From Parcubacteria group bacterium Gr01-1014_8 (lineage in GTDB: Bacteria; Patescibacteriota; Minisyncoccia; Phycocordibacterales; UBA2100), in the NCBI GenBank assembly GCA_007376385.1, contig VMGC01000001.1, positions 96,001-160,000 on the forward strand: 64,000 nucleotides of DNA. Reading direction: 5' to 3'. Shown here piece by piece: positions 1 through 64,000 of the stretch. Under the pieces are notes generated by a model. It did no database searches and was not told where the DNA came from. It saw only the letters and a program-made list of their open reading frames with translations. Both the position numbers and the translations under genes were made by a program. How positions within the stretch are numbered: position 1 is the stretch's first letter; every line of letters starts with the position of its first letter.

Positions 1-369
1 CCGTTCCTGCAAGAAGCATAAGGGAAATGAAAGAAACGCCTGCCTTGCCGCGTCCAATCCTTCGTATGGTCTGAAGATATCCCCTTTGGGCTACTCCAGA
101 ACGTGTTTTTTTGTACAAAATATGCCCTTTACGGTCTGTTAACCCGTCTCGTGCGAAAGATGTAGGCCTCTGTCTGAATCTCCTATGAAGGCCTGCACGA
201 CAGGCCGGAGGATGATTGCCTAAATCTTCAATAACGATTGCGGTACAAAGCCGTTTTTTTGGGGTAGCTGGCCAGAAATGCGGGATTCTTTGGCTCAAAA
301 TCTCACTTTTTTGAGATTCTCGCCTGACTGGAAAATCAGAATCGCTACCGCCTCTATAACTGTAGCCGG

Positions 370-2400
370 ATGGAGTGGGGAGTCAACAACCCTTATATTT
401 CACAAGGGGATAACTATTTTGTCAAATTAAGCTGTCGATCATGCTATAGTGCGCCAGTGAAGCACTTGCATGGCTTAAATGAAAGACAAATGGAGGCAGC
501 CCTCCATACAGAAGGGCCTCTCCTCATCGTCGCGGGGGCGGGGGCTGGCAAGACAAAAACCATTACACACCGCATTGCACACCTCATGTCAAAGGGGGTA
601 TCAGGAGCAAGCATCCTCGCTGTCACATTCACTAACAAGGCTGCCGGGGAGATGAGGGGGCGCATCCGAAAACTCCTTAGCAATAGTGTCCACGAGATGC
701 CATACGTAGCTACCTTCCATTCGCTGGGGGTAAGGCTCCTCCGAGAGTTTGCAAACAAGGCTGGAATATCACGGCAATTCGTCATTTGGGATAGGGACGA
801 CAGCACACGGGCGCTAAAAAAAGTCCTAAAGGATAAGAGTCTGGATGAAAGATACAATCCAAGAGCAATCTTGAGCGTGATCTCGCGGGAGAAGGGCGAA
901 GGAAGGGTCGCCGAAACATATGGCGAAAGCACGCGGACTCCGTTTGAAAAGGCCGTTGCGGAAGCTTGGACACAGTACGAAAAGGATGCCGCAACGGAAC
1001 ATGCGCTCGATTTCGATGACCTTCTCCTACGTACGCTCTTGCTGCTGCAGAAAGATATCGATGTCTTATCCGAACTGCAACAGCGATGGTCATATATCAC
1101 TATTGACGAATACCAGGATACAAACCGCGTGCAATATGAGTTGGCACGCCTCCTTGGGGGAGCGCGGATGAATGTCTGTGCGGTCGGCGATGTCGACCAG
1201 AATATCTACAGCTGGAGAGGGGCTGATATCGCACATCTGCTTTCGTTTGAAACAACATACCCGCACACAAAGACAATTCTCCTCGAAAAAAACTACCGCT
1301 CTACGCAAACCATTCTCACGGCAGCAAACGCAGTCATAGCAAAAAATACGCGCCGCTATGCGAAGAACTTGTACACCGACAACCCGACGGGGGAGGCCAT
1401 CACCCTCTATGGCGCGCCAGATGAACGAATGGAAGCGCAGTTCGTTGTTAGGAGTGCGAGGGAACTCATGTCAAGCGGCGTGGATGCCTCCGAAATTGCG
1501 GTGCTATATCGGGAAAATTTTCAATCTCGATCTCTGGAAGAAGTGTGTATCGAGCTTGGGATCCCGTATCGCGTGCTCGGAGTGCGCTTCTTTGAACGCA
1601 CTGAAGTGAAAGATTTGCTTTCGTATCTGCGTGCTGCACTAAATCCAGCAAGTCGGATGGATATTTCACGCATCATAGCCTCGCCGCCTCGCGGCATCGG
1701 CAAGCAGACATTAGAAAAGCTATTTTCCGGAAATGAGACGCTGCTGCAGGCCAGCGCTCGCGCAAAAATATTGGTTTTTCGCACACTACTCTCGAAGATA
1801 CGGGAAAAAATCGAAACAGCAAGCGCTTCCAAGGCCGTGCACTTTGCCTTCATCGAGAGCGGACTCGAAAAACATTTTAAGGAAGGGGACGAAGAAGACA
1901 GAGAGCGGTTCAACAACGCTCGGGAACTCGTCTCACTCGCAACAAAATATGATGCGCTCCCAGCGCCCCTTGGCATCGAACATTTGCTTGAGGACGCTGC
2001 GCTTATGAGCGAACAGGATTCTCTTGATCCAGCTCTTTCCGGGGGCAAAACTAAACAGAGCGCGATATCACTCATGACCGTTCATGCTTCAAAAGGGTTA
2101 GAATTCGACGCAGTATTCATAACTGGCCTCGAACAAGGTCTTTTCCCATCGATGCACGAATCAGACGACAGGGACCCGGAAGAGGAGCGGCGTTTATTTT
2201 ATGTTGCGCTCACTCGGGCACGAAAACACCTTTTCCTCTCGTACGCGGCAAGCAGATTAAAATATGGCTCTCGCGAATATACGATGCCTTCAGAGTTTCT
2301 CGAAGATATTGATACCCGGCTTTTTGCTCCAGCACCAAGCCCATTTGTGCATCGAAAACGCGGGCTTCTCGACACCTGGAGTGAAGACGCTATTACATGA
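370..2400 (+). CDS. ATP-dependent DNA helicase, UvrD/PcrA (SF1) family
   Basis: All SF1 motifs readable: GAGAGKTKT (Walker A), TFTNKAAGEM, DEYQDTN, VGDVDQNIYSWRGA, NYRST, TVHASKGLEFDAVFI, VALTRARKHLFLSY. Confidence 0.9.
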   Translation: MEWGVNNPYISQGDNYFVKLSCRSCYSAPVKHLHGLNERQMEAALHTEGPLLIVAGAGAGKTKTITHRIAHLMSKGVSGASILAVTFTNKAAGEMRGRIRKLLSNSVHEMPYVATFHSLGVRLLREFANKAGISRQFVIWDRDDSTRALKKVLKDKSLDERYNPRAILSVISREKGEGRVAETYGESTRTPFEKAVAEAWTQYEKDAATEHALDFDDLLLRTLLLLQKDIDVLSELQQRWSYITIDEYQDTNRVQYELARLLGGARMNVCAVGDVDQNIYSWRGADIAHLLSFETTYPHTKTILLEKNYRSTQTILTAANAVIAKNTRRYAKNLYTDNPTGEAITLYGAPDERMEAQFVVRSARELMSSGVDASEIAVLYRENFQSRSLEEVCIELGIPYRVLGVRFFERTEVKDLLSYLRAALNPASRMDISRIIASPPRGIGKQTLEKLFSGNETLLQASARAKILVFRTLLSKIREKIETASASKAVHFAFIESGLEKHFKEGDEEDRERFNNARELVSLATKYDALPAPLGIEHLLEDAALMSEQDSLDPALSGGKTKQSAISLMTVHASKGLEFDAVFITGLEQGLFPSMHESDDRDPEEERRLFYVALTRARKHLFLSYAASRLKYGSREYTMPSEFLEDIDTRLFAPAPSPFVHRKRGLLDTWSEDAIT

Positions 2401-3200
2401 TACGAAACATCAAGAGAAAAGGAGCGCGGCTGGGACAACATTTTCTCAAATCGTCCTCCGTTGCGGCAGCCCTCGCCGACAGCGCACACATAGCGAACAA
2501 TGATACGGTTTTAGAAATAGGACCTGGCACAGGTGCCTTAACAGGAGAATTATTGCGGCGCGGCGCGCGTATCGTCGCAGTTGAAAAGGATGAGGCATTG
2601 GCTCACATACTAGGGACAACATTCAAAAATTCCCTCGCGAATGGCGCTCTCACCATTGTTGTCGATGATATCCGCAATGTCACACCAGAATCTCTACAAC
2701 TTTCGGAGGGACAATACATACTTGCTGCAAATATCCCGTACTACATCACCGGAGAAATTATCCGGCAATTTCTGTCAGCACACTCACAGCCAAAGACAAT
2801 GGCGCTCCTTATACAAAAAGAGGTCGCTGAGCGGATCGCGAAAAGTAAAAAGGAGAGCATTCTTTCTCTATCTGTAAAAGTGTATGGAATTCCGCACCTT
2901 GCTAAAGCCGTCGGGCGCGGCAATTTTTCCCCGCCTCCGTCGGTCGATTCTGCTATCCTCGCTATCACTGATATTTCACGAGCAAATTTTAAACACATGT
3001 CCGAAGAACAATTTTTCCGTACGGTACGTGCCGGCTTCGCCTCCAAGAGAAAAGTGCTCCGAGCAAACCTTGCCAAAATCTCGTCCGCCCCACGCGTCGA
3101 ACATGCATTTTCCGTCTGCAACCTTCCATTCAATGTTCGTGCGGAAGACGTGCCACTTCAATCATGGCTCGAACTTGCAAAAGCGATTGAACACGACTGA
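2397..3200 (+). CDS. rsmA: 16S rRNA (adenine1518/1519-N6)-dimethyltransferase RsmA/KsgA
   Basis: GQHFLKS, LEIGPGTGALT SAM motif, NIPYYITGEI. 4-bp ATGA overlap with upstream helicase stop. Confidence 0.9.
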   Translation: MIRNIKRKGARLGQHFLKSSSVAAALADSAHIANNDTVLEIGPGTGALTGELLRRGARIVAVEKDEALAHILGTTFKNSLANGALTIVVDDIRNVTPESLQLSEGQYILAANIPYYITGEIIRQFLSAHSQPKTMALLIQKEVAERIAKSKKESILSLSVKVYGIPHLAKAVGRGNFSPPPSVDSAILAITDISRANFKHMSEEQFFRTVRAGFASKRKVLRANLAKISSAPRVEHAFSVCNLPFNVRAEDVPLQSWLELAKAIEHD

Positions 3201-4145
3201 TTACCGTCCCGGCGTGGGAGACGCTTTATCTATCCAGTCTGACGCAGTGTCGGTGTCTCTTGTCGGCAAGCTTCTTGCCATTGAGTGCCCGTCAGGTACA
3301 ACAGGAACCGACGGACTGAACGCATTCGTGTTCGTGCCCCACGACGCTGCATCTGCGGGCGATGCAGAAATTGAACTGCGAATTCGTACCACATCTCCTC
3401 CATTCGTGAGTCCATTTCCGATGGAGCTACCTAGTATTACGACAACAGTGTCCGAAGGAATATTCCATTTATTCTTTGTATTTTCATTTGCGACAATGAG
3501 CATGTATTTTCCGGGCGCAAGCGTTGTGTTACTTGGCAGAGTATCGGAACCTCCTGCATTTTGGATGATCCAGCCTGAAAGATTTACCGTATTCCCAGTG
3601 CCGTTGTACAACTCCACCCATTCATTATCAGGATCGTCTCCATGTGCCCAGTCGACATCGTAGTAAATTTCATTGATCACAAGCTTCGGTGTCTCCGGAG
3701 GCGGCACAGGACTTGGCGATGGAGAGGGAGATGGCGAAGGTGACGGACTCGGGCCTGGGCTTGGACTTGGTGATGGATTTGGCGGCGGCCTGTATGCTGG
3801 CGCAGCCGGACCGCTCGAGCCCATCATCATTATGGAAATAGCAGGCTGCACATAAATGGGACTGACGGACCACAAGCAGTCATATGGAATACCCGTTAAC
3901 CCTAATAGCCACTGTCCTACATTGCGCGGCGGTCCGAACTGGTACGTTCTTGTCGAGCGCGTCCACACATAATCTCCGGGGACTGGCGGTGAGAGCCTTG
4001 TAAAAATTGTTTCGTTGTAGCAGACGTGATAGACCGTGATGCGCCCGCCGAACGGAAATGCAAGCGCGGGGGCGCTGAACAGCGCCCAGAAAAGCAGAGA
4101 CATCAATATGAACAAGGAAAGCTTCGACGCTAAAGCCATATGCAT
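3201..4145 (-). CDS. Secreted protein with PSPSPS low-complexity linker and C-terminal lamin-tail-domain (LTD)-like fold
   Basis: N-terminal signal/TM (LSLFILMSLLFWALFSAPALA), (PS)n repeat, VINEIYYD...EWVELYNGTGNTVNLSGWII LTD-like signature. Confidence 0.6.
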   Translation of the reverse strand: MHMALASKLSLFILMSLLFWALFSAPALAFPFGGRITVYHVCYNETIFTRLSPPVPGDYVWTRSTRTYQFGPPRNVGQWLLGLTGIPYDCLWSVSPIYVQPAISIMMMGSSGPAAPAYRPPPNPSPSPSPGPSPSPSPSPSPSPSPVPPPETPKLVINEIYYDVDWAHGDDPDNEWVELYNGTGNTVNLSGWIIQNAGGSDTLPSNTTLAPGKYMLIVANENTKNKWNIPSDTVVVILGSSIGNGLTNGGDVVRIRSSISASPADAASWGTNTNAFSPSVPVVPDGHSMARSLPTRDTDTASDWIDKASPTPGR

Positions 4146-4283
4146 AGTCTAGCATCCACAAAATTACTCGATGCTCTACGCCGTGAGATAGGTGTAGATA
4201 TCGCTCTAAGCGAGTTTAACCGCGTCACAACAAAAAACTGTATATAACAAAACCTCACCTATATCTCATGGGGTATAATAGTT

Positions 4284-5180
4284 GTGCATATGCATTGGAT
4301 GGTCGCGCATATATATGTGACCGCACTCGTCGTTGTCGGACTTCTCCTCATCGCAGGTACCGCCCTCGTCACATCACGAACGCCTGTCGGCTCATCCCAA
4401 TCAGAAACAACGTGGGGAGGTGCAGGAGGCATCGCATTTTTGAATGCAATCGGGGGAAGAGCTGGTTCTTCACAAGGCCGCATAAAAACACAGCAACTGC
4501 TGGAACAGCAAGCGCAAGATCATACGCCAGTGAGCATCATACCCACAGATGGATCTGAAATATCACAGGGATATGCCGACATCGAATGGCAGTCGCTCCT
4601 CACACAACTGGTAAGACCGAAATCGACAACAGATGAAGTTGCGACAGAACCGGACGGGACTCCGAGCCTCTATTCTTTCATCCCAAGCGGTCTCATGAGT
4701 ACGACCGGTTCTGCGAAACAAAGAACGCCAGCGCAAGATGAGCTTTTCGAGTACGGAAACAGCGTCGGTTCATATATCCAAGGCTTTGATGATCTGCATG
4801 GGAACATGATACAAGTTTTGAAGGACGCATATGAAGATAGAAAAGATCCAGAAAAAATTGCACGCGCGATGCAAATAGGGGCAGATTATGTTCAATTGGG
4901 AAAAGAACTCGAAGAAATGGAAGTTGGACCTAAAGTGGTGCGATCAGCTCATCTTGCTCTTGCAAAAGCGTACCAGGTCGCGGGTTCGAATATGATCGCG
5001 AAGATGAAAACATCGAGCGACGAAGATTTCATTGCGGCAGTGAACACGTACAATCAGAGCGTCGAGGACTTTACAAAACGCTACATCGCACTCGTCACCA
5101 TATTTGAAGTGGCAGAGGTTCAATTCAGCCAAGACGATCCAGGAAAAGTATTCATGTTTCAGTCCGCACCGTCCCTCTAG
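4284..5180 (+). CDS. Hypothetical membrane-anchored protein
   Basis: Long ORF, N-terminal TM helix (VTALVVVGLLLIAGTALV), tataat just upstream. Confidence 0.5.
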   Translation: MHMHWMVAHIYVTALVVVGLLLIAGTALVTSRTPVGSSQSETTWGGAGGIAFLNAIGGRAGSSQGRIKTQQLLEQQAQDHTPVSIIPTDGSEISQGYADIEWQSLLTQLVRPKSTTDEVATEPDGTPSLYSFIPSGLMSTTGSAKQRTPAQDELFEYGNSVGSYIQGFDDLHGNMIQVLKDAYEDRKDPEKIARAMQIGADYVQLGKELEEMEVGPKVVRSAHLALAKAYQVAGSNMIAKMKTSSDEDFIAAVNTYNQSVEDFTKRYIALVTIFEVAEVQFSQDDPGKVFMFQSAPSL

Positions 5181-5215
5181 CCAAAGACACGCGAAAGCGC
5201 TGGTATAATTCAAGC

Positions 5216-6055
5216 GTGGAAGGCGGAAGACCATCCTCCATTGTTATTACTGCCGGGCTTGCGGCAGCGATTTTGCTTTCCGCCATCGGCTGGCAGCTCG
5301 GCGGATACTGGGCCAAACATCACGTCGTAAAAAAACCAATTCAATTTGATAGAGCGCCAGATGAGACATCGAAAGCGCCCGTCATCGGCTCGATAAGCAA
5401 CGACTGGCGCGATGAGTTAGCGAGACTCGGACTAGTAAATACCACGACGGACGCAGCCGTTGCGACCTCCTCGGATCCACTCGCGACATTTGGCGATACC
5501 ATTGCTCAAGAATTCCTTACCACCTACCTGTCACTCAAACAATACGGCAGCTATTCCCCGGAAAAAGCTGCGCAACTAGGCAAAGCGCTCGGAAGTAATG
5601 CTCATGTTCCGACAAATTTCACATTACACGCAAGCAGCGAGCTGACCCTTGCTTCCGATACGTCAAAGGAGCGTATCTTGAAATATCGAAGCGAAATGCG
5701 AGATGCCTTACGCATGTTGGTAAATGGCTCGCCGCCAGAATTCGAAACATTGGCGCTCTATATTGAGACAAAAAACCCCGAGCGTCTCATTGAACTCTCG
5801 GAAGCGGCCGAACGCTATCGAGATGCGGAGAAAAATGCCCTCGCCGTGGTCGTGCCAAGCGATGCTGCTGAGCTTCACATCCGGGTCGTTAATGCGCTCG
5901 GTGCATATGGAAGCGCAGTGGATCAACTTGTCCGCAGTATGGCGAGCCCCGTCACCACTTTAGCGGTTTTGAGAACGTATAATGAGGCTGAGCGCGAAAT
6001 GCTCTACGCATTTGACGCGCTTGCTAGCTATTATGTACGAAAGAGTAGTCAGTAA
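5216..6055 (+). CDS. Hypothetical membrane-anchored protein
   Basis: Long ORF with N-terminal TM (ITAGLAAAILLSAIGW), tataat -10 near 5203. Confidence 0.5.
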   Translation: MEGGRPSSIVITAGLAAAILLSAIGWQLGGYWAKHHVVKKPIQFDRAPDETSKAPVIGSISNDWRDELARLGLVNTTTDAAVATSSDPLATFGDTIAQEFLTTYLSLKQYGSYSPEKAAQLGKALGSNAHVPTNFTLHASSELTLASDTSKERILKYRSEMRDALRMLVNGSPPEFETLALYIETKNPERLIELSEAAERYRDAEKNALAVVVPSDAAELHIRVVNALGAYGSAVDQLVRSMASPVTTLAVLRTYNEAEREMLYAFDALASYYVRKSSQ

Positions 6056-7697
6056 TTTTTACGGTGCCGCATTGCTGCTTCTTCTTGTAGCAATGATCTT
6101 TGGTTTTGACCTTCCGAATGCCCATGCCGCAGAATGCCGAGACGGAAAACTCTATGAAAAACTCGCCGACGGCACTGAAGTTCAAGCGGGCACGTGTGCA
6201 GACGGCAAAGATGTACCCGCATCCCAAAATGCACTTTTAAGAGACGGCATCTTTGGATGCAATGCGAGCAAATACGCAAACATCGGCACACTTTCTGCAG
6301 TTGGCGGCATCTATGTACCGGTCAACGACGCCGCGGTGACCATCAACACTGGTTATTTGGTTTACAAAGAGTGTATTCTCGACGGGGTTGTTTCAAAAAT
6401 AAGCGAAGCGGCCCGCACCGAGCTTGCAGGCACCATTATTCGCCAAATCAATACCGGCCGTGCGGGGCAAGCTCTCTTTGTAAAAAATATCGCGAAAGAA
6501 TTGGACGCACGCGCTGACAGGGTTGCCCTCACGGCTGTAGACAACGCGAATATCGGGGTGATGTGCCCGGCATTTCGCGATGATGTTCGTCGTATTCAGA
6601 TCCGCCGCTACTTGTCCGCCCGCAACTCTCCTAACTCCAGCTTTGCCTGCTCGGTTCCCGTTTCGGCAACAGACCATATAACTGCAATTCGCGCTGGGAT
6701 ATACGCGCCCGACGTACTCGATGCGCTCATCACGCCGGGAAATGACCCGTACACGGCTGATATGATCTTCAACGAATATATGAACGCTTCGATAGCAGAA
6801 GACGCCTATAACCAATATGCGCAGTGGGGATGGGGAAACGGCTTCTACCCGGTGACAACCGAAACAGATAATCCATTCGATGAAGAAACAATGACACCGG
6901 GCCATCTCGTCGCTCAAGGCGCCGCGCAGGTCATCACCGGCGGTTTTCGTTGTCTTGAAGAGGCAGACGAGCCGAGCAAAATATGCGGACCGATGTTCAA
7001 CGCGCTCGCTCAAGCAGCTCTTGACCGCGGTCTCACAGGATTAACACAGGCGCAGAACGGCTTGCCCTCGTATGTAAGCCGCATGGTGTCTGAAGCATCC
7101 GCTGCCGTTCGTCAAGAAGCGGTGAACGCCGCGCTCAATATACTCCTCACATCGAGGCAGATAGAAGCGGCGTACAAACGCGCAAAAGAGGGAATAGCGG
7201 AAGTTTTGACGGGGGCTATAAACAGACTTCGGAGTGCAGAACGAGCTTGTTGGGAGCTCATCATTCCTAAGGTAGAAGAATACGCGAGCACGCAAGGCGC
7301 CCAAATACAGGTCGCAACGACCACCGAATTCTCCCAGGCAGTCATCAACGACCAAATATTGCCCATCGCAGAGTTGGTCGCAGCAGACTTGCAAAAAGCA
7401 GAAAGGGCACTGCAGCAAATTGATAGCCTGATCGCGAGCGTATCGAATAGCGCATCTGCAACAAACCAGAGGGCCGCCCTTGAGCGGCTTGACACCATGG
7501 TCGCAAACGGCCAGCTTCACACTTCGAGTGATGCGACGAACGCTAATAAGCAATTAGAGGATGTGACTGCAAGCGCGAACACTCTCGTTGAAGAGACATT
7601 ACGGGCGTGGGGCGACTCAACTGACCCAAATGTCGGCTGGTGCAACGTGAACAACCCCGCCGTCATCGAGAAGTGGTTCAACAAATGGAAGAAATAA
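6030..7697 (+). CDS. Large secreted hypothetical protein (T4SS-locus associated)
   Basis: Signal peptide AALLLLLVAMIFGFDLPNAHA, Cys-containing N-terminal part, 555 aa. Start chosen at internal Met 6030 to give the signal peptide. Confidence 0.5.
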   Translation: MMYERVVSNFYGAALLLLLVAMIFGFDLPNAHAAECRDGKLYEKLADGTEVQAGTCADGKDVPASQNALLRDGIFGCNASKYANIGTLSAVGGIYVPVNDAAVTINTGYLVYKECILDGVVSKISEAARTELAGTIIRQINTGRAGQALFVKNIAKELDARADRVALTAVDNANIGVMCPAFRDDVRRIQIRRYLSARNSPNSSFACSVPVSATDHITAIRAGIYAPDVLDALITPGNDPYTADMIFNEYMNASIAEDAYNQYAQWGWGNGFYPVTTETDNPFDEETMTPGHLVAQGAAQVITGGFRCLEEADEPSKICGPMFNALAQAALDRGLTGLTQAQNGLPSYVSRMVSEASAAVRQEAVNAALNILLTSRQIEAAYKRAKEGIAEVLTGAINRLRSAERACWELIIPKVEEYASTQGAQIQVATTTEFSQAVINDQILPIAELVAADLQKAERALQQIDSLIASVSNSASATNQRAALERLDTMVANGQLHTSSDATNANKQLEDVTASANTLVEETLRAWGDSTDPNVGWCNVNNPAVIEKWFNKWKK

Positions 7698-7707
7698 CAA
7701 TGAGCAT

Positions 7708-10104
7708 ATGAAGGCTTTCTTGAGAACAGCGAAATATAAAGGGAAGACCATGACGGTAATACTCTTATTATTGTTCTTGTTCCCAATTATTCTCGGAATA
7801 TTTACCCCCGCGACCGCAGCGGCGGCTGAGGAATGTCCCCCAGGCCAAATTTGGGATCCTGGTGAAGATTATGGCGCAGATGTTAGTAGACCAGGTAGGG
7901 CTCCCGGCTGTGTACCAAACACGGCCGAAAACAAAACCGTAATCGCAACGCAGGAAGCACGTCCGGACACAACGGTCGGCCCTGGCGAATGTACTCGCTG
8001 GTGGCATCCCCTCACGCAGCCCATCAACTGCGCGTTCATACCGCTCGCAAGCTGGTCTGGGGCACTCTTCATGTCATTTGGAGCCGCGCTACTGCAGGCG
8101 TCCGGGGCTGTTTTCAATACTCTGGTGAAGTGGATAGTTGTCGAGTTCGGCAGCACCATACAAACGCTCGGCCTCTTGGACGGAATACACCAGGCATGGG
8201 AGATCTTGCGTGACATTTCGAACATCGTCATCATCGGCATGTTCGTCTTTATTGCCATATCGATGATACTGGGGAACGAGACATTCGGAGCAAAAAAATT
8301 AGTCGCGCACGTCCTCATCATCGCCGTCCTGATAAATTTTAGCTTGCTTTTCTCGAAGCTCATTATTGATGCTGGAAACTTTACTGCATACCAATTTTAC
8401 AAAGCCATGGGGGGTACCGCAGACGATGAGTTCGACATTGCGGGCAGATTTTACAGCGTCGTCGGTATAACAAGCGCATGGGACAGCTTTGCCGTTGCCG
8501 AACGCTTCGCGCGCGGCTCGCAAAAAGCAGGTACAAAGCCAGGAGAAAGTAGCACGACGGGTAACAATTTTGCCGCCGGCGTAAGCGGTTTCTTGTACGG
8601 CATATTCGGCGGGATGCTGCTCATCGCATCCGCTATCGTTTTATTCTACGGCTCATATCTCATCATCGTCCGAGCCGTCCTCCTCGTTTTTCTTATGCTT
8701 GTTTCCGCACTCGCATTCGCATCATGGCTCGTACCAAAAATGAACAGTGGCAGCATCAGTTTCAGTGCATGGTGGAAATCGCTCATCAATGCTTCAGTGT
8801 TCGCGCCGCTCCTTATGATCATGCTCTACGTATCACTCCTCATCATGAACCCTGCAGCAGGAAAACGAGAAGGGAGCTTAGGCGCTATCGCAGGTAACCC
8901 GGAAAAAGTGGGGCAAAACTGGAAGACGCTTATCATTTTTATCTTCGGCATCGGCATGCTCTACGTGTCGTTCAAGGTCGCGAACACATTCTCGAGACAG
9001 ATAGCCGGGTTTAGCGTAGCGAGCGGCGCCGTCGGCAAGGCATTTGGAGCAACGGCGGGTACAGCCGGACTTTTTGGCCGCTACTCGCTGGGACTCCTAG
9101 GCTCACAGCTCGCTGCGAGAACTGGGCTTGGCACAATGGACGGCCTCAAAGGCAGGATAGCGCGTGCTGGATTAAGTTCTCTTGCTACAGGCAGTTTTGA
9201 CGTGCGTCGCATCCCTGGCGTTGCCTCCGGCGCAAAATACGGCGTAGATTTTGGTAAAGCAAAAGGAGAAGGCGGATACCTCAAGGCTGTTTCCGATAGA
9301 GAAAAGAGAATAATCGCAACGGAAGCAGGATATCGCCAGATGGTGACCACAAAAACAAACTCCGACTTTAAGGAAGAGCGTTTGCTTGAAGAACAGAAGC
9401 AGGCTGCCGCGAAGCGAATTAGAGAACAAGAAGCTCGTGCGGCAGAGCTTTCTAAACACCCTGCAGTCGCAGGCAAGCCTGCTGAAAAAGCTCAGCCAAC
9501 TCCAGCACCAGCCACGCAAGGCGCTTACGGTAGAACGCAGACCGCGCGCGATATCGCGGACGCTCAGCAACGGCAAGCGCAAACTGCAGCAGCTGGAAAA
9601 GAAGAAGGAAAGATCTCGACAGACGCAGAAACGGCTCGAATTGCTCGCATCGAACGGGGTCTACGAGCAGAAGAGAAACAAAGCTATCTTACCGAAGGCC
9701 AAGTAAGGTCTGCCGCACAAGCTACTCTTGCCGCAGGCGTTGCACCGACCGATGAAAACAGGGCAGTCGTTGAGGAATTACGAAAGGTGCGAGAATCCAT
9801 CACTGCCGAAAAAGAATTGCTAGCGCGTCTGGAAAAAACACCCACATCAAGAGATATCCGTGGACAGAAGTTCGATGACGCTATGAGGAATAGCTTCTAC
9901 TTCTTGGACTTCAGCAAACACCGCACGGCTGCTCGCGCAGAAAAGATAGCAGAGACGGCACGCAAGACAGACTATCAGAAGCTTGCTGAACGATTGGCAA
10001 AAGATATGGAGGATGTCGCCAAAAAAGAAGGAAAAAAGACTGCCGACGTAGTAAAAGAGGCAGTCGAAAAAGCGGCAGGGCCTGCTAAGGAGGCCGGACA
10101 CTAA
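7708..10104 (+). CDS. Polytopic membrane protein, VirB6/TrbL-like T4SS channel component with long charged/coiled C-terminal tail
   Basis: Signal peptide, Cys-rich periplasmic N-terminal segment, at least 6 TM helices (res ~120-420), then ~350 aa A/E/K/R-rich hydrophilic tail. Sits immediately upstream of PrgI-like and VirB4. Confidence 0.5.
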   Translation: MKAFLRTAKYKGKTMTVILLLLFLFPIILGIFTPATAAAAEECPPGQIWDPGEDYGADVSRPGRAPGCVPNTAENKTVIATQEARPDTTVGPGECTRWWHPLTQPINCAFIPLASWSGALFMSFGAALLQASGAVFNTLVKWIVVEFGSTIQTLGLLDGIHQAWEILRDISNIVIIGMFVFIAISMILGNETFGAKKLVAHVLIIAVLINFSLLFSKLIIDAGNFTAYQFYKAMGGTADDEFDIAGRFYSVVGITSAWDSFAVAERFARGSQKAGTKPGESSTTGNNFAAGVSGFLYGIFGGMLLIASAIVLFYGSYLIIVRAVLLVFLMLVSALAFASWLVPKMNSGSISFSAWWKSLINASVFAPLLMIMLYVSLLIMNPAAGKREGSLGAIAGNPEKVGQNWKTLIIFIFGIGMLYVSFKVANTFSRQIAGFSVASGAVGKAFGATAGTAGLFGRYSLGLLGSQLAARTGLGTMDGLKGRIARAGLSSLATGSFDVRRIPGVASGAKYGVDFGKAKGEGGYLKAVSDREKRIIATEAGYRQMVTTKTNSDFKEERLLEEQKQAAAKRIREQEARAAELSKHPAVAGKPAEKAQPTPAPATQGAYGRTQTARDIADAQQRQAQTAAAGKEEGKISTDAETARIARIERGLRAEEKQSYLTEGQVRSAAQATLAAGVAPTDENRAVVEELRKVRESITAEKELLARLEKTPTSRDIRGQKFDDAMRNSFYFLDFSKHRTAARAEKIAETARKTDYQKLAERLAKDMEDVAKKEGKKTADVVKEAVEKAAGPAKEAGH

Positions 10105-10108
10105 ATCT

Positions 10109-10657
10109 ATGGCTGACGATATAAAAAAGGTACTTGAGGAGCGTTTCAATTCACTGCCAGATGCCGTGCAAAAGGCCATTCTTTCCGGCCATATCCAGGA
10201 AAAATTTCAGGAGTTGGCAAGAAAGCACCAGCTGCATGTCGACGCGTGGCAACAAGTCGAGAACAAAATAATGCTGACGGTGCTCGGCGTCATACAGCCT
10301 GAAGAGCTGGTCGACAAAATAGTGAACGAAACCAATGTTGGTGCGGAGAAGGCGGCTACCATCGTGAGCGACATCGCTCTTTCAGTCTTTAAGCCAATTC
10401 GGGAAGAACTTGAGAGAGAGTTGGGACATCCTCAAGCGAGAGAAGAAGTCATATCGGACATAGAGAAAGTCCGACAAGAAGTGTTATCACAGGCGCCTGC
10501 ACCCCAAGTAGCGGCTCCTGTACCTGCAACACCCCCAAATCCGCTGCCGACTGAAAAAGTTGCCCGCGCTCCCGCTTCAGGCGCATACAAACCAGGAGAG
10601 ACGAGCGTCGAGAGAGCAGATGTTCACGACGACCCTTACAGGGAGCCGCCTCTCTGA
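10109..10657 (+). CDS. Hypothetical soluble protein with Pro-rich C-terminus
   Basis: ORF starts 5 bp after the preceding stop. No recognised domain. Confidence 0.4.
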   Translation: MADDIKKVLEERFNSLPDAVQKAILSGHIQEKFQELARKHQLHVDAWQQVENKIMLTVLGVIQPEELVDKIVNETNVGAEKAATIVSDIALSVFKPIREELERELGHPQAREEVISDIEKVRQEVLSQAPAPQVAAPVPATPPNPLPTEKVARAPASGAYKPGETSVERADVHDDPYREPPL

Positions 10658-10797
10658 AGAGTTTGCTCACAATACGTACAGAAGATGCGTAACGTACTAA
10701 ACTCATTGTAGTACAATGGTGAGACTGCTAGGGAAATCGAGCATACGCTGCTTGTTGGTCAGCAGTATCTTCTGTGTTGCTCCCTAGGCTTTGATAC

Positions 10798-11298
10798 ATG
10801 CAATTTCAAGTACCCCAATTTATTGAGGTCGAGGATAAGATATTCGGTCCACTCACCTTTAAGCAATTCGTCTATGTCGCAGGAGGCGGCGGATTGGCCT
10901 ACCTCATCTGGCGGGTACTCCCCATCTATCTCGCGGCGCCGCTCGTCGCAGGCTCCCTTGGTCTCGGAGCAGCCCTCGCTTTTATGCAGTACAACGGGCG
11001 CCCCTTCATTCTCGCTCTTGAGCACGGCTTTTATTTTTTTCTGCGTTCGAAACTCTACTTATGGAATAATCAGCGGCGAAACAAGAAGCTGGCGGCGTCT
11101 GCAAACGAGCAACATCAACAGACACCAGAAATTTATGTGCCGAAGCTGTCGGAGAGCAGGTTGCACGAACTTGCGTGGAGCCTCGACATCAAGGAGCGGA
11201 TCGCTGCTGGTGTTGCGAATGAGGATGATAGAAATGAAATGCCTCGTTCCCGGCTCGTTGCTCCTATTCGAACCGCCCGCAGCGCTTTAGTGCAATAA
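10798..11298 (+). CDS. PrgI-family protein (VirB3-like) of Gram-positive-type T4SS
   Basis: MQFQVPQFIEVEDKIFGPLTFKQFVYVAGGGGLAYLI...MQYNGRPFILALEHGFYFFLRSKLYLW: N-terminal VP..ED.IFG.LT.RQF motif, two TM helices, NG.P...Y pattern. Position directly before VirB4. Confidence 0.6.
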   Translation: MQFQVPQFIEVEDKIFGPLTFKQFVYVAGGGGLAYLIWRVLPIYLAAPLVAGSLGLGAALAFMQYNGRPFILALEHGFYFFLRSKLYLWNNQRRNKKLAASANEQHQQTPEIYVPKLSESRLHELAWSLDIKERIAAGVANEDDRNEMPRSRLVAPIRTARSALVQ

Positions 11299-11304
11299 TA
11301 GAGT

Positions 11305-11976
11305 ATGTCAGAGATCACATCATCAATACCGCGCGTGAGCAGCAAAGCAACCCAAGATTTTGTGCCCGTGCATGAAGTTCGGGATGGCGTCGTTGTCCTC
11401 AAAGATGGAGGCCTTCGAGCAATACTCCTAGCCTCGTCATTGAACTTCGCACTGAAATCCGAGGACGAGCAAACCGCATTTATCGTTCAATTCCAGAATT
11501 TTCTCAACTCACTGGATTTTTCCGTACAGATATTCGTGCAATCACGAATGCTCGACATACGCCCCTACATCGCCACCTTGGAGTCACAGTTCAAACAACA
11601 ATTGGACGACCTTATGCGCATACAGATACGCGAATACATCGGCTTCATAAAAAGCTTCACTGAAGCCGCTAACATCATGACGAAGAATTTCTTTATCATC
11701 GTGCCGTACTCGCCCGCGATCATCCAAACCGGTCAAGGAATACTCGGCAAATTGCCCTTTACCGGCAAAAAGAAAAATTCTGAAGAAGAGAACCGCACTT
11801 TTGAAGAACAAATATCGCAGCTCGAGCAGCGCATCTCCATCGTCCAGCAGGGGCTCATCCGCACCGGCGTCCGCACCGTCCAGCTTGGAACTGAGGAAGC
11901 GATAGAATTGATGTACAAAATGTTCAACCCCGGTGAAGAAGGGAAGCCAATGGCCGTTCCTGAATCGCAAAAATAG
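11305..11976 (+). CDS. VirB4 (TraE/Orf16-type) N-terminal domain, encoded as a separate ORF
   Basis: VRDGVVVLKDGGLRAILLASSLNFALKSEDEQTAFIVQFQNFLNSLDFSVQIFVQ...KNFFIIVPY matches the characteristic N-terminus of Gram-positive VirB4 homologues. Ends TAG at 11974-11976, one nt before the ATG of the ATPase ORF. Confidence 0.55.
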   Translation: MSEITSSIPRVSSKATQDFVPVHEVRDGVVVLKDGGLRAILLASSLNFALKSEDEQTAFIVQFQNFLNSLDFSVQIFVQSRMLDIRPYIATLESQFKQQLDDLMRIQIREYIGFIKSFTEAANIMTKNFFIIVPYSPAIIQTGQGILGKLPFTGKKKNSEEENRTFEEQISQLEQRISIVQQGLIRTGVRTVQLGTEEAIELMYKMFNPGEEGKPMAVPESQK

Positions 11977-11977
11977 T

Positions 11978-13969
11978 ATGGCGCTCCTCGATCTATTCAA
12001 GAAAAAAGGGCCGCAGTCCGTAGTCTTGCCCGTATTGCCTGAAGAGATATTCCGCACGGGAGTTCTTGACCTTCAAGACGTCATCGCACCTCACGCTCTC
12101 CGCATTTCACCTCGCGAACTCGACCTTGGGGAAAAGATCGCACGCACATTCTTCGTTATCTCGTATCCGCGTTTTCTTACGACAGGATGGTTCGCGCCCA
12201 TCATTAACATGGATAAAATAATCGACATTTCGATATTCATTCACCCGATGGATACGAATGAAATGCTTCGAAAATTCCAAAAGAAAGTGGCAGAGGTTCA
12301 GAGCCAGATATCAACGCGGGAAGGGAAGGGCATGGTCAGAGACCCTATGCTTGACACCGCCTACGCTGACCTTGAAAAATTGCGTGATTCACTCCAGCAA
12401 GCACAGGAGCGCATCTTTGAAGTAGGATTGTATCTCACCATTTACGGCTCCACTCGCGAAGAAGTTGATAAGATAGAAAGCGAGGTACGCTCAATTCTTG
12501 AATCGCGCCTTGTGTATATCCGTCCCGCGCTATTCCAGCAAGAGCAAGGCTTCAGAAGCGTTCTGCCGACGGCAACCGATGAACTGAATGTGCACACAAA
12601 ATTGAATTCAGCCCCTCTTTCATCGGTATTTCCGTTCATTTCCTTCGACCTGACGTCCGACCGGGGAATTCTATATGGCATAAACCGCCATAATTCATCT
12701 CTCATTCTTTTTGATCGCTTCTCGCTTGAGAACTACAATTCAGTGACCTTTGCCAAGTCCGGTGCGGGAAAATCCTACACGACAAAACTTGAGATCCTGC
12801 GTTCGTTGATGTTCGATACAGAAGTCATCGTCATCGACCCCGAACGTGAATACGAATATCTCGCAGAGACGGTCGGCGGACGTTATTTCAATATCTCACT
12901 CTCCTCGGAGCACCACATCAATCCCTTTGACTTGCCGATACCGCGAGAAGATGAGAACCCCGGGGATGTGCTGCGCAACAATATCATCACGCTTGTCGGA
13001 CTTTTCCGTATCATGCTCGGAGGTTTGACGCCCGAAGAAGACGCCATCATCGACAAGGCCATCACCGAAACGTATGCCCTGAAAGACATCACGCAAGATG
13101 CGAATTTCGCAGCAGTCGAGCCGCCGCTTCTTTCCGACTTCGAACTCGTACTCTCCGGCATGGAGGGCAGCGATTCACTGGTTCAGAGACTCTCGAAATA
13201 TACAAAGGGCACGTGGTCAGGATTTATGAACCGCCCGACGAACGTTGACATGAATAAAAAATTGGTCGTCTTCTCGGTGCGAGACATGGAGGACGACCTG
13301 AAACCTGTCGCTATGTACATCATCACGCACCACATCTGGAATACCGTGCGAAAGGAACTCCGTAAACGACTCCTGGTGATCGATGAGGCATGGTGGATGA
13401 TGCGTTCCCAAGATACTGCGTCTTTCCTGTTTTCAATCGCAAAACGTGGACGTAAATACTATCTTGGAATCTCTACCATCACGCAAGACGTATCAGACTT
13501 TTTGAACTCCCCGTATGGAATACCGATGATAACCAACTCTTCTATCCAGCTCCTGCTCCGCCAATCGCCAACATCGGTCGACCTCGTGCAACAGACATTC
13601 AAATTGTCAGACGAGGAAAAATACCTGCTCTTGGAATCCGATGTAGGTGAAGGCATTTTCTTCGCAGGGCTGAAGCACGTAGCCATAAAAGTCATTGCTT
13701 CGTATACGGAAGACCAAATAATCACGTCCGACCCATCGCAGATACTTGCCATCCGCAAAGCGAAACAGGAACTGGTCTTGGCAAACGAGCCACAGAATGT
13801 AGCCCAGACGACCCCGATATCTCAAACCAAGGAAGCGGCCGCTATACTCCAAAGCTCGGCGTTAAAACCCGCTGAAGTGCCAAATACGCCAACGCCGCAG
13901 GCATCACCAACATCCGCGCCAAATACTACCCGACAAGTAGCATCAATTTTGGAGAGACCGGGTAATTGA
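11978..13969 (+). CDS. VirB4-family T4SS ATPase (ATPase domain ORF)
   Basis: Walker A FAKSGAGKSYTTK, Walker B RLLVIDEAWWMM, conserved YPRFLTTGWFAPII segment. Start taken at MALLDLF (11978), immediately after the upstream ORF stop. Confidence 0.85.
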   Translation: MALLDLFKKKGPQSVVLPVLPEEIFRTGVLDLQDVIAPHALRISPRELDLGEKIARTFFVISYPRFLTTGWFAPIINMDKIIDISIFIHPMDTNEMLRKFQKKVAEVQSQISTREGKGMVRDPMLDTAYADLEKLRDSLQQAQERIFEVGLYLTIYGSTREEVDKIESEVRSILESRLVYIRPALFQQEQGFRSVLPTATDELNVHTKLNSAPLSSVFPFISFDLTSDRGILYGINRHNSSLILFDRFSLENYNSVTFAKSGAGKSYTTKLEILRSLMFDTEVIVIDPEREYEYLAETVGGRYFNISLSSEHHINPFDLPIPREDENPGDVLRNNIITLVGLFRIMLGGLTPEEDAIIDKAITETYALKDITQDANFAAVEPPLLSDFELVLSGMEGSDSLVQRLSKYTKGTWSGFMNRPTNVDMNKKLVVFSVRDMEDDLKPVAMYIITHHIWNTVRKELRKRLLVIDEAWWMMRSQDTASFLFSIAKRGRKYYLGISTITQDVSDFLNSPYGIPMITNSSIQLLLRQSPTSVDLVQQTFKLSDEEKYLLLESDVGEGIFFAGLKHVAIKVIASYTEDQIITSDPSQILAIRKAKQELVLANEPQNVAQTTPISQTKEAAAILQSSALKPAEVPNTPTPQASPTSAPNTTRQVASILERPGN

Positions 13970-14027
13970 CCTCCAAAACATACTGAAGCTAAGGATTAAC
14001 ATCAGACGTTGAAAAACGACTCAATTC

Positions 14028-14468
14028 ATGGATGAAAATCCTCTAGACCAGGTACCAAGTGACGAGGTCGCTGAGTTATCGGTCATGGATCCGCAAGAGG
14101 AGCCTGACTTTCCATTCGTCATCGTGGCAACGGCCGTTCTAAAAGACCTGCTAGACGGATTGGATCTATCTATCATCTTCATAATCCTGACGACTGTATT
14201 ATCCGTTCTGCTGACAATAATTTTGTTCCTATGGGTTGTCGGTAAATTGGGTGGCGGCTGGTGGAAGCGGCAGTTAATAAGATGGTTGTGGACTCGGTAC
14301 GTAGCAACAATTCTTTTAGAATTTATCCCGTTTCTCAAGATGGTACCAGCGGCCACAATTTTCGTTCTCATGGCCCATCACCACGAGAAAAAATCTGTGA
14401 AATTATTCAATGCAGCCTTGGAAGCCTTCCGCGACGGATTATTCAAGGCGCTGCGACAAAAAAACTGA
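14028..14468 (+). CDS. Small polytopic membrane protein (T4SS-locus associated)
   Basis: 3-4 hydrophobic helices, acidic N-terminus. Confidence 0.45.
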   Translation: MDENPLDQVPSDEVAELSVMDPQEEPDFPFVIVATAVLKDLLDGLDLSIIFIILTTVLSVLLTIILFLWVVGKLGGGWWKRQLIRWLWTRYVATILLEFIPFLKMVPAATIFVLMAHHHEKKSVKLFNAALEAFRDGLFKALRQKN

Positions 14469-14569
14469 ACGCCTGAAGGGACCCCCTGGTGGCTGCAGAT
14501 CGTTTGCCAATTGCCTGGAATTCACCGCCCTAACATGCAAAACAAATAAGGGATGAAGTCGGCTGTATA

Positions 14570-15619
14570 ATGATGCCAATGTCATCGCGGTTGTTCTTCA
14601 GTATTCCGGCGTTCGCTCTTTTGTTACTTTTTGCTGCGCCCGTATACGCACAATACATCCTTCCTCCTTCTGCTGACCCAATATTATTCAAGCTTAGTCC
14701 TTCGAATCCCGAGCCCGGCTCAATCGTCCATATTTTTGCAAATAGTCTGACATTTGACCTCAAAAAGACTCACGTAACATGGTACGTAAATGACGCTCTG
14801 CTACTTGAAGGCGACGGTCTTACGGAAGTTGATGTGACGCTTGGCTCAACAGGTTCTGCAACTCACGTCATTGCTCTCGCTGAGAAAGACGGCGAGACGC
14901 TGGCCAGCGCAGAAGTATTCATGCGCCCCGCAGAAGTTGATCTCTTGTGGGAAGCGAATTCATATGTTCCCCCCTTCTATAAGGGGAAACATCTCGCTTC
15001 ACCAAATTCGGTAGTTCGTGCAGAAGCCTATGCGCGATTGCGCGATCAAGAGGGAAATCTGATACTGCCTTCCGAAATCGAGTATACATGGCACCGTAAC
15101 GGCGCACTGCTCGCGTCCCAATCCGGCCGAGGGAAATCTTACGCCTCTTTCCCTGCTCCGCTCCTATTCGGAAGCGACACAATATCAGTCGAGGTAACCT
15201 CGATAGATGAGAGTGTGAGTGCTAGCGCGACAACTATTATTCCCTCCGTGGACCCATTTGTCGTCCTCTATCAGGAACATCCTCTGTTTGGGATCTTTTA
15301 TCACGCAGCTGTTGCACGTGCTGCATTCCTGCCAGACGTCGAAGCGACGTTCGTTGCCATTCCATATTTTGCGAGCAGCATCACGAGCCACTCCGACGCA
15401 AGACTATTATATGCCTGGCGCGTGAACGACAGGCCAATAACAGTGGATGGAGCAGAGCCTCATCGCTTGACCATCAATGCTGAAAATTCAACGGGAGAAG
15501 CGCACGTCGAAGTCGCTGTTTCGCACCTCACTAACTACTTTATGGACGCTCGCGGAGCGTGGGACATAGCATTCGACAGAATACCGGGCGGGGACCCATT
15601 CTCCACAAACGGACTATGA
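14570..15619 (+). CDS. Secreted hypothetical protein
   Basis: Signal peptide MMPMSSRLFFSIPAFALLLLFAAPVYAQ. Stop overlaps next start (ATGA). Confidence 0.5.
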   Translation: MMPMSSRLFFSIPAFALLLLFAAPVYAQYILPPSADPILFKLSPSNPEPGSIVHIFANSLTFDLKKTHVTWYVNDALLLEGDGLTEVDVTLGSTGSATHVIALAEKDGETLASAEVFMRPAEVDLLWEANSYVPPFYKGKHLASPNSVVRAEAYARLRDQEGNLILPSEIEYTWHRNGALLASQSGRGKSYASFPAPLLFGSDTISVEVTSIDESVSASATTIIPSVDPFVVLYQEHPLFGIFYHAAVARAAFLPDVEATFVAIPYFASSITSHSDARLLYAWRVNDRPITVDGAEPHRLTINAENSTGEAHVEVAVSHLTNYFMDARGAWDIAFDRIPGGDPFSTNGL

Positions 15620-16980
15620 TTCATACGGATATTTCCCGCATATTCAAGTACGCAAGTATCGGGCTCATCTTCGTTCTTATTATAGGGCTTGGCGGATGGT
15701 ACATATACTTGCGCACGCAAACATCATCAATTGACGCGGCGTCAAGCGGACGCGGGTTCCGCGCGAGCATTCCCACTTCAAGTTCGCTGGGGAGTACTTT
15801 CACCAACATAATTTCCGGATTCAGAAGAACCCCCAGTGAAGCGAGCGAAAATCCGCCAGGAATAAGCCCGCAAAGCTTTTCGAGTGGTATTTCTAACTTT
15901 TCCGAAGGCGTAAAAACTGCGTTCGGTAACTTGATATCAGGACTCGGCTCCCTCGTCCCTGGTTCCGCAAGCTCAACGCCGATAAAACAAACCCCTCGTC
16001 TTTGGCAGGTGCAAAAAAGCCCCGTCGCTGGATTCAGGTTCATCGCTGCAACAACGACAACGCTTCGCTTTATGGAACGCTCAAGCGGCTATATTTTCGA
16101 CGTGAACCCGGCGACAGGGAAAACAACGCGAGTAACAAATACTCTTATCCCGAAAGTATATGATGCACGGTTCGCCAGGGACGGTTCTCCGGTTATAAAA
16201 ACTCTTGAAAACGACGTGCGGACAACCTATAGCGCGACATTAGCATCAAGTTCGAACGAAACTCTTGCCACACTCGTTCTAACGCCGCTAGGAAATAACG
16301 TGGCAGATGCAGTACCAAACGCTACATCACGCGAGCTTCTCTCGCTCATCGAAAGTGAGAATGGATCCTCTATTGTGCGCTCAGGATGGAACGGCTCTAA
16401 ACCAACGACGCTCTTTAGCTCATCGCTCTCGGGATGGAGAATGTACTGGACCTATGACAACAAGGTCTACATCGCGCAAAAAGCGGCGACAGGAGTCCCA
16501 GGTAACGCGTACGAACTTCTTGGCAATGGAGAACTTGTTCCACTAGCGCGTTCTGTTTCGGGGCTCACGATAGTGCCAAAAGCAACTTCTACTGCTCTGC
16601 TTATTGCTTCTGATGCTGGCGTTGTGTCTACCCTTGTCAGGCCAAATGCTGACACAGCGTTCATAATACTACCCGTGAAGACGATAGTCGACAAATGTCT
16701 ATGGGCTCCAGGAAATAATCTGATCGCGTATTGCGCAGTGCCATCGAGCATTCCTTCAAAACAATTCTTGGATGAGTGGTATCGAGGGGAGATACATACG
16801 GCTGACTCGTGGTGGCGCGTTGACGCGAGCGCAGGCTCGGCGCAATTGCTGTTTTCGCCCGCGCGCGAGAGCGGCTCTTCGCTTGATGCGGAAACCCCGA
16901 GAATAGACAATAGCGGGACGTACATAGCATTCCTCGATTCACATGACAAGTCACTGTGGATACTGCGCATCAATGAATAG
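15616..16980 (+). CDS. Membrane-anchored hypothetical protein, possibly beta-propeller-like
   Basis: Start MIHTD with ATGA overlap, single N-terminal TM (IGLIFVLIIGLGGWYIYL), Ser/Thr-rich linker, long extracytoplasmic domain. Confidence 0.5.
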   Translation: MIHTDISRIFKYASIGLIFVLIIGLGGWYIYLRTQTSSIDAASSGRGFRASIPTSSSLGSTFTNIISGFRRTPSEASENPPGISPQSFSSGISNFSEGVKTAFGNLISGLGSLVPGSASSTPIKQTPRLWQVQKSPVAGFRFIAATTTTLRFMERSSGYIFDVNPATGKTTRVTNTLIPKVYDARFARDGSPVIKTLENDVRTTYSATLASSSNETLATLVLTPLGNNVADAVPNATSRELLSLIESENGSSIVRSGWNGSKPTTLFSSSLSGWRMYWTYDNKVYIAQKAATGVPGNAYELLGNGELVPLARSVSGLTIVPKATSTALLIASDAGVVSTLVRPNADTAFIILPVKTIVDKCLWAPGNNLIAYCAVPSSIPSKQFLDEWYRGEIHTADSWWRVDASAGSAQLLFSPARESGSSLDAETPRIDNSGTYIAFLDSHDKSLWILRINE

Positions 16981-16982
16981 CC

Positions 16983-17138
16983 ATGAAAAAAGTTGCATCT
17001 AAGGTGCGCAGCGCGCGGAAGACGTTCGCATTTATCTCCCTTTCCGGCCTGAATGGTCCGGAATTCGCTCCGTTCCTCACCGCCGCGTTCAATAGCCAGA
17101 ATTTTCCCACATTCGTGAACGCTCTCTTTAAGGGTTGA
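16983..17138 (+). CDS. Small ORF (51 aa) carrying repeat copy 1, paralogue of 17590..17871
   Basis: MKKVASKVRSARKTFAFISLSGLNGPEFAPFLTAAFNSQNFPTFVNALFKG. ATG 2 nt after upstream stop. Confidence 0.3.
   Translation: MKKVASKVRSARKTFAFISLSGLNGPEFAPFLTAAFNSQNFPTFVNALFKG
17035..17133. repeat. Perfect 99-bp direct repeat, copy 1
   Basis: tctccctttccggcctgaatggtccggaattcgctccgttcctcaccgccgcgttcaatagccagaattttcccacattcgtgaacgctctctttaagg, identical at 17645-17743. Confidence 0.9.
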
Positions 17139-17589
17139 ACATTGTGGGCAGGATGAAGCCACTTCCTGCCGCTCCGAGGCTTCCTACGAGCACCGCGCCT
17201 GCGGAAAGCACTTTTACCCCGCCAGACCCGGATCAAACTGTGGTCGCCCCCGTGAATAGCAACGTTGATCGATGGTGTACAACATCAAGTTCTGGAGGAG
17301 CCACACTATGTTTTACCGGGCCTCAAGCGCAGCGAAATTGCAACGCGCAATACGCATCAAGAGGCATCGATAGGCAGTGCACGTCCTTCCCAGCTCAATA
17401 AAGGTTCCTCGGAGCAAGCTCTGAGGTATTGAACCTGTGTTTGCGCATATTGCCCATTTAAAAATAATCATACATCGCTAGAGATGCCCTGCACTCGCGA
17501 TATAATAGAACTGCAGACAACTATAGTGCCTTGCTGCCAGACATTACGACATGCGTAAAGATATGTGTTCGCGACCTGCCTCGCGTACA

Positions 17590-17871
17590 ATGAAAAAAAT
17601 ATTGTCCAAGTTTCGGGAGCTGCCTCACGCGTTCCAGGGTTTCGTCTCCCTTTCCGGCCTGAATGGTCCGGAATTCGCTCCGTTCCTCACCGCCGCGTTC
17701 AATAGCCAGAATTTTCCCACATTCGTGAACGCTCTCTTTAAGGAACAATTCACGCAACCGCCTGCACAGAATTCGTTCTTCGGAGGAGCAGGCGGACAAT
17801 TTGATCCTTCGCTCAATGGAGTTGGCGTCTCAGGTAATGAAATAGGGAACCCAAACCCATCATCACCGTAG
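17590..17871 (+). CDS. Small ORF (93 aa) carrying repeat copy 2, Gly/Pro/Asn-rich C-terminal tail
   Basis: MKKILSKFRELPHAFQGFVSLSGLNGPEFAPFLTAAFNSQNFPTFVNALFKEQF... tataat-like at ~17503. Confidence 0.35.
   Translation: MKKILSKFRELPHAFQGFVSLSGLNGPEFAPFLTAAFNSQNFPTFVNALFKEQFTQPPAQNSFFGGAGGQFDPSLNGVGVSGNEIGNPNPSSP
17645..17743. repeat. Perfect 99-bp direct repeat, copy 2
   Basis: Identical to 17035-17133, flanks diverge immediately outside. Confidence 0.9.
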
Positions 17872-17872
17872 T

Positions 17873-18376
17873 TTATACATCGCTCGTATATCTAATCACG
17901 ACTCGTCGACTGCGTCCCTCCCCTTGTGATTCTGTTTTAACGTTCGGAGAATCTGCGAGCGTCGTGTGCACAATGAGGCGCTCATAGGCACTCATGGGAG
18001 AGAGCTCCACATCGTATTGAAATGAACGAGCTCGTTCTGCCATCATCAAGGCTTTCGCCTGCAAGTCCTTTATCTGTTTTGAACGATAGTCATTTACGTC
18101 CACCAAAAAATGAGTCTCGTTTGAATTTTCATCAGGTGCGATCGGGACAGTGCGATTGCCCATGAGTCGCTTTTCGACTATTTTTTTTACCAGCTGATCT
18201 ATCGCATGTACCGTATCTCCGTGCATCCCGATAAGGGAGCGCGCATCGTCCGCCTGGATAGCAAATACCGATTGCCCGGCTATTTCTTCGTACTTGACAC
18301 CGGAGTACGCCGCACCCATCGCTGAAAGCGTCTCTTTTAGGACTGATCCGACGATCTCATTGAGCTCAGACTTCAT
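17873..18376 (-). CDS. jag: Jag/KhpB-like RNA-binding protein (KH + R3H domains)
   Basis: C-terminal R3H signature LSPMSAYERLIVHTTL...GEGRSRRVVI. Downstream of yidC in the conserved rpmH-rnpA-yidC-jag order. Confidence 0.8.
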   Translation of the reverse strand: MKSELNEIVGSVLKETLSAMGAAYSGVKYEEIAGQSVFAIQADDARSLIGMHGDTVHAIDQLVKKIVEKRLMGNRTVPIAPDENSNETHFLVDVNDYRSKQIKDLQAKALMMAERARSFQYDVELSPMSAYERLIVHTTLADSPNVKTESQGEGRSRRVVIRYTSDV

Positions 18377-18420
18377 CCAGCATTCTTATCACAAAAAGAG
18401 AGCGCCTCCAAATTTCGCCC

Positions 18421-19188
18421 TCAAACCCCCGGCGCCGTAGGCTGCCTGACCTGTTCTGTTGCTTTTTTTTCTTTAAGACGTCGTCCCATGGCAAGCTCCT
18501 GCAGAATCATGAACGTGTTGCTCGCGACCCAGTATAACGGAACAGCAGCGGAAACGGTGTATGCGATGCCACCGATCATGATAGGGAGCACGTAACGGGC
18601 CTGCAGATCGAAACTCCGCGCCATATCCGCAGAGAAAGAGCCGTCCGATTGCGTGGCAGGTTTGCGCGGTCCCATCGAGAGCCGTGCATATATCAATTGC
18701 GTAATCCCGGCAAAAAACGCGAGCAGAATGCTATGCGAACCCATGTTGATGAGACCCAGAAATTCCATGTTCACACTTTCCGGGGTGGGTACGAATGAAT
18801 ACAGATATTCTGGGTGCACATTCGGCAACCCTCCCTTCCAAAAAACCCAGTAGAGGCCGAACAAAATGGGCAGCTGTAAAAGTACTAGAAAAAAGGAGGC
18901 GAACGGACGAATGCTTTTCTCACGATACAGAGCAAAGATGGCGCGCGCCTGTTCCTCCTGCTTGTCCTTGAATTTCTTTTTTATTTCGTCGATTTCCGGA
19001 GCGACTTCTCTCATCGCCGCTTGCGTGCGCACAGCTTGGCGCGAAAGGGGAAAGAGAATGACGCGGACAACGAGGGTCAGAATGACGACCGCGATACCAA
19101 CATCATGCAGAGGAACAACATCTACAAAAAAAACAAGCCCGTTGTAGAGCGGGGTGTAAACGAGTGCGTTGAATATAGCAGAGATCAT
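18421..19188 (-). CDS. yidC: Membrane protein insertase YidC/Oxa1 family (short form)
   Basis: Five TM segments, conserved LPILFGLYWVF and PLYWVASN motifs, synteny with rnpA. Confidence 0.85.
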   Translation of the reverse strand: MISAIFNALVYTPLYNGLVFFVDVVPLHDVGIAVVILTLVVRVILFPLSRQAVRTQAAMREVAPEIDEIKKKFKDKQEEQARAIFALYREKSIRPFASFFLVLLQLPILFGLYWVFWKGGLPNVHPEYLYSFVPTPESVNMEFLGLINMGSHSILLAFFAGITQLIYARLSMGPRKPATQSDGSFSADMARSFDLQARYVLPIMIGGIAYTVSAAVPLYWVASNTFMILQELAMGRRLKEKKATEQVRQPTAPGV

Positions 19189-19529
19189 TCGGCGTATTGT
19201 ACTGCCTCTCGTATCAGCGACGCAATGTCCTTCGAGAGTTCCGCTCTCGGCGCCTTCAGGGCAGCGGGTTTAATGTGCAACACGAACGCAACAGGTCTTT
19301 TAATGTGGGCAAGCGCTGCACGAGCTAATTCTCTGCACGCGCGTTTCGCAGAATTTCTGTCTACTGCACGCTTCGCGGTTTTTTTTGAAATAACACACGC
19401 GCACTTAGGGCCCGCCGCCTCTTGGAGGATGATTGTCATCAACGAATAGTACTTGCCGCGAAAATGTGCCGAACGAACGCTTGAAAGATGTTTCAAGTCA
19501 CTCCGGCTAATGCGTCTTGCAGCAGGCAT
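19185..19529 (-). CDS. rnpA: Ribonuclease P protein component
   Basis: Basic ~114 aa protein, VISKKTAKRAVDRNSAKRACRE motif, directly follows rpmH. Confidence 0.85.
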   Translation of the reverse strand: MPAARRISRSDLKHLSSVRSAHFRGKYYSLMTIILQEAAGPKCACVISKKTAKRAVDRNSAKRACRELARAALAHIKRPVAFVLHIKPAALKAPRAELSKDIASLIREAVQYAE

Positions 19530-19664
19530 CTAGAGCGCCAACGTGGCTCGGCCCTTCCTGCGGCGGCGCATAATGATGCGTCTGCCGTTCTTGGTCTTTA
19601 GTCGCGCTCGAAATCCGTGTGTCCGCGCGCGTTTGCGCTTCTTTGGTTGGTATGTTCGTCGCAT
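19530..19664 (-). CDS. rpmH: 50S ribosomal protein L34
   Basis: Hand translation of minus strand gives [44 protein letters not shown] (44 aa, below ORF-track cutoff). Confidence 0.9.
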
Positions 19665-19816
19665 CGGGCCAACATATCATAATGAAGAATATTTGACCAC
19701 TCCGAAAATACACGTCGACCAAATATCCCCACTCTATCCACAGCTTGTGAACATACCTCCTTGAGCGCGTATGCGCTTCACGTCTCCTACTTCACGCGTA
19801 TAATGACTCAACTCTC
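19665..19816. promoter_or_regulatory. rpmH/dnaA divergent intergenic region with DnaA box
   Basis: cTATCCACA at 19734-19742, ttgtgaaca nearby, tataat at ~19797 before dnaA. Confidence 0.5.
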
Positions 19817-21175
19817 GTGCGTATGATGTCCAATCGTGAACTTTGGCAGAATGCTTTGGTGCAAATTGAATTGGGCACGTCTGAAGCAAGTTTCAGAACG
19901 TGGTTTCGGGGAACAGACATAATTGGCAGAGAGGGAGGCTCCGTAAACATCGCGGTCCCCAGCAAAATCGTTAAGGAATGGCTTTCCGACAAGCACAACA
20001 AGCTCATTTTGGGCATATTGCGTACCCTAGACAGTACAATTCGCTCAATAGAGTATTCAGTGCATCGCTCCGCAATACCGGTAGAGAGAAAGAACGAGAA
20101 ATCCCCACAACCGCCCCAAAATGCCTCGCTTGACCTTCAGTCTCTGTACATAGATAAACGAGACAATCTGAACCCTCGCTACACCTTTGAGACGTTCGTA
20201 GTAGGGCCATTCAATCAACTAGCGCATGCCGCGGCGAAAGCTGTCATAGAAAGACCCGGGCTCGCTTATAATCCGTTATTCATCTACGGCTCGACCGGAC
20301 ACGGTAAAACGCACCTCATTCAGGCAATAGGCAATTACTTTAAAAAAACGCATGCGAATAAAAAAGTCTTTTACGTGACGTCTGAACGCTTTACGACTGA
20401 TTTTTTGAACGCAATACGCGCTGGAAAAGCAAGCGGATTCAAGGATCAGTACCAGCAATACGATGTTCTCATCATGGATGACGTGCAATTCATCGCAAAT
20501 ACAGAAAAAACACAAGAGGAACTATTCCACGTCTTCAATCGACTGCACGATGACAACAAACAGATAGTATTTTCGTCAGACAAACATCCGAACATGATGC
20601 CCGGCTTCGAAGACAGGCTCAAGGGACGATTCAGCGCGGGTATGATAGCGGAAATTCCAGAGCCTGATGTCGAATCGCGCATCTCCATCATCCGCGCCAA
20701 AATAGAACAGCTCGGGTTTAACATCCCGGACGACATTATCTCTTACATTGCAGAAAGCGTGCGCGGAAATATCCGCGAACTGGAGGGTATTTTGAATATG
20801 ATCGTGTGCAAATCACAGCTCAAGGGCAAGGTTATATCGCACGCAGACGTCCGGATGCTGATAAAACACAACGTGCGGCCGAATAAAGGCGTTTCTATGG
20901 ATGAAGTAGTGAGACGCATCGCGCAATACTACGAAGTAGCGGAGAAAAGCATTTACGAGAAGACAAGAAAGAAAGAGGTGGTGAAGCCGCGCCAGGTCAT
21001 TATGTATATTTTGCGCGAAGAATTCAGTGTTTCATATCCTTCTATCGGAGAAAAACTCGGGGGACGCGATCACACGACGGTCATCCATTCATGCGAGAAG
21101 ATAAAAGAAGAGGCAAAAAGAAATCCATCACTCGAACAAGAGTTGGAGCATGTGCGTTCGCTGGTGCATGCATAA
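19817..21175 (+). CDS. dnaA: Chromosomal replication initiator DnaA
   Basis: GSTGHGKTHLIQAIG Walker A, VLIMDDVQFI Walker B, domain IV KLGGRDHTTVIHSCEKI. Confidence 0.95.
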   Translation: MRMMSNRELWQNALVQIELGTSEASFRTWFRGTDIIGREGGSVNIAVPSKIVKEWLSDKHNKLILGILRTLDSTIRSIEYSVHRSAIPVERKNEKSPQPPQNASLDLQSLYIDKRDNLNPRYTFETFVVGPFNQLAHAAAKAVIERPGLAYNPLFIYGSTGHGKTHLIQAIGNYFKKTHANKKVFYVTSERFTTDFLNAIRAGKASGFKDQYQQYDVLIMDDVQFIANTEKTQEELFHVFNRLHDDNKQIVFSSDKHPNMMPGFEDRLKGRFSAGMIAEIPEPDVESRISIIRAKIEQLGFNIPDDIISYIAESVRGNIRELEGILNMIVCKSQLKGKVISHADVRMLIKHNVRPNKGVSMDEVVRRIAQYYEVAEKSIYEKTRKKEVVKPRQVIMYILREEFSVSYPSIGEKLGGRDHTTVIHSCEKIKEEAKRNPSLEQELEHVRSLVHA

Positions 21176-21394
21176 CGCATGTGGATAACAACTGTATGAA
21201 CACTGGATGGAATTGGGGAGAAGAAAAATAAAATACTATCCACATCTTCTTCATGTCACCATTACATTATCTATCCACAAACCAAAATATAAAATATCCA
21301 AGGAGCAGGTCATAAAAATCACTTATTCACCTATCCACACTACCAACAACAGCAACAGTATTTATATACAATAAGTATTAATACGATCTCTACT
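21176..21394. promoter_or_regulatory. Probable oriC: DnaA-box cluster plus AT-rich unwinding element between dnaA and dnaN
   Basis: TGTGGATAA 21180-21188 (perfect, rc), cTATCCACA at 21237, 21281, 21331, TTATtCACc at 21324, AT-rich tract 21355-21390. Confidence 0.7.
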
Positions 21395-22495
21395 ATGCAT
21401 TTCACGGTCACAAAAGAAAAATTACAGAATGCCGTTGTACTGGCGGAAAGGGTTGTCGGAAAAAAAGAATCATTACCAGTCCTTTCGTGCGTGCTTCTTA
21501 GTGCGAATAAGGATTTTTCCGTTCGTGCCACAAACCTTGAAGCAGGTATCGAAGTGCATGTACCGGGAGACGTAGGAGAAAAGGGGGTTGTCGCAGTGCC
21601 TGTTTCGGTATTTTCTCAAACACTGCGGGCCATAGCGGGCGACAAGGTTAGTCTAAAAGTTGAAAGTGAAAATTTACTCGTTGAATCGCGAGGAAGCAAA
21701 ACTCTTATTAAGGCGATCCCCCACGGAGAATTTCCAGATCTTTCGTCTTCGGAGAAAGGGAAGTATGGCGTGAATATCCATCGTCAGACTCTACTGCAGG
21801 CATTGCAAGCGGTTTCATACGCGGCATCGCCTTCAATGATCCGACCAGAGCTTGGTTCAGTGTTTGTGTCAATAAAAAACGGCGCTCTCATTACAGCTGC
21901 AACAGACTCATTCCGACTTGCGGAAAAGACATTTCTGAAAGCGGCGGACGATGATGACAAGGAAGTTCTCATCCCACTTAAGCACGCACTCGAAGTAAGT
22001 CATATCCTTGAGCGCATACCCGATGAGCAGATCTCGCTTATAGCGGATGAATCGCAGCTCGTGTTGCGTGCAAGTGGCCTTGAGTATGTTTCGCGCGTCG
22101 TCGAAGCATCATTTCCAAATTATAAAGAGATCGTCCCTAAAACGTTCACGACCGAAGCAACACTTCTCAAAGCTGATCTCATTGAGATGCTGCGCAAAGC
22201 ACGCGTTTTTTCGGGCTCGGAACAAAAAGTGGGATTGCATGTATATCCAAAGAAAAAGATATTCGATGCAACGGCTCAGAGCGCCGCAATAGGCGAAATG
22301 TCTGATTCTATCGATGCGGCGCTTTCAGGGGAAGATATCGACATCAATTTTAATATTGCGTATCTCTCGGATTGCCTGCCGCTCATTCAATCAGAAAGTG
22401 TTACCCTCGGGTTTTCCGGAGGGGGGAAACCGCTCGTTATACGAAGTGCGTCGGACCTCACCTTTACGTATCTGGTGATGCCGCTGAATCGTTAG
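21395..22495 (+). CDS. dnaN: DNA polymerase III beta sliding clamp
   Basis: 366 aa, MHFTVTKEKLQNAV start, three-domain length, follows dnaA. Confidence 0.9.
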   Translation: MHFTVTKEKLQNAVVLAERVVGKKESLPVLSCVLLSANKDFSVRATNLEAGIEVHVPGDVGEKGVVAVPVSVFSQTLRAIAGDKVSLKVESENLLVESRGSKTLIKAIPHGEFPDLSSSEKGKYGVNIHRQTLLQALQAVSYAASPSMIRPELGSVFVSIKNGALITAATDSFRLAEKTFLKAADDDDKEVLIPLKHALEVSHILERIPDEQISLIADESQLVLRASGLEYVSRVVEASFPNYKEIVPKTFTTEATLLKADLIEMLRKARVFSGSEQKVGLHVYPKKKIFDATAQSAAIGEMSDSIDAALSGEDIDINFNIAYLSDCLPLIQSESVTLGFSGGGKPLVIRSASDLTFTYLVMPLNR

Positions 22496-22746
22496 GGATT
22501 ATTATCGGTGAGGGCTGTGAGAGACATGAACATGTCCGCATGTTTATTTGGAGCGGGGAGACACAAAGTGTCGAAGACCCTTTACTGGGCGGACGTCGAG
22601 AATGCCCCGCAGCTCTGCTGCGGGGATGAATCGGCGCCGGTTCAAATGAGTGCGCCCGGCGGGCGCTCCTCTTCCAGCAAAAACGCCACGGTGGTTTTCC
22701 GCAAATGCCCCGACGCCCGCATCGGGGATCGACGGAAAACCCGTTT

Positions 22747-25146
22747 TTACTGAGCGCCGAACGAGACGCTATTCTCGCGGGGTCCCAGCAGCGTGTCAGC
22801 GACGGCTTTTAAGACAGCAGGCCCGGCGGTCGGGATGAATTCCAGTTCGAACGGTGCCTCTGTAGCCGAACCTATCAGCGCGTCATTGAGATAGTACGTA
22901 ACTTTTTTTATGGAAAGTGATGATTCATACTCTACCGCCGCAGTGATGCGCGTTCCTGCTTTGTACACTTGTCCCCCACTTGGGGAGGCGACAACGAAAT
23001 CTATCACCCCCGTTCCTCCCGGATTTATAGGTTGCTGGTTCGCCCACAGTGATACTGGGTACTCCCACAGTACGAATTGCGGATCTGCGGACGGATTCGA
23101 CGGAGGACCGGAGCGAGGATTGTCTTTATTCACCCAGAAGAGAATTTCATGGACTCCGCGAGAAGGGTCGCTATTCCAATTACCACGGAGGACCGGCGGG
23201 AGAGAATCATATTCCGGGTCCGGCGGGACGGGGGCGAAATCCTCAGACGGGTATTTCTCCAGCGCGTATCGCATGAATTCATTCCATATCGGGGCGATGA
23301 TAAAACCTGCAACTTTCTTTTCCATCACCGAATTGTCGTTGTTTCCTGCCCATGCTCCTGCAGCAAGTCCGGGCGTGTAGCCGATTATCCATGCATCGCG
23401 ATAATCGTTGGTGGTTCCTGTTTTTGCAGCAACATTATGGCCTGGAACTGTGAGCGCAGAGTTCGCTCCGAACGCCGGGATTTTTGCGTTGTCGTCCGAG
23501 AGAACGTCGTTGAGCGTCCGTGCTATTTGCGGCTCGACAACCCGACTCCCCTTGTCCTCATATTTTTCCAACACGTCCTCACCCTCCTTGATTTCCAGAA
23601 TTCCCGTCGGCGGGTTCAAGATTCCGTCGTTCGCGTATCCTGCGTAGGCCCCAGTCATTTCAAGGAGCGTAACCTCGCCGCCGCCAAGAACTAATGTGAG
23701 GCCATAGCGGCTCTTGTCGACAAGTGTCGTTATTCCCATACGCTTGGCCATGTTCAGCGCGTCATCGAGTCCAACCAGGTACAGCACTTTTACTGCAACG
23801 ACGTTGATAGATTGTGCGAGCGCATCGCGCAGACTCATCGGTCCGCGGTATTTTTCATCGTAGTTGCCCGGGGAATAGCAATTATCGTGCGTTGCGAGGT
23901 CATTTGGAGAGCAATAACCGGTGAATTGCGTTGCGAGGTCAAAAAGAATTGTTTCGGGCGTGTATCCTTTCTCAAATGCCGCCGCGTAGACGAACGGCTT
24001 GAATGAGGAGCCAGGTTGGCGCTTCGCAAGAGTGACGTTTACTTTTCCGTCGATCTCCTCGTCAAAGTAGCCGCGCGATCCAACCATACTGAGGATCTGT
24101 CCCGTCTTTGGATCGATGGCGACAAGTCCCGCATTTTCTGCGTTGAAGTTTTTCTTATTTGCGAGCGCGCCTTTTTCCACAACTACTTCAGCTTTTTTTT
24201 GCAGATCATAGTCAAGTGTCGTGATGACGCGAAGTCCGCTGTTCGAGACGACGTCTGCTCCGTACTTTTCTTCCAAATATTCTCGGATAAAGAAGACAAA
24301 GTGCGGCGCTTTGATGCCGGCCTCTGTTTCTTGCTTGAATTCCACTGTTTCCTTCATTGCGGCCTCGTACTCCTCGGCGCTAATGACGCCTAATTTTTGC
24401 ATTTGCGCTAGGACAAGATTTTTTCTGTCTTCCAACTCATCGCGATGATTTCCGTACGGTGAATACCGCGTCGGTGCTCGCGGTAATGCGGCCAAATACG
24501 CAGCTTCTGCAAGCGTTACATCTTTTGCGAGCTTGCCGAAAAAAAATTCGCTTGCTTCCTCGATGCCGTAAATAGTGCCGCCGTATGGATTTTCATTCAG
24601 ATATATCTCCAGGATCTTGTCCTTTGTCGTTGCGCGCTCGAGTTTTATGGCAAGCACCCACTCTTTCATCTTGCGGATGATGGTTTTGTCTTGCGTCAGA
24701 AGAGTGTTTTTCACAACCTGCTGCGTAATGGTGGAACCTCCTTGGCTGAAACCGCCCGACGTAATGTTCGCCCATACGGCTCGCAAGATGGAGAGCGGTC
24801 GTATGCCCTTGTGTTGATAGAACGTGTCGTCCTCTATCGCGATGGTGGCATTCTGGATGAAAATAGAAATTTCGCTCAAGGGGACGTCGGTGCGGCGCAT
24901 CGAACCGTGAACGTCGTAGAGAAGTACATTGCCGGTGCGGTCGTATATCTTGGTTGATTCGGATACCTTGCGGTTCTCAAAGCTATCTACCGAGGGAATA
25001 GAAACGACCATCGCCCACGCGAAAAAAACGCCGAGGGCGCCTATGATGGAGAAGCTGATTATCTTGGTCGATGTCCGCACTTCAGGATGGAATGAACGCC
25101 ACATTTTCCGCAGGGTTCTGGGTGTCTTAAAATCGCTCTCGGGCAT
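22747..25146 (-). CDS. Bifunctional class A penicillin-binding protein (transglycosylase/transpeptidase) with C-terminal extension
   Basis: N-terminal TM, GT motifs EDDTFYQHKG...GGSTITQQ, TP motifs SSFKPF, SINV, KTGTT. ~120 aa extra C-terminal domain. Confidence 0.9.
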   Translation of the reverse strand: MPESDFKTPRTLRKMWRSFHPEVRTSTKIISFSIIGALGVFFAWAMVVSIPSVDSFENRKVSESTKIYDRTGNVLLYDVHGSMRRTDVPLSEISIFIQNATIAIEDDTFYQHKGIRPLSILRAVWANITSGGFSQGGSTITQQVVKNTLLTQDKTIIRKMKEWVLAIKLERATTKDKILEIYLNENPYGGTIYGIEEASEFFFGKLAKDVTLAEAAYLAALPRAPTRYSPYGNHRDELEDRKNLVLAQMQKLGVISAEEYEAAMKETVEFKQETEAGIKAPHFVFFIREYLEEKYGADVVSNSGLRVITTLDYDLQKKAEVVVEKGALANKKNFNAENAGLVAIDPKTGQILSMVGSRGYFDEEIDGKVNVTLAKRQPGSSFKPFVYAAAFEKGYTPETILFDLATQFTGYCSPNDLATHDNCYSPGNYDEKYRGPMSLRDALAQSINVVAVKVLYLVGLDDALNMAKRMGITTLVDKSRYGLTLVLGGGEVTLLEMTGAYAGYANDGILNPPTGILEIKEGEDVLEKYEDKGSRVVEPQIARTLNDVLSDDNAKIPAFGANSALTVPGHNVAAKTGTTNDYRDAWIIGYTPGLAAGAWAGNNDNSVMEKKVAGFIIAPIWNEFMRYALEKYPSEDFAPVPPDPEYDSLPPVLRGNWNSDPSRGVHEILFWVNKDNPRSGPPSNPSADPQFVLWEYPVSLWANQQPINPGGTGVIDFVVASPSGGQVYKAGTRITAAVEYESSLSIKKVTYYLNDALIGSATEAPFELEFIPTAGPAVLKAVADTLLGPRENSVSFGAQ

Positions 25147-25193
25147 ATGCTCGTGGTAGAGGACGCAGTTGTCTCTAGCAAATTACAGACATT

Positions 25194-25679
25194 TTAGCCG
25201 ATTTTGCGTGCGTGAGCCAGATGAGTGACGCCGACGGCGATAGCATCGTATTCATCGTCGTGTTGTATGTCTTTTTCTATCTTGATGAGCGCATGAAGCA
25301 TCGTCGCGACTCCTTTTTTATCTGCTCTCCCAGAGCCAGTCGTCGCCGATTTCACCTGTCCCGGCGTGTATTCAAAAACGGGCACGTTCGCGAGTTCAGC
25401 GACGTGCAAGATGGCGCCTCGTACTTCCGCGACTTGCATCGCTGTCTTTTGATTTGAGTTGAAAAACAGTCTTTCCATTGCGAGCGCCTGGGGAGAGTGT
25501 TTTTTCAAGAGGCGCGAACATTCGTCCGCGACGTGTGAGAGTCTTTCGCCGAAGGAAGAAGAGGCGGATGTTTCGATGCATTCAGAATAGAGAAGTGTCT
25601 CCTTACCGTTCTCCCTTTCCAATACGGCAACGCCGCATCGTCCGTACCCGGGGTCGATGGCAAGCACTTTCATACGCAT
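25194..25679 (-). CDS. ruvC: Holliday junction resolvase RuvC
   Basis: MKVLAIDPGYGRCGVAVLE start motif. ATG at 25679 overlaps upstream stop by 1 nt (alternative GTG start at 25682). Confidence 0.85.
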   Translation of the reverse strand: MRMKVLAIDPGYGRCGVAVLERENGKETLLYSECIETSASSSFGERLSHVADECSRLLKKHSPQALAMERLFFNSNQKTAMQVAEVRGAILHVAELANVPVFEYTPGQVKSATTGSGRADKKGVATMLHALIKIEKDIQHDDEYDAIAVGVTHLAHARKIG

Positions 25680-26290
25680 CACTCAAGCGGTACCAGGTAG
25701 TGAGTCACCGTTTTTCTCTCCTCTCCTTCCATTTCAGTTTCCGTACGCATGACGCTGCCCTGATTTAGTTCTATGCCCAGCTTTTTGACCAAGGCTTCGC
25801 TCGCTTTATTTCCTTCAACAACAGGAAAAATCAATCTTTCGATAGGCGCTCCTCGCGCTTTTTGTTCTTTTGCGAGTCTGACAACTGCATGAAGCATTTC
25901 GATGCCGTATTTCTTGTTTCGCAATTCCGGAGCAACCCACAACGTTATCTTGTATTCATTGGCGCGTTTGGTCGGGAAGATACCACATCTTCCTATCAAT
26001 TTATTGGTCATCGGGTGCAACGCAACGAGATCAAAGAGCGTTTTTCCTCTGCGCTCGACACGATCGCGTGTTTCCGCGATAGAGGCTTCTATCTCTGAAA
26101 TCGTCTGGGGACGCTTGCCATCAACCCATCTGTCAGCAACCTCCTCAGTGAATGTCGGAAGAATACGAGCTGCATCTTCGTTCCGGATAAATCTGAGTTT
26201 TAAATGCAAACGGGGCGTGTCGATTTTTGTACCTAAAAGGCTCTTGTCTACGACCGGATCTACGTCCATGTCTTCCGGGTGCTGTCTCAT
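25679..26290 (-). CDS. GNAT family N-acetyltransferase (RimJ/RimL-like)
   Basis: TPRLHLKLRFIRNEDAARI N-terminal pattern and LIGRCGIFP...GIEMLHAVV acetyl-CoA fold pattern. Confidence 0.6.
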   Translation of the reverse strand: MRQHPEDMDVDPVVDKSLLGTKIDTPRLHLKLRFIRNEDAARILPTFTEEVADRWVDGKRPQTISEIEASIAETRDRVERRGKTLFDLVALHPMTNKLIGRCGIFPTKRANEYKITLWVAPELRNKKYGIEMLHAVVRLAKEQKARGAPIERLIFPVVEGNKASEALVKKLGIELNQGSVMRTETEMEGEERKTVTHYLVPLE

Positions 26291-26820
26291 TGAGCATTAG
26301 TATACACCTCCTGCACGTCGTCGTGCGAGTCGATCTGTTCCATTATTTGCATGAGCGTTGCGTCGTCTGTCTCCGACAGGGGAACCGTTGTTTTTGGGTT
26401 GTATGTGCCATCCGGGGTCTTTTCAAATGCCCAGAGGGCACTGCCGGGGGCGGCCAGAGCCAAGCCATTTTTGGAAAGGAGGTGTTTTATTTCCTGGGCC
26501 GTGCGGTTACGGTTGTCAGTCAGAGCATCAATGACAATGGCAGCCCCGCCGGGTCCGTACGCTTCGTAAGTAATAGATTCAAGTTCACCAGCGTCCGCTG
26601 AAGTTCCCTTAGCGATGGCCCGTTCGATAGTGTCTTTCGTCATGTTCGCCGCCTTTGCGGTATCAATAATGGCCCGGAGACCGGCGGAATTCACATCGCC
26701 ATTCGCTTTCTTGCTCTCCACCGCGATGCGTCGCGCGAGCTTGCCCCATACGTTGCTCTTCGCAGCGTCATTCGCGCCTTTCTGTCTCTTTATCTGCGCC
26801 CATTTGTTATGTCCTGCCAT
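26287..26820 (-). CDS. YebC/PmpR family DNA-binding regulator (short form)
   Basis: MAGHNKWAQIKRQKG start, EAYGPGGAAIVIDALTDNRNRTAQEI core. Shorter than typical YebC (178 aa). Confidence 0.8.
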   Translation of the reverse strand: MAGHNKWAQIKRQKGANDAAKSNVWGKLARRIAVESKKANGDVNSAGLRAIIDTAKAANMTKDTIERAIAKGTSADAGELESITYEAYGPGGAAIVIDALTDNRNRTAQEIKHLLSKNGLALAAPGSALWAFEKTPDGTYNPKTTVPLSETDDATLMQIMEQIDSHDDVQEVYTNAQ

Positions 26821-26890
26821 GATTCGGCCACTATACCGCAGAGACCGCGAAAAAAGCAAAATACTCCGCGAATGTTTGTATACTGGGCCT

Positions 26891-27454
26891 ATGGTAGTCA
26901 TGTCACTTCGCGGCTGGATATTGGCGGGCTTTGCACTCATTGGAGTGCAAGCTCTTGCTCTCTACTTCATGGGGCAGCCGTTAATAAGTGCGAGTGGAAT
27001 GGTGAAGCTGTGGCACGGAGCTGTACTCAGTTCTGACAATTCACAGCAGATATCGGATTGGTACACGTTTTCGCATGTCATCCACGGATTCCTTTTTTAT
27101 CTGGGGCTGTGGTTTTTCTTTCCGCGCATGCCGATAGCGATGCGCTTTGCGCTTGCATCCGGGATTGAAGTAGGGTGGGAACTATTCGAGAATACTGACT
27201 TCATCATAAGCCGCTATCGCGAACAGGCGCTCGCACAAGGATACATAGGAGACAGCGTCATCAATTCAATCTGCGACACGCTTGCGATGGTTGTCGGGTT
27301 CGTTCTCGCATGGCGATTACCCGTATCTGCATCCATTGCCGTCATCATTTTCATTGAAGCGTTCATGTTGAATTGGATACGCGACAGCCTCACGTTGAAT
27401 ATCATCCAGCTCATTCATCCTCTTGAAGGAGTAACGAACTGGCAAAGTAGTTAA
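26891..27454 (+). CDS. Hypothetical polytopic membrane protein
   Basis: Start trimmed to MVVMSLRGW to avoid overlap with yebC. 5-6 TM helices. Confidence 0.45.
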   Translation: MVVMSLRGWILAGFALIGVQALALYFMGQPLISASGMVKLWHGAVLSSDNSQQISDWYTFSHVIHGFLFYLGLWFFFPRMPIAMRFALASGIEVGWELFENTDFIISRYREQALAQGYIGDSVINSICDTLAMVVGFVLAWRLPVSASIAVIIFIEAFMLNWIRDSLTLNIIQLIHPLEGVTNWQSS

Positions 27455-28370
27455 CAAAGCTCTTCACGGCAAGCAAACTGTCGAGGACCTTAATACCAAG
27501 ATCATAAAGCCGTGTTCCGATGCTTGTGCGAGACGGACGATCATGTGGCTGGACCCAGTCTTGGAGATTCACGGTTACCTCGATCATTCCGTCGTGTGAC
27601 GTATAGTCGGATGTAAATGGCTCGAGCGCGTATCCAATGATTCGACCACTTTCGAGCGCTTTCATGCCGGCCCCTGGTGTCGTGCGAGAAATGGTGATCG
27701 CATCGCCAATAGATACGCCGCCGCCGTCAAGTGTCATGCGCACAGGAACGTGACCAGAAAGGCCAATAGGCTGCGGGTGTTTAGCGACGGAGAGAATATC
27801 AACACCAATTATCTGTGCAGGCTGGGTCGCGACAACACCGAGTGCGTTGTTTCGTGATGCGTAGTCGGCTTTTCTCATAATAGGCGTGCTAACGATGTAT
27901 GTTTCCCCGGTCTTCTTTTTCGTTAGCGGATCTCTAATTTCGATTTCACGCGAGACAAGTCCGTCGCTCGGTACGATAATGTCACCGCGAATAACATCGC
28001 TTCTCGTCTCGTGCCATTCCGCGATGTCGCCGTCAGTAATATCGCTGCAGCCGCTCATCACAACATTGCTTTTCCAAAGTTTTCCGTCGCTATCTACACA
28101 CACCGGCTTCAGACCCGTTCCTTGATCGGTCACGGCTTGCGGCAATCCGGCAAAATACACATATGCATCTGCCTCGACATCGTTCTGTACATATAGTTCT
28201 CCGTTTCCTGTGGCATTAGAATTTATACCTCCGGATCCAATTCGTACTGAAAAGGGGAGTGTAACAGCAGAAACATTTTTTGGAAAAATAAGAAAAAGCG
28301 CGGACAATACGAGTGCCGCGCAAATGTAGAAATAGGTGCTACTCCGCCCACGATATGCCGAGACGCTCAT
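27411..28370 (-). CDS. Secreted hypothetical protein
   Basis: Signal peptide ICAALVLSALFLIFPKNVSA, 319 aa. Confidence 0.5.
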   Translation of the reverse strand: MSVSAYRGRSSTYFYICAALVLSALFLIFPKNVSAVTLPFSVRIGSGGINSNATGNGELYVQNDVEADAYVYFAGLPQAVTDQGTGLKPVCVDSDGKLWKSNVVMSGCSDITDGDIAEWHETRSDVIRGDIIVPSDGLVSREIEIRDPLTKKKTGETYIVSTPIMRKADYASRNNALGVVATQPAQIIGVDILSVAKHPQPIGLSGHVPVRMTLDGGGVSIGDAITISRTTPGAGMKALESGRIIGYALEPFTSDYTSHDGMIEVTVNLQDWVQPHDRPSRTSIGTRLYDLGIKVLDSLLAVKSFVNYFASSLLLQEDE

Positions 28371-28518
28371 GCAGATTACTGTTACATAGTTTCGAAACTA
28401 TGCAACAAGGAACTGTTAACATATGCCTCATATCCCAACGTGCATAAAACAGTACACTGGTGTTTCTCTGTGACATTTGTCCATTGTTCGTATAGTATGT
28501 TTTTAAAGTTGCGATATC

Positions 28519-28830
28519 ATGAAATCTTCTCTTCCGAAAACCTCGTACGCGCGTAACGCCTCTATATATAAAATTCTCGCGCACCCCACGCGTCTTGAGA
28601 TCCTTAATTTACTGAAGTACAGAGAAATTTCCGTGGAGGAATTGGTTAAAATTCTACGTCTGCCGAAGGCCAATGTTTCTCAGCATCTGGCTCTCTTAAG
28701 GCATACGCGCGTCGTGTCAGTGAGGCGCAACGGTCTTAGAGCATATTACAAGCTAGTTGATCCTCGAATTGTCGAACCTTGTAAGATCCTTCATGAATTG
28801 TGGAAGTCAAAGACCTGGCAGACACCTTGA
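28519..28830 (+). CDS. ArsR/SmtB family transcriptional regulator
   Basis: HPTRLEILNLL...ISVEELVKILRLPKANVSQHLALLRHTRVV wHTH signature. Confidence 0.8.
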   Translation: MKSSLPKTSYARNASIYKILAHPTRLEILNLLKYREISVEELVKILRLPKANVSQHLALLRHTRVVSVRRNGLRAYYKLVDPRIVEPCKILHELWKSKTWQTP

Positions 28831-29021
28831 TTAACCAGAACCCATCTCAAAATAAACCGCAGAATATCTGGACAATAGCACTTGGCTACTACGAGGGTTT
28901 TTGCGCGGCTGCGTCACAAAACGGCTCGGTCTCAATGTATCGCGGATACATTTTGTGCTCCACCGCGCTGTCTCGCTCGCACAAAAACCCTCTCGTTACG
29001 CCATGTATTTTGAGATGTGTT

Positions 29022-30044
29022 CTAGATGCTTCGGATGCCAAGTAACTGTTTCTGGGGGACTTCAAACCCCAGATGTTGATGGCCTTTTTCGGTAACCATA
29101 CGTCCTCGCGGGGTGCGTTCAAGGAGGCCAAGTTGCATAAGGTACGGTTCGTGCACTTCTTCGAGCGTTGCTTCTTCTTCAGAAAGTGCTGCAGCGAGAG
29201 TTTTTAAGCCCGCTGGTCCACCTTTAAATTTTTCCACGAGGACAGTAAGAAGGTCGCGGTCTGTCTGATTGAGTCCTATTTCATCTATCTCAAGAAGCGC
29301 GAGTGCCTTTTTTACTGTTTTCAAATTAAGCGGTTCGCCGGATACTTCTGCGAAATCGCGCGCTCGTTTCAAAAGGTAGTTCGCGGTGCGAGGCGTCGCG
29401 CGGCTTCGTTTCGCAATTTCTTGTATCGAATCATCGTCGGTAGCAATACCGAGAATTTTTGCTGAGCGTTTAAGGATGGTCCGGATCTCGTCCTCGGTGT
29501 AGTAGGTAAGTCTGAACGTGCCGCCGGAAAAGCGCGAGCGTAGCGGTGCCGAGAGCATAGAGACGCGCGTTGTTGCTGCGATAAGCGTGAACGCCGGGAG
29601 CTCCAATTGTACGGTGCGAGCGGATGGACCTTTGCCGATGACGATGTCGAGAACGCCAGCTTCCATGGCAGGGTACAGAACCTCTTCAATAGTGCGATTC
29701 AAGCGGTGGACCTCGTCTATAAAAAGAACATCGCCGGGGGAGAGGTTCGTGAGGATGGATGCAAGGTCGCCAACGCGCTCGATAGCAGGGCCGGAAGTCG
29801 CGCGCAGGGATGCTCCAATTTCCCGTGTCATCAAATGGGCGAGCGTTGTCTTGCCCAAACCGGGCGGTCCGTATAAAAGCACGTGTTCCGGCTGTTGTTT
29901 TCGTCCTTTTGCGGCAGTAAGGAGGATGCGAAGGTTCTCTTTAATGCCTGCTTGGCCGACGTATTCCTTCCAATCGGCGGGTCGAAGCGCATGATCGAGC
30001 GTTTTAGCACTTCGTTCAATTGGGTTTGTTTCTTTTGTGGTCAT
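29022..30044 (-). CDS. ruvB: Holliday junction branch migration ATPase RuvB
   Basis: LLYGPPGLGKTTLAHL Walker A, LFIDEVHRLN Walker B. Confidence 0.95.
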   Translation of the reverse strand: MTTKETNPIERSAKTLDHALRPADWKEYVGQAGIKENLRILLTAAKGRKQQPEHVLLYGPPGLGKTTLAHLMTREIGASLRATSGPAIERVGDLASILTNLSPGDVLFIDEVHRLNRTIEEVLYPAMEAGVLDIVIGKGPSARTVQLELPAFTLIAATTRVSMLSAPLRSRFSGGTFRLTYYTEDEIRTILKRSAKILGIATDDDSIQEIAKRSRATPRTANYLLKRARDFAEVSGEPLNLKTVKKALALLEIDEIGLNQTDRDLLTVLVEKFKGGPAGLKTLAAALSEEEATLEEVHEPYLMQLGLLERTPRGRMVTEKGHQHLGFEVPQKQLLGIRSI

Positions 30045-30142
30045 ATTTCAAGCCCTTAATGGTGAGCTCCAAGCTCATGAAAGGGGTTGACAAAGCTATA
30101 TTTTATGCTAAAGTCCTGGCTGCTTAAATTGTACGCGCGGAG

Positions 30143-30279
30143 GCGCGAATTTCGCAGCGATATAGGACTTTGCCGAGGATGTAGGCGGTTCCCAGTCTTA
30201 CGATTGGGAGTGCTACCTCTCCCCTTAGGTTCGGATCCACTTTTGATGCATTTCGAAAGCATCGCTGCGAAATTCGCGC
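30143..30279. repeat. 19-bp perfect inverted repeat flanking a 99-nt loop, upstream of ruvB
   Basis: gcgcgaatttcgcagcgat (30143-30161) and atcgctgcgaaattcgcgc (30261-30279). Confidence 0.8.
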
Positions 30280-30576
30280 TTTCGCGTTTCGCTCCACTTC
30301 CAAACATATCACCTCGTTCCCACTTCACAACTTGCCCGTCACACGAAAAGACACGGTTGCCTACTATGTCAATGTTGTGTGCTAAACATATTCGGTAGAT
30401 CCAATTTTTTTGTTTTGCTAATATTTTGCAACATGCAGAGAATATCTTTTCGTGTGTGCGGGCTTGCCAAACGGCATTTTTGTTCGTTATTGGTGACGTA
30501 GAGTGAGTGAAATGAAAATGTAGCCGTTTTCATTTCCGAGCCGAGGAGTCAAAATAGATTGTCCTAACGGCAATCT

Positions 30577-31437
30577 TTATAGAGATATTGAAATAATGCC
30601 GACCACAACACATCCAAGCGCAGCCACTTTTAAATAGACATGATGCTCTTTGAAGTAGATCGAGCCGGAGCAAATAGCCCAGAACACAGAAAGAGCGCGT
30701 TTGGCGGCTGTTGCGACGGACGCCGGCATGTAGAGAATGGCAAAACTGAACATGCCGTTGGCTATCGCCCCCGTCGCAAATTGCGCTAATTGAGCAGGGT
30801 GAAATATTCGGTGCAGCGGCCGCTCTCTCTTCATGGTTGCCATTGTAAAAAAGAAGACAACCAACACAAACAGTATGATGCCCTGTTCTGCTTCGACCGA
30901 GTTGTAGTATGTGATGTCGTATTTATAGAGTGAGATGGTGACGACGGCATTCAGCGCGGTGAAAAGAACGAGGAGAGAGCCTCTTTTTTTTATGCCATGA
31001 TACCCAAAAAGGAGGGCGAGCGAGGCGACGATGGCAACGGTGCCAAGTATCTGCGCGCTGGTCATCGCGTACCCGAGCACAAGGTCAGCGACAAGGAGGA
31101 GCGGGATCGTTAGAACGCGGAGGAATGCAAATGTGCTTCGGTCTGCTCGAATGACGGCAAAAAGAGTGACGTATGATTGCGCCACTTCCAAAATGACGCG
31201 CGGAATGAGCGTTGGAAGGGACGCGAGAGAGAACACAAATCCTCCGGGGAAATGCGGCGCAAAATAATTGAGAGGAAGATACAATCCAATGATGAGGATA
31301 CCAATAAGTCCCGCGAGCGTTGAGGTGAAGCCTGTTGTGAACGGCCTCTCCAAGCGCTTGGCGATGGTGTACTTGCCGACAGAGCTTCCGAGCTCTTCGG
31401 CGAACGTCGCGATCGCAACGAGGAAAGCTCCGAACAT
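30577..31437 (-). CDS. DMT-superfamily (EamA-like) transporter
   Basis: ~9-10 TM helices, C-terminal EamA-like segment AAKRALSVFWAICSGSIYFKE...GCVVVGIISISL. Immediately downstream of pilB. Confidence 0.5.
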   Translation of the reverse strand: MFGAFLVAIATFAEELGSSVGKYTIAKRLERPFTTGFTSTLAGLIGILIIGLYLPLNYFAPHFPGGFVFSLASLPTLIPRVILEVAQSYVTLFAVIRADRSTFAFLRVLTIPLLLVADLVLGYAMTSAQILGTVAIVASLALLFGYHGIKKRGSLLVLFTALNAVVTISLYKYDITYYNSVEAEQGIILFVLVVFFFTMATMKRERPLHRIFHPAQLAQFATGAIANGMFSFAILYMPASVATAAKRALSVFWAICSGSIYFKEHHVYLKVAALGCVVVGIISISL

Positions 31438-31440
31438 GAA

Positions 31441-33129
31441 TTACTCTTGTCCAAGCGTGTCGTCATGTACGTCAACGATACGGGTCAATTCTTCTAACGA
31501 AGTTACGCCTTGAAGAACTTTTACCGCTCCATCTTGCGCCATGCGACGGATCTTTTGGTGCACAGCTGCTTTCCATAGATCGCGCTCGCTGGATGAATGC
31601 CGAACGGCTTCTTCCATTTCTTTATCCATCAAGATAACCTCAACGATGCCTATTCGTCCTTTGTATCCAAGGCCACCGCATTTTTCACAGCCTTTTGCCT
31701 TCCACATGGTCTCGCGATTTGCCGGCAAGTCTTCTTCGTGTGGAATATTTTTTAGAAGCCTGTCCATAACGATCTTGTCTTCGCCCTGGATGACGGCGGA
31801 TTCTCGGCATTTCTCGCACAATCGCCGGACGAGCCGTTGTGCCATAGCAACAGTCACCGCCGCGCCCAAAATATCTGCGTTCACGCCCATGTCGATGAGG
31901 CGAGGAAATGTGCCCGCGGCGTCGTTAGTGTGAAGTGTCGAGAATACGAGGTGACCTGTCAGCGACGCATGAACGGCAGTCGAAGCGACTTCTGCGTCTC
32001 GGATCTCGCCCACCATGATGACGTCTGGGTCCTGGCGAAGAGTCGAACGAAGACCCGAGGCGAACGTGTAGTCCCGCGAGACCTGGGTTTGCACGATGCC
32101 GGGGAGGTGATACTCGATAGGGTCTTCGATAGTGACTATCTTAATGCCGGGATTATGCACTTTTCGGAGGAACGCATACAGCGTCGTCGTTTTACCAGAG
32201 CCGGTGGGACCAGTGTTCAGTATCATGCCGTTCGGTTTCGCAATTTCTTTGTCAAAGATGTCCATCAGGTACTTATCAAAGCCGAGTTTTTCCATCGGGA
32301 GTGCGATGGTAGAAGGATCCAAAATACGCATGACGCATGTTTCAGCGTATGCGCCGGGGAGTATTGAAGTACGAATTTCTATTTCTTTTTTATTTATGAC
32401 GATAGAAAAGCGCCCGTCTTGGGCGGCATTCTTTATGTTCAGTTTTAATCCGGACAAGAGTTTAATGCGCGATGAAATGAGCGCGTATGTAGCGTGGTCG
32501 AACATGGTCACTTCAATGAGAACTCCGTCGAGGCGATAACGCATACGCACTGCTTCATCTTCCGGTTCCAAGTGCACGTCGGATGCGCCGAGTGAGAGTG
32601 CGCCTGCCATGATGACCTCAAGGACGCGAGAAATACGGTGTACGTCCTTGCTTCCCATGTGGCCTTTTATCTCAACGCCCACATCGGCCAACACTTTTAA
32701 TTTTTCGAGCATTTCTTGAATGGTCTCGTTCGAGAGCGTCAAAACGCCTGCCTCTGTTTCTGTTGCGTAGGAAAGGTCGTGGTAGCGATCCCAGGCATGA
32801 TCAAGCGATGCGCGCGAGACGATGAAACGGCGCGTCTCGTAGCCGAGCCGCTCAAGGGATTGAATGGCTTGAACGGAATCTTGCCGCTCGGGCGCACGCA
32901 TTGCGACGAATAGTTTTTTATTGATCTTGCGGAATGCGGCAACCTCGGCAGCCCGTGCGTCTTTTTCCAGGATGAGGCGAAGCGAATCAGTGTCAATGGA
33001 TTTATTCGTAAGGTCTATATATTCAACGCCGTATTTTGTCGCGAGCATTTCTGCGAGCTGCTCTTCTTCTTTGCGGTGCAATTCTTCGAGTCTGTCTGCT
33101 TGTTTTTTATCATCTGTGAACTGAGCCAT
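31441..33129 (-). CDS. pilB: Type IV pilus assembly ATPase, GspE/PilB family
   Basis: N-terminal GSPII_E-N-like region, Walker A GPTGSGKTTTLYAFL, IMVGEIRDAE, tetra-Cys CEKC...CEKCGGLGYKGRIG. Confidence 0.9.
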   Translation of the reverse strand: MAQFTDDKKQADRLEELHRKEEEQLAEMLATKYGVEYIDLTNKSIDTDSLRLILEKDARAAEVAAFRKINKKLFVAMRAPERQDSVQAIQSLERLGYETRRFIVSRASLDHAWDRYHDLSYATETEAGVLTLSNETIQEMLEKLKVLADVGVEIKGHMGSKDVHRISRVLEVIMAGALSLGASDVHLEPEDEAVRMRYRLDGVLIEVTMFDHATYALISSRIKLLSGLKLNIKNAAQDGRFSIVINKKEIEIRTSILPGAYAETCVMRILDPSTIALPMEKLGFDKYLMDIFDKEIAKPNGMILNTGPTGSGKTTTLYAFLRKVHNPGIKIVTIEDPIEYHLPGIVQTQVSRDYTFASGLRSTLRQDPDVIMVGEIRDAEVASTAVHASLTGHLVFSTLHTNDAAGTFPRLIDMGVNADILGAAVTVAMAQRLVRRLCEKCRESAVIQGEDKIVMDRLLKNIPHEEDLPANRETMWKAKGCEKCGGLGYKGRIGIVEVILMDKEMEEAVRHSSSERDLWKAAVHQKIRRMAQDGAVKVLQGVTSLEELTRIVDVHDDTLGQE

Positions 33130-33187
33130 TCCTCACATTGTACCCCATCGTATTATGTTATCGTGCCGTTATGCGCACTATTTTTAT

Positions 33188-35587
33188 ATGGCCAAAGGGT
33201 TAAAAAAAGATAAGAAATTGAAGCGGCTCGTTCTCCTTGATTCTCATGCGGTTCTGCACCGCGCATATCATGCGATACCGGATTTTGCGACATCGAAGGG
33301 AGAGCCGACCGGCGCTCTCTACGGGCTCGTCTCGATGCTCCTGAAGATGATAGCCGATCTTCAGCCAGACTATGTTGTTGCAGCGCGAGATCTGCCTGGG
33401 GGTACGCACCGTCATCAATTGTTCGAGGAATATAAGGCGACGCGAGCAAAAGCTGACGATGAATTGATCGCACAGCTCGAGAGGGCGCCGCGCGTATTCG
33501 AGGCGTTCGGCATACCCGTGTGTGAAGCGCCTGGATACGAAGCAGACGACGTTCTTGCGACCATCGTGAAGCAGCTCTCAAAGAAAGAAGATGTTGAGAT
33601 AATCATCGTGACAGGCGACATGGATACCTTGCAGCTTATAGATGATGAGCGAGTTCGCGTATACACGCTTAAGCAAGGAATATCAGATACTATTCTGTAT
33701 GATGAGGATAGGGTGAAGGAGCGATATGGTTTTGGGCCGGAGATGATACCGGATTATAAAGGCTTGCGCGGCGATCCGTCTGACAATATCAAAGGTATCG
33801 CCGGTATCGGCGAGAAAACAGCAACTGAGCTTATAGAGAAGTTCGGTTCGATAGATGACATCTATAAGGCACTGAAGAAAACACCAAAAGAATTTGAAGA
33901 GAGGGGAGTGAAACCACGAATCGTCCAGCTTCTTATCTCGGGGGAGAAAGATGCTAGATTCTCGAAAGAACTCGCCACGGTAAAATATGATGCCCCTGTT
34001 AATTTTCACATACCTAGAGAGGTATGGAGCCTGAAAGAGCATGCGCAGAGTATCGTGGCATTGTGCGAAGAGTTCGAATTCCGTTCCCTTGGAGAACGCG
34101 TCAAGGCACTTACTGAACAAAAAGCGGCAATCGAACAGGAAAAGATCCCCGTCGCGACCGTTCTTCCTGCTGACCTTCGCGAGGTCGCGATCGCGCTTTG
34201 GCTCATACGATCTGATGTTACAGACCCAAGCCTCGAAGATATCTTGCAATTCGCGAAGACCGATGATTTTGAGACAGCCCGAGAAATCATCTTCAAGACT
34301 CTGCGGAAGACCGGTTCTCTCGGCGAAGTTTTCGATGGGATAGAAAAGCCACTTATACCCCTCGTCGATAGGATGAACAGAACAGGAGTCGAGCTCGACA
34401 CGAAATACTTGAAAGAACTCTCTCGCGAATATACAAAAGAACTTGGCATCATCGCGGGCCGCATCTACTCGCATGCGGGCAGGGAGTTCAACATCAGTTC
34501 TCCAAAGCAGTTAGGGGTCATACTTTTTGACGAATTAAAACTCGCACTCCCGCGGCAAAAAAAGACAGCGACCGGCGCTCGAACCACGAAGGAAGAAGAG
34601 CTGGCAAAGATGAGCGACCAGCACCCGATCATTGCCGATGTGCTTGCGTTCAGAGAACTGCAGAAGCTGCTCTCGACGTACATTGAAAGCATGACCGAGT
34701 TTGTCGGAGATGACGGGAGACTGCACGCAGAATTTTTACAGGCAGGAACAACAACAGGAAGAATGTCGAGCAAGAATCCGAATATGCAGAATGTTCCTAT
34801 TCGCACGGAATATGGGAAAAGAATTCGTCGAGCATTCATCGCAAAAAAAGGCTTTGTTCTTTGCTCGCTCGATTACTCACAGATAGAGCTCCGCATTGCC
34901 GCCGGCCTTTCCGGCGATGAGAAACTCATCGGAGTTTTCAAGGAAGGAAAGGATATTCATGCAGCAGTAGCGGCTCAGGTATTTGCGGTTCCACCGGAAC
35001 TTGTGGATTATGAAATGCGCCGTCGCGCGAAAGTCATCAATTTCGGCATTATTTACGGCATGGGAGTGAATGCGCTTCGGCAAGCGCTTGGCGACAATGT
35101 AACGCGCGAGGAGGCTGCAAAATTCTTATCTGATTACTTCGCCAACTTTCCCGGCCTTGCTCGGTATATCGAACGCACAAAACAATCTGCGGCGAGTCTC
35201 GGATATACGGAAACATTGTACGGACGGCGACGATATTTTTCCGGGTTCAAATCGACGCTGCCGAGCCTCCGCGCGCAAGCGGAGCGCATGGCCATAAATG
35301 CACCCATACAAGGTACGCAATCCGACATCATCAAGCTTGCGATGGTGGAAGCGGACCAACTTATAGAAAAGAGAGACTGGCGAAACAAGGCGGCACTGGT
35401 GCTCCAAGTGCATGACGAGTTGGTGTACGAACTTAAGGAAGAGGAAGCGGAGATGATAGCCCGAGAGATAAAGAACATTATGGAATCTTCGCATGCGGAG
35501 GAAAAGTTAGGCGGCGTGCCTATCATTGCGGAAGCCTCCATCGGAAAGAATTGGGGCTCGCTTGAGAAGTTACCTCAGGAGGGATGA
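33188..35587 (+). CDS. polA: DNA polymerase I (5'-3' exonuclease + polymerase domains, no recognisable 3'-5' exonuclease motifs)
   Basis: LLDSHAVLHRAYHA FEN domain. Pol motifs DYSQIELRIAA (A), RRRAKVINFGIIYGMG (B), LQVHDELVYE (C). Start at MAKGLKK (33188). Confidence 0.9.
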   Translation: MAKGLKKDKKLKRLVLLDSHAVLHRAYHAIPDFATSKGEPTGALYGLVSMLLKMIADLQPDYVVAARDLPGGTHRHQLFEEYKATRAKADDELIAQLERAPRVFEAFGIPVCEAPGYEADDVLATIVKQLSKKEDVEIIIVTGDMDTLQLIDDERVRVYTLKQGISDTILYDEDRVKERYGFGPEMIPDYKGLRGDPSDNIKGIAGIGEKTATELIEKFGSIDDIYKALKKTPKEFEERGVKPRIVQLLISGEKDARFSKELATVKYDAPVNFHIPREVWSLKEHAQSIVALCEEFEFRSLGERVKALTEQKAAIEQEKIPVATVLPADLREVAIALWLIRSDVTDPSLEDILQFAKTDDFETAREIIFKTLRKTGSLGEVFDGIEKPLIPLVDRMNRTGVELDTKYLKELSREYTKELGIIAGRIYSHAGREFNISSPKQLGVILFDELKLALPRQKKTATGARTTKEEELAKMSDQHPIIADVLAFRELQKLLSTYIESMTEFVGDDGRLHAEFLQAGTTTGRMSSKNPNMQNVPIRTEYGKRIRRAFIAKKGFVLCSLDYSQIELRIAAGLSGDEKLIGVFKEGKDIHAAVAAQVFAVPPELVDYEMRRRAKVINFGIIYGMGVNALRQALGDNVTREEAAKFLSDYFANFPGLARYIERTKQSAASLGYTETLYGRRRYFSGFKSTLPSLRAQAERMAINAPIQGTQSDIIKLAMVEADQLIEKRDWRNKAALVLQVHDELVYELKEEEAEMIAREIKNIMESSHAEEKLGGVPIIAEASIGKNWGSLEKLPQEG

Positions 35588-35600
35588 TAGAGTTGTGCAT

Positions 35601-36248
35601 ATGTTGTACGTGTATACGGGGACCGATAGAGAGAAAGCAAAAAGCGCCATGCAGAAAGAAGTAGAGCGTGTCGCGAAAAAAGAGAAGGCATCGATCGTGC
35701 GCATCAGCGATGCGCATACGATCGCAGATCTTCGTGCAGCGTTGCAAGGCGGCGGAATGTTCGGCGGGAAAAGAGTTGTTGTCTTGGAGGGAGTGTTAGC
35801 GAATGAAGATATGAACCCAATTCTTAGTGATGCATTTCCGTTACTCTCTGAGAGTGCAGACCCTTTTTTCATTTTCGAAGAAAGATTGGACGTTGCAACT
35901 CGTAAGCGCGTGGAAAAATATGCGAAGGAGTCAGAACGTTTCGATGCAGGAAAAAAGTGGGAAGATAGATCGGTGTTCTTGCTAGGAAATGCGCTGAAGA
36001 GGGAAGACAAAAAAGCGCTGTGGGTCGGATATCTAAGGGAGGTAGAAAAGGGAAGCGCGCCGGAGATGCTTCATGGAATTCTTTTCTGGGCGGCAAAATC
36101 AATGCTTCTTGCCGCGCGCGAGAGAAGCGCAGAACAGACGCGCGCGGCGCTTCTTGTTGGGCGACTTGCGGAGCTTCCGCATGAATCAAGAAGAAAAGGG
36201 ATGGACATGGAACTCGCGCTAGAGCACTTTGTGCTCTCCACGGCGTAG
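35601..36248 (+). CDS. Putative DNA polymerase III delta subunit-like protein (short)
   Basis: MLYVYTGTDREKAKSAMQ N-terminus and overall size resemble reduced HolA. Weak call. Confidence 0.35.
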   Translation: MLYVYTGTDREKAKSAMQKEVERVAKKEKASIVRISDAHTIADLRAALQGGGMFGGKRVVVLEGVLANEDMNPILSDAFPLLSESADPFFIFEERLDVATRKRVEKYAKESERFDAGKKWEDRSVFLLGNALKREDKKALWVGYLREVEKGSAPEMLHGILFWAAKSMLLAARERSAEQTRAALLVGRLAELPHESRRKGMDMELALEHFVLSTA

Positions 36249-36273
36249 CGGACGTGGTACGATACTGCTATCT

Positions 36274-37599
36274 ATGCGGGAGGCAGGGAAACGTATCCCG
36301 AGTATTCTTTTTTCAACTGGTGCGTTGGCGATTTCTCTGATTCTTATCCTGCCGTTGTTTGCTCATGCACAGTTCGGTTCAGGGAACGTAAAATATTGTA
36401 CCGGTATCGCGTGCCCATGCGACATGGGGCCCGGACCAAATTGCGCCTGCTGCAAGAAAACTCCCAGGCCAGCTGGTGGGGTTATAGGTTGTTATTGTGA
36501 AGAATCAGCGAATGGTAAAAAGTCGACAGGCACCTGCGTTGCGCCTGTGAATTGTAGTGCGTCGGCGTCGGAGGGATTGGGGGGCGACATGAAAGGTTTG
36601 ATGGATGCGTTGAAATTGCTTCAGGAGCTATTCAAGAAAAAAGAAGGTGGCGGAGGCGGAGGAGCCCCACCCCCGCCGCCTGGCGCACAAGAACCGCCGC
36701 CTTGCGTCGTAAATCCCGCAACAAAAACAAAGTCGCCGATTCCCTGCAAGGAAGCGAACGGGATGATCAATTATGGAGATGGAACCGACTTGAGCGGGTT
36801 TGGTTCTTCCGGCACGGGGTTAGGCGGGGATGGCAGTCTTGCCGATACACTCCTTAAAGCGCTCGGCGGCACCGTGTCGAGTTCGGGAGATGATTCGGAT
36901 GGAAGTAGCGAGGAGACATCGGATGACACGGGTGGTGCTGGGACCGGTGGTGGTAGCGCAGCCGGGGGTGGTGGTGCAAAGGCGGGAGGAAGCGCCGCAT
37001 TTGATCCGAAGAAATTGGAAGGCGATATTCGTGTCGGCGTTTCCGGTGGCACAATTTTTGCGCGCTCGCGTGACCCGGGCAGCAATACGGAAGTTGCGGG
37101 CTTTTTCGGAGGCAATGCGTTCAATGCAAATGCGTCGCGAAGCTTGGTCGGACGTCTTTGTGCTGCGCGCCCGTGGGCAGGCGGTATCATCGGGAGCATC
37201 ATCCCGCCTTCTTTCTTTGATGGATTGTGTAGGCGTGGTGGGTATCAGGTAGGTATAGTTGCTCTTCAGCCAGGTTCAGCAAAAGGCGGTAAAAAAGGCA
37301 CTATAACCATCACCGGCCAGAAGCAGCAGCGTCAAACGGTGGACTCGTCCACTATTGAAGCTGAAGTAGACATTTGGGCGGAGCCAGCGAGCGTACGTCT
37401 TGGCACACGGACATACATTTTCTGGACATCGAAAGGCGTCGAGTCATGCAAAGAGTCAGGTCCAAGCTTTTCGCAGAACAGTCCTTCCGGCGGCGCATCG
37501 ACTGTCCCGCTGTCGGGTAAAAGTATATTTACTATCGTCTGCTTGACTATAGCGAGCACAACAGTCGAAGATAGCGTCACGGTGAACTTGGCTTTATAG
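36274..37599 (+). CDS. Secreted Cys-/Gly-rich low-complexity protein
   Basis: Signal peptide ILFSTGALAISLILILPLFAHAQ, CxxC-rich segment, GGGGGAPPPPPG and GGAGTGGGSAAGGGGAKAGG tracts. Confidence 0.5.
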   Translation: MREAGKRIPSILFSTGALAISLILILPLFAHAQFGSGNVKYCTGIACPCDMGPGPNCACCKKTPRPAGGVIGCYCEESANGKKSTGTCVAPVNCSASASEGLGGDMKGLMDALKLLQELFKKKEGGGGGGAPPPPPGAQEPPPCVVNPATKTKSPIPCKEANGMINYGDGTDLSGFGSSGTGLGGDGSLADTLLKALGGTVSSSGDDSDGSSEETSDDTGGAGTGGGSAAGGGGAKAGGSAAFDPKKLEGDIRVGVSGGTIFARSRDPGSNTEVAGFFGGNAFNANASRSLVGRLCAARPWAGGIIGSIIPPSFFDGLCRRGGYQVGIVALQPGSAKGGKKGTITITGQKQQRQTVDSSTIEAEVDIWAEPASVRLGTRTYIFWTSKGVESCKESGPSFSQNSPSGGASTVPLSGKSIFTIVCLTIASTTVEDSVTVNLAL

Positions 37600-37609
37600 A
37601 ATTCTTAAG

Positions 37610-38080
37610 CTAGCGGTGCGTTGAAAAAAGAATGATTCCCGCTGCGACCGCGACGTTCAGGGATTCTTTAGAACCATGCATAGGAATTTCAATGAGAGTG
37701 TCGCAGGCGTTGCGGAGTTGCGATGAGATCCCCTTGATCTCGTTGCCAAAGATAAAGAATGTTTTTTTGCTCTGCTTGAAGCGACGGTAATCAATTGACC
37801 TTGTATCTTGTTCGACGCCGACGATGCGCCAGCCGTTCCTCTTGAGTTTTTTTATAAGGTGCGCAGGGGACGAACAGTATTTCCATGGGAGAGCATGCTC
37901 AGCGCCAAGCGCAGTTTTTGCGATATCTTTCCGTACGCGCCCAAAGCGGTCGATCGGCCTCGGCGTGTAGCCAGAAAGAAAAATGCGTTCAACGCCTGCT
38001 GCGTCAGCGCTGCGGAATATTGAACCGACATTATGGGTACTTCGAATGTTGTGAAGAAGAACCGCTCTCCTAGTTTTCAT
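37610..38080 (-). CDS. SpoU/TrmH-class RNA 2'-O-methyltransferase (TrmL-like)
   Basis: LLHNIRSTHNVGSIFRSADAAGV, IEIPMHGSKESLNVAVAAGIILF SPOUT motifs. Confidence 0.8.
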   Translation of the reverse strand: MKTRRAVLLHNIRSTHNVGSIFRSADAAGVERIFLSGYTPRPIDRFGRVRKDIAKTALGAEHALPWKYCSSPAHLIKKLKRNGWRIVGVEQDTRSIDYRRFKQSKKTFFIFGNEIKGISSQLRNACDTLIEIPMHGSKESLNVAVAAGIILFSTHR

Positions 38081-38208
38081 AATGATCCCACTGTAATCTC
38101 TATGCCCTTCACTGTATACCCCGTGAGATAAAACAAGAATGACTTCCTTTAGAAATCTTTGATCGATGAATATTTTGCGCGTGCTGGGACATTTTCGCTA
38201 CCTATCTC

Positions 38209-38571
38209 ATGGGGTATACTGTCCGTATGCTGTCGCTTTTTCCAGAATTACTGTTTCTTGCGCCGTTCTCCGCGCTCGTCATTCGAGTAGCGGTTGCTGT
38301 CATCTTTGCGTTCAGTGCGTGGACGAGGATGCAAAGTGAGCAGACGCTATTGAAAGTCTTTGGAGCGATTGACGCGATACTTGCTGTCATGTTTCTCTCT
38401 GGCGGCTACACGCAGCTTGCCGCACTCATTGGCGCGGTGTGCGCGATTGCGTGGCTTTCTCGCACTTCGATACGGCCGCTTCCGGTGAGCACCGTGTGGC
38501 TCGCCCTTATAATGTGTATCTCCCTTCTCGTTACCGGTGCCGGTCCATTTGCGTTCGACCTGCCATTGTAA
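38209..38571 (+). CDS. Small membrane protein (DoxX-like?)
   Basis: Four hydrophobic helices in 120 aa. Confidence 0.4.
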   Translation: MGYTVRMLSLFPELLFLAPFSALVIRVAVAVIFAFSAWTRMQSEQTLLKVFGAIDAILAVMFLSGGYTQLAALIGAVCAIAWLSRTSIRPLPVSTVWLALIMCISLLVTGAGPFAFDLPL

Positions 38572-38777
38572 AGAACCCTGCGCCAGAGAACGTAGGGTGT
38601 TAAGAAACGTCTTTCAATGCAGGACCGGGAGACCTTTCCCGGAATAGGAACGACCCGCCGGTCGCACGTATTTGAAAGCGCGTCCATTCATTCTTGCGGT
38701 AAAGCGCAACGTTCTGGATGCGACCAGTAGGAAATTGCGATAGACGTTTCGCGCGCTGCCTGTTATAAGACTAGTAC

Positions 38778-38848
38778 CCCCTGGTAGCTCAATGGTAGAG
38801 CAGCTGCCTTTTAAGCAGTTGACGGAGGTCCGATTCCTCCCCGGGGGA
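38778..38848 (+). tRNA. tRNA-Lys (anticodon TTT)
   Basis: Cloverleaf folds by hand: acceptor cccctgg/ccggggg, D arm gctc-aatggta-gagc, anticodon arm gctgc-cttttaa-gcagt, T arm ggagg-tccgatt-cctcc. Closely resembles E. coli tRNA-Lys. Confidence 0.7.
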
Positions 38849-39024
38849 AAGTTTTTTAAACTTCACACGGGAGAAGCGTGCAATGCACGCTTCGTGAAGA
38901 ATCGGACGCCGGAGCGATGTTTTGTCAGCAGACAAAACCGCGAGGCGGTGCCCAGACAAACTTTTGCGACGGCAAAAGTTTAGTCGCGGGAGATTCCTCC
39001 CCGGGGGAAAGTTTTTTAAACTTT
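38849..39024 (+). other. tRNA-linked structured element copy 1: ~145-nt hairpin-rich segment closed by a 33-bp direct duplicate of the tRNA-Lys 3' end
   Basis: Direct repeat gattcctccccgggggaaagttttttaaactt at 38832-38864 and 38992-39024. Internal conserved motifs acgccggagcgatgt, accgcgaggcggtgcccagac, agtcgcgggaga shared with copy 2. Confidence 0.6.
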
Positions 39025-39081
39025 GTATTCCGCGAAACGGGAATTTCCTATGCGAGCGTTAGCGAACAGGAAATAGGGATT

Positions 39082-40068
39082 TTAGTACACGTACGCATCA
39101 ACAGTTCGCCCGTCGTCATCAAGCAGCCGAACAACATCACGCTGGTCGCGCCAGAGTGCAGAGTCCGACTCCAGATACAAACGCCACGCCTCACGATCAA
39201 ATGAAGAGCGCATGTAGTGGCGATTCATGCATCCATTGTAGGAGAGTGTATTTTGCAAGAATGAGCGACACGCGGGGGATACAATCGATGGGACTTGCTT
39301 AGGAAACTCACACGTCGGAATGCTGTATATAAAATCGAAACACGCATCGCCATATTGGGAAAGATTTTCGGGCGTAAGCGGCAATTCACCGGAGGGGGAT
39401 GGGCAATTCAACGAGAGTGCTGGTTCAAATGTCTGGAACTGCGATATGTAACCGGTGCAAATATTTTCTCTGAAAGAAACGCCAACCGGGGAGGCGCCGC
39501 TTGCGATTATCGCGTACGCACCCGGTTCGAGCGATACCGAATTAACGGCGTTCACTGAGCCTCCTCGAAGTGGAGATGCGGCGGGAGGAAGTGCGATCCG
39601 AACCCCGGTAAGGGCGCTTTGCAAGGACCATCCTTCAAGTGAAATAGGGGTTGTGTTTTCGGCGCTTGCTTCGATGACAATATATTCGGCAGGTATGTCG
39701 GATGTTTGAGGATTTGAATATGCGCCAGAAATGTGCACGCTCCGGAAATACGGAGACGGGTCGCCGAATGTCATAACATCGTTAGGATTGCCGATGATCT
39801 CTCCGTACTGTCCTCCGGTATTTTCGGATGTTTGATCCGGGTTTGCGTTTGCCCCCGCGGCGTCCGGTCCAAATAAATCTTCTTCCTCAATGAATGAAAA
39901 AATGTTCGATGGCTGCCAGGGAAGTGCAAAATCCGTGGATGTCGAACCGGCGAAAGAGAAACTTTTTACCTGCGCGAAAATGCGTTGCGGGCCTTTATTC
40001 AATATCCATATGACAACGAGCGAGAGAATAATGAAGGCGAAGAGAGCAAGGATTATTTGCCGTATCAT
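39082..40068 (-). CDS. Membrane-anchored secreted protein with lamin-tail-domain-like segment
   Basis: N-terminal TM IILALFAFIILSLVVIWIL. PAEYIVIEASAENTTPISLEGWSLQS resembles the LTD E-[YW]-VEL-N...L-GW-L signature. Confidence 0.5.
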   Translation of the reverse strand: MIRQIILALFAFIILSLVVIWILNKGPQRIFAQVKSFSFAGSTSTDFALPWQPSNIFSFIEEEDLFGPDAAGANANPDQTSENTGGQYGEIIGNPNDVMTFGDPSPYFRSVHISGAYSNPQTSDIPAEYIVIEASAENTTPISLEGWSLQSALTGVRIALPPAASPLRGGSVNAVNSVSLEPGAYAIIASGASPVGVSFRENICTGYISQFQTFEPALSLNCPSPSGELPLTPENLSQYGDACFDFIYSIPTCEFPKQVPSIVSPACRSFLQNTLSYNGCMNRHYMRSSFDREAWRLYLESDSALWRDQRDVVRLLDDDGRTVDAYVY

Positions 40069-40072
40069 GCAC

Positions 40073-41338
40073 TTATACTACCGCACTCACGCCGCTCTTT
40101 TGCAGTTTCTCCAGCTCTTCCCTGGCAACTCCTGAATCGCTCCATGGTATTTTTGTTCCGCGCGGACCGTATATGCAGGGATCGGTACCTTTTCCTGTTA
40201 TAAGCACCGTATCGCTAGAGCGCGCGAGCTGGAGCGCATGCCTGATTGCTTCGCGGCGGTCCATACGAATTTCAGGAGACCTTTTCATGCCACGAGCAAG
40301 GCCCTCTACTATCGAGCGAGGATCTTCATCGCACGGGTCTTCGTTCGTCAAAATGACTGTTTCGCACATCCCATCAGCAATACTCCCCATCACGGGCCTT
40401 TTCCATATATCCCTGCCGCCGCCCATAGAACCGAGCACACAAATCTTTCGGCCGCGATATGCGCTGTAAATGGCGGCCAGGGAATCCGGCGTGTGCGCGT
40501 AATCAACAATGACGGTGAAATTTTGTCCTGCTTCCACGCGCTCCGCGCGCCCGGGTATATGCTTTAGCGAATCGAGGCCGCGAGCGATGACAGACGTTTT
40601 TATCTTCATAAGACGCGCCAGTGTCGCTGCCGCGAGGGCATTCGTTATGGAAAATGCACCGGGCAAATGTATGCGCAGTTCCTCTGTATCAAATTGGAAT
40701 ACGCCGCCGCGTTCATCCGTTGTCCATGAATCAAGAGAAGAAAGAGCGAATGGGATACAATGCTCTACTTGTAATCCCAGGAAACGAGAAGCCTGCGCGT
40801 CATCGGAGTTTGCCAGCATGTAGCGAGGTCTTTTGTGCGAACGTTCAAGCTGCAGTCCCAGCTGGAGTTTTGCATTGGCGTACTTTTGCAGTGACCCGTG
40901 GGATTCAATGTGTTCCGGTGCAAGGTTCAGAAAGATAAGCGCGTTCAGTTCGATTGCGCGATGACGATGTTGCCGGGCGCCTTCTGATGTCATTTCAATA
41001 AATGCAATGTTGCATCCTGCCCTCGATGCCAGGTAGAGGAATTTTTGGGTGAAAAAACGGCCCCCCATTGTCATGCGCATTAGATTCGGCTCAGAGTGCG
41101 AATCGATTTTCATTCTGATAGTGCTCACGAGCGCAGTTTTGTAGCCGGCTTCTTCAAAAATGGCGTTCAAAAATTCGATAGTGCTGGACTTGCCTTTCGT
41201 GCCAGTTACACCGACAACCATAAGTTCACGAGACGGAAACGCATACAGAGCGGCAGCGAACCACGCGAGAATGAAGTGATATGCAGAAAAAATTGGCGAT
41301 GGTATGACAGCGTGCAGGAGATTCTTCAAGGATCCCAT
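40073..41338 (-). CDS. Mur ligase family protein (MurE/MurF-like UDP-N-acetylmuramoyl-peptide ligase)
   Basis: VVGVTGTKGKSST P-loop. Start trimmed to MGSLKNLL (41338) to avoid overlap with ruvA. Central and C-terminal Mur-ligase domains by length. Confidence 0.65.
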   Translation of the reverse strand: MGSLKNLLHAVIPSPIFSAYHFILAWFAAALYAFPSRELMVVGVTGTKGKSSTIEFLNAIFEEAGYKTALVSTIRMKIDSHSEPNLMRMTMGGRFFTQKFLYLASRAGCNIAFIEMTSEGARQHRHRAIELNALIFLNLAPEHIESHGSLQKYANAKLQLGLQLERSHKRPRYMLANSDDAQASRFLGLQVEHCIPFALSSLDSWTTDERGGVFQFDTEELRIHLPGAFSITNALAAATLARLMKIKTSVIARGLDSLKHIPGRAERVEAGQNFTVIVDYAHTPDSLAAIYSAYRGRKICVLGSMGGGRDIWKRPVMGSIADGMCETVILTNEDPCDEDPRSIVEGLARGMKRSPEIRMDRREAIRHALQLARSSDTVLITGKGTDPCIYGPRGTKIPWSDSGVAREELEKLQKSGVSAVV

Positions 41339-41342
41339 ACGT

Positions 41343-41915
41343 TTATGCTGAGCCCAATATCTTAAGCGCTTCGCGCAGACGCTCGTTTGATTTTTCAATG
41401 CTGGACGGGACTTTTCGGAGCGCATCTCGCGCCTCCTGCGTCGAATATCCAAGAGCGCGCATAGCATCGAGTGCTTCCTCGTCGCCTTTAAGAGAGGCGC
41501 TTGTGCTCTCTGTTGCGCTGCCAACCTTGTCCCGTAATTCGAGCACTATCTTTTCCGCTGTTTTTTTGCCGATGCCTGATACCTTCGTCATATATTCTGC
41601 TTTTCCATGGACGATTGCGGAGCGGAGCGTCTCTATGGATGCGACATCAAGGATGGCAAGGGCGGATTTAGGACCGATCCCAGAGACAGTAAGAAGCAGC
41701 TCAAAAAAACGAAGCTCTTCTTCTTGCTCAAAGCCGTACAGGTCTAACGCGTCCTCGCGCACCGCAAGGTGCGTCCATAGGGATGCCTTCGCGCCTACGG
41801 AGAGGAGGGAAAGTATCTGTTTTGTTGCGGCGACCTTATAGCCCACTCCTCCGACGGAAATAATGGCACGTCCATCTCGGAGCGCTTTCACGATGCCTTC
41901 AAGGTGAGCGATCAT
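41343..41915 (-). CDS. ruvA: Holliday junction DNA helicase RuvA
   Basis: MIAHLEGIVK...ISVGGVGYKV N-terminal OB domain signature, HhH region. Confidence 0.85.
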   Translation of the reverse strand: MIAHLEGIVKALRDGRAIISVGGVGYKVAATKQILSLLSVGAKASLWTHLAVREDALDLYGFEQEEELRFFELLLTVSGIGPKSALAILDVASIETLRSAIVHGKAEYMTKVSGIGKKTAEKIVLELRDKVGSATESTSASLKGDEEALDAMRALGYSTQEARDALRKVPSSIEKSNERLREALKILGSA

Positions 41916-41996
41916 AGTTGTAAGTATCGAGTATCGCACCGTAAGTATCAAGCAGGCATTGCAAGGTACAGTGATATTAGGTAGTATCCCGCTGTT

Positions 41997-42260
41997 ATGG
42001 CGATCACAAGTTCCGCAAAGAAAGCCCAGCGCTCATCCCTAAAGCGGCGCGTTTTTAACGCTCGCAGAAAGAAAGCAATGAAGGATGTCGTGAAGGATGT
42101 CGCCCAATTGGTATCGAAGAAGGACTTGAAAGAGATTGCGCTGCTTCTTCCGAAGGTGTACCAGAACATTGATAAAGCGGCAAAGCGCGGCGTCATCAAG
42201 GCGAACGCAGCTGCCCGCATCAAATCGCGTCTCTCAAAGCGTATCGCGGCACTCTCCTAG
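41997..42260 (+). CDS. rpsT: 30S ribosomal protein S20
   Basis: MAITSSAKKAQRSSLKRRVFNARRKKAMKD...KANAAARIKSRLSKRIAAL. Confidence 0.85.
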   Translation: MAITSSAKKAQRSSLKRRVFNARRKKAMKDVVKDVAQLVSKKDLKEIALLLPKVYQNIDKAAKRGVIKANAAARIKSRLSKRIAALS

Positions 42261-42285
42261 ATTTTTTGCGTGAGATAATAGGTGC

Positions 42286-43374
42286 GTGAAAATCAACAAA
42301 GCGCTTGTGGTGCTTATTTTGGTTTCGCTGCTCATTTTCTTGAGCGTTGCTCTCGTTGTGTTGGCGTTTTCGAATAAGGTTTCCATTGAGAGTTTCTTTA
42401 CTGGCAGAAAAGCATCAAAAGAGCTGAAAACAACGATCGCATCGTCGCAGCCGGAAAAGTGCCCGCAGGACTCTACACATTTCGAATGCCTTGAGCGCTA
42501 CTACAGTGCGCTCGTCACACTAAACGGTGTCACTGCTGCGTTTGATGATTTGCGCATGCGTCAAGAAAAAGACGAGTTCATACGAGACCAGTGTCATCCT
42601 CTTGCGCACGTGATAGGACGAGCGGCGGCGATGCTCTATCCTTCGGTGTGCGAAGCGTTCAATGACGGCGATGCAACGTGTTGGTCAGGTTATTACCACG
42701 GGGTGATGGAAACAACCGCAGAAAATATCGGACGAGACGGTATTGAACAGCAATTGAATGATATGTGCGCAGGAATTCCGCGCGATGGAAATAATTGGCT
42801 GCACTATTTTTACTGTGTCCATGGGCTTGGACATGACATCATGGCTATTTTAAATGACGAACTCTTCGAGTCGCTTGAAATATGCGACACATTGCGCGGT
42901 TCCTGGGAGCGGGATTCATGTGTAGGCGGTGCATTTATGGAAAATGTCATTGCCGATCATAGTGGCCACAAAACAAAATACTTAGACGCCGAGCGGCCGC
43001 TATATCCATGCACCGATGTACAGGAGCGATTCAAGGAGCAGTGTTATTTGAATCAAAGCTCGTACATGCTCAAGATACTTGGAGGAGATTTCGTGCAAGC
43101 CTTTGATCTATGTGGATCGGCGGGAGAACCGTATGCCAACAGGTGCTATGAATCGCTTGGGCGGGATGCCGTAAGTTACGGAAAAAGCGAGCCTTCACTT
43201 ATTTTTGAACTATGTGACAAGGCGATAACGGACGAGCAGCGTGCGCACTGCGTCATAGGAGTCGTCGATTTTCTTGTTACCTACGAACCTAAAGAACACG
43301 CGGAACAATTTTGCGCAATTTTTTTAGGCTCTTTGCAGAGCGAGTGTACGGCTCGCATCGAATCGCATCTCTGA
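42286..43374 (+). CDS. Membrane-anchored Cys-rich hypothetical protein
   Basis: GTG start, N-terminal TM LVVLILVSLLIFLSVALVVLAF, ~14 Cys in ectodomain. Confidence 0.5.
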   Translation: MKINKALVVLILVSLLIFLSVALVVLAFSNKVSIESFFTGRKASKELKTTIASSQPEKCPQDSTHFECLERYYSALVTLNGVTAAFDDLRMRQEKDEFIRDQCHPLAHVIGRAAAMLYPSVCEAFNDGDATCWSGYYHGVMETTAENIGRDGIEQQLNDMCAGIPRDGNNWLHYFYCVHGLGHDIMAILNDELFESLEICDTLRGSWERDSCVGGAFMENVIADHSGHKTKYLDAERPLYPCTDVQERFKEQCYLNQSSYMLKILGGDFVQAFDLCGSAGEPYANRCYESLGRDAVSYGKSEPSLIFELCDKAITDEQRAHCVIGVVDFLVTYEPKEHAEQFCAIFLGSLQSECTARIESHL

Positions 43375-43433
43375 AAGCCCATGAAGCCTCTCTCGTGATT
43401 ATTTCTGAAAAAAGTCCGTGTTAGTGTGTTTAG

Positions 43434-44924
43434 GTGGTAACTTCAACGTTCGCGAAGTTTCGGCTTCCTCGCGTTGCGACGCTCGATGACCTTTTTGGCA
43501 TTGACGTTCGTTCATTGGCGCTTGTTCGTGTTTCGATAGGTGCGCTTATCCTCTACGATCTTTTTGTGCGGGCCATCTCCCTCACGGAACATTATGGAGA
43601 CAACGGCGTTTTTTCAAGTGCGCTCATCCAATCGTACTGGCCGTTCGAATATGCTTGGTCGCTTCATCTGCTGGCGGGCGGGCCGCTCGTCGTGGTCGTT
43701 ACATGTTTCATCGTACATGCATGCGCAACCGCGGCTCTCTTGGTGGGATATAAAACACGCATCGCAACATTTCTGACTTTCATGCTCCAAATATCGCTGT
43801 ACCACGCGAATCCGATACTTTTATACGGAGTAGACGATATCATTCGCACGGTTTTATTCGTTGGGATCTTTTTGCCGTGGGGCGCTGCGTACTCCTTCGA
43901 TAGTTACTTTCGGCAAACTGCCTCACCCCATAAGCGAGCGTTATCCATGTGGACGGCGGCTTTTTTGCTTCAACTCGGTTTTTATTACTTGTTCGCCGCG
44001 TCAACAAAAATTGGTCCCGAATGGCTAGACGGCAGCGCCGTCTATTACGCCCTTTCATTTATTCCGGACCAGACATCGCTCGGCGTCTTTATGATGCAGT
44101 TCCCACATCTGCTAACGCTTGCCACGTTCGGTGTTCTGATCCTGCAAAGCATCGCGCTCATTCTCTTATTCAGTCCTATTTTTACAATGTCGCTACGTTT
44201 GCTCGCTCTCGGAGCGCTTATCGGTATGCACGCCTCATTCGGCGTTTTACTTCAGCTCGGGATCTTTTCCTGGGTTGCGATAGCTGCGCTCCTTGCTTTC
44301 ATGCCCTCTTTTTTTTGGGATGCAATCGAACATTACCTCGGAAGAAACCCGCCAATAGCAAAAACTCTTAAAAGTGAGGAACAAAAAACGATTTTCCAGG
44401 CGTTATGTGAGGCGACAGCAGCTATGCTCGGCTTTTTATACATCGTGTACATTTTCACGTGGCAAGCGAGCAATTCCACTTTTTTTCAGTCAGATGTTCA
44501 TTTTCCGAATGGATTGGTTGTTGTTGCAAAAGTACTTAGAATCGATCAGACATCCGGACTTTTTGCTCCCTCCCCACCTCGTTCGAGCGGGTGGTATGTC
44601 ATTTCTGGACAATTGGCGGATGGCGAAGAAATTGATCTTCTTCGGGATGGTGCGCCGGCAACATATGAGCGCTCTGATAGCATGGAAGCTGTTCATCGAA
44701 CGTATCGAGTACAGTCGTTTATGTTGAACACCATGAGCTGGCGATATCCAGAGTATCGCCCAACGTACGCAGCATATTTGTGTAAAAAGTGGAATGAAAA
44801 TAATTTTGAGTCTCGAAGACTCCTGCAGGTAAAATTAATTTATATGGCAATCGAGACTCCGGAGCCGGGAATACCGCCGTCTCCCGTCGAGCGTGTAACA
44901 TTGTATGAACAGACGTGCAGTTAG
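43434..44924 (+). CDS. HTTM-domain (vitamin K-dependent gamma-carboxylase-like) polytopic membrane protein
   Basis: N-terminal LDDLFGIDVRSLALVRVSIGALILYDL is the hallmark HTTM opening motif, followed by many TM helices. Confidence 0.6.
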   Translation: MVTSTFAKFRLPRVATLDDLFGIDVRSLALVRVSIGALILYDLFVRAISLTEHYGDNGVFSSALIQSYWPFEYAWSLHLLAGGPLVVVVTCFIVHACATAALLVGYKTRIATFLTFMLQISLYHANPILLYGVDDIIRTVLFVGIFLPWGAAYSFDSYFRQTASPHKRALSMWTAAFLLQLGFYYLFAASTKIGPEWLDGSAVYYALSFIPDQTSLGVFMMQFPHLLTLATFGVLILQSIALILLFSPIFTMSLRLLALGALIGMHASFGVLLQLGIFSWVAIAALLAFMPSFFWDAIEHYLGRNPPIAKTLKSEEQKTIFQALCEATAAMLGFLYIVYIFTWQASNSTFFQSDVHFPNGLVVVAKVLRIDQTSGLFAPSPPRSSGWYVISGQLADGEEIDLLRDGAPATYERSDSMEAVHRTYRVQSFMLNTMSWRYPEYRPTYAAYLCKKWNENNFESRRLLQVKLIYMAIETPEPGIPPSPVERVTLYEQTCS

Positions 44925-45224
44925 GAACGCACCTCTCTGTGCAGTATTCTTGAATTAGTCCGAACGCACTTTTCCGAAAAAATCCTCCCGCGAAAATTCG
45001 GAAAGGCGGCGCCTGCCCGCCGAAGCCTCGGCGCAGGCGGGGAGCCGCACCGCTGTAGATTTTCTTGCGTAAAGTATATATCTCATATTGTTTGTGGATC
45101 AAGGATCAAAAAATTTTCTTCCCCCAAAATGCGAAACCGTGAATTTGTTTTTACCCCCAAAATCCAATACAAATTAGTCGCCGAGCGAAGCGAGGCGAAC
45201 CAAAACTCTTTGACTTTTCCTTTC

Positions 45225-45299
45225 TGGTGCCCTCGGCAGGAATCGAACCTGCATTTCTTCCTTCGCAGGGAAGTGTCCTATCCATTGAACGACGAGAGC
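45225..45299 (-). tRNA. tRNA-Arg (anticodon GCG), CCA encoded
   Basis: rc folds: acceptor gctctcg/cgagggc, D arm gttc-aatggata-ggac, anticodon arm cttcc-ctgcgaa-ggaag, T arm gcagg-ttcgatt-cctgc, 3' acca. Confidence 0.6.
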
Positions 45300-45985
45300 G
45301 GAGCGCCAGCAATCTTTTCCTGAATCGCGTACGCAAAGCCGAGTATCTCCTTTCTTATACTGCTGTCAAGGTAACAGATAAAACAGAGACCCATGAAATT
45401 CTGTCGGAATTTCCTCATCTTACTTCTCGGTTTGATCCAAATCTTGCCAGTTTGAGATAGCGGAATTTTTGTTAGTTTTGACCAGTAGTTCTTCGTCTTT
45501 TCTATATCGTGGTAGTGATGGACATGAATCCGCAATCGTAACCTTTTTTCGTCGATCGTGTAACACTTTCGGAGCAAAGCCATGTAAAGGAATATCATTT
45601 TAGGATCGGTGTTTGCGAAGCGGAGTCCCGAAACCTTGTTGTGTTTTGTCCCCTCCGCCCAATACAGCATCGCAAGAAGAGATTTCATATATGTCATATC
45701 TTTGTGCGTGATTAGTTTTGCCATTTCTTTTCCGCGCAAAACATAAACCTTGTCACGTTTTTCTTTTGCGGCTCGTAGAGAAGAGGCCGAGATTGTACGG
45801 GCACGTTTGAGATGTTCCAAGCGCAATGTTTCGGTAAATACTCCGGGGTATTTATGACCAAGCCATGTACACAATGTGCTCCTTGGTATCGACAGTTCTC
45901 TTTGAATTTGCAAATATGATTTTCCACTTCTGCGCAATTTTGCGGCAGTTTCTTTTACTGCTTCAGAATAAAAAGTACCACGCAT
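45278..45985 (-). CDS. HTH + LAGLIDADG-like (single-motif) putative homing endonuclease / DNA-binding protein
   Basis: N-terminal HTH KSYLQIQRELSIPRSTLCTWL. LAMLYWAEGTK...GLRFANTDPKMIFLYMALLRK resembles a degenerate LAGLIDADG motif and its following helix. 3' end overlaps tRNA-Arg 5' end by ~22 nt. Confidence 0.45.
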   Translation of the reverse strand: MRGTFYSEAVKETAAKLRRSGKSYLQIQRELSIPRSTLCTWLGHKYPGVFTETLRLEHLKRARTISASSLRAAKEKRDKVYVLRGKEMAKLITHKDMTYMKSLLAMLYWAEGTKHNKVSGLRFANTDPKMIFLYMALLRKCYTIDEKRLRLRIHVHHYHDIEKTKNYWSKLTKIPLSQTGKIWIKPRSKMRKFRQNFMGLCFICYLDSSIRKEILGFAYAIQEKIAGAPLSSFNG

Positions 45986-46109
45986 AAAAACAATACGCTT
46001 CCAATCGTACAGTATAGATACACTACAGGTCAGTATCTATATTCGTTCTTTGTGGATAGCTGCGGTTTCCACAGATGTTCATTGCGCGAGGAACTTGTAG
46101 GGCGCATCA

Positions 46110-47984
46110 TTGGGGCACATGTCCCCCGGGAACTCTCTTGTTGCTGGAGTTGTTTTGGTTGGCCTCTTGGGTTCTCTTGCGGTTGCGCTGCAATCTTCTA
46201 ATCCCAATGTAGAATCCGTCGAACAAGTGGCTGCAGCAAAGTTTGCTGAAGGTCCGCCTCCGGCGATCAAGACAAAAACCGGTGGGACACAAGTCGGAAA
46301 AATGGAACAATGTGATTCTGGGACCGAGCATCGAATTATCGAGACGGGGACAGGACAAGGGTATAGATTTGAGCGAAAAGTGACAGATGCACAGTTAAAA
46401 AAAGATTGCGAAGAGAAAAAAAAGACAGGAGATATTTGCAAAGGCACGGTTAAGTTTTGCCTTGATCCAAGATTGCAAGGCGATGCGAAAGCAAAATCTG
46501 ACGCGGGCAAGGGCCCCGAAGTTGATTGCGGCAATATTAATGAAAAATGTGTCCCAGGAGCAGCAATAAATCCGAATGAGGTACGAAAGAGTCACGCGCC
46601 GGGTGTTTTGAAGGATAATTACTTGGCAGCGGTGAAGGCCGGAGACAAACAGATGGCGGATGCAATTAAGACAGCTGCGCAAGCGAATCCGGAATATAGT
46701 AAAGTGCTCGATTCGTTTATAGATGAGGATATAAAAGCCGTCGATGAAGATAAGGGACTTAAAGTTAAAGATTTAAATAGCGTTGAAGAGCAGCTTGCTA
46801 ATCTTAACGCGCAAGCAAATTGTGCCGGCGAGACAACCGATGAAGGGTATTCGGCCTGCATGATGAAGCAAGGACAAATGAAAGATGATCTTTTGAAACA
46901 ACAGTCAGATCTCAAAAAGCAGATTGTGGATCTTGAAGAACAAAAGAAACGACTTGCTGAGGCAAAAGTTGCCTTAAAGGCGCCTGCTGCCCCTCAAAGT
47001 CCACAATCACCTCAGAGTCCTCAATCTCCGCAAAGTCCACAGGCTCCCCAGTCGCCGCAAAGTCCTCAGAGTCCTTACAATCCGCAGTCACCGCAAAGCC
47101 CTCAATCGACGTTCCCTCAGCAAGGACAGCAACCGCAGGCGGGAAAAGGCGGCCAGCAAAAAGGTGGAGGCGGTGGGAGCCAACCACAGCCGCGGCCAAA
47201 CCCTGTCCAGCAGTGCCAGCAAGGGCAATATCAGTCGGTACAACAACAGCAGTATTCGTATTGTACGAACGGCGAGAATGGTCCCGGGATATACACGTAC
47301 AACAGCTACACGTGTAAGTATCAACTCGCGCAGCAGTGCCCGTACGGCTGCGCCGGCGTCGGCTCCGCTTCGAATCCGACTTACTACGTGACCAATCCCG
47401 GCGGGCAAAGCAATTCCTGTGCGCCTGCTCCAAACACGCAACCGCAACAGCCGACTGCGGAATTGAAATGCGGCGGCTCGGGCAAGCGTGATGTGGGCAT
47501 GAAGGTGCCAATCTCGTATACGTGCGGCAATTCGGTGAAAGCAACGGCAAGCGGATTCACGATCTCGAGCGAGACGACTTTGTCGGGCTCTGCTGAGCCG
47601 GAAATCAAGAAGCCTCCGCGAGGAACGAACATTGTCACCTACGGGCTTACGTGCACATCTTCAAATGGTCAGACTGCGACCGGAAAATGTGACGTCGAGA
47701 TAAACGTTACGTCGCTCATTTTTGTCTCAAACCCACAGAAACTTGATCTAAGCGAAGATGAAGATGACAAGGCGTTACTCGGATGGGTTACCAAAGGTAT
47801 GAAATCATGCCATGTCAGCAGCGATGCGTTCTCTGAATTCACGCAGGAGAACGAGAGTAACGATAGTGTGTCAGGCACAGTGAAAACTCCTGTCTTGACG
47901 GGTGACGCAACATTTGAATTGACGTGCGAGACGAATGGCGGTCAAGAAAAGTCGATTGAGCTCACCATCGACGTCGAGGCGTAA
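46110..47984 (+). CDS. Secreted coiled-coil protein with (SPQ)n tandem repeat and Q-rich linker, Cys-containing C-terminal domain
   Basis: N-terminal TM/signal LVAGVVLVGLLGSLAVAL. APAAPQSPQSPQSPQSPQSPQAPQSPQSPQSPYNPQSPQSPQS encoded by a 9-nt periodic DNA repeat at ~46990-47110. Confidence 0.55.
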   Translation: MGHMSPGNSLVAGVVLVGLLGSLAVALQSSNPNVESVEQVAAAKFAEGPPPAIKTKTGGTQVGKMEQCDSGTEHRIIETGTGQGYRFERKVTDAQLKKDCEEKKKTGDICKGTVKFCLDPRLQGDAKAKSDAGKGPEVDCGNINEKCVPGAAINPNEVRKSHAPGVLKDNYLAAVKAGDKQMADAIKTAAQANPEYSKVLDSFIDEDIKAVDEDKGLKVKDLNSVEEQLANLNAQANCAGETTDEGYSACMMKQGQMKDDLLKQQSDLKKQIVDLEEQKKRLAEAKVALKAPAAPQSPQSPQSPQSPQSPQAPQSPQSPQSPYNPQSPQSPQSTFPQQGQQPQAGKGGQQKGGGGGSQPQPRPNPVQQCQQGQYQSVQQQQYSYCTNGENGPGIYTYNSYTCKYQLAQQCPYGCAGVGSASNPTYYVTNPGGQSNSCAPAPNTQPQQPTAELKCGGSGKRDVGMKVPISYTCGNSVKATASGFTISSETTLSGSAEPEIKKPPRGTNIVTYGLTCTSSNGQTATGKCDVEINVTSLIFVSNPQKLDLSEDEDDKALLGWVTKGMKSCHVSSDAFSEFTQENESNDSVSGTVKTPVLTGDATFELTCETNGGQEKSIELTIDVEA

Positions 47985-47990
47985 CTCTTT

Positions 47991-48467
47991 CTAGAAGCCA
48001 AAGAATTCCAGTATTTTGTGTGCGAGAGGCTCTTTCATCGGGACTTCAGGCGCGCGTTCGCGCAAATATGCGCGTATTTCCTCGGGGTTTGCGCCGCCGA
48101 TGGGTATGACGAGATTCGGCGACATGAATTTAACCGTATCAACAAGAAGAAGCGGCTCTTCTTCTTGGTTTTCGGTCTCGACCCAGAACGCAAGTATTTC
48201 TTCGTATGTGTGCAATGTAGAGCTGACCGTGATGCCGCGCTCCGATATCTCGAAATCATGCAATTCGGGCGGGGTCTGCGCGATAAGCGCGATAACGCCT
48301 GCCGCAACAATAATGAGAAGTGCAAAGAGAACATTTCCAAAGAGGAGAGAGGTTACTGCCGCACACACTGCTATGATACCGAGCGCCCAAAACCAATCGC
48401 TCGAGCGTTCGATGTGTTCGTGTTCATATGCGCTCCAGCGTATCGGAGAAGCGGAAGATTCCGGCAT
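47991..48467 (-). CDS. Hypothetical two-TM membrane protein
   Basis: WFWALGIIAVCAAVTSLLFGNVLFALLIIVAAGVIALIA hydrophobic hairpin. Convergent with upstream gene. Confidence 0.45.
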   Translation of the reverse strand: MPESSASPIRWSAYEHEHIERSSDWFWALGIIAVCAAVTSLLFGNVLFALLIIVAAGVIALIAQTPPELHDFEISERGITVSSTLHTYEEILAFWVETENQEEEPLLLVDTVKFMSPNLVIPIGGANPEEIRAYLRERAPEVPMKEPLAHKILEFFGF

Positions 48468-48542
48468 GACAACATTGTACTATGAGAAAAATTCCTCTTT
48501 TGATGTTGGTGCCGAGAATGTGAGCATGGTACAACAATCCGT

Positions 48543-48628
48543 GGAGGGGTCGCATAGCGGTCTAGTGCAGCGGTCTTGAAAACCGCCAGGTCTAATAGGC
48601 CTCGCGAGTTCGAATCTCGCCCCCTCCG
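48543..48628 (+). tRNA. tRNA-Ser (anticodon TGA)
   Basis: Acceptor ggagggg/cccctcc, anticodon arm gcggt-cttgaaa-accgc, long variable arm ggtct-aat-aggcc, T arm gcgag-ttcgaat-ctcgc. Confidence 0.7.
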
Positions 48629-48638
48629 CAGAAAACGT

Positions 48639-49049
48639 ATGACCCGGATCATGGTGTTTGGAACTTTCGATATGGTCCACGAGGGCCATGTAAATCTTTT
48701 TCAGCAAGCACGCTCTCTTGCGCCTGCCCCATTCTTGATTGTTTCAGTCGCCCGTGATGCTGTCGCGACGCGTATCAAGGGCTTCGCGCCGCAGCACCTT
48801 GAAGATGAGCGTCGCGCCCTTGTCAAGAAAAATGTGCTCGTAGATAAAGCAGTTCTCGGAGATAAAAAAGGTTTCGTTGAACATATTGCGCATGAAACTC
48901 CAGACATTATTGCGCTCGGATATGACCAGAGCGGTGAATACGTCGACGGGCTTGAAGCAAAACTAGGAGAGATGGGACTTTTCCCAAAGATAGTTCGGTT
49001 GCAGCCGTACAAGCCGGAGACTTTCAAAACGTCTATACTTCGGCAATAG
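48639..49049 (+). CDS. Cytidylyltransferase-like nucleotidyltransferase (FMN adenylyltransferase/RibL-like)
   Basis: [20 protein letters not shown] = (H/T)xGH nucleotidyltransferase motif. 137 aa. Confidence 0.6.
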
Positions 49050-49057
49050 TATCGGGT

Positions 49058-49447
49058 ATGCGTTATCTTGGAATTGATTATGGGACGAAGGGCGTCGGGC
49101 TCGCAATCTCTGACGAGAGTGCGCAGTTTGCATTTCCATTCGCTGTTTTTCCGAATGATCAAAAACTCCTCGAAAATATCTTGGACGTTATACACGATAT
49201 GAATATCGCTCAGATAATTGTCGGCGACACTCGTGCGGAAGGCGGAGCTTCGAATAGGATAACTGAAGAAGCGGAACAATTCATGTCTGACCTTGCTGGT
49301 GCGATCAACCTTCAAGTGCACCGTGTGCGCGAGGCGTGGAGCTCTGTCGAAGCGTCTCGTTTTGCACCGAAGGGAAAAGAAAGAGATGATGCGGCTGCTG
49401 CCGCGATCATTCTTCAGCGATTTTTAGATGTCCACAAAGCAGTGTAG
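49058..49447 (+). CDS. yqgF: YqgF/RuvX putative Holliday junction resolvase / pre-16S rRNA nuclease
   Basis: MRYLGIDYGTKGVGLAISD start, RNase H-like fold length. Confidence 0.8.
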   Translation: MRYLGIDYGTKGVGLAISDESAQFAFPFAVFPNDQKLLENILDVIHDMNIAQIIVGDTRAEGGASNRITEEAEQFMSDLAGAINLQVHRVREAWSSVEASRFAPKGKERDDAAAAAIILQRFLDVHKAV

Positions 49448-49471
49448 CTACTTCCACTGTAGTGATACGAT

Positions 49472-50404
49472 GTGAGAGTGAAAACCGCATCGTCAGGGCG
49501 AGTGCTCTCGGCTCATGTGTGGGGTTTTGTATTGGTTGCCACAATCAGTGTCGTCTTGGGTGCAGCACTGATACGCAACACCGTTCAAGCCGCACCGGCG
49601 ACTACAGACCCAGGGGCAAAATGCGGGGACCCGAAGTTTACGATACCGGACCCTCCATCAATGGAGTTGGTGAACGATGAACACTACAGCAAGGCAAAAT
49701 GGAAAGAATGCATCAAAAAAAGTTGCGAGAAGAAGATAGAAGGAAATTCGGGCTGTTTTGATAAAGACAGTGCAAAATGCAAAGAATACTGTAATAACAA
49801 GTTGACAACGAAAGGCAAAATTACAGGGCAGTGTTGCTCTGAGGTGGTTGAGAAGGGTGGAAAGGATATATGTACCGACGGGCCATGCCAGCCGCCACCG
49901 GGCAAGAAAGCGGGAGGTGAAAAACCTCCGACTGGGGGCGGCAAACCGCCTCCGGGAGGAGGCGAAAAGAAACCTGGGGGAGGTGAAGAGAAACCGCCCG
50001 GCGGTTTACCAGAGATTCCCAAAGGTGGCGGAGAAAAGAAAGAGACGCCGCCTCAAACTACACCTCAAGACCCGTGCGCAGTCGGTGGGGTAGATTGGAG
50101 TACTTCTAAGTGTCGAAATACGGCGCTCGATAAATTAACGGATCTTGCCGGAGATGCCTCGTCTGCGGTCACAGAATCGGCAAAAAAACTTGGCATGATG
50201 ATCATTGGTCCGGTACAGCATTTGTTGACAGGCGATGGACAAAATACTGCGGAACCCGCAACGTACAATGACGTGCCGTTTGCAGGGGTAACGGGCTTTG
50301 GAAATACCGGGACGTCGGGGACGGATGAGAGTTTTCTGCAAAGCGTGGCGGCTAGCCTTAGCCAGCTCTACGGCGCTCTCAATGATCTGTTCACCTGGTT
50401 CTGA
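49472..50404 (+). CDS. Secreted Cys-rich protein with Gly/Pro/Lys-rich low-complexity region
   Basis: TM/signal VWGFVLVATISVVLGAAL, GGKPPPGGGEKKPGGGEEKPPGG tract. Confidence 0.5.
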   Translation: MRVKTASSGRVLSAHVWGFVLVATISVVLGAALIRNTVQAAPATTDPGAKCGDPKFTIPDPPSMELVNDEHYSKAKWKECIKKSCEKKIEGNSGCFDKDSAKCKEYCNNKLTTKGKITGQCCSEVVEKGGKDICTDGPCQPPPGKKAGGEKPPTGGGKPPPGGGEKKPGGGEEKPPGGLPEIPKGGGEKKETPPQTTPQDPCAVGGVDWSTSKCRNTALDKLTDLAGDASSAVTESAKKLGMMIIGPVQHLLTGDGQNTAEPATYNDVPFAGVTGFGNTGTSGTDESFLQSVAASLSQLYGALNDLFTWF

Positions 50405-50419
50405 TCGCTGGTTGTTTGT

Positions 50420-50752
50420 ATGGATGCCATACAGTACGAGGATTTTGCAAAGTTGGATATTAGAGTAGGAACGATACTTGCCGCAGAACGCGTCCCGGAG
50501 ACCGACAAACTTATTAAGTGCACCGTCGATCTCGGAGAGTTGGGCCAAAGAACGATCGTTTCCGGCATCGCACAATTTCGAACACCCGAACAATTGGTCG
50601 GCAAACAGTGTCCGTACATCGTGAATTTAGCGCCTAAAACTTTGCGGGGCATTGAAAGTGAGGGGATGCTGCTGGCGGCTGCGCCTGAAGGGATCGGTCT
50701 TGCACTTTTGCATCCTGATGTTCAGCTTCCTCCCGGCACGAAACTTCGATAG
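50420..50752 (+). CDS. tRNA-binding domain protein (CsaA/EMAP-like OB fold)
   Basis: FAKLDIRVGTILAAERVPETDKLIKCTVDLGE...IVSGIAQF matches the Myf/CsaA tRNA-binding domain. Confidence 0.75.
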   Translation: MDAIQYEDFAKLDIRVGTILAAERVPETDKLIKCTVDLGELGQRTIVSGIAQFRTPEQLVGKQCPYIVNLAPKTLRGIESEGMLLAAAPEGIGLALLHPDVQLPPGTKLR

Positions 50753-50786
50753 AAAAAATACTGGGGATGAGAATATTTTGCGTGAG

Positions 50787-51905
50787 ATGCGGCAGGTTAT
50801 AATCCACGGTATGAATCTTACGCGCGGCCTAGCGCGGTGGTTCCCGACGCCCTCTCTTTTGGCACCACGCGCAGCAGGCATCGACATCACCGACGGTTCG
50901 ATCAAATGGGTCACGCTGGCCAAAATTCGCGGTGCGACGCGCGTTGCGTCGTATGGCTACGAGACGCTCTCGCCTGGCATTGTCGTGAACGGCGCAGTGC
51001 GCGACGTCAAAGCGCTCGCGTCGGCGCTTTCTGGGCTTAAAAAGAAGCTTGGTGCATCGCACGCGCACGCCGCACTTCCAGAAGAAGGTGCGTATGTTTT
51101 TAGCATGAGTGCAGCGGAGGGGTCCTCAAGGCGAGACATACGGAGCACTATCGAGTTTGAGCTCGAGGGACGGGTGCCGATTCCTATTTCGCAAGCAGTG
51201 TACGATTACGACCATATAGAAGATCATCATGATGGAAGCGGATCAGAAATTGCAGTTGCAGTTTTTCCGCGAGAACTTGCAGACGGGTATGCTGCCGCCT
51301 TTGAAGGAGCGGGCATCCACTTATCCTCGCTTGAAATAGAGGCGCGCTCCATCGGGCGGGCTATATCGGAAGGTGCAGGAGAACCGATAACGATGCTTGT
51401 TGACGCAGGCAAGGCGCGTACCGGCATTTCAATCCTTAAGCGAGGCATTCCGATCTTTACCTCTACTGTTGAAGTTGGTGGGGGAAACATGTCGGAAGTG
51501 ATCATGCAGACCCTCGCACTTTCCGAACCGGACGCAGAGAAATTCAAAAATGAGCAGGGTCTTATTGTGACAGACAAAAATAATGCAAAAGGTGCGGAAG
51601 CACTGGAGAAGATAGCTGCCGCGCTCGCGGCAGAAGTGGTTCGTCACTACCATTTTTGGGATACTCGCCGCAACGAACATGGAGAGAGGGTCACACCCAT
51701 CGAGCAAGTATTACTGGTCGGCGGGAGTGCGAACCTCAAAGGCATTACCGATTACATCGCGGGAAAGGTGCAAGCACCGACAGACCGCCCCAATGTGTGG
51801 CGTAACGTGTGTTCGTTTGATGACTATATTCCGCCGATAGATAGACGCGTATCTCTGCAATATGCGACATCCATCGGGCTCGCGCTTCGCGGTGTATCTG
51901 TATGA
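50787..51905 (+). CDS. pilM: Type IV pilus assembly protein PilM (actin-like ATPase fold)
   Basis: GIDITDGSIKWVTL opening, ~370 aa, followed by PilN/PilO-like genes. Start could be 50811. Confidence 0.65.
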   Translation: MRQVIIHGMNLTRGLARWFPTPSLLAPRAAGIDITDGSIKWVTLAKIRGATRVASYGYETLSPGIVVNGAVRDVKALASALSGLKKKLGASHAHAALPEEGAYVFSMSAAEGSSRRDIRSTIEFELEGRVPIPISQAVYDYDHIEDHHDGSGSEIAVAVFPRELADGYAAAFEGAGIHLSSLEIEARSIGRAISEGAGEPITMLVDAGKARTGISILKRGIPIFTSTVEVGGGNMSEVIMQTLALSEPDAEKFKNEQGLIVTDKNNAKGAEALEKIAAALAAEVVRHYHFWDTRRNEHGERVTPIEQVLLVGGSANLKGITDYIAGKVQAPTDRPNVWRNVCSFDDYIPPIDRRVSLQYATSIGLALRGVSV

Positions 51906-52432
51906 GTAACATTCTCCCTCCAGAAGCACTTGCTCGCATTCGCTCCAGTCTGTGGGTGAAGTTTATCCTTGCAACAGGCCTCGTTCTCTCCGGCGCCGCG
52001 GTTGCGGGCATCATTTCGCTCATGCCGGCGTTCTTTCTGGTTTATTTTCCTCACGTTGCGCCGGCCGAAGGACCGGCGAGCAGTACCGAAAATGAAACGC
52101 AACGGCGGGCAGACCAAGATACTGCGATGCGTATTCGGACGTTACTTACGGAAGTTACCGTCATCACTGACAAAAAAGTATCGCCGGTTGAAATGATTGC
52201 TGAAGCATATGCGCTTAAACCCGCGGGGGTGACTGTCGGCGGCGCAACGTACACCAAAGGTACGCCAAATACGATCACTCTCGTCGGCGTAGCAAAAACC
52301 AGGGATGATGTAGGGGCGTTTCGAGACGTTCTCGCGAAGGATGCACGTTTCGAGAAGGTTTCTGTTCCTGTTGCGGCCCTTGTCGGTGCGCTTGAAGGAA
52401 ATTTCACGATAACGATATCAGGACAATTTTGA
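51902..52432 (+). CDS. pilN: PilN-like type IV pilus assembly protein
   Basis: ATGA overlap with pilM, single N-terminal TM, ~176 aa bitopic. Confidence 0.55.
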   Translation: MSNILPPEALARIRSSLWVKFILATGLVLSGAAVAGIISLMPAFFLVYFPHVAPAEGPASSTENETQRRADQDTAMRIRTLLTEVTVITDKKVSPVEMIAEAYALKPAGVTVGGATYTKGTPNTITLVGVAKTRDDVGAFRDVLAKDARFEKVSVPVAALVGALEGNFTITISGQF

Positions 52433-52433
52433 T

Positions 52434-52997
52434 ATGAGCAAACTATTCACATTGGCTTCGTGGGGGTCGTTTCTGCTCGCTATTTTGTTGTGGGCGGGAT
52501 ACGGTTATTTGATCATCAAGCTCGCGGACGAACGGACGCTGTTCTCTGCAACTGAAGTGGAAGCTATCCAAAGCGCGGAACGTAACGCCGCCTCGTCACG
52601 ACTCCACTCACTTATTCGCGATGTAAAATCGGAGCAGGAGCTCCTCGAAGAACTTGCGCGCACTGATGTCTTAACTGCAGTAAAGACGATAGAAGCGGCG
52701 GGAAAATCCGCTGGGGCAAAAGTTACGGTGAGTAATGCGACAGCGTCGCAGCTTGTGAACAAGGCGAACTCGCAATCGGTGAAGGACTTGCGCTCAGTTA
52801 CCGTTACGGTGAATGGAGAAGGTTCGTTTCAATCTTTGATCCGCGCCGCCAAACTTCTTGAAGCGCTTCCCTTTATTGCCTCGGTGCAGAATTTGCAGTT
52901 CGAGGAACTTCCGCTCTCTGCTGACGGTAAAAGAAGGGGAGATGCATGGCGCATGTCGGTCGGCATGCGCATTATTACGACGTCACCCGGCATATGA
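52434..52997 (+). CDS. pilO: PilO-like type IV pilus assembly protein
   Basis: Single N-terminal TM, coiled segment, periplasmic domain. Position after pilMN. Confidence 0.5.
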   Translation: MSKLFTLASWGSFLLAILLWAGYGYLIIKLADERTLFSATEVEAIQSAERNAASSRLHSLIRDVKSEQELLEELARTDVLTAVKTIEAAGKSAGAKVTVSNATASQLVNKANSQSVKDLRSVTVTVNGEGSFQSLIRAAKLLEALPFIASVQNLQFEELPLSADGKRRGDAWRMSVGMRIITTSPGI

Positions 52998-53290
52998 GAG
53001 ATATTCATGTGAAATCATTGCGGGAGACGTACAGGCTTGCGCATGAACCAGAAAGCATGCGACGTCTCGCCGATGTGTATTGGCTGTTCATCGTCTGTAT
53101 AGGTACGCTTGCTATGCTTGGCAGCGTAGGGTACGGCATGTGGTTGCTCTTCGTGCCGCCGAGCCGGGAAGTGTCAGAAGCGGTTGTTGGCAGCGGTCGC
53201 ACATCCGGGTTTGATAAAGCGGAACTGCAAAAAGCTGTTCAGGAATTGCAGAAGCGGCAAGATGAGTTCAATGCGATGATGACAAACTAG
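52994..53290 (+). CDS. Small single-TM protein (PilP-like?)
   Basis: ATGA overlap with pilO. TM VYWLFIVCIGTLAMLGSVGYGMWLLF. Confidence 0.35.
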   Translation: MRDIHVKSLRETYRLAHEPESMRRLADVYWLFIVCIGTLAMLGSVGYGMWLLFVPPSREVSEAVVGSGRTSGFDKAELQKAVQELQKRQDEFNAMMTN

Positions 53291-53318
53291 GGTTAGAATT
53301 GAGTGTTATAATCCTCGG

Positions 53319-53627
53319 ATGCCATACAAATATCGAAAAGATTTGTACGCTGCTCAAAAGAGGCATCGTATACGAGTACGAGAAAAACTGCTCGGATTTC
53401 TTAGTACGAAACAGTGCATCGATTGCGGCGAGAAAGATCCAATTGTTTTGGATTTTGATCATATTGATAGAGCGAGTAAATCCAGAAATGTTGCGGGATT
53501 TTTATCGGGGCATTGGTCTTGGGAGTCTGTTCTAACAGAGATTCGTAAATGCGAAATCAGATGCGCCAATTGTCACCGGCGAAAAACCTATCATCAATTC
53601 GGTTCTTTTGGTAGAACTATCAAGTAG
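53319..53627 (+). CDS. HNH endonuclease
   Basis: CIDCGEKDPIVLDFDHIDRAS...CANCHRRKTY HNH/zinc motif. Ends at first nt of tRNA-Arg. Confidence 0.75.
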   Translation: MPYKYRKDLYAAQKRHRIRVREKLLGFLSTKQCIDCGEKDPIVLDFDHIDRASKSRNVAGFLSGHWSWESVLTEIRKCEIRCANCHRRKTYHQFGSFGRTIK

Positions 53628-53698
53628 CCCCCGTAGTTTAATGGATAAAACAGCGGACTTCTAAGCCGTTGATCGAGGTTCGATTCCTCGCGGGGGCA
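53627..53698 (+). tRNA. tRNA-Arg (anticodon TCT)
   Basis: Acceptor gcccccg/cgggggc, D arm gttt-aatggata-aaac, anticodon loop cttctaa (one A.G mismatch in stem), T arm cgagg-ttcgatt-cctcg. Confidence 0.6.
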
Positions 53699-53720
53699 AA
53701 AAAATGTATAGTAGGAGTTC

Positions 53721-53793
53721 GGGCGGTTAGCTCAGTTGGTAGAGCAACCCCTTTACACGGGGAAGGTCACAGGTTCGAGTCCTGTATCGCCCA
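53721..53793 (+). tRNA. tRNA-Val (anticodon TAC)
   Basis: Acceptor gggcggt/atcgccc, D arm gctc-agttggta-gagc, anticodon loop tttacac, T arm acagg-ttcgagt-cctgt. Confidence 0.7.
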
Positions 53794-53960
53794 CAAAATA
53801 GTAAACTATTTTGTGGCGGTAAGTGCGCAAACTGATTTGCGCACGTCAGGACGAGAACGCCGGAGCGATGTCGCGCGAGGACGCGCGACCGCGAGGCGGT
53901 GCCCAGACCGAGGCGAGCGGCGGCGAGCGGAGAGTCGCGGGAGAGTCCTGTATCGCCCAC
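53794..53960 (+). other. tRNA-linked structured element copy 2: ~150-nt hairpin-rich segment closed by an 18-bp duplicate of the tRNA-Val 3' end
   Basis: gagtcctgtatcgcccac at 53777-53794 and 53943-53960. Same three conserved motifs as copy 1 in the same order. Hairpins gtgcgcaaactgatttgcgcac and gtcgcgcgaggacgcgcgac. Confidence 0.6.
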
Positions 53961-54004
53961 TCTGGTTTGATAATGGTCCAGCGGTGTGTTACAGTCCTGG
54001 CCGT

Positions 54005-54451
54005 ATGGTTGCTAATAAAGTCGTTGTTTCTCCAGTCGACATGACCGCGCGAAAGGCGCTTGACGTGCGTCCGGGTGATACCGTGCGCGTGTTCCAAAAG
54101 ATAGAGGAGGAAAAGGGGAAGTACCGTCTTCAAGCGTTTGAAGGGTTGGTGTTGGCGCGAAAACACGGCACTGAAGCTGGCGCGACGTTCACTGTGCGAA
54201 AAGTGACAAGCGGTGTCGGTGTTGAAAAGATATTTCCGCTCTATTCTCCAATGATAGATAAAGTCGAGATAGTAAAGCGTGCTCGAGTGCGCCGTGCGAA
54301 GCTCTATTATATTCGAGACAAAGTTGCTCGCGAAGCGCGCCGACAACTTCGCCGCGCGAAAGTCGTGGTCCCGTTGCAAGGCGAAGTGGTTCTCGACGAT
54401 GCGGCCGAACCTGTCGCTGAAGAAGTTGGAACTCCAGAGAAAAGTGAGTAA
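54005..54451 (+). CDS. rplS: 50S ribosomal protein L19 with C-terminal acidic extension
   Basis: GDTVRVFQKIEEEKGKYRLQAFEGLVLARKH...FTVRKVTSGVGVEKIFPLYSPMIDKVEIVKRARVRRAKLYYIR. Start trimmed to MVANKV. Confidence 0.85.
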   Translation: MVANKVVVSPVDMTARKALDVRPGDTVRVFQKIEEEKGKYRLQAFEGLVLARKHGTEAGATFTVRKVTSGVGVEKIFPLYSPMIDKVEIVKRARVRRAKLYYIRDKVAREARRQLRRAKVVVPLQGEVVLDDAAEPVAEEVGTPEKSE

Positions 54452-54521
54452 TCAGGGGGCCTCTTTTTATTTGTCCACAACTGGTAGACGCTATATACTT
54501 GAGTTATGTTATATTTGTGCG

Positions 54522-55199
54522 ATGGGGAAGCGAGGACCCAAGCCTGGATTCAAAATTACACGTCGTGTCTCAGAGAAATGGACGCCGGAATTAGCATATG
54601 CGATCGGGCTTCTTGCGACAGACGGTTGTCTTGCGCGGCACCAGTCGCTAATTGATCTGACGTCAAAAGATCAGGAGCAATTGAAGAATTTCTCAAAGTG
54701 TATTGGAATTCCACTTTTCATCGGCACGAAATTTGGTAGTCACCATAAGGGCGTATATTACAGAGTTCAATTTAAGAATCTCATCTTCTATAACTTTCTC
54801 CTCTCCGTTGGTCTGACGCCGGCAAAATCGAAAACGATGGGAGCGCTTGGGGTTCCGAAAGAATATTTCTGGGACTTTCTTCGCGGATCTTACGATGGTG
54901 ATGGATGTTCATATTCATATTGGGATCCACGATGGAAATCGAGTTTTATGTTTTACACGAGTTTTGTTTCCGCGAGTCGAGAGCATATTGATTGGTTGCA
55001 AAAAGAGATTTTTGCGCGGCTCAAAATCACTGGGCACATCACGCAGGCTAAAAGAAATATCTTGTACCAACTTAAGTACGCAAAAAGTGATTCCCTGAAG
55101 TTACTGAAAAAAATGTATCACTCGAGTAAAGTTATTTGTCTTTCGCGAAAAAGATTGAAAATAGAGCGAATTTTGAGTACAGTTAGCGAGAAGCTGTAA
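54522..55199 (+). CDS. Free-standing double-motif LAGLIDADG homing endonuclease
   Basis: LAYAIGLLATDGCL (motif 1) and FLRGSYDGDGCSY (motif 2). Lies between rplS and tRNA-Leu. Confidence 0.75.
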   Translation: MGKRGPKPGFKITRRVSEKWTPELAYAIGLLATDGCLARHQSLIDLTSKDQEQLKNFSKCIGIPLFIGTKFGSHHKGVYYRVQFKNLIFYNFLLSVGLTPAKSKTMGALGVPKEYFWDFLRGSYDGDGCSYSYWDPRWKSSFMFYTSFVSASREHIDWLQKEIFARLKITGHITQAKRNILYQLKYAKSDSLKLLKKMYHSSKVICLSRKRLKIERILSTVSEKL

Positions 55200-55208
55200 A
55201 GCTTTGAT

Positions 55209-55293
55209 GCGCAGGTGGCGAAATTTGGTACACGCACTACCTTGAGGTGGTAGCGCCCTAACGGGCATGGGAGTTCGAGTCTCCCCCTGCGCA
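55209..55293 (+). tRNA. tRNA-Leu (anticodon GAG)
   Basis: Acceptor gcgcagg/cctgcgc, anticodon arm ctacc-ttgaggt-ggtag, long variable arm, T arm gggag-ttcgagt-ctccc. Confidence 0.7.
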
Positions 55294-55476
55294 CAGAATT
55301 GGACTCTTTGAGTATTTTTCTCGAATCTGTCGTTGTTTTGCGGCGTTTTTTGGCGGTTCTAACATCGTCTAATCCACAGGAGGTTGAAAATTGCAACTTT
55401 TTGAAAATAGCCCCAACTATAAAAGTGTTTGGGCGGTTCTAACTGTCTTGGCAGATTTCCTATAAGATATCTAAGT

Positions 55477-56301
55477 ATGGGGTTCTTTGTTGTTGGTCTA
55501 ATTCTTGTGGCAGGGTCATGGTTTTTGGCATGGACGCAGATATCTCCTATCGCGGTGTATCATTTCCCGCCTTTGTGGCTTGGCTACATTCTCACTGTAA
55601 ATGGACTATGCGAATTGTTGTTTAAGGACTCCACAATTCGGCGAATGGGGCGGGGATTTCTTCTGCTGTTCATTTTTTCTATCCCACTATGGTGGTTTTT
55701 TGAATATCTAAATACCATTGTCCAAAACTGGTATTATGTATTTCCTCAGGACTGGTCGCAACCAACTCAGATTTTCTTGAAAACTATTAGTTTCTCAACT
55801 GTTATTCCCGCCGCATATTCGAGCGCCTTTTTTGTCTACCAGCTTTTAAAAAATACATTGAGTGCTTGGAGTACCCGCATCTTGCTCAATCGATCTTTAA
55901 TTTTTGGAATGGGCATTTTTACTTTTCTGCTTATAGTTTTGTATCCAAAATTGTTCTTTCCGCTTGTTTGGATTGCGCCATTACTGATGCTTGAAGCCTT
56001 TAACAGCCGGTTTGGATTTTACTCTCTACTGGACGAGCTTAAAGAAGGTAAATGGTCTATGATTGTCGCATTTTCTCTAGGCACTCTACTAACGGGTTTC
56101 TTTTGGGAAATGTGGAACTTCTACGCATTTCCAAAATGGTATTACACAATTCCACTTTTCGATTTTTGGAGGGTCTTTGAAATGCCAATACTCGGGTATG
56201 GCGGATACCTGCCGTTTGGGCTTTTTGTTTTTACCTTTTCAGCCACGGCCGCTGGTTTACTGCGAAAAATTGGAGTTCAGTCGATAATCCCGCGGTTCTA
56301 A
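55477..56301 (+). CDS. Hypothetical polytopic membrane protein
   Basis: ~8 TM helices. Flanked by gcggttctaac motif copies at 55433 and 56293. Confidence 0.5.
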   Translation: MGFFVVGLILVAGSWFLAWTQISPIAVYHFPPLWLGYILTVNGLCELLFKDSTIRRMGRGFLLLFIFSIPLWWFFEYLNTIVQNWYYVFPQDWSQPTQIFLKTISFSTVIPAAYSSAFFVYQLLKNTLSAWSTRILLNRSLIFGMGIFTFLLIVLYPKLFFPLVWIAPLLMLEAFNSRFGFYSLLDELKEGKWSMIVAFSLGTLLTGFFWEMWNFYAFPKWYYTIPLFDFWRVFEMPILGYGGYLPFGLFVFTFSATAAGLLRKIGVQSIIPRF

Positions 56302-56334
56302 CTTCGCTCATGATGATATGTTACACTGTGAGCT

Positions 56335-56544
56335 ATGAAAGTTGAATTTGAAAAAGAGACGGATGGTCGCTGGATCGCAGAAATACCGGAGTTGCCAGGA
56401 GTTATGGCGTATGGCAAGACAAAACAGGAAGCTCAGCGAAAAGTGTATGCCGTGGCTTTACGCACCCTCGCCGATACGGTAGAGCGTGGCACTACTCCGG
56501 CACCTGTCTCTCGAATCTTCAAGTATGGAATGGCCAGCCGTTAA
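56335..56544 (+). CDS. hicB: HicB-family antitoxin (UPF0150)
   Basis: MKVEFEKETDGRWIAEIPELPGVMAYGKTKQEAQRKV matches HicB N-terminal RNase-H-like fold. Confidence 0.7.
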   Translation: MKVEFEKETDGRWIAEIPELPGVMAYGKTKQEAQRKVYAVALRTLADTVERGTTPAPVSRIFKYGMASR

Positions 56545-56734
56545 GGCTTCGAAGGTTCTTAAGGCGCTTATTAATCTCGGCTGGAACATCAAGCGACAGA
56601 AAGGCTCACATCGGATTTTAGGAAAGTCGGGCTGGAAAGATATTACGTTTGCTTTTCATGATAGAGAAGAAATAGGGCCGCGTATGCTCGCCCGTATTGC
56701 AAAACATACTGACTTAACACCGGAAGATTTATAA
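56525..56734 (+). CDS. hicA: HicA-family mRNA interferase toxin
   Basis: KASKVLKALINLGWNIKRQKGSHRIL...ITFAFHDREEIGPRMLARIAK dsRBD-like HicA signature. Overlaps hicB by 20 nt. Confidence 0.7.
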   Translation: MEWPAVKASKVLKALINLGWNIKRQKGSHRILGKSGWKDITFAFHDREEIGPRMLARIAKHTDLTPEDL

Positions 56735-57002
56735 AACGTTTACAACTTACTCAAAAGTCTGCACATTGGTGATTTCTCACTTCGTTCATTAATCCGCACC
56801 AAATGTAACTTGTTCGGAAATGACTGCTCCGCGCGGCGGCTTCCTTAGTTCCGTTCAAAGTAGGTTCGCGCAAAGTGTATAATTACAGCACAAAAAGATA
56901 AGCGTTGCCGTCGTTTGCTATGATTGCGTCATGGCACTCTTTACCCCGGTTAGATAGCTTCGCATCTAATGGGGCAGGCGGGGGAAAGGGTTTTACATTT
57001 TT

Positions 57003-57560
57003 ATGGCGTTATTTACCGGCAAAGGCGATCAGGGCACAACGAAACTCTTTGATACGCAATCTGGTGCGCGGGTGTCGAAAGCGTCGCCAATTTTTGAGAC
57101 GTTGGGGATGCTCGATGAGTTGAACACGCTGGTCGGGTGGTGCAAGGTAGCCGTCCCTGACGATTTTGTTGTGCAGGGACGTACGGTGAAAGAGAGGCTA
57201 CACGAAGTACAGGATTTTTTGTTCACGATACAGGCGGAAGTTGCCGGCGCTGGGAAATTTGTCCCGCAAGAAAGTGTTGATGCGCTAAGCATGTTTATCA
57301 ACGAGATTGAAAAAGAATTGCCTCCTATCAAAACCTTTTTAGTTCCCGGCGGGACGGAATTATCTGCGCGGTTTGATGTAACACGTGCAGTGTCGCGCAG
57401 AGCGGAGAGGCGGCTGGTGAATGTCCACGAATCAGGCGAGAGAACTGTTTCAGGATCAAGTCGCGCATATGCAAACAGGCTTTCCTCTTTATTCTATGCG
57501 CTTACGAGACTTACAAATCATCGAGCGGGCGTCAGCGAAAGTCCTCCACATTACAAATGA
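57003..57560 (+). CDS. ATP:cob(I)alamin adenosyltransferase, PduO-type
   Basis: MALFTGKGDQGTTKLFDTQSGARVSKASPIFETLGMLDELN matches the PduO/MMAB N-terminal signature. Confidence 0.75.
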   Translation: MALFTGKGDQGTTKLFDTQSGARVSKASPIFETLGMLDELNTLVGWCKVAVPDDFVVQGRTVKERLHEVQDFLFTIQAEVAGAGKFVPQESVDALSMFINEIEKELPPIKTFLVPGGTELSARFDVTRAVSRRAERRLVNVHESGERTVSGSSRAYANRLSSLFYALTRLTNHRAGVSESPPHYK

Positions 57561-58654
57561 TACGACGCTATCTACCAAGAAGTACGGAAGAACTCATATC
57601 GTGGTACGAACGATATATTTCGCCATTTTCTCTCTTGGTGGGATTCACCATAGATAATCTTGCGATACGTCAAATAGATCTGTGGCTCTCAAGTTTGGTG
57701 CTCGCAGGGTATCTTTCGCTTGCTGCTATCGGGACCATACTCATCAATCTTGTTGGATCGGGGAGATTGCGGCATCAAGTCGCTCTTACTGTCGCTCCAT
57801 TTATTCCAGTCGTTGTGCAATTCGCTTTCGGAGGGCTCTTTAGTGGTTTTGTGATCCTCTACTCACGCAGTGCAGCGATCGCAGTAAGCTGGGTCTTCGT
57901 AGTTCTTCTTGCAGCACTGCTCTTAGGGAACGAGCGTTTTCGCACATTTTATACCCGCTTTCCTTTCCAAATAGGGATCCTCTTTTTCGGCTTGCTCTCG
58001 TTCATGATATTTTATGTGCCGTTCATCACGAAAACGATAGGTCCGTGGATGTTTGTCATCAGTGGTGCGGTCAGCGTTACGCTGATAGCACTCTATTTAT
58101 ACATATCCTCGTTTTATATCCGCGAGCTTGTAAAAGAGACACGCACTACGGTTGCACGGACGATAGCCGGCATATTCTTTTTCATCATGATCCTTTATTT
58201 TCTCGGCGCTATTCCGCCGCTCCCTCTCTCCCTTCGAGATGTTGGCGTGCTCCACTCGATCCAGAGGACAGGCGATACATATGCAGTCACGTATGAATCC
58301 AGAACATGGTACGAAATGTATTTTCGTTACAAACAGGTGTACCATCTTGCGCCCGGCGAGGTTGTGTACGTGTACACCGCTATTTTTGCACCCAGTGGTA
58401 TATCTACCGGCATCGTCCATGAGTGGCAGAAATACGATGCGCTGAAGGGCAGTTGGGTCACTGAACATGTGCTCACCTTTCCAATACAGGGTGGTCGTGA
58501 AGGGGGTTACCGTGGGTACTCTCTAAAACGGGATGTAAGCCCGGGGGAATGGCGTGTGAATGTGATGACGGACTATGGGCAGCTGATCGGCCGTGTTGGG
58601 TTCCGAGTCGAAAAGGTTGATGCTCCCGTGGCTCTACAGAGCGATAAGTTCTAA
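57557..58654 (+). CDS. Polytopic membrane protein with C-terminal DUF2914-like beta domain
   Basis: ATGA overlap with upstream gene, ~7 TM helices, C-terminal FPIQGGREGGYRGYSLKRDVSPGEWRVNVMTDYGQLIGRVGFRV. Confidence 0.45.
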   Translation: MIRRYLPRSTEELISWYERYISPFSLLVGFTIDNLAIRQIDLWLSSLVLAGYLSLAAIGTILINLVGSGRLRHQVALTVAPFIPVVVQFAFGGLFSGFVILYSRSAAIAVSWVFVVLLAALLLGNERFRTFYTRFPFQIGILFFGLLSFMIFYVPFITKTIGPWMFVISGAVSVTLIALYLYISSFYIRELVKETRTTVARTIAGIFFFIMILYFLGAIPPLPLSLRDVGVLHSIQRTGDTYAVTYESRTWYEMYFRYKQVYHLAPGEVVYVYTAIFAPSGISTGIVHEWQKYDALKGSWVTEHVLTFPIQGGREGGYRGYSLKRDVSPGEWRVNVMTDYGQLIGRVGFRVEKVDAPVALQSDKF

Positions 58655-58807
58655 CCCCCTCCTGTACACCTGCATATCTTGACGCTGTTGTAGGGGGGTT
58701 CACAATCAATCCAGGTCGACGTATTGGAGCGGCAGTAGATTGCACATGTTGCGATTCCGAATTCCAATATTGGTTACATTTTAATAACATAAAGACATAT
58801 AACCAGT

Positions 58808-59197
58808 ATGGTTCAGACACTTGCGTGGGTTTTCGGGGTCGTTTTGACACTTGTCGGTGTTCTCGGATTCGTTCCGGGCATCACGAGTGATGGGATGCTT
58901 CTCGGTATCTTCATGGTGGATGGATTGCACAGTGTGATACACCTTGTCTCCGGTCTCGCAGCGCTCGCTGCAGCGTGGGGCATATGGAGTACACGTATGT
59001 ATTTCCAGGTGTTCGGTGTCATCTACGGTCTTGTAACTGTCATTGGATTCCTTCAGGGGGATACGGTGCTCGGCCTCATTGGAATTAACATGGCGGATAA
59101 CGTGCTTCATCTTTTGATAGCTGCAGTCGCGCTTTATGCGGGCTTCGGTATGAAAGAAGACGGTATGGGTATGAGTACGCCTCGGCCGGCGATGTAG
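58808..59197 (+). CDS. DUF4383-like small membrane protein
   Basis: VLTLVGVLGFVPGIT...LLGIFMVDGLHSVIHLVSGLAALAAAWG pattern. Confidence 0.5.
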   Translation: MVQTLAWVFGVVLTLVGVLGFVPGITSDGMLLGIFMVDGLHSVIHLVSGLAALAAAWGIWSTRMYFQVFGVIYGLVTVIGFLQGDTVLGLIGINMADNVLHLLIAAVALYAGFGMKEDGMGMSTPRPAM

Positions 59198-59326
59198 CCT
59201 CTCTGCGAAAGGTTAGTATACACACCGCCCAGGAAGGGCGGTGTTGTCGTAGGGAGCACACGCACGATTGTGGTATATCCACAAGTATATGTAGTAATCG
59301 ATGGTACTTGGAGGAATAATTAATGA

Positions 59327-59824
59327 GTGGCTCTTCTGAACTGCATTGTATGTGACAAGGAATTCAAAAGAAAACCTTTTCTCATACGCCGCAGTGGAGG
59401 TAAATATTGCTCAAATACTTGCCATTATTCGGATGCCCGCACTGGTAAAAAGATTTCCTGCTCAACTTGCGGCAAAGAGGTCTACAGGACTCCACGCAGA
59501 CTTAAACTCTCAAAAAGTAAAACTTATTTTTGCAACAAATCCTGCCAAACGTTATGGCGGAATCAATACTTTGTTGGGCGGAGACATAAGAACTGGATCC
59601 ATGGACGTGCTGCGTATCGCACAGTGCTCGCTCGAATAGGCCGAGAGAAAATATGCGAATCGTGTAAGACAAAAGATACTCGTGTTCTTGCAATTCATCA
59701 TATTGATCGAGTAAGAACGAACATTGATCCAAGCAATCTGGTGTGGCTTTGCCATAATTGCCATTTCCTCCTTCATCATTATGATGTGGGACGAGAGCGT
59801 GGTTTACTGAGATCGCATTCTTGA
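59327..59824 (+). CDS. HNH endonuclease with N-terminal Cys-rich zinc-ribbon repeats
   Basis: CIVCDKEF...CSNTCHY...CSTCGKEV...CNKSCQ then HHIDRVRTNIDPSNLVWLCHNCHFLLHH. Ends 4 nt before tRNA-His. Confidence 0.7.
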   Translation: MALLNCIVCDKEFKRKPFLIRRSGGKYCSNTCHYSDARTGKKISCSTCGKEVYRTPRRLKLSKSKTYFCNKSCQTLWRNQYFVGRRHKNWIHGRAAYRTVLARIGREKICESCKTKDTRVLAIHHIDRVRTNIDPSNLVWLCHNCHFLLHHYDVGRERGLLRSHS

Positions 59825-59828
59825 TGAT

Positions 59829-59902
59829 GGTGGTCGTAGCTCAACTGGTAGAGCTCCTGGTTGTGGTCCAGGCGGTTGTGGGTTCAAGTCCCATCGATCA
59901 CC
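59829..59902 (+). tRNA. tRNA-His (anticodon GTG) with encoded G-1
   Basis: G-1 at 59829, acceptor gtggtcg/cgatcac, discriminator C, anticodon arm cctgg-ttgtggt-ccagg, T arm gtggg-ttcaagt-cccat. Confidence 0.7.
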
Positions 59903-60033
59903 CTGATATTGGTGAAAGAAATATGAAGCGGGAGCGTCTGTACACACGGACACTTTTACCGTTCTGCTATAATGGGGTCAAATAGTGGCCCTAATCGTAG
60001 CCTTATAAATTATTAAGCTTATATAATTACTCT

Positions 60034-60852
60034 ATGGAACCAGACAAAAAAGAGATACGCATAATGCCGCCGGACTTGATAGTCAAAGTAGGCGCTACAG
60101 CTCTCGGTATGCTTGCGCTGTTTCTCCTCGTCATGACCGTCTCTCAATTAAAAGAATTTCGATATATTGGAAGCGGCGTGACTGCGACAAATACAATCAG
60201 TGTTTCGGGCATGGGCGAGGTTTTTGCGATACCTGATACCGCGACATTCACTGTGTCAGTGCATGAAGAAGCCGAAACAGTGACGTTTGCTCAAGAAGAA
60301 GCGGCAAAAAAGATAAACGCCATTAAAGCGTATCTATTGGAGGCCGGAGTAGAGGAGAAAGATATCAAGACTGTCTCATACAACGTGAATCCCAAGTATG
60401 AGTGGGAAACTGTTGCGTGTCGTGAAGGTTATTGCCCGGGAGGAAAGCAGACACTCATCGGATTTGAGGTCTACCAATCTTACTCGGTGAAAGTGAAAGA
60501 TACGAAAAAGGCCGGGGAACTTCTCTCGGGTGTTGGAGGGAAAGGCGCATCCGATGTAAGCGGTCTCTCATTTACGATCGAGGACGAAGATACGTTGAAG
60601 GCGGAGGCGCGTAAGCAGGCGATACAGGAGGCGCAAGTGAAGGCGGACGCACTCGCTTCGCAGCTTGGCGTCAAAATCGCCCGCGTCGTAGGATTCTATG
60701 AAGATAGCGGCGGTTACCCACCGCCGTACGCATACGGCATGGGAGGGGACGCAGCAATGTCGAGAGTGGAATCAGCAAAGGTGGCGCCAGAGTTACCTGT
60801 CGGTGAGAACAAGATAGTATCGAACGTGAACGTGACATACGAGATACGCTAA
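60034..60852 (+). CDS. SIMPL-domain (DUF541, BP26/OMP28-like) secreted protein
   Basis: N-terminal TM, then SVSGMGEVFAIPDTATFTVSV...AQEEAAKKINAIKAYL typical SIMPL opening. Confidence 0.65.
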   Translation: MEPDKKEIRIMPPDLIVKVGATALGMLALFLLVMTVSQLKEFRYIGSGVTATNTISVSGMGEVFAIPDTATFTVSVHEEAETVTFAQEEAAKKINAIKAYLLEAGVEEKDIKTVSYNVNPKYEWETVACREGYCPGGKQTLIGFEVYQSYSVKVKDTKKAGELLSGVGGKGASDVSGLSFTIEDEDTLKAEARKQAIQEAQVKADALASQLGVKIARVVGFYEDSGGYPPPYAYGMGGDAAMSRVESAKVAPELPVGENKIVSNVNVTYEIR

Positions 60853-61048
60853 AAGCAAAAGCGAAAGTAAAAACAAACAGAAGCAACCGCCTCATTTTTC
60901 TGAAATGAGGCGGTTTTTCGGGATATTGACGTTTATCGCCTTGTGAGTACAATGACCGGCATAAGCCCCGCAAGGGGTTTTTAGATTGGAGTGATTAACT
61001 CATGGGATATAGGGTAAAGAAAACGCGCTAAACCTAGCATAAACGTAT

Positions 61049-61315
61049 ATGTCATTTCTACAATATTTGAAGGATACAAGGGGTGAGTTGCATCACGTAG
61101 CGTGGCCTACGAGAGTTCAGACCATCGTCTATACGGCGCTTGTAATGGCGCTCTCTATAGGTGTCGCTCTTTACCTCGGTGTATTCGATTATTTGTTTAC
61201 GACTGGGCTTAGCAAGAGCTTGGAAATGCTTCCGCAGCAGGAGAGCGGCATTCAGCTTAACAGCGATCTTGACTTCCAGCCGAACCTCGTCGTTTCTACC
61301 ACGACGACTGAGTAG
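61049..61315 (+). CDS. secE: Preprotein translocase subunit SecE
   Basis: QYLKDTRGELHHVAWPTRVQTIVYTALVMALSIGVALYLGVFDY, directly upstream of nusG. Confidence 0.85.
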   Translation: MSFLQYLKDTRGELHHVAWPTRVQTIVYTALVMALSIGVALYLGVFDYLFTTGLSKSLEMLPQQESGIQLNSDLDFQPNLVVSTTTTE

Positions 61316-61320
61316 TTTTT

Positions 61321-61866
61321 ATGGCGAAACAAACCTATGGAACAGAACGGCAGTGGTATGCAGTGCACACATACTCCGGGTACGAGGATGCCGTTGCGCG
61401 CAACTTAAAGCAGCGCGTCGAGTCCTTTGGCATGCAAGACAAGATATTCAACGTCGTCGTGCCGACTGAAAAGAAGATAAAGATAAAAGGAGGCCGCAAG
61501 ACAGAAGTTCGCGAGAAAACATTTCCCGGTTACGTTCTCGTCGACATGATAGCAACGGATGATGCATGGAGCGTTGTTCGGAACACGCCGCAAGTAACTG
61601 GTTTTGTGGGGACAGCGAATCAGGCCGTGCCGCTTTCACCGGAAGAAGTGGAACAAATATTGAAGCGAGCGGGGGGAGAGACCGTACGACACGCGATTGA
61701 TCTCTCCGAAGGGGATGCGGTCATCATCATTGACGGGCCGTTCAAAGACTTGGAAGGTAAGGTTGGAGAGATTGACGAAGAGCGCGGAAAGGTTAAGGTA
61801 TTGGTTCCGATGTTCGGACGCGAGACTCCAGTAGAACTCGAGGCCGATCAAGTACAGCGAGTATAA
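61321..61866 (+). CDS. nusG: Transcription termination/antitermination factor NusG
   Basis: RQWYAVHTYSGYE NGN domain, C-terminal KOW (GDAVIIIDGPFKDLEGKV). Confidence 0.9.
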   Translation: MAKQTYGTERQWYAVHTYSGYEDAVARNLKQRVESFGMQDKIFNVVVPTEKKIKIKGGRKTEVREKTFPGYVLVDMIATDDAWSVVRNTPQVTGFVGTANQAVPLSPEEVEQILKRAGGETVRHAIDLSEGDAVIIIDGPFKDLEGKVGEIDEERGKVKVLVPMFGRETPVELEADQVQRV

Positions 61867-61868
61867 AT

Positions 61869-62003
61869 TCGAAGCACGAAGCACGAAGCACGAAATCCGA
61901 AAAAATATGAAATCCAAAATTAAAAATCGAACGAATTCAGAGTCATTTAGTTGTTTAAAATTTAGTGCTTTTTCGAATTTCGAATTTCGAATTTCGAATT
62001 TTT
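61869..62003. repeat. Heptamer tandem repeats in nusG-rplK leader
   Basis: (cgaagca)x3 at 61869-61889 and (cgaattt)x4 at 61973-62000, partially self-complementary. Confidence 0.8.
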
Positions 62004-62012
62004 CATAAATTT

Positions 62013-62435
62013 ATGGCAAAAGCAGTCGCAAAACTCATAAAATTACAGCTTCCTGCGGGGCAGGCCACGCCAGCTCCGCCGGTAGGAACAGTTCTTGGAC
62101 CAGCAGGCGTGAATATTGGCGAGTTCGTCAATCAGTTCAACAGCCAAACACGGGACAAAATGGGCAGCATTCTTCCGGTTCTTATGACCGTCTACACGGA
62201 CCGAACGTTCACGTTCGTCATCAAGAAGCCGCCGGCATCGCGTTCGATCTTGAAAATATTGGGCCTTGAAAAAGGCTCCGGCACGCCGCATTCGAGCAAA
62301 GTAGGGAAGCTCTCAAAACAGCAGCTTGAACAGCTCGCAACGGACAAAATGGAAGACTTGAATGCGAACGATTTGGAACAAGCAAAGAAGATAATCGCAG
62401 GAACAGCGCGGTCAATGGGCGTGGATGTGGGATAA
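62013..62435 (+). CDS. rplK: 50S ribosomal protein L11
   Basis: [43 protein letters not shown]. Confidence 0.9.
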
Positions 62436-62500
62436 GGAACATCCACGAGCCGGAGGCTGACGAGCCGAGGCGGGCTCGCACAAATTTTCAGGAGAAAAGT

Positions 62501-63199
62501 ATGCGTGGGTCGACACAGAATCCTAAAACTATGAAGATCGATGTCATCTTCTTACGCTCTGACGTCGACTTCACGGCAAAAGAAAAATCTGAGATCCAAC
62601 GGGCCCTTGTACCGCATGTTAGAAGAGCTGCAAAAATCCTGCGCTACAGTCCGCGAACCTTCACGATTACGATTCACCCTAGTTGGCCACGACGAGACCG
62701 GCAAGGAATGCCCGCCTATACTCAATTGAGAGACTGGATTTGGATAGCCGTCAATCATAGGCAATTCCGTTCGAGCAAACATCACGCGCGACTCATGGAG
62801 CGGCTCAAGTACCTTGCATACCACGAAACACACCATGCGGCGCGTGATTATGCGGGCTTCTTGTCGGGGAAGCGTCATCACATACTGCTTAACTCCGTCG
62901 TATCCGAAGGGTTGGCCGACACATTTGCACTCGAACAATACCCGAGTGATTACGTTTGTTCATATGTGATTTATGACGAGTACGAAGCGCGGCGTTGGTT
63001 CAAGAAGATGAAGAAAATGCACCAGACAGAATATCCATCATCGTGGCTTTTCGGAGGGGATGGGAAACCGAAGTTCGTGGCGTACAAAGTAGGGCGCTAC
63101 ATTGTTGCCGAAGCGAAAAAACGATATCCGAAATTAAATGCCACAAAGTTGCTTCATGTAGACTATAGGCGCGTGATAAGACTCGCGGGTCTGAAATAA
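62501..63199 (+). CDS. Hypothetical protein with HExxH motif (putative Zn-dependent peptidase-like)
   Basis: LAYHETHHAARD HExxH. Occupies the slot where rplA usually follows rplK. Confidence 0.35.
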   Translation: MRGSTQNPKTMKIDVIFLRSDVDFTAKEKSEIQRALVPHVRRAAKILRYSPRTFTITIHPSWPRRDRQGMPAYTQLRDWIWIAVNHRQFRSSKHHARLMERLKYLAYHETHHAARDYAGFLSGKRHHILLNSVVSEGLADTFALEQYPSDYVCSYVIYDEYEARRWFKKMKKMHQTEYPSSWLFGGDGKPKFVAYKVGRYIVAEAKKRYPKLNATKLLHVDYRRVIRLAGLK

Positions 63200-63242
63200 A
63201 TTTTGGGGGCGGCGCTTTCTATGCTCCCGAATCAGGGGCATA

Positions 63243-63869
63243 ATGCGCTCTATGAAGGGCTTATTCATTGTTATCGACGGTCTTGGCGGATCCGGCAAAA
63301 CGACGCAGCTCGCACTCTTGAAAAAGCGTTTTGGAAAGAATGCGCTCTTCACGCATGAGCCGGGGGGTGCACCACGTGCTGAACGAATCAGAAACATCCT
63401 CAAAAGCGGCAAAGGGCCAAAACCAGACCCGCTTACAGATTTTTTCCTTTTTTGGGCGGCTCGTGCTGAACATATGAGCAGAGGAATTGTGCCCGCGCTC
63501 CGGAAGGGAAAACTTGTTATTTGTGATCGTTTTGATTCTTCGACATTTGCGATGCAGATTCGTGGGGACGAGCAAAAAAATTCGGAGAAACTGTTCTGGC
63601 AATGTCGTGAACATACCCTTGCCGATAATAAGCCCAATCTGTATATAATTCTTGATACGCCAGCTGCTCTTGCACGTTCTCGCCGCAAAAGTAGGAGAGG
63701 AGAGGATAGATTCGACGAGAGAAAGGGCACGTACCAAAGACGTGTGCGAACAGGATATTTGGAATTTGCGAAGCGCATGGGCACGCGTGCCATTGTTGTA
63801 GATGCGTCGATGCCTGTCCTCGAAGTTCACGAGAAGATATTGGAACTGATCCAGAAGGTGCGTTCATAG
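63243..63869 (+). CDS. tmk: Thymidylate kinase
   Basis: LFIVIDGLGGSGKTTQ P-loop, DRF motif (ICDRFDSS). Confidence 0.9.
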   Translation: MRSMKGLFIVIDGLGGSGKTTQLALLKKRFGKNALFTHEPGGAPRAERIRNILKSGKGPKPDPLTDFFLFWAARAEHMSRGIVPALRKGKLVICDRFDSSTFAMQIRGDEQKNSEKLFWQCREHTLADNKPNLYIILDTPAALARSRRKSRRGEDRFDERKGTYQRRVRTGYLEFAKRMGTRAIVVDASMPVLEVHEKILELIQKVRS

Positions 63870-64000
63870 CATACAATTAGTGCATGGATCCAGTTTTAAA
63901 CGTTCGAGAGAAGTTAGTTGATGCTCTGAAAGACATCGGCGTTTCGATAACAGTTACTGATATCACGCTGGGGCTCACCGATAATCTGTCGTTTGGCGAC

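Follow-up and report, generated by a model that had tools for sequence, protein, structure and literature searches.

Genes for a T4SS of the conjugation type, found in a CPR genome, raise the question of what kind of machine they encode and what purpose it serves. The DNA analyzed here (the window, 64 kb of a 408-kb contig) had been proposed to come from a CPR-like genome. It does come from a CPR member, as its proteins show 100% identity to the proteins of Parcubacteria group bacterium Gr01-1014_8, and the genome is Kaiserbacteria-like (Paceibacteria). The locus is very probably a chromosomal, vertically inherited T4SS of the Patescibacteria clade, carried by this Kaiserbacteria-like bacterium and derived from monoderm conjugation machinery (MPF_FATA type). 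Such systems, which ultra-small Patescibacteria carry close to the origin of replication, were already described in 2023-2025, and the locus is therefore an ordinary member. Its suspected likeness to the T4SS-like machines of episymbiotic Patescibacteria agrees with the literature (PMC12102498, PMC10633639).

The preliminary description had outlined a locus from 5982 to 16980 with a same-strand block. Tightly packed (+) ORFs were indeed found, but the conserved cluster spans 4284-17871 (+) with 13-14 genes, the synteny comparison having placed two more upstream genes (4284-5180 and 5216-6055) inside the block. The origin oriC is located about 3 kb away, with a cluster of DnaA boxes at 21180-21339. 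Upstream of the pilin position, the following features were identified:

4284-5180 (+): A298, 298 aa, N-terminal membrane anchor, first gene of the conserved block (synteny)
5216-6055 (+): B279, 279 aa, N-terminal membrane anchor (synteny, alignment A9)
6033-7697 (+): C554, 554 aa, secreted, mostly alpha-helical, directly 5' of the VirB6-like gene (signal peptide-like N-terminus)
7708-10104 (+): extended VirB6-like polytopic membrane protein, 798 aa (topology, structure model)
10109-10657 (+): D182, 182 aa, soluble, with helical N-domain, Pro-rich linker and conserved C-terminal motif (alignment A8)
10798-11298 (+): PrgI-family (VirB3-like) membrane protein, 166 aa (PF12666, hydrophobic hairpin)
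11305-11976 (+): TrsD-like protein, separately encoded VirB4 N-terminal domain, 223 aa (profile matches)
11978-13969 (+): VirB4 ATPase body, CD1110 / MPF_FATA type, 663 aa (NF045971, PF19044)
14028-14468 (+): E146, small polytopic membrane protein, accessory, outside the conserved core (hydrophobicity)
14570-15619 (+): F349, 349 aa, secreted (signal peptide ending ...VYA/Q, alignment A6)
15616-16980 (+): G454, 454 aa, membrane-anchored, Ser-rich linker, large outer domain (alignment A7)

The claim that many of these genes are joined by ATGA overlaps was too strong. Within the locus, the only such junction is the one at which the G454 start overlaps the F349 stop; a second one, between UvrD and KsgA, lies outside. 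Elsewhere, neighbouring genes are 1-10 nt apart, except for an overlap of 23 nt and wider spacings of 58, 101 and 140 nt. The gene order UvrD-KsgA-LTD-A298-B279-C554-VirB6L-D182-PrgI-TrsD-VirB4-F349-G454-pilin-Jag-YidC-DnaA-DnaN is kept in 45/45 full-length related loci, which come from 45 different species-representative genomes, one locus each; every gene is present wherever a locus extends far enough. Median best-segment identity to relatives is 89% for VirB4 and 79% for TrsD, compared to 80% for DnaA and 61% for YidC, and only 32-38% for the surface components. As judged by these identities, conservation of the cytoplasmic core equals that of housekeeping genes.

The VirB4 gene had been drawn as a single ORF from 11305 to 13969. 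The family assignment was correct, but two ORFs in different frames occupy this region: 11305-11976 ends in TAG, and the ATG of 11978-13969 follows one base later. The downstream ORF matches NF045971 with 358.5 bits (cut-off 325) over model positions 185-733 and PF19044 with 83.6 bits; its translation contains the Walker A motif AKSGAGKS and, at residue 465, the Walker B motif LLVIDE. The 223-aa ORF aligns with VirB4 models over their N-terminal 120-200 positions and also matches TrsD/TraD NF041427 (E 1.9e-5, 24.6 bits, compared to a family cut-off of 200), and its precomputed assignment is PF26593 TraC-like. Since the TrsD-like ORF accounts for model positions 2-118 and the ATPase ORF for 185-733, the two jointly represent one VirB4. 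More than 7,900 stand-alone homologs of the TrsD-like protein exist, all 120 listed ones being 203-229 aa long. The split is present in 74/74 related loci, across all three relative frames. On this sequence comparison, encoding VirB4 by two genes is a conserved trait. An intein within VirB4 of one relative agrees with VirB4 being a stable core gene.

The membrane partners of the ATPase were recognized with different success. PrgI was confirmed by PF12666 (40.1 bits, gathering score 27, residues 9-92) and contains a hydrophobic hairpin at residues 33-63; its median identity to relatives is 63%. For the 798-aa protein, the suggested VirB6/TrbL-like character is borne out by topology (about 6-7 hydrophobic segments), but the protein does not pass the Pfam TrbL model. 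It comprises an N-terminal signal or anchor, an outer domain containing Cys, some 6 transmembrane helices and, at the C-terminus, a charged tail about 350 aa long. The best natural structural matches of its model are TrwI/VirB6 and DotA, and by this predicted structure it has a VirB6/DotA-like fold. A comparison with pCF10 PrgH by hhalign and a tblastn search of plasmids returned nothing.

Besides the core, the locus encodes six conserved envelope or soluble proteins and one accessory membrane protein. HMM scans and synteny show the neighbours to be envelope proteins that are conserved and lineage-specific, and not housekeeping proteins. A298 contains a hydrophobic segment (residues 3-33), can be aligned with its orthologs in L002, L004 and L008, and has an ortholog at the equivalent position in 44/45 full-length related loci; no match was found in Pfam or NCBIfam. 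B279 (membrane segment at residues 6-29), C554, D182, F349 and G454 are syntenic in all 45. The HMM scans gave no family match for B279. The large secreted protein C554, with its signal-peptide-like N-terminus, was as predicted except for its start, which is 6033 and not 6030. None of 115 homologs carries a common Pfam domain, and the AF2 model (pLDDT 76) consists of long helices with neither a sequence match nor a fold match in the PDB (best Foldseek E 0.29). A VirB5-like fold was tested for this protein upstream of VirB6 and not found. Neither a VirB1- nor a VirB8-like fold emerged, C554 being the conserved neighbour whose structure was modelled. The small soluble protein D182 has no membrane segment, as described before; its C-terminal motif SGAY.PG..S.ER...DDPYRE is conserved, and its Pfam matches are all sub-threshold. 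The expected signal peptide of F349 and the membrane segment near the N-terminus of G454 were also found. F349 shows a sub-threshold BiPBP_C match, G454 no family match in HMM scans, and neither has a PDB sequence match. E146 contains 2-3 hydrophobic segments, in line with its earlier description as a small polytopic protein, and has no family match in HMM scans. By tblastn it is missing from 45/45 full-length related loci. Five relatives encode a polytopic protein of 107-148 aa at this spot, with the motif E.[IV]P...P.WT weakly in common. The E146 sequence is identical across the NCBI, ENA and Logan assemblies.

At the 3' end of the locus, two small ORFs sharing a perfect repeat had been noted, and the repeat is 99 nt long and 100% identical (17035-17133 and 17645-17743). 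The statement that no VirB2 is visible holds for intact genes but not overall, as each ORF is an N-terminal fragment of a VirB2-like pilin gene. The region contains the following features:

16983-17138 (+): pilin fragment A, N-terminal 51 codons of a VirB2-like (PF18895-type) pilin gene (HMM)
17035-17133 (+): direct repeat copy 1, 99 nt, perfect, coding ...SLSGLNGPEFAPFLTAAFNSQNFPTFVNALFK (repeat comparison)
17135-17401 (+): out-of-frame continuation, pilin C-terminal tail (LNIVGRMKPLPAAPRLP...) without hydrophobic core (ENA contig L006)
17590-17871 (+): pilin fragment B, 93 aa, consisting of N-terminus, repeat copy 2 (17645-17743) and pilin tail (HMM, alignment)

With an HMM of the pilins that 14 relatives encode at the syntenic position, fragment A matches positions 26-59 and fragment B positions 21-59. 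Fragment A also aligns with the L010 and L008 pilins, and its stop falls where pilin helix 1 ought to start. By its N-terminus, fragment B is an ortholog of the L010 pilin (MKKIL...FQGFVSLSGL...), and it lacks the hydrophobic core (about 60 aa). Taken at face value, the window could not make a pilus, because both pilin ORFs are without this core. An improbable reading is that the sequence is correct and that the system is pilus-less or decaying. The window, which equals the NCBI MAG, encodes pilin fragments only; in that MAG the 93-aa ORF carries the annotation TSC87001.1, and this exact protein occurs only there. In addition, no long k-mer is common to the junctions that would account for a simple de Bruijn mis-join. 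However, ENA and Logan contigs that are identical on both sides carry helix 1 and helix 2 exactly at the break points. ENA contig L001 equals the window up to 17134 and then continues with 'GAISIGAIIAVLQ', which is pilin helix 1. ENA L006 and Logan L007 match from 17745 on and encode helix 2 upstream of this position, and the 52 nt following repeat copy 1 recur after helix 2 in L006. Agreement with the window is complete on both sides, with 0 mismatches in the 16,337 nt upstream of position 17135 and 0 from 17745 to the contig ends. Moreover, tblastn located a pilin-like gene at the fragment position in 45/45 full-length related loci (PF18895 is matched by 18/20 scanned pilin-like genes of relatives), and all other genes of the block are intact. 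Because other assemblies of the same genome carry the hydrophobic core, the pilin gene was probably garbled by mis-assembly in this window.

As described before, a scan of 48 window ORFs, including every greedily called ORF of at least 200 aa, gave no coupling protein (T4CP, VirD4), relaxase or integrase. A coupling protein may be encoded elsewhere in the genome, beyond the 64 kb examined. The lack of relaxase and T4CP makes conjugative export unlikely, and it would also suit a machine running in reverse for DNA uptake, like Helicobacter ComB or archaeal Ced, which would import DNA of the host either for its nucleotides or for transformation. Nucleotide synthesis is missing in Patescibacteria (PMC10633639), T4SS genes of the ABY1 class are found together with comF, recG and radA (PMC12102498), and the ATPase gives a weak partial NCBIfam match to CedB. 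This match is far under the cut-off (35 bits, cut-off 700) and confined to the P-loop region, however, and the HMM scans revealed no competence genes in the block. In Southlakia, deletion of comEC removed competence but not viability, whereas the T4SS is essential (PMC10633639, PMC12857230), so its essential role is not ComEC-linked uptake. DNA uptake is thus considered unlikely. That the locus is the remnant of an integrated Gram-positive-type conjugative element or plasmid, its transfer functions lost, is hardly credible. Its VirB4 and PrgI belong to the families of Firmicutes conjugative elements, and the order VirB6-like, PrgI, VirB4 parallels PrgH-PrgI-PrgJ of pCF10. Nevertheless, the neighbourhood from ksgA to jag-yidC-dnaA is identical in all 45 full-length loci, neither an integrase, relaxase or T4CP (48 ORFs scanned) nor block-flanking repeats were found, GC is even at about 0.50 and conservation is on par with DnaA. 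Exchange of VirB4 among classes is rare (PMC12102498), and any acquisition from monoderms was ancient and is not a property of this locus.

For the preferred reading, a vertically inherited Patescibacteria-clade T4SS, the following working can be proposed. VirB4 hexamers would dock at the membrane via PrgI/VirB3 and the VirB6-like protein and would drive the extraction of pilin and its polymerisation into a filament or channel at the surface. A298, B279, C554, F349 and G454, all fast-evolving and either secreted or anchored, may cross the wall and touch the host cell. The machine would then move proteins or other molecules between epibiont and host, rather than perform conjugative DNA transfer. 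This role is modelled on that proposed for the essential system of Saccharibacteria, where T4SS and pilins are essential for epibiotic growth (PMC10633639; review PMC12857230).

Compared to the described Patescibacteria-clade T4SS (Quinonero-Coronel et al., 2025, PMC12102498; Southlakia epibionticum SEML1_0006-0019, Wang et al., 2023, PMC10633639), the locus shows no difference in kind. Common to both are a TrsD-like protein beside VirB4, PrgI/VirB3, a VirB6-like protein, a VirB2-like pilin near virB4, the chromosomal location and the lack of relaxase and nearby T4CP. The Paceibacteria versions have the same component set, no relaxase, and adjoin dnaA, dnaN, rnpA and ksgA (PMC12102498). Here, VirB6 is missed by the standard HMM. 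The Saccharibacteria locus has a six-pilin array and peptidase/lysozyme genes downstream of virB4, whereas the Kaiserbacteria-type block has one pilin position and seven lineage-specific proteins without family. With pCF10 Prg/Pcf of Enterococcus faecalis, the MPF_FATA prototype, it shares a CD1110-family VirB4, the PrgI Pfam family, the order polytopic protein, PrgI, VirB4, and the organization of a monoderm system without outer-membrane core complex. PcfC (VirD4), the PcfG relaxase, the PrgK hydrolase, PrgL (VirB8-like) and the PrgB/PrgC adhesins are pCF10's own. In pCF10, VirB4 is one gene and there is no pilin, in contrast to the split VirB4 and the pilin position found here, and the VirB6-like protein is three times as long as PrgH and has no sequence match to it. 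R388 Trw (VirB/D4-type, MPF_T) and Legionella Dot/Icm, whose TrwI/VirB6 and DotA resemble the modelled 798-aa protein, belong to diderms and possess VirB7/9/10 core complexes along with VirB5, VirB8, VirB11 and VirD4, none of which was detected at the locus. A further likeness to these systems is the VirB2 type of the pilin in relatives of the window locus (PF18895). A separate small homolog of the VirB4 N-terminus beside VirB4 is also found in Trs/Tra of the staphylococcal plasmids pGO1/pSK41 (TrsD and TrsE). TrsD has no known function (PMC12102498); pGO1, unlike the window locus, is a conjugative plasmid bearing relaxase and T4CP.

A tight run of ORFs on the plus strand spans 4284-17871. The preliminary description had recognised here a T4SS-like locus of the Patescibacteria type. 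This observation is confirmed with corrections and its interpretation is supported, with a component set and a neighbourhood that agree with the published account (PMC12102498). VirB4 proteins of Patescibacteria form a monophyletic clade nested in MPF_FATA (Quinonero-Coronel et al., 2025, PMC12102498). TrsD homologs are located beside VirB4, and PrgI/VirB3, VirB6 and VirB2-like pilins are found nearby. Relaxases are almost absent, genes of the type IV coupling protein (T4CP) are usually distant, and in Paceibacteria the neighbours are dnaA, dnaN, rnpA, ksgA and rpmH (PMC12102498). The locus matches the T4SS described there in several ways and therefore is an ordinary member of the published system. 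The system is already known, and nothing in the window points to a new kind. Block genes and flanking genes are as follows; a letter with a number denotes a block protein by its length in amino acids and is given with its start position.

370-2400, UvrD, upstream flank
2397-3200, KsgA, upstream flank
3201-4145, minus strand, lamin-tail-domain protein (PF00932) with a long PSPSPSP linker, diverging from the T4SS block and present at the same position in 44 of 45 relatives
4284, plus strand, A298
5216, plus strand, B279
6033, plus strand, C554
7708-10104, plus strand, VirB6-like protein, 798 aa
10109-10657, plus strand, D182
10798-11298, plus strand, PrgI
11305-11976, plus strand, TrsD-like protein, 223 aa
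11978-13969, plus strand, VirB4 ATPase, 663 aa
14028, plus strand, E146
14570, plus strand, F349
15616, plus strand, G454
16983-17138, plus strand, pilin fragment A
17590-17871, plus strand, pilin fragment B
17873-18376, Jag, downstream flank
18421-19188, YidC, downstream flank
19185-19529, minus strand, 114-aa ORF at the place where relatives encode the RNase P protein (PF00825)
19817-21175, DnaA, downstream flank
21395-22495, DnaN, downstream flank, followed by a class A PBP
39082-40068, minus strand, second lamin-tail-domain protein (PF00932), elsewhere in the window

The earlier coordinates stand apart from the start of C554, which lies at 6033 and not at 6030, the description of VirB4 as one ORF (11305-13969), and the count of ATGA overlaps. 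Many such overlaps had been described; one exists inside the locus, at 15616-15619. Elsewhere in it, neighbouring ORFs are 1-10 nt or 58-140 nt apart, and one pair overlaps by 23 nt. The proposed topologies are borne out by hydropathy. Signal-like N-termini were found for C554 and F349, and N-terminal anchors for A298, B279 and G454. The 798-aa protein has roughly 6-7 hydrophobic segments and a charged tail of some 350 aa. No membrane segments were detected by hydropathy in D182, the TrsD-like protein and the VirB4 ATPase. The encoded proteins agree to 100% with those of Parcubacteria group bacterium Gr01-1014_8. The GC content is even (about 0.50), and scans for promoter and terminator consensus sequences were no better than chance. 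The two opening genes of the block start with GTG, and in both cases TATAAT occurs 7-9 nt 5' of this codon (4268-4283, ggggtataatagttGTG; 5200-5215, ctggtataattcaagcGTG), which looks like leaderless transcription. A paralogy of A298 and B279 is not supported (BLASTP E 0.05). In D182 and its orthologs a variable Pro-rich linker is followed by a conserved motif at the C-terminus, R.P.SGAY.PG..S.ER....DDPYRE, which may be a docking peptide.

HMM searches for VirB4, PrgI and TrbL/VirB6 had been suggested in the preliminary description. The 663-aa ORF matches NF045971, a VirB4-like ATPase model of the CD1110 family, with 358.5 bits (cut-off 325) over model positions 185-733, and also PF19044 (83.6 bits), TIGR00929 and TraC. 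Its translation contains the Walker A motif AKSGAGKS and, at residue 465, the Walker B motif LLVIDE. PrgI was identified by PF12666 with 40.1 bits (gathering score 27). Its gene lies 6 nt upstream of the TrsD-like gene, which places a VirB3-like neighbour beside VirB4. The best VirB4 model belongs to the CD1110 family of MPF_FATA, and close homologs with a source name, among the matches listed, come from Kaiserbacteria, Paceibacterota or Parcubacteria, indirect signs that the present VirB4 may belong to the Patescibacteria clade.

What had been read as one VirB4 ORF consists of a 223-aa ORF that ends with TAG and the 663-aa ORF in another frame, whose ATG (11978) comes one base after this TAG. 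The 223-aa ORF aligns to the N-terminal 120-200 positions in several models of VirB4 and to the TrsD/TraD family, and the precomputed annotation assigns it to PF26593 (TraC-like). Jointly, the two ORFs correspond to one VirB4. The TrsD-like protein has more than 7,900 homologs, and those listed (n=120) are all 203-229 aa long. Related loci encode them as two distinct genes in 74 of 74 cases, and all three relative reading frames are represented. Homolog lengths, separate genes and the use of all three frames show that the split is no frameshift error. A separate TrsD-like gene beside virB4 is a feature of the Patescibacteria-clade T4SS (PMC12102498). In one relative, Patescibacteria H51-bin041_1 (locus L052, 10678-14526), the VirB4 ORF has 1282 aa, and its P-loop domain is interrupted by an intein that contains a LAGLIDADG endonuclease (PF14890, 68 bits; PF14528, 64 bits). 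The closest long relative (locus L008, 13042-13437) and a further one (L009) have an additional gene, for a 131-aa bAvd/23S-rRNA-IVP-like protein, that separates PrgI from the D182 homolog. Proteins of the bAvd type serve diversity-generating retroelements as accessory factors.

The 798-aa protein has no match in Pfam or NCBIfam, so that the expected hit to TrbL/VirB6 (PF04610) was not obtained. Among 47 homologs scanned against Pfam, one touches TrbL (E 0.047). An hhalign comparison with PrgH of pCF10 was negative (probability 0.2), tblastn against 72,556 plasmids gave nothing, and the profile against PDB sequences returned just coiled-coil noise from the tail. With the profile of the transmembrane domain, 18,438 proteins were found at E<=0.001 among 1.8 billion representatives, and the best 150 of these 18,438 are all near relatives, which show no link to canonical VirB6. 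Membership in the TrbL family at the sequence level is rejected on the negative HMM, profile, hhalign and tblastn results, and no kinship to the PrgH sequence family was seen. An AlphaFold model of residues 1-481, built from 47 sequences, reached a pLDDT of 79. Its top PDB match in Foldseek is TrwI/VirB6 of R388 (8rt9_F; E 8e-3, probability 1.0), and the top ten contain three other R388 entries. Fold and topology are those of a VirB6-type polytopic channel. We call the protein VirB6-like because of its fold, its topology and its position upstream of PrgI and VirB4. PrgH is likewise located upstream of PrgI and VirB4 in pCF10, and with its long hydrophilic tail the 798-aa protein resembles the extended VirB6 type (PMC12857230).

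For the synteny comparison proposed earlier, species-representative genomes were scanned with the TrsD-like protein. This revealed 80 loci, and those with a lineage name are mostly from Kaiserbacteria or Paceibacterota; many carry a generic title or a wrong 'Saccharibacteria' label. The block order was constant in all 45 loci with full flanks: UvrD-KsgA-LTD (lamin-tail-domain protein)-A298-B279-C554-VirB6L (VirB6-like protein)-D182-PrgI-TrsD-VirB4-F349-G454-pilin-Jag-YidC-DnaA-DnaN. Compared with the window, VirB4 has a median best-segment identity of 89%, TrsD of 79% and PrgI of 63%; the values are 80% for DnaA and 61% for YidC, 32-38% for the membrane and surface proteins and 44-51% for the pilin. 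Judged by sequence conservation, this pattern is that of a core machine passed on vertically, whose outer parts evolve fast, not of a mobile element. E146 was not found by tblastn in any of the 45 loci with full flanks, and five relatives encode a different small polytopic protein at its position. As a pilin candidate it was rejected, since it has no Pfam match and is absent from relatives by tblastn. We regard it as an accessory membrane protein outside the core.

The block is flanked by housekeeping genes, and its location near dnaA, dnaN, rnpA and ksgA follows the Paceibacteria pattern (PMC12102498). Four DnaA boxes (TTATCCACA, <=1 mismatch) are clustered in the dnaA-dnaN spacer at 21180-21339, which is likely oriC, and one further box is located upstream of dnaA at 19734. 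On the basis of the clustered boxes, the T4SS cluster ends about 3 kb from the likely origin. The block is transcribed towards it and therefore would be head-on to a fork leaving there. The GC-skew signal is weak. In relatives, a LysM-Peptidase_M23 gene is located just upstream of uvrD; the equivalent position is beyond the left edge of the window.

It had been stated that no VirB2 is visible. An intact gene is indeed absent, yet two small ORFs are fragments of a pilin. All relatives have, between jag and the G454 homolog, a gene whose small product contains two hydrophobic helices. Among 20 of these proteins scanned, 18 match PF18895 (T4SS pilin), with 30.6 bits for the L008 copy against 26.6. 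A pilin-like gene occupies this position in 45 of 45 full-flank loci. The ORFs that start at 16983 and at 17590 correspond in alignments to the N-terminal segment of the relatives' pilins ahead of the helices, after which a core of about 60 residues is skipped. This is clearest against the closest species representative (L010), whose pilin begins with MKKILHYMRKFPSLFQGFVSLSGLQGQNFAPFLTQAF... and the window ORF with MKKILSKFRELPHAFQGFVSLSGLNGPEFAPFLTAAF... The fragments were recognised just by HMM and by comparison with other assemblies: tblastn of the relatives' pilins directly against the window gave nothing significant. The pilin profile found nothing among PDB sequences.

The perfect repeat noticed earlier at the 3' edge is 99 nt long (17035-17133 and 17645-17743). 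A contig of the same genome in ENA (L001) is identical to the window with 0 mismatch over 16,337 nt (798-17134) and then reads on as GAISIGAIIAVLQ, which is helix 1. A second ENA contig (L006) and a Logan contig (L007) are identical to the window from 17745 on, and upstream of this position encode ...HIMRDAMVGLLLLMGIWLILRQINPQLLELNIVGRMKPLPAAPRLPSSASPGMQ, which is helix 2. The junctions in the ENA version are ...AAGGG joined to AGCTATTTCC... and ...GGAATGC joined to AACAATTC... The stretch 17135-17744 (610 nt) equals the repeat spacing in length and is the sole difference between the window and these contigs, which are 100% identical to it on either side. The 93-aa ORF (17590-17871) is found in the NCBI record only. 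Most likely, one or two pilin genes have been collapsed or wrongly assembled at 17135-17744, and the public MAG is probably mis-assembled across them. A true strain-level deletion is less likely. Regarding the whole locus as a decayed copy without a pilus would take the broken ORFs at face value; next to the helices encoded by the other contigs of the same genome, we consider this improbable. For the choice of targets it is useful that the MAG pilin gene is probably mis-assembled, that conservation of the cytoplasmic core equals that of DnaA and surface parts change fast, that VirB4 is split in all loci compared, that seven conserved partners could be assigned to no known fold or family, and that the VirB6-like protein is recognisable by structure alone.

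The Pfam scan covered 48 ORFs of the window, including every greedily called ORF of at least 200 aa, in 64 kb of the 407,897-bp contig. The absence of a coupling protein, a relaxase and an integrase reported earlier holds for these 48 ORFs, which contain no relaxase (MOB), no coupling protein (VirD4/TcpA; PF02534, PF10412 or PF12696) and no integrase or recombinase. T4CP homologs are found elsewhere in many Patescibacteria genomes (PMC12102498). The window holds ordinary chromosome content such as RuvB, RuvC, PolA, a Mur ligase, PilB and PilM of a type IV pilus, and tRNAs. The insertion site does not vary, with the same flanks in 45 of 45 loci. A conjugation-type VirB4 could also be left over from an ICE; next to these flanks and the lack of relaxase and integrase in the 48 ORFs, we consider an ICE remnant hardly credible. 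Epibiotic growth of Saccharibacteria requires their T4SS genes and pilins, and comEC is not essential (Wang et al., 2023, PMC10633639); that the present locus is a DNA import system has, in our view, a small chance. A 2025 review lists this T4SS as a special one of Gram-positive type which may build a pilus (PMC12857230).

VirB5 was not found. In the Pfam and NCBIfam searches the neighbouring proteins gave no match, and so neither an NTF2-like domain (VirB8) nor a lytic transglycosylase or peptidase domain (VirB1) was seen in these searches. An AF2 model of C554 (554 aa) from 45 homologs reached a pLDDT of 76. It has no fold match in the PDB (best Foldseek E 0.29, not VirB5), and its profile against PDB sequences was empty; therefore a VirB5 identity is not supported. 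The profiles of F349 and G454 gave nothing against PDB sequences. A rather unlikely reading is that the invariant Kaiserbacteria/Paceibacteria block represents a distinct T4SS architecture, in which A298, B279, C554, D182, F349, G454 and the sporadic E146 type, all without detectable relatives, would replace VirB1, VirB5, VirB8 and adhesins. The pilin locus would then be a true site of recombinational variation, seen in the window as a repeat-bounded rearrangement, and C554, a secreted protein that is all-helical and whose gene immediately precedes that of the VirB6-like protein, would be a novel component of the pilus tip or stalk touching the host.

In an ordinary member of the published Patescibacteria system, the two-chain VirB4 would dock on PrgI and the VirB6-like protein and would drive pilin from the membrane into a filament or channel. 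The conserved, fast-evolving secreted and anchored proteins would build the wall-spanning, host-contact part, and the cargo would be something other than conjugative DNA. No T4SS before that of Patescibacteria had been reported to be essential to its own bacterium, and the Patescibacteria system may be a conduit by which ultra-small epibionts exploit their hosts. The window is a clean example of the Kaiserbacteria-type block.

Type IV pilus genes are also present in the window, at 31441-33129 (minus strand) and 50652-51905 (plus strand); they encode a PilB-like ATPase (T2SSE, 385 bits) and PilM (106 bits). Therefore, the genome has T4P as well as T4SS. Both are reportedly present in Saccharibacteria. 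An ORF with a LAGLIDADG_3 domain (54279-55199) is located between tRNA-Val (53721-53794) and tRNA-Leu (55209-55294), in a stretch of low GC content (0.446), and may be a free-standing homing endonuclease. At 43434-44924, a 496-aa protein with an HTTM (vitamin K-dependent carboxylase-like) domain was identified (45.6 bits).

What the first reader, a model, noticed from the sequence alone, without database searches (positions are those of the whole stretch)
11305..13969. VirB4 encoded as two adjacent ORFs: an N-terminal domain ORF stops 1 nt before the ATG of the ATPase ORF
ORF 11305-11976 carries the characteristic N-terminal region of Gram-positive VirB4 homologues (DGVVVLKDGGLRAILLASSLNFALKSEDEQ...KNFFIIVPY). 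It terminates at TAG (11974-11976). The next base is followed directly by ATG (11978) of an ORF holding the rest of VirB4, with Walker A GAGKSYTTK and Walker B VIDEAWW. The two are in different frames (+1). This is either a genuinely split VirB4 (two polypeptides), a programmed frameshift, or a single-base assembly error. The tidy stop-N-ATG junction argues for a real split or translational coupling rather than random decay.
Basis: seen in the sequence. Interest (0 to 1): 0.55.

Follow-up and report, generated by a model that had tools for sequence, protein, structure and literature searches.

The report
Two-gene VirB4: TrsD-like protein plus ATPase
The secretion-system motor VirB4 really is encoded here as two separate, conserved genes. 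This is the normal, already published arrangement (a TrsD-like protein followed by VirB4) in this group of ultra-small bacteria and in some staphylococcal plasmids, so it is not an error or a frameshift.

Summary
ORF1 (11305-11976, 223 aa) ends in TAG, one T follows, and ATG 11978 opens ORF2 (663 aa, Walker A and B present) in the +1 frame.

It is not an assembly error, a programmed frameshift or decay:
- In 77 of 77 related genomes where both genes could be scored, the two genes are separate. Spacers run from 1 to 411 nt, in all three relative frames, and the VirB4 start (M-A-L-x-D) is conserved.
- An independent assembly whose ORF1 is 92% identical has the same 1-nt spacer.
- Both ORFs are under strong purifying selection.

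ORF1 is a homologue of TrsD/TraD of pSK41/pGO1. Its model has the fold of the first half of the VirB4 N-terminal domain: the top 14 PDB matches are all TrwK/VirB4. ORF2 lacks exactly that part. Natural fused homologues of about 790 aa (Colwellbacteria-type) are colinear with ORF1+ORF2. The split point matches that of pSK41 TrsD/TraE.

Quinonero-Coronel et al. 2025 already report TrsD homologues beside virB4 as the most abundant T4SS component of Patescibacteria. Interest is low.

The most interesting by-product lies in relatives, not in the window: IVS-like hairpin elements are inserted at this junction, some carrying a 23S_rRNA_IVP gene.

The parts
10798..11298 (+). PrgI / VirB3-like small membrane protein (166 aa), the gene immediately upstream of ORF1 with a 6-nt spacer
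   Evidence: Pfam PF12666 PrgI, E 5.4e-10, 40.1 bits against a cut-off of 27. The same gene order PrgI -> TrsD-like -> VirB4 is seen in L082, L087 and L088, and as trsC-trsD-traE in pSK41.
11305..11976 (+). ORF1: TrsD/TraD-like protein (223 aa). It is the detached first half of the VirB4 N-terminal domain (precomputed Pfam PF26593 'TraC-like').
   Evidence: NCBIfam matches to VirB4 N-termini and to NF041427 TrsD/TraD. 7931 homologues; the top 120 are all stand-alone proteins of 203-229 aa. hhalign against pSK41 TrsD gives probability 82%, E 1e-5, residues 15-209 against 33-217. AF2 model pLDDT 89; the top 14 Foldseek PDB hits are all TrwK/VirB4. pN 0.08-0.18 against saturated pS.
11974..11980 (+). 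Junction: TAG stop of ORF1, one T, ATG start of ORF2 (a +1 frame change)
   Evidence: In relatives the spacer is 1-411 nt in all three relative frames. An independent assembly with 92% identical ORF1 has the same 1-nt spacer.
11978..13969 (+). ORF2: VirB4-type ATPase lacking the first N-terminal subdomain (663 aa). It has a variable leader (residues 1-~30), the second half of the N-terminal domain (~30-228), the ATPase C-terminal domain (~229-584) and a low-complexity tail (585-663).
   Evidence: NF045971 CD1110-family VirB4, 358.5 bits (cut-off 325), profile positions 185-733 of 752. Pfam P-loop_TraG, AAA_10 and DUF87. PDB 4ag5 VirB4 C-terminal domain, E 9.7e-42, residues 229-584. pSK41 TraE is 25% identical, E 7e-37, aligned 5-617 against 7-572.
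12761..12787 (+). Walker A motif GAGKSYTTK (ORF2 residues 262-270)
   Evidence: The G-x-G-K-S-Y columns are invariant in the alignment with 63 fused homologues.
13376..13396 (+). Walker B motif VIDEAWW (ORF2 residues 467-473)
   Evidence: The D-E-x-W columns are invariant in alignment A2.
13730..13966 (+). C-terminal tail of ORF2, rich in Pro, Thr, Ser, Gln and Ala (residues 585-663). It is absent from the fused homologues.
   Evidence: The AF2 model has pLDDT below 50 here.

Best explanation
These are two real, separately translated genes of a chromosomal type IV secretion system in a Parcubacteria/Kaiserbacteria-type patescibacterium.

ORF1 is a TrsD/TraD-like soluble protein of about 25 kDa. 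It corresponds to the first ~200 residues (first subdomain) of the VirB4 N-terminal domain. ORF2 is a VirB4 ATPase that begins just after that subdomain. The break lies in a variable linker, between the conserved '...ELxYxxYNP' end of the TrsD-like domain and the 'D-x-IAP' motif of VirB4. It is at the same position as in the TrsD/TraE pair of staphylococcal plasmid pSK41.

Shown here:
- the two-gene arrangement is conserved;
- both genes are under purifying selection;
- their homology is complementary and colinear with natural fused VirB4s;
- ORF1 has the VirB4 N-terminal fold.

Inferred, not shown:
- The two polypeptides probably reassemble non-covalently into a complete VirB4 N-terminal domain.
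- The ORF1 part probably sits at the membrane-proximal face. In the R388 structure, VirB3 wraps around the VirB4 N-terminal domain. By analogy, ORF1 would contact the VirB3-like PrgI encoded just upstream and so dock the ATPase hexamer to the channel.
- In this genome the 1-nt spacer may allow some termination-reinitiation coupling, but relatives show this is not required.
For: Two genes everywhere:
- 77 of 77 related loci have an ORF1 stop and a separate virB4 start. An ATG lies at the projected start in 70; a nearby in-frame ATG was taken in the other seven. The N-terminus is a conserved M-A-L-x-D.
- Spacers are 1-411 nt. Relative frames are 35/22/20.
- Four distant Patescibacteria (36-44% identical) show PrgI -> TraC-like -> VirB4 with spacers of 3-24 nt.
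- An independent assembly with 92% identical ORF1 has the same 1-nt spacer.

Family size: 7931 homologues, of which the top 120 are all 203-229 aa. There are 2364 clusters at 50% identity, nearly all stand-alone.

Selection: pN is 0.08-0.18 for ORF1 and 0.065-0.12 for ORF2, against pS of 0.70-0.90.

Complementarity:
- NCBIfam profile coordinates are complementary.
- The fused homologue P0255 aligns over residues 1-210 with ORF1 (40% identity) and over 226-796 with ORF2 (56%).
- 63 fused homologues align colinearly with ORF1+ORF2 at 47-54% identity.

Structure:
- ORF1 model: pLDDT 89.1. The top 14 PDB hits are all TrwK/VirB4; the next hit has E 0.28.
- Concatenated model: it matches full-length TrwK at E 2.7e-28, and the junction has low pLDDT of 46-57.

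Same split point as pSK41.

Literature:
- PMC12102498 reports 2,272 TrsD homologues in Patescibacteria, 1,664 of them beside virB4, and notes that the homologue in Ca. Southlakia epibionticum is listed as essential.
- The R388 VirB4 N-terminal domain is residues 15-400, and VirB3 wraps around it (PMC9259494).
Against: - No direct evidence shows that the two polypeptides bind each other or PrgI.
- The concatenated AF2 model is only moderate (pTM 0.50) and gives no interface information.
- ORF1 scores far below the curated NF041427 TrsD cut-off (24.6 against 200 bits). BLASTP against pSK41 TrsD is not significant. Homology to TrsD therefore rests on profile methods.
- A local Pfam-A scan gave no hit for ORF1, although the precomputed annotation lists PF26593.
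- No same-species independent assembly of this exact junction was found.
Confidence: 0.87

Rival explanations
1. A single-base sequencing or assembly indel split a normally continuous VirB4 gene of about 790-885 aa.
For: The two ORFs are 1 nt apart in frames that differ by +1. No same-species independent assembly was found to check the exact bases.
Against: - 77 of 77 related genomes, four distant ones and pSK41 have the same two genes, with a stop codon, a variable spacer and a conserved ATG start.
- An independent assembly with 92% identical ORF1 has the same 1-nt spacer.
- Genuinely broken VirB4 genes look different. L084 and L085 show internal deletions and a lost N-terminal ORF.
- ORF2 has about 25 extra N-terminal residues relative to the fused forms, which a simple indel would not produce.
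Confidence: 0.01
2. A programmed +1 ribosomal frameshift at AAA-TAG (11971-11976) makes a fused full-length VirB4, in whole or in part.
For: Skipping T11974 after Lys-AAA would read AGT-ATG-GCG in the ORF2 frame. Fifteen of 77 relatives also have a 1-nt spacer. Natural fused homologues exist.
Against: - The frame relationship is not conserved: 35/22/20 across the three relative frames.
- Spacers reach 411 nt and can contain a whole gene. In many loci the ORF2 frame carries stops 3-15 nt upstream of the ATG.
- No conserved slippery or stimulatory motif is present.
- The closest relatives have 2-nt or ~450-nt spacers.
Confidence: 0.02
3. The locus is a decaying VirB4 pseudogene, and ORF1 is a leftover fragment.
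For: None beyond the split itself.
Against: - Both ORFs are under strong purifying selection, with synonymous sites saturated.
- ORF1 homologues are 78-92% identical across many species.
- The catalytic motifs are intact.
- The TrsD homologue is reported essential in Ca. Southlakia epibionticum (PMC12102498).
Confidence: 0.01
4. ORF1 is a paralogous extra copy of the VirB4 N-terminal region with its own function, and ORF2 is a self-sufficient VirB4.
For: The literature describes TrsD only as 'remotely homologous to the N-terminal portion of VirB4', with no assigned function.
Against: - ORF2 starts at profile position ~185 of 752 (CD1110) and ~275 of 792 (TIGR00929), so it lacks the region that ORF1 covers.
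- Fused homologues contain each part once, in the order ORF1 then ORF2.
- The concatenated model aligns with full-length TrwK over about 825-915 alignment columns.
Confidence: 0.05
5. In this genome ORF2 translation depends on termination-reinitiation at the TAG-T-ATG junction (translational coupling), which fixes a 1:1 output of the two halves.
For: The spacer is 1 nt and there is no Shine-Dalgarno motif upstream of ATG 11978. 38 of 77 relatives have spacers of 5 nt or less.
Against: - The genome rarely uses Shine-Dalgarno motifs at all (8 of 37 loose matches), so the lack of one says little.
- 30 of 77 relatives have spacers of 70-411 nt with a stable hairpin or an inserted gene, so coupling is not required for function.
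Confidence: 0.3

Closest known systems
TrsD/TraD + TrsE/TraE of staphylococcal conjugative plasmids pGO1/pSK41 (MPF_FATA, pGO1 subclass)
   Same: - Same gene order: VirB3-like (TrsC/PrgI), then a ~225-aa TrsD-like protein, then a ~670-aa VirB4. The sizes are 227 + 672 aa against 223 + 663 aa.
- The spacer is short (14 nt in pSK41).
- The split point is equivalent. TraE aligns with ORF2 from residue 5 against 7. The TrsD profile alignment covers 33-217 against 15-209.
   Different: - pSK41 is a conjugative plasmid with a relaxase and coupling protein. The window is chromosomal, next to dnaA.
- Sequence identity is low. VirB4 is 25% identical. TrsD is detectable only by profiles and falls below the NCBIfam cut-off.
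Patescibacterial chromosomal T4SS as described by Quinonero-Coronel et al. 2025 (PMC12102498) and Wang et al. 2023 (Ca. Southlakia epibionticum)
   Same: - A TrsD homologue adjacent to virB4, with PrgI/VirB3 nearby.
- No relaxase was seen among the annotated neighbours.
- The locus is close to dnaA/dnaN, yidC and jag. The window is simply one more instance.
   Different: Nothing essential. That paper does not spell out that the accompanying VirB4 lacks the TrsD-equivalent region. It also does not mention that some lineages carry the fused form.
Fused VirB4 of Colwellbacteria-type Patescibacteria (e.g. P0255, 797 aa)
   Same: - Orthologous locus: PrgI - VirB4 - small protein - Jag - YidC - RnpA - DnaA - DnaN.
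- Colinear with ORF1+ORF2 at 40% and 56% identity.
   Different: It is a single polypeptide. Its linker is about 25 residues shorter and it has no C-terminal low-complexity tail.
TrwK/VirB4 of plasmid R388 (PDB 7o41, 7o43, 8rtb, 8rtd)
   Same: The ORF1 model matches part of TrwK, and the concatenated model matches the whole chain. ORF2's ATPase domain matches by sequence.
   Different: TrwK is one 823-aa chain from a diderm system. Identity is only 13-17%. Only one short strand is detectable by sequence profile.
VirB3-VirB4 fusion proteins of some conjugative systems
   Same: They show that the covalent linkage between the membrane-anchoring parts and the ATPase of this module is evolutionarily flexible.
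   Different: They go in the opposite direction, by fusion rather than fission. No PrgI-TrsD or PrgI-VirB4 fusion was found here. The longer TrsD-like proteins examined carry only Gln/Pro-rich low-complexity extensions.

Membership tests
VirB4/TraC/CagE T4SS ATPase (ORF2) | Walker A and Walker B motifs in a P-loop_TraG/AAA_10 C-terminal domain | tested here: met
   GAGKSYTTK at residues 262-270 and VIDEAWW at 467-473. PF19044 E 1.4e-23, and PF12846. PDB 4ag5 VirB4 C-terminal domain E 9.7e-42.
VirB4/TraC/CagE T4SS ATPase (ORF2) | Score above a curated family cut-off | tested here: met
   NF045971 (CD1110-family VirB4-like ATPase) scores 358.5 bits against a cut-off of 325.
VirB4/TraC/CagE T4SS ATPase (ORF2) | Complete N-terminal domain within the same polypeptide | tested here: not met
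   ORF2 starts at profile position 185 of 752 (CD1110) and 275 of 792 (TIGR00929). The missing part is supplied by ORF1, which covers positions 2-118 and 3-182.
VirB4/TraC/CagE T4SS ATPase (ORF2) | Encoded next to a VirB3-like gene within a T4SS cluster | tested here: met
   PrgI (PF12666) at 10798-11298. A polytopic membrane protein lies at 7708-10104.
TrsD/TraD family (NF041427) / Pfam PF26593 TraC-like (ORF1) | Sequence-profile membership | tested here: inconclusive
   - NF041427: E 1.9e-5 but only 24.6 bits against a cut-off of 200.
- BLASTP against pSK41 TrsD is not significant.
- hhalign of the family profile against pSK41 TrsD: probability 82%, E 1.1e-5, 174 columns.
- Precomputed PF26593 is listed on all homologues, but the local Pfam-A scan gave no hit.
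TrsD/TraD family (NF041427) / Pfam PF26593 TraC-like (ORF1) | A stand-alone ~200-250-aa protein encoded between the VirB3-like gene and virB4 | tested here: met
   223 aa, with PrgI 6 nt upstream and VirB4 1 nt downstream. The position is the same in pSK41 and in L086-L089.
TrsD/TraD family (NF041427) / Pfam PF26593 TraC-like (ORF1) | Homology and fold of the N-terminal part of VirB4 | tested here: met
   NCBIfam VirB4 profiles match their N-terminal positions. Foldseek's top 14 hits are all TrwK/VirB4, probability 1.0. ORF1 is colinear with residues 1-210 of fused P0255.
Programmed +1 frameshift site (prfB-like) | Conserved frame relationship and conserved slippery or stimulatory sequence across orthologues | tested here: not met
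   Relative frames are 35/22/20, spacers are 1-411 nt, and no shared motif is present.
Pseudogene or assembly artefact | Relaxed selection, the split absent from orthologues, or irregular breakpoints | tested here: not met
   pN is far below the saturated pS. The split is present in 77 of 77 loci. Truly broken genes (L084, L085) look different.
Physical TrsD-VirB4-VirB3 complex | Direct interaction of the two polypeptides and of ORF1 with PrgI | not testable with these tools
   This is only an inference. It rests on the fused homologues and on the R388 structure, where VirB3 wraps around the VirB4 N-terminal domain (PMC9259494). No multimer prediction or interface output was available.

The most novel reading that the evidence does not exclude
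The split may be ancestral to the whole patescibacterial T4SS and shared by descent with pGO1/pSK41-type plasmids. The ~790-aa VirB4 of Colwellbacteria-type lineages would then be a secondary re-fusion.

On this reading the TrsD-like protein is a separable adaptor that binds VirB3. Detaching it would let cells vary the stoichiometry or timing of ATPase docking. The junction between the two cistrons also acts as a recurrent landing site for IVS-like hairpin elements, some carrying a 23S_rRNA_IVP gene, which may separate the two messages by RNase III cleavage.
Probability: 0.3. Interest if true: 0.3.

Novelty: already known. Interest (0 to 1): 0.12.

Why it matters
Very little is new for this locus. 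It is one ordinary member of a family with thousands of instances, and the family has been published.

The result is useful mainly for annotation. Adjacent 'TraC-like' and 'VirB4' ORFs in Patescibacteria should not be merged, flagged as frameshifted or called pseudogenes.

There is a small conceptual increment. TrsD plus a TrsE-type VirB4 is a true complementary fission of the VirB4 N-terminal domain, at a variable linker. Split and fused forms coexist at the orthologous locus within Patescibacteria. That gives a natural experiment on which part of VirB4 contacts VirB3 and the membrane.

Tried and rejected
- PrgI-TrsD (VirB3-VirB4N) fusions. Some TrsD-like representatives have 90-150 extra N-terminal residues or 100-220 extra C-terminal residues. 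The sequences show only Gln/Pro/Ala-rich low-complexity extensions, not PrgI. Rejected.
- Sequence search of ORF1 against the PDB: nothing meaningful. The family profile against TrwK gave only a 28-column strand match at 1.5% probability. The fold comparison was needed instead.
- Same-junction independent assemblies. Two pattern scans of JGI metagenome contigs, one exact 36-mer and one degenerate, found nothing. The closest independent evidence is the gene table for P0002, with 92% identity and a 1-nt spacer; no DNA was available for it.
- A conserved docking motif at the ORF2 N-terminus. Close relatives share M-A-L-x-D-L-F-K-K-K and pSK41 TraE has F-L-K-K-K-K. In distant Patescibacteria, however, the leader is 10-45 residues long and not conserved. 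Not supported.
- IVS-like hairpins or an IVP gene in the window's own T4SS region: none.
- Guglielmini 2014 main text: no explicit mention of TrsD. The 'remote homology to the VirB4 N-terminus' statement is cited from PMC12102498.
- The upstream and downstream cluster ORFs (298, 279, 571, 798, 182, 146, 349 and 473 aa) gave no significant Pfam or NCBIfam family.
Full report
OBSERVATION. ORF1 runs 11305-11976 (223 aa) and ends in TAG (11974-11976). A single T follows at 11977, and ATG 11978 opens a 663-aa ORF that ends at 13969, one frame over. The quoted motifs are all present, including Walker A (GAGKSYTTK, ORF2 residues 262-270) and Walker B (VIDEAWW, 467-473). The mechanical ORF list extends ORF2 upstream to GTG 11933, but comparison with relatives shows that ATG 11978 is the conserved start.

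WHAT THE TWO ORFS ARE. ORF2 is a VirB4-type ATPase.
- It scores above the curated cut-off of the CD1110 VirB4-like family (358.5 against 325 bits). The match covers profile positions 185-733 of 752 only.
- On TIGR00929 the match covers positions 275-724 of 792.
- Its ATPase domain matches the solved VirB4 C-terminal domain 4ag5 at E 9.7e-42.

ORF1 matches the N-terminal positions of the same VirB4 profiles: 2-118 of 752, 3-182 of 792 and 100-234 of 894. It also matches, weakly, NF041427, the TrsD/TraD family of small conjugation proteins. The two ORFs are therefore complementary pieces, not duplicates. Immediately upstream, with a 6-nt spacer, lies a PrgI/VirB3-like gene.

IS THE SPLIT REAL? 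Yes.
- ORF1 has 7931 homologues in the 90%-clustered protein collection. The top 120 are all stand-alone proteins of 203-229 aa, 78-100% identical, from many independent assemblies of Kaiserbacteria, Paceibacterota and Parcubacteria. The exact match is Parcubacteria group bacterium Gr01-1014_8.
- Among 1.84 billion representatives there are 2364 clusters with E up to 0.001. 149 of the best 150 lack a VirB4 ATPase part: most are 146-264 aa, and the longer ones (up to 443 aa) that I inspected carry only low-complexity extensions.
- I fetched 80 loci from different species genomes and located both genes in 77. In all 77, ORF1 ends in a stop codon. virB4 starts at a conserved M-A-L-x-D N-terminus: an ATG lies at the projected start in 70 loci, and a nearby in-frame ATG was taken in the other seven.
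- The spacer ranges from 1 to 411 nt. It is 1 nt in 15 loci, 5 nt or less in 38, and 70-411 nt in 30.
- The relative frame is spread over all three possibilities (35/22/20).
- In many loci the virB4 frame has a stop only 3-15 nt upstream of the ATG.
- The gene table of an independent assembly with 92% identical ORF1 shows the same 1-nt spacer. The closest species genome (90%) has a 2-nt spacer. Another 90% relative has a whole extra gene inserted.
- Four much more distant Patescibacteria (36-44% identity) have PrgI -> TraC-like -> VirB4 with spacers of 3-24 nt.
- Both ORFs are under strong purifying selection. pN is 0.08-0.18 (ORF1) and 0.065-0.12 (ORF2), with synonymous sites saturated at pS 0.70-0.90.

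This excludes an assembly indel, a decaying pseudogene and a conserved programmed frameshift. As a contrast, two VirB4 genes that really are broken (L084, L085) show internal deletions and loss of the N-terminal ORF call.

COMPLEMENTARITY AND STRUCTURE. A natural fused form exists.
- P0255 (797 aa) sits in an orthologous locus: PrgI - VirB4 - small ORF - Jag - YidC - RnpA - DnaA - DnaN.
- Its residues 1-210 align with ORF1 (40% identity, E 9e-47). Its residues 226-796 align with ORF2 residues 28-597 (56% identity).
- The fused form is a whole lineage. 118 of the top 120 clusters are 775-807 aa, and those carrying a taxon name are Candidatus Colwellbacteria, 'Patescibacteria group' or 'Parcubacteria group'.
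- Concatenated ORF1+ORF2 aligns colinearly with 63 of these at 47-54% identity. The only junction difference is about 25 extra residues, the ORF2 leader.

An AlphaFold2 model of ORF1 is confident (pLDDT 89.1, pTM 0.79). Its top 14 Foldseek hits in the PDB are all TrwK/VirB4 chains of plasmid R388 (probability 1.0, TM 0.38-0.57 normalised to the query), and the next hit is at E 0.28. A model of the concatenated chain is only moderate (pLDDT 71, pTM 0.50). It still matches full-length TrwK at E 2.7e-28 over about 825-915 alignment columns, and it has low confidence (pLDDT 46-57) exactly at the junction.

In R388 the VirB4 N-terminal domain is residues 15-400, and VirB3 wraps around it (PMC9259494). 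ORF1 therefore corresponds to roughly the first half of that domain. The break falls in a variable linker inside the N-terminal domain, not at the boundary between the N- and C-terminal domains.

RELATION TO KNOWN SYSTEMS. pSK41 of Staphylococcus aureus has trsC (VirB3-like), trsD (227 aa) and a 672-aa VirB4 (TraE), with a 14-nt spacer.
- TraE aligns with ORF2 almost end to end: residues 5-617 against 7-572, 25% identity, E 7e-37.
- The ORF1 family profile aligns with TrsD over residues 33-217 against 15-209: probability 82%, E 1e-5.
- Both small proteins end just after an 'ELFYxxYNP'-like motif. Both ATPases begin with a short variable leader before the first conserved block.

The split point is therefore the same.

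The arrangement is already in the literature. Quinonero-Coronel et al. 2025 (PMC12102498) report TrsD, 'remotely homologous to the N-terminal portion of VirB4', as the most abundant T4SS component in Patescibacteria. They found 2,272 homologues, 1,664 of them next to virB4, and note that the homologue in Ca. Southlakia epibionticum is listed as essential. They also note the proximity of these clusters to dnaA/dnaN. The window shows the same thing, with Jag, YidC, DnaA and DnaN at 17873-22495. That paper does not discuss the fact that the partner VirB4 lacks this region, nor the fused lineages. This is a small increment, not a new finding.

MECHANISM.
- Shown: there are two conserved cistrons, each under selection. 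Together they are colinear with a complete VirB4.
- Inferred: the two products reassemble non-covalently. ORF1 would form the subdomain that contacts PrgI/VirB3 at the membrane. ORF2 would provide the rest of the N-terminal domain and the hexameric ATPase.
- Translation: the genome uses few Shine-Dalgarno motifs (8 of 37 loose matches), and many start codons are preceded by TATAAT-like boxes. The absence of such a motif before ATG 11978 is therefore uninformative. Termination-reinitiation coupling is possible in this genome. It cannot be required in general, because 30 of 77 relatives have long, structured spacers.

DIRECTION OF CHANGE. I built a rough neighbour-joining tree of the VirB4 core (556 columns, 20 sequences).
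- The patescibacterial sequences are monophyletic (100 of 100 bootstraps).
- The fused clade is monophyletic (93 of 100) and nested among split lineages.
- Split pSK41 TraE lies outside them.

This suggests that the fusion is secondary. The sampling and method are too thin for a firm claim.

BY-PRODUCT. In relatives, not in the window, the 70-100-nt spacers between the two genes are inverted repeats. They fold into long hairpins (dG -12 to -35 kcal/mol, z -2.7 to -6.0). In L033, L035, L046 and L090 the corresponding insert carries a 117-121-aa gene of the 23S_rRNA_IVP family; in L033/L035/L046 it is flanked by the same kind of repeat arms, while the L090 flanks were not examined. These look like intervening-sequence-like elements, full or 'empty', that have landed between cistrons of the T4SS operon.

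VERDICT. It is ordinary for the lineage and already described at family level. Interest is low.

Noticed in passing
Related loci, not the window: e.g. L041 ~6670-6750, L024, L017, L069 (spacers of 70-100 nt); L033 6652-7062, L035, L046 (411 nt); L090 1203-1650; L072 4592-4924: In 30 of 77 related species the trsD-like/virB4 spacer is 70-411 nt long, and most of the 70-100-nt spacers are inverted-repeat elements. Six that I folded form stable hairpins (z -2.7 to -6.0). In L033, L035, L046 and L090 the insert carries a 117-121-aa 23S_rRNA_IVP (PF05635, weak bAvd) gene. They look like intervening-sequence-like elements, full or 'empty', inserted between cistrons, and might be RNase III sites. Relatives with 90-92% identical TrsD differ in whether the element is present.
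   Followed up: partly
window 17873-22495: The T4SS cluster lies about 4-6 kb from jag (R3H), yidC, dnaA and dnaN, that is, next to the presumed replication origin. The fused-VirB4 locus L082 has the same synteny. This agrees with PMC12102498.
   Followed up: yes
window, many gene starts (e.g. 4284, 5216, 19817, 18421-19188 minus strand, 60034): Few genes have a Shine-Dalgarno-like motif (8 of 37 by a loose test). Many start codons sit 5-12 nt downstream of a TATAAT/TACAAT-like box. This suggests leaderless or Shine-Dalgarno-independent initiation in this genome.
   Followed up: no
window 13730-13966 (ORF2 residues 585-663); also proteins P0159, P0163, P0176, P0208, P0229, P0236: ORF2 carries a 79-residue Pro/Thr/Ser/Gln/Ala-rich tail that the fused homologues lack. 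Many TrsD-like proteins in other Patescibacteria carry Gln/Pro-rich extensions of 90-220 residues at either end. Their function is unknown.
   Followed up: partly
L084 1212-1668 and L085 1170-2053: Two MAGs in the fused-VirB4 (Colwellbacteria-type) clade have a disrupted N-terminal region, with internal deletions and a frame change, so that only a 600-aa VirB4 is called. These could be real pseudogenisation or misassembly. They were used here as a contrast to the tidy conserved split.
   Followed up: partly
window 11305-11973: The local Pfam-A hmmscan returned no family for ORF1. The precomputed annotation of all its homologues lists PF26593 ('TraC-like'). This is probably a difference in library version or threshold.
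   Followed up: no
window 4284-10657 and 14028-16980: Eight ORFs flank PrgI-TrsD-VirB4 on the same strand: 298, 279, 571, 798, 182, 146, 349 and 473 aa. None has a significant Pfam or NCBIfam family (four had no match up to E 0.001, and two had only sub-threshold matches). The 798-aa protein (7708-10104) is a polytopic membrane protein. A 739-aa protein two genes upstream of PrgI in L088 carries a faint TrbL_3 hit, so the 798-aa protein may be VirB6-like. ORFs 5216-6055 and 5982-7697 overlap by 74 nt, and 14570-15619 and 15559-16980 overlap by 61 nt, so some starts may be mis-set.
   Followed up: partly
window 3201-4145 (minus strand): A 313-aa protein with a Lamin Tail Domain (PF00932, E 6e-16) lies between ksgA and the T4SS cluster.
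   Followed up: no
record titles of loci L002-L080: Many of the closest loci are titled 'uncultured Candidatus Saccharibacteria bacterium' in their public records. Their TrsD and VirB4 are nonetheless 75-94% identical to those of Kaiserbacteria and Paceibacterota MAGs. These are probably generic or incorrect taxon labels on the records.
   Followed up: no

Follow-up and report, generated by a model that had tools for sequence, protein, structure and literature searches.

Two copies of a 99-bp sequence lie at the edge of a T4SS locus in the MAG Parcubacteria group bacterium Gr01-1014_8, at positions 17035-17133 and 17645-17743 of a 64-kb stretch of DNA (hereafter called the window). Each copy sits in a short ORF. 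The sequence-only reading of this DNA took the two ORFs for a pair of small paralogous genes and explained their shared segment by very recent gene conversion or by selection on the nucleotide sequence itself. It also allowed that the repeat might be an assembly duplication artefact. The question is whether the repeat belongs to the organism or to its assembly. In the present study, the case was built by comparing contigs with contigs rather than by read mapping. We consider it very probable, from these comparisons, that the 99-bp feature as described is an assembly artefact overlying a tandem pair of VirB2-like pilin genes.

The repeat and its T4SS locus in the window

The two copies were 100% identical over 99 nt, and a comparable match appeared in 0 of 100 shuffles. 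The pair was the sole exact repeat of at least 33 nt in the window, which contained zero Ns; the next longest exact repeat measured 32 nt. This 32-nt direct repeat (38832-38863 and 38992-39023) was, apart from the 99-mer, the only exact repeat of at least 25 nt. Its first copy overlaps the 3' end of tRNA-Lys (38778-38848), and an integrating element could have left such a duplication of the tRNA end.

ORF1 spans 16983-17138 (51 aa) and ORF2 spans 17590-17871 (93 aa, or 106 aa when read from the start at 17551). As the sequence-only reading had noted, both copies lie in frame and encode one identical peptide of 32 aa, SLSGLNGPEFAPFLTAAFNSQNFPTFVNALFK. ORF2 is the deposited protein G01um10148_106, annotated as 'hypothetical protein', and an exact protein look-up of ORF1 returned no record. 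The bases directly 5' of the copies differ (A at 17034 and G at 17644), as do the bases directly 3' (G at 17134 and A at 17744). On the plus strand, copy 1 is preceded by a specific 5' end, A1 (16983-17034), which encodes MKKVASKVRSARKTFAF and ends one base into the following codon; the corresponding 5' end of copy 2, A2 (17590-17644), encodes MKKILSKFRELPHAFQGF and likewise ends one base into a codon. Copy 1 is followed on the same strand by a 53-nt segment, L1 (17134-17186), coding for the linker (E)LNIVGRMKPLPAAPRLP, and by a Cys-rich tail with its stop codon (17187-17401). The ORF holding this tail (17135-17401) is open through 88 codons. A plus-strand spacer (17402-17589) then leads to A2 and contains a promoter-like site at 17479-17506 (TAGAGA-16-TATAAT), predicted by consensus match (10 of 12 positions). 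Copy 2 is followed by T2 (17744-17871, plus strand), a Gly/Pro/Asn-rich tail with its stop codon.

The T4SS core genes are located on the plus strand at 10798-13969. They comprise a PrgI/VirB3-like gene (10798-11298; Pfam PrgI, E=5.4e-10), a 223-aa gene whose ENA product is marked PF26593 (TraC-like) in precomputed Pfam, and a VirB4-type ATPase (11933-13969; Pfam TraG P-loop, E=1.5e-23). Further conserved genes of 146, 348 and 454 aa lie 5' of the site. The 454-aa gene (15616-16980, plus strand) is directly upstream and served as a synteny anchor. Its longest ORF starts at GTG 15559, and the product recorded in other assemblies begins at ATG 15616, a start codon that shares bases with the stop of the preceding gene (ATGA). 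That preceding gene is 348 aa on record, not 349, and an exact look-up of the 349-aa start variant returned no record. The downstream anchor is the Jag/R3H gene on the minus strand (17873-18376; Pfam R3H, E=2.4e-15). The genes jag (R3H), yidC, rnpA and rpmH converge on the site from downstream, followed by dnaA and dnaN; yidC sits two genes from the pilin locus. ORF1 and ORF2 are linked to T4SS genes (VirB4 and PrgI/VirB3), as expected of PF18895 pilins. Upstream of the T4SS locus, the minus strand carries a 314-aa lamin tail domain protein (3201-4145; PF00932, E=6e-16).

The pilin slot in relatives

The slot between the 454-aa gene and jag was matched in the relatives L001, L007 and L008, and the orthologues of the 454-aa gene upstream of the pilin measured 445-477 aa in L001 and L008. 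All four relatives read (4/4: L001, L007, L008 and L009) had one intact gene in the slot, counted from the 445-477-aa gene to jag. This gene was P0002 in L001, P0003 in L007, and P0004 in both L008 and L009. Pattern scans of genome contigs and of metagenome contigs yielded one relative each (L006, which is L001, and L007). In the slot gene, an ORF2-like start and the repeat peptide were followed by a hydrophobic hairpin of two helices, then by a linker (NIVGRIKPLPAAP) and by a tail that varied. Two further features of the locus in L001 (GCA_964373725.1) were observed. VirB4 (3314-7024) has 1,236 aa and carries an intein (Intein_splicing and LAGLIDADG_3), unlike the window VirB4 (11933-13969), and the PrgI/VirB3-like and TraC-like genes (1922-3129) are oriented opposite to virB4, to be compared with window 10798-11976.

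The gathering score of PF18895 (T4SS_pilin) is 26.6 bits. P0003 (29.9 bits), P0004 (29.8 bits) and P0012 (38.5 bits) passed this cut-off, and P0002 (23.7 bits) fell just under it. In an AlphaFold2 model of P0003, helices were predicted at residues 42-74 and 78-108 with a pLDDT of 80-91. A Foldseek search of the model against the PDB gave no match at E<=0.001, a bare helical hairpin being a non-discriminating query. The hairpin was kept in 26/26 close homologues. The full HMMER search returned 3,172 family members, and among the best 150 ORF2 was the sole protein noted as hairpin-less.

The window presented a different picture. The maximal Kyte-Doolittle 19-residue means of three window ORFs were 0.92, 0.85 and 0.15, compared with 2.12 for P0003, and no hydrophobic segment was detected in ORF1 or ORF2 (19-residue mean <=0.92). 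Searching all six frames of the 64 kb with tblastn and a family HMM revealed no hairpin-coding sequence. ORF1 and ORF2 gave zero PF18895 matches in Pfam at E<=1, because the hairpin is dropped from both copies. With a profile built from the 26 intact relatives, they matched at positions 2-52 only (E about 1e-15). These results indicated that the two ORFs are indeed paralogous and do belong to the T4SS locus, as pieces of VirB2-like pilin genes of the PF18895 family. The small genes of 51 and 93 aa proposed from the sequence are not real; they are pilin-gene pieces that lack the hairpin.

Alignment with L007 located the missing parts. The A2 region showed 84% nucleotide identity to L007 778-929, and in the protein alignment A2 proved orthologous to the N-terminal part of the relatives' single gene. 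L1 was 87% identical to L007. At the first join, J1 (17134-17135, plus strand), L007 has 188 nt where the window has 1. Copy 1 thus lacks approximately 187 nt of pilin-hairpin coding sequence between the repeat and the linker, and the linker and the Cys-rich tail are shifted to another frame as a result (ORF 17135-17401). The same join yields the frameshift and the TGA stop of ORF1. In copy 2, the hairpin and the linker are absent, and the repeat abuts a tail resembling that of L007 at the second join, J2 (17743-17744, plus strand). The likeness of T2 to the tail of the L007 orthologue (QNSF..DPSL.G.G) had a score reached in 0/300 shuffles. Both apparent deletions begin at the last base of the repeat. 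A search with the fused gene-1 protein found no homologue of the Cys-rich tail and no intact gene-1-type paralogue.

The N-termini of the family were also compared. Some pilin-family members have a classical hydrophobic signal peptide ending in A-x-A|Q. In the window clade, by contrast, the N-terminus (16983-17034 and 17590-17644) is short, basic and non-hydrophobic, and FQGFVSLSG comes next; this suggests a different route of membrane insertion or processing.

The L007 orthologue also bears on the proposal that the identity of the 99-mer is kept by a function of its nucleotide sequence as an RNA or DNA element. Perfect identity would be expected of such an element, and the minus strand folded slightly better than shuffled sequence (z = -1.96, with 9/200 shuffles folding as well). 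This did not amount to significance on either strand, the plus strand giving z = -0.94. Rfam, run over the whole window at gathering thresholds and over 16800-18000 at E<=10, reported only tRNAs and noise. Moreover, the 99-mer differed from L007 at 19 nt, of which 18 were third codon positions and only 1 altered an amino acid. Since the differences between orthologues are almost all synonymous, the segment is constrained as protein and not as RNA or DNA, and nucleotide-level selection is scarcely credible as the cause of the identity.

The two joins in independent assemblies

Independent assemblies of the same sequence were located by exact-protein look-ups of the flanking genes. The first was ENA ERZ27284378, which has MEGAHIT-style contig names and k=139, and the second was Logan SRR8863434, with k=31. 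The 454-aa protein had an exact copy on ENA k139_153431 and on Logan SRR8863434_8352, and the Jag/R3H protein had exact copies on ENA and Logan contigs as well.

ENA k139_153431 was 100.000% identical to window 11616-17134 (5,519 nt). Beyond 17134, this contig reads AGCTATTTCCATCGGCGCTATTATTGCGGTTCTGCAGCT, i.e. …FKGAISIGAIIAVLQ, the first hairpin helix. The repeat peptide is thus followed by a T4SS pilin's membrane hairpin (…KGAISIGAIIAVLQ…), and the contig breaks off exactly 139 nt from the repeat's first base. From the other side, ENA k139_338890 was 100.000% identical to window 21376-17744 (3,633 nt). The repeat is not what this contig carries upstream of 17744; the sequence there is HIMRDAMVGLLLLMGIWLILRQINPQLLE-LNIVGRMKPLPAAPRLP-SSASPGM-QQFTQPPAQ…. 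The order on this contig is HIMRDAMVGLLLLMGIWLILRQINPQLLE (the second hairpin helix), the LNIVGRMKPLPAAPRLP linker, SSASPGM and the ORF2 tail (QQFTQPPAQNSFF…SSP and stop). Its linker comprises 53 nt identical to window 17134-17186, followed by 21 nt that are absent from the window, and its first 139 nt end exactly at window 17186.

The Logan contigs were in agreement. The left contig (SRR8863434_8352) ends 30 nt into the repeat. The right contig (SRR8863434_177951) is 100% identical to the window down to 17744, and upstream of that base it carries the 21 nt and L1 instead of the repeat. It leads from jag across the ORF2 tail and the additional 21 nt to the linker, of which it contains the last 30 nt before stopping. 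A1 was 100% identical in both independent assemblies and was clearly diverged from A2 in a nucleotide alignment. The joins 17134|17135 and 17743|17744 were absent from both assemblies, with 0 mismatches in the flanks. Position 17134 was crossed without a branch by the k139 contig, and 17744 was crossed without a branch by both downstream contigs. The artefact that the sequence-only reading had allowed for is what these contigs revealed. With the 26-relative profile, the ENA fragments matched positions 2-64 and 86-129, which left only 21 profile positions uncovered; the fragments alone gave no PF18895 match in Pfam.

The positions of the contig ends were informative. The length of the stub changed with k: it was 99 nt in the window, against 30 nt in the k=31 contigs and 139 nt in those with k=139. 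The contigs broke off precisely k or k-1 nt within a segment whose left limit is 17035/17645 and whose right limit is 17186. This pattern implies that two different sequences enter the segment on the left (A1 and A2) and two leave it on the right (17187 onwards, and the 21 nt plus T2), which makes it a repeat of more than 139 nt. Judged against L007, the shared segment is approximately 339 nt long, and the recovered ends leave a central part of approximately 61 nt. The divergence of the flanks, described earlier as immediate on both sides, holds for the bases in the window; the 3' boundary was made by the assembler, and the real shared segment includes the membrane hairpin.

It was also considered that the window is true for its strain. 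Two tandem pilin genes would then each have lost the hairpin by deletion and become pseudogenes or soluble derivatives, the 99 bp would be a conversion tract, and the other assemblies would represent a sister strain whose genes are intact. This explanation fitted the data until the independent assemblies were found. The lack of any hairpin-coding sequence in 64 kb agrees with it, as do the 88 open codons of the gene-1 tail ORF and the fact that conversion would reach no further than homology. However, it requires two independent deletions from one and the same base, together with a conversion tract whose length happens to equal exactly k-1 for the assembler used. In the other assemblies, the flanks match the window at 100% over 5.5 and 3.6 kb and show no branch at the joins, and ORF2 stands alone in lacking the hairpin among the best 150 of the 3,172 family members. 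The reading as two decayed pseudogenes with a conversion tract was dropped once the ENA and Logan contigs contradicted both joins, and we regard it as very unlikely.

An assembly artefact would account for the arrangement in the following way. The default largest k of idba_ud (maxk) is 100, which makes contig ends overlap by 99 nt, and in idba scaffolding a negative distance estimate between two contigs leads to trimming of the second. The apparent repeat length of 99 nt equals k-1 at this maxk. SRR8863434 is cited among the runs of PRJNA512237, the BioProject of an Ohio groundwater study (PMC11549363, PMC6730927), and the source papers describe assembly and scaffolding of the Ohio groundwater sample by idba_ud with default parameters. 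The name of the MAG fits 'Greene, 0.1-um filter, October 2014'. With a core longer than k, idba_ud at a default largest k of 100 would have been unable to thread the repeat, and each contig entering it would have ended in a stub of k-1 = 99 nt. Scaffolding would then have abutted these stub-ended contigs to the contigs leaving the repeat, dropping the rest of the core. The outcome would be a 99-bp perfect repeat with seemingly divergent 3' flanks and two hairpin-less small ORFs. The exact length of 99 nt, the perfect identity and the cutting of both ORFs at the same base would all follow because both copies (17035-17133 and 17645-17743) are k-1 stubs of an idba_ud contig, each representing the first 99 nt of the core. 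On the right-hand side of the joins, the window retains 53 nt of the repeat at J1, not 99, and at J2 it resumes 21 nt past the repeat. Trimming of the downstream contigs by 46 nt and 120 nt would fit the negative-distance rule.

Compared with collapsed-repeat misassembly in metagenomes built from de Bruijn graphs, the present case has the same hallmarks. The stub is k-1 of the assembler named in the source papers, it changes with k, the joins are unsupported elsewhere, and the dropped part is the interior of a repeat longer than k. Such misassembly usually leaves a tandem k-1 duplication or Ns, whereas here the contigs were abutted without Ns. The presumed trimming of the downstream contigs by 46 and 120 nt also differs from the usual artefact.

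The probable tandem pilin genes and known pilin systems

Two VirB2-like T4SS pilin genes most likely lie in tandem in this organism, flanked by the 454-aa gene and jag. The linear order would be the 454-aa gene, A1, core, tail 1, spacer, A2, core, the 21 nt, T2 and jag. It is the only simple linear order, because the linker, tail 1, spacer, A2 and start of the repeat are contiguous in window 17135-17743 itself. The arrangement A1-core-tail1-spacer-A2-core-tail2 is thus a probable one that draws on graph logic and on the contiguity of 17135-17743. Gene 1 would consist of A1, the core and the Cys-rich tail (419 + 187 = 606 nt, approximately 201 aa). Gene 2 would consist of A2, the core, seven codons and the Gly/Pro/Asn tail (282 + 261 = 543 nt, approximately 180 aa); the approximately 261 nt missing at J2 would be the remaining approximately 240 nt of core plus the 21 nt (GTTCAGCAAGCCCGGGAATGC). 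As an independent check, adding approximately 187 nt at J1 and approximately 261 nt at J2 brought both genes in frame. The approximately 339 nt of the core would encode the peptide before the hairpin, the membrane hairpin with its two helices, and a short linker. Both recovered ends of the core read the same in the two copies, and the central approximately 61 nt are presumably identical as well. By its N-terminus and tail, gene 2 is judged to be the orthologue of the single gene in relatives. Gene 1 is an additional paralogue, its leader divergent and its tail rich in Cys.

An identical core between diverged ends points to recent gene conversion or recombination between the pilin paralogues. 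The recent homogenisation proposed in the sequence-only reading is to that extent borne out, and the tract is not 99 bp. Likewise, the 99-bp identity is exact in the window without being the true arrangement in the organism. The differing termini may vary the pilus surface. A further idea is that the pair combines a constant core with variable ends, in which gene conversion keeps an identical core of approximately 113 aa between unrelated N-terminal leaders and C-terminal tails, and recombination at the 339-nt repeats shuffles the surface tails or changes their copy number during host adaptation; we consider this unlikely.

The repeats could also act as a recombination cassette, deleting or amplifying pilin genes or swapping N-termini and tails, and so generating pilin variation within the population. 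Direct repeats of approximately 339 nt are good substrates for RecA. The contigs break at the repeat in every assembly, the relatives read have one gene rather than two, and CPR bacteria commonly have variable VirB2 arrays in tandem (bioRxiv 10.1101/2025.01.22.634366). Against this, the recombinant joins A1-core-T2 and A2-core-tail1 were not seen, the repeat alone accounts for the contig breaks, and Pfam scans detected no recombinase gene adjoining the pilin locus. We judge a cassette of this kind to be very unlikely.

For users of the genome, the deposited 93-aa protein G01um10148_106 would be a truncated pilin, and the genome would wrongly seem to be pilin-less at this T4SS locus. When a repeat in a MAG measures exactly k-1 and its flanks diverge at once, other assemblies should be compared before a biological reading is given. 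The biology that remains is modest, namely a dnaA-adjacent CPR T4SS locus with probably two VirB2-like paralogues that share an identical core.

The probable tandem VirB2-like pair is of a kind known in CPR bacteria. A T4SS locus adjoining dnaA has been reported for CPR bacteria; its VirB2-like pilins (PF18895) frequently form tandem arrays, with a reported within-array identity of 25% on average and 54% at most (bioRxiv 10.1101/2025.01.22.634366). As in those loci, the protein here is small with a two-helix hydrophobic hairpin, two tandem paralogues probably lie at the edge of the VirB4/PrgI locus beside dnaA, and intact orthologues of the window gene pass the Pfam threshold. The window clade differs in having no hydrophobic signal peptide. 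The surveyed CPR pilin arrays are at most 54% identical, whereas the pair here would share an identical core of approximately 113 aa in proteins of 180-201 aa, which is far more alike than in the CPR arrays surveyed so far. As cited in the same preprint, Bartonella and Anaplasma have paralogous families of VirB2 pilins; these too are tandem paralogues, thought in that account to vary the exposed surface. They belong to a different T4SS class and to bacteria with different hosts, and any antigenic variation by the pair described here would be hypothetical.
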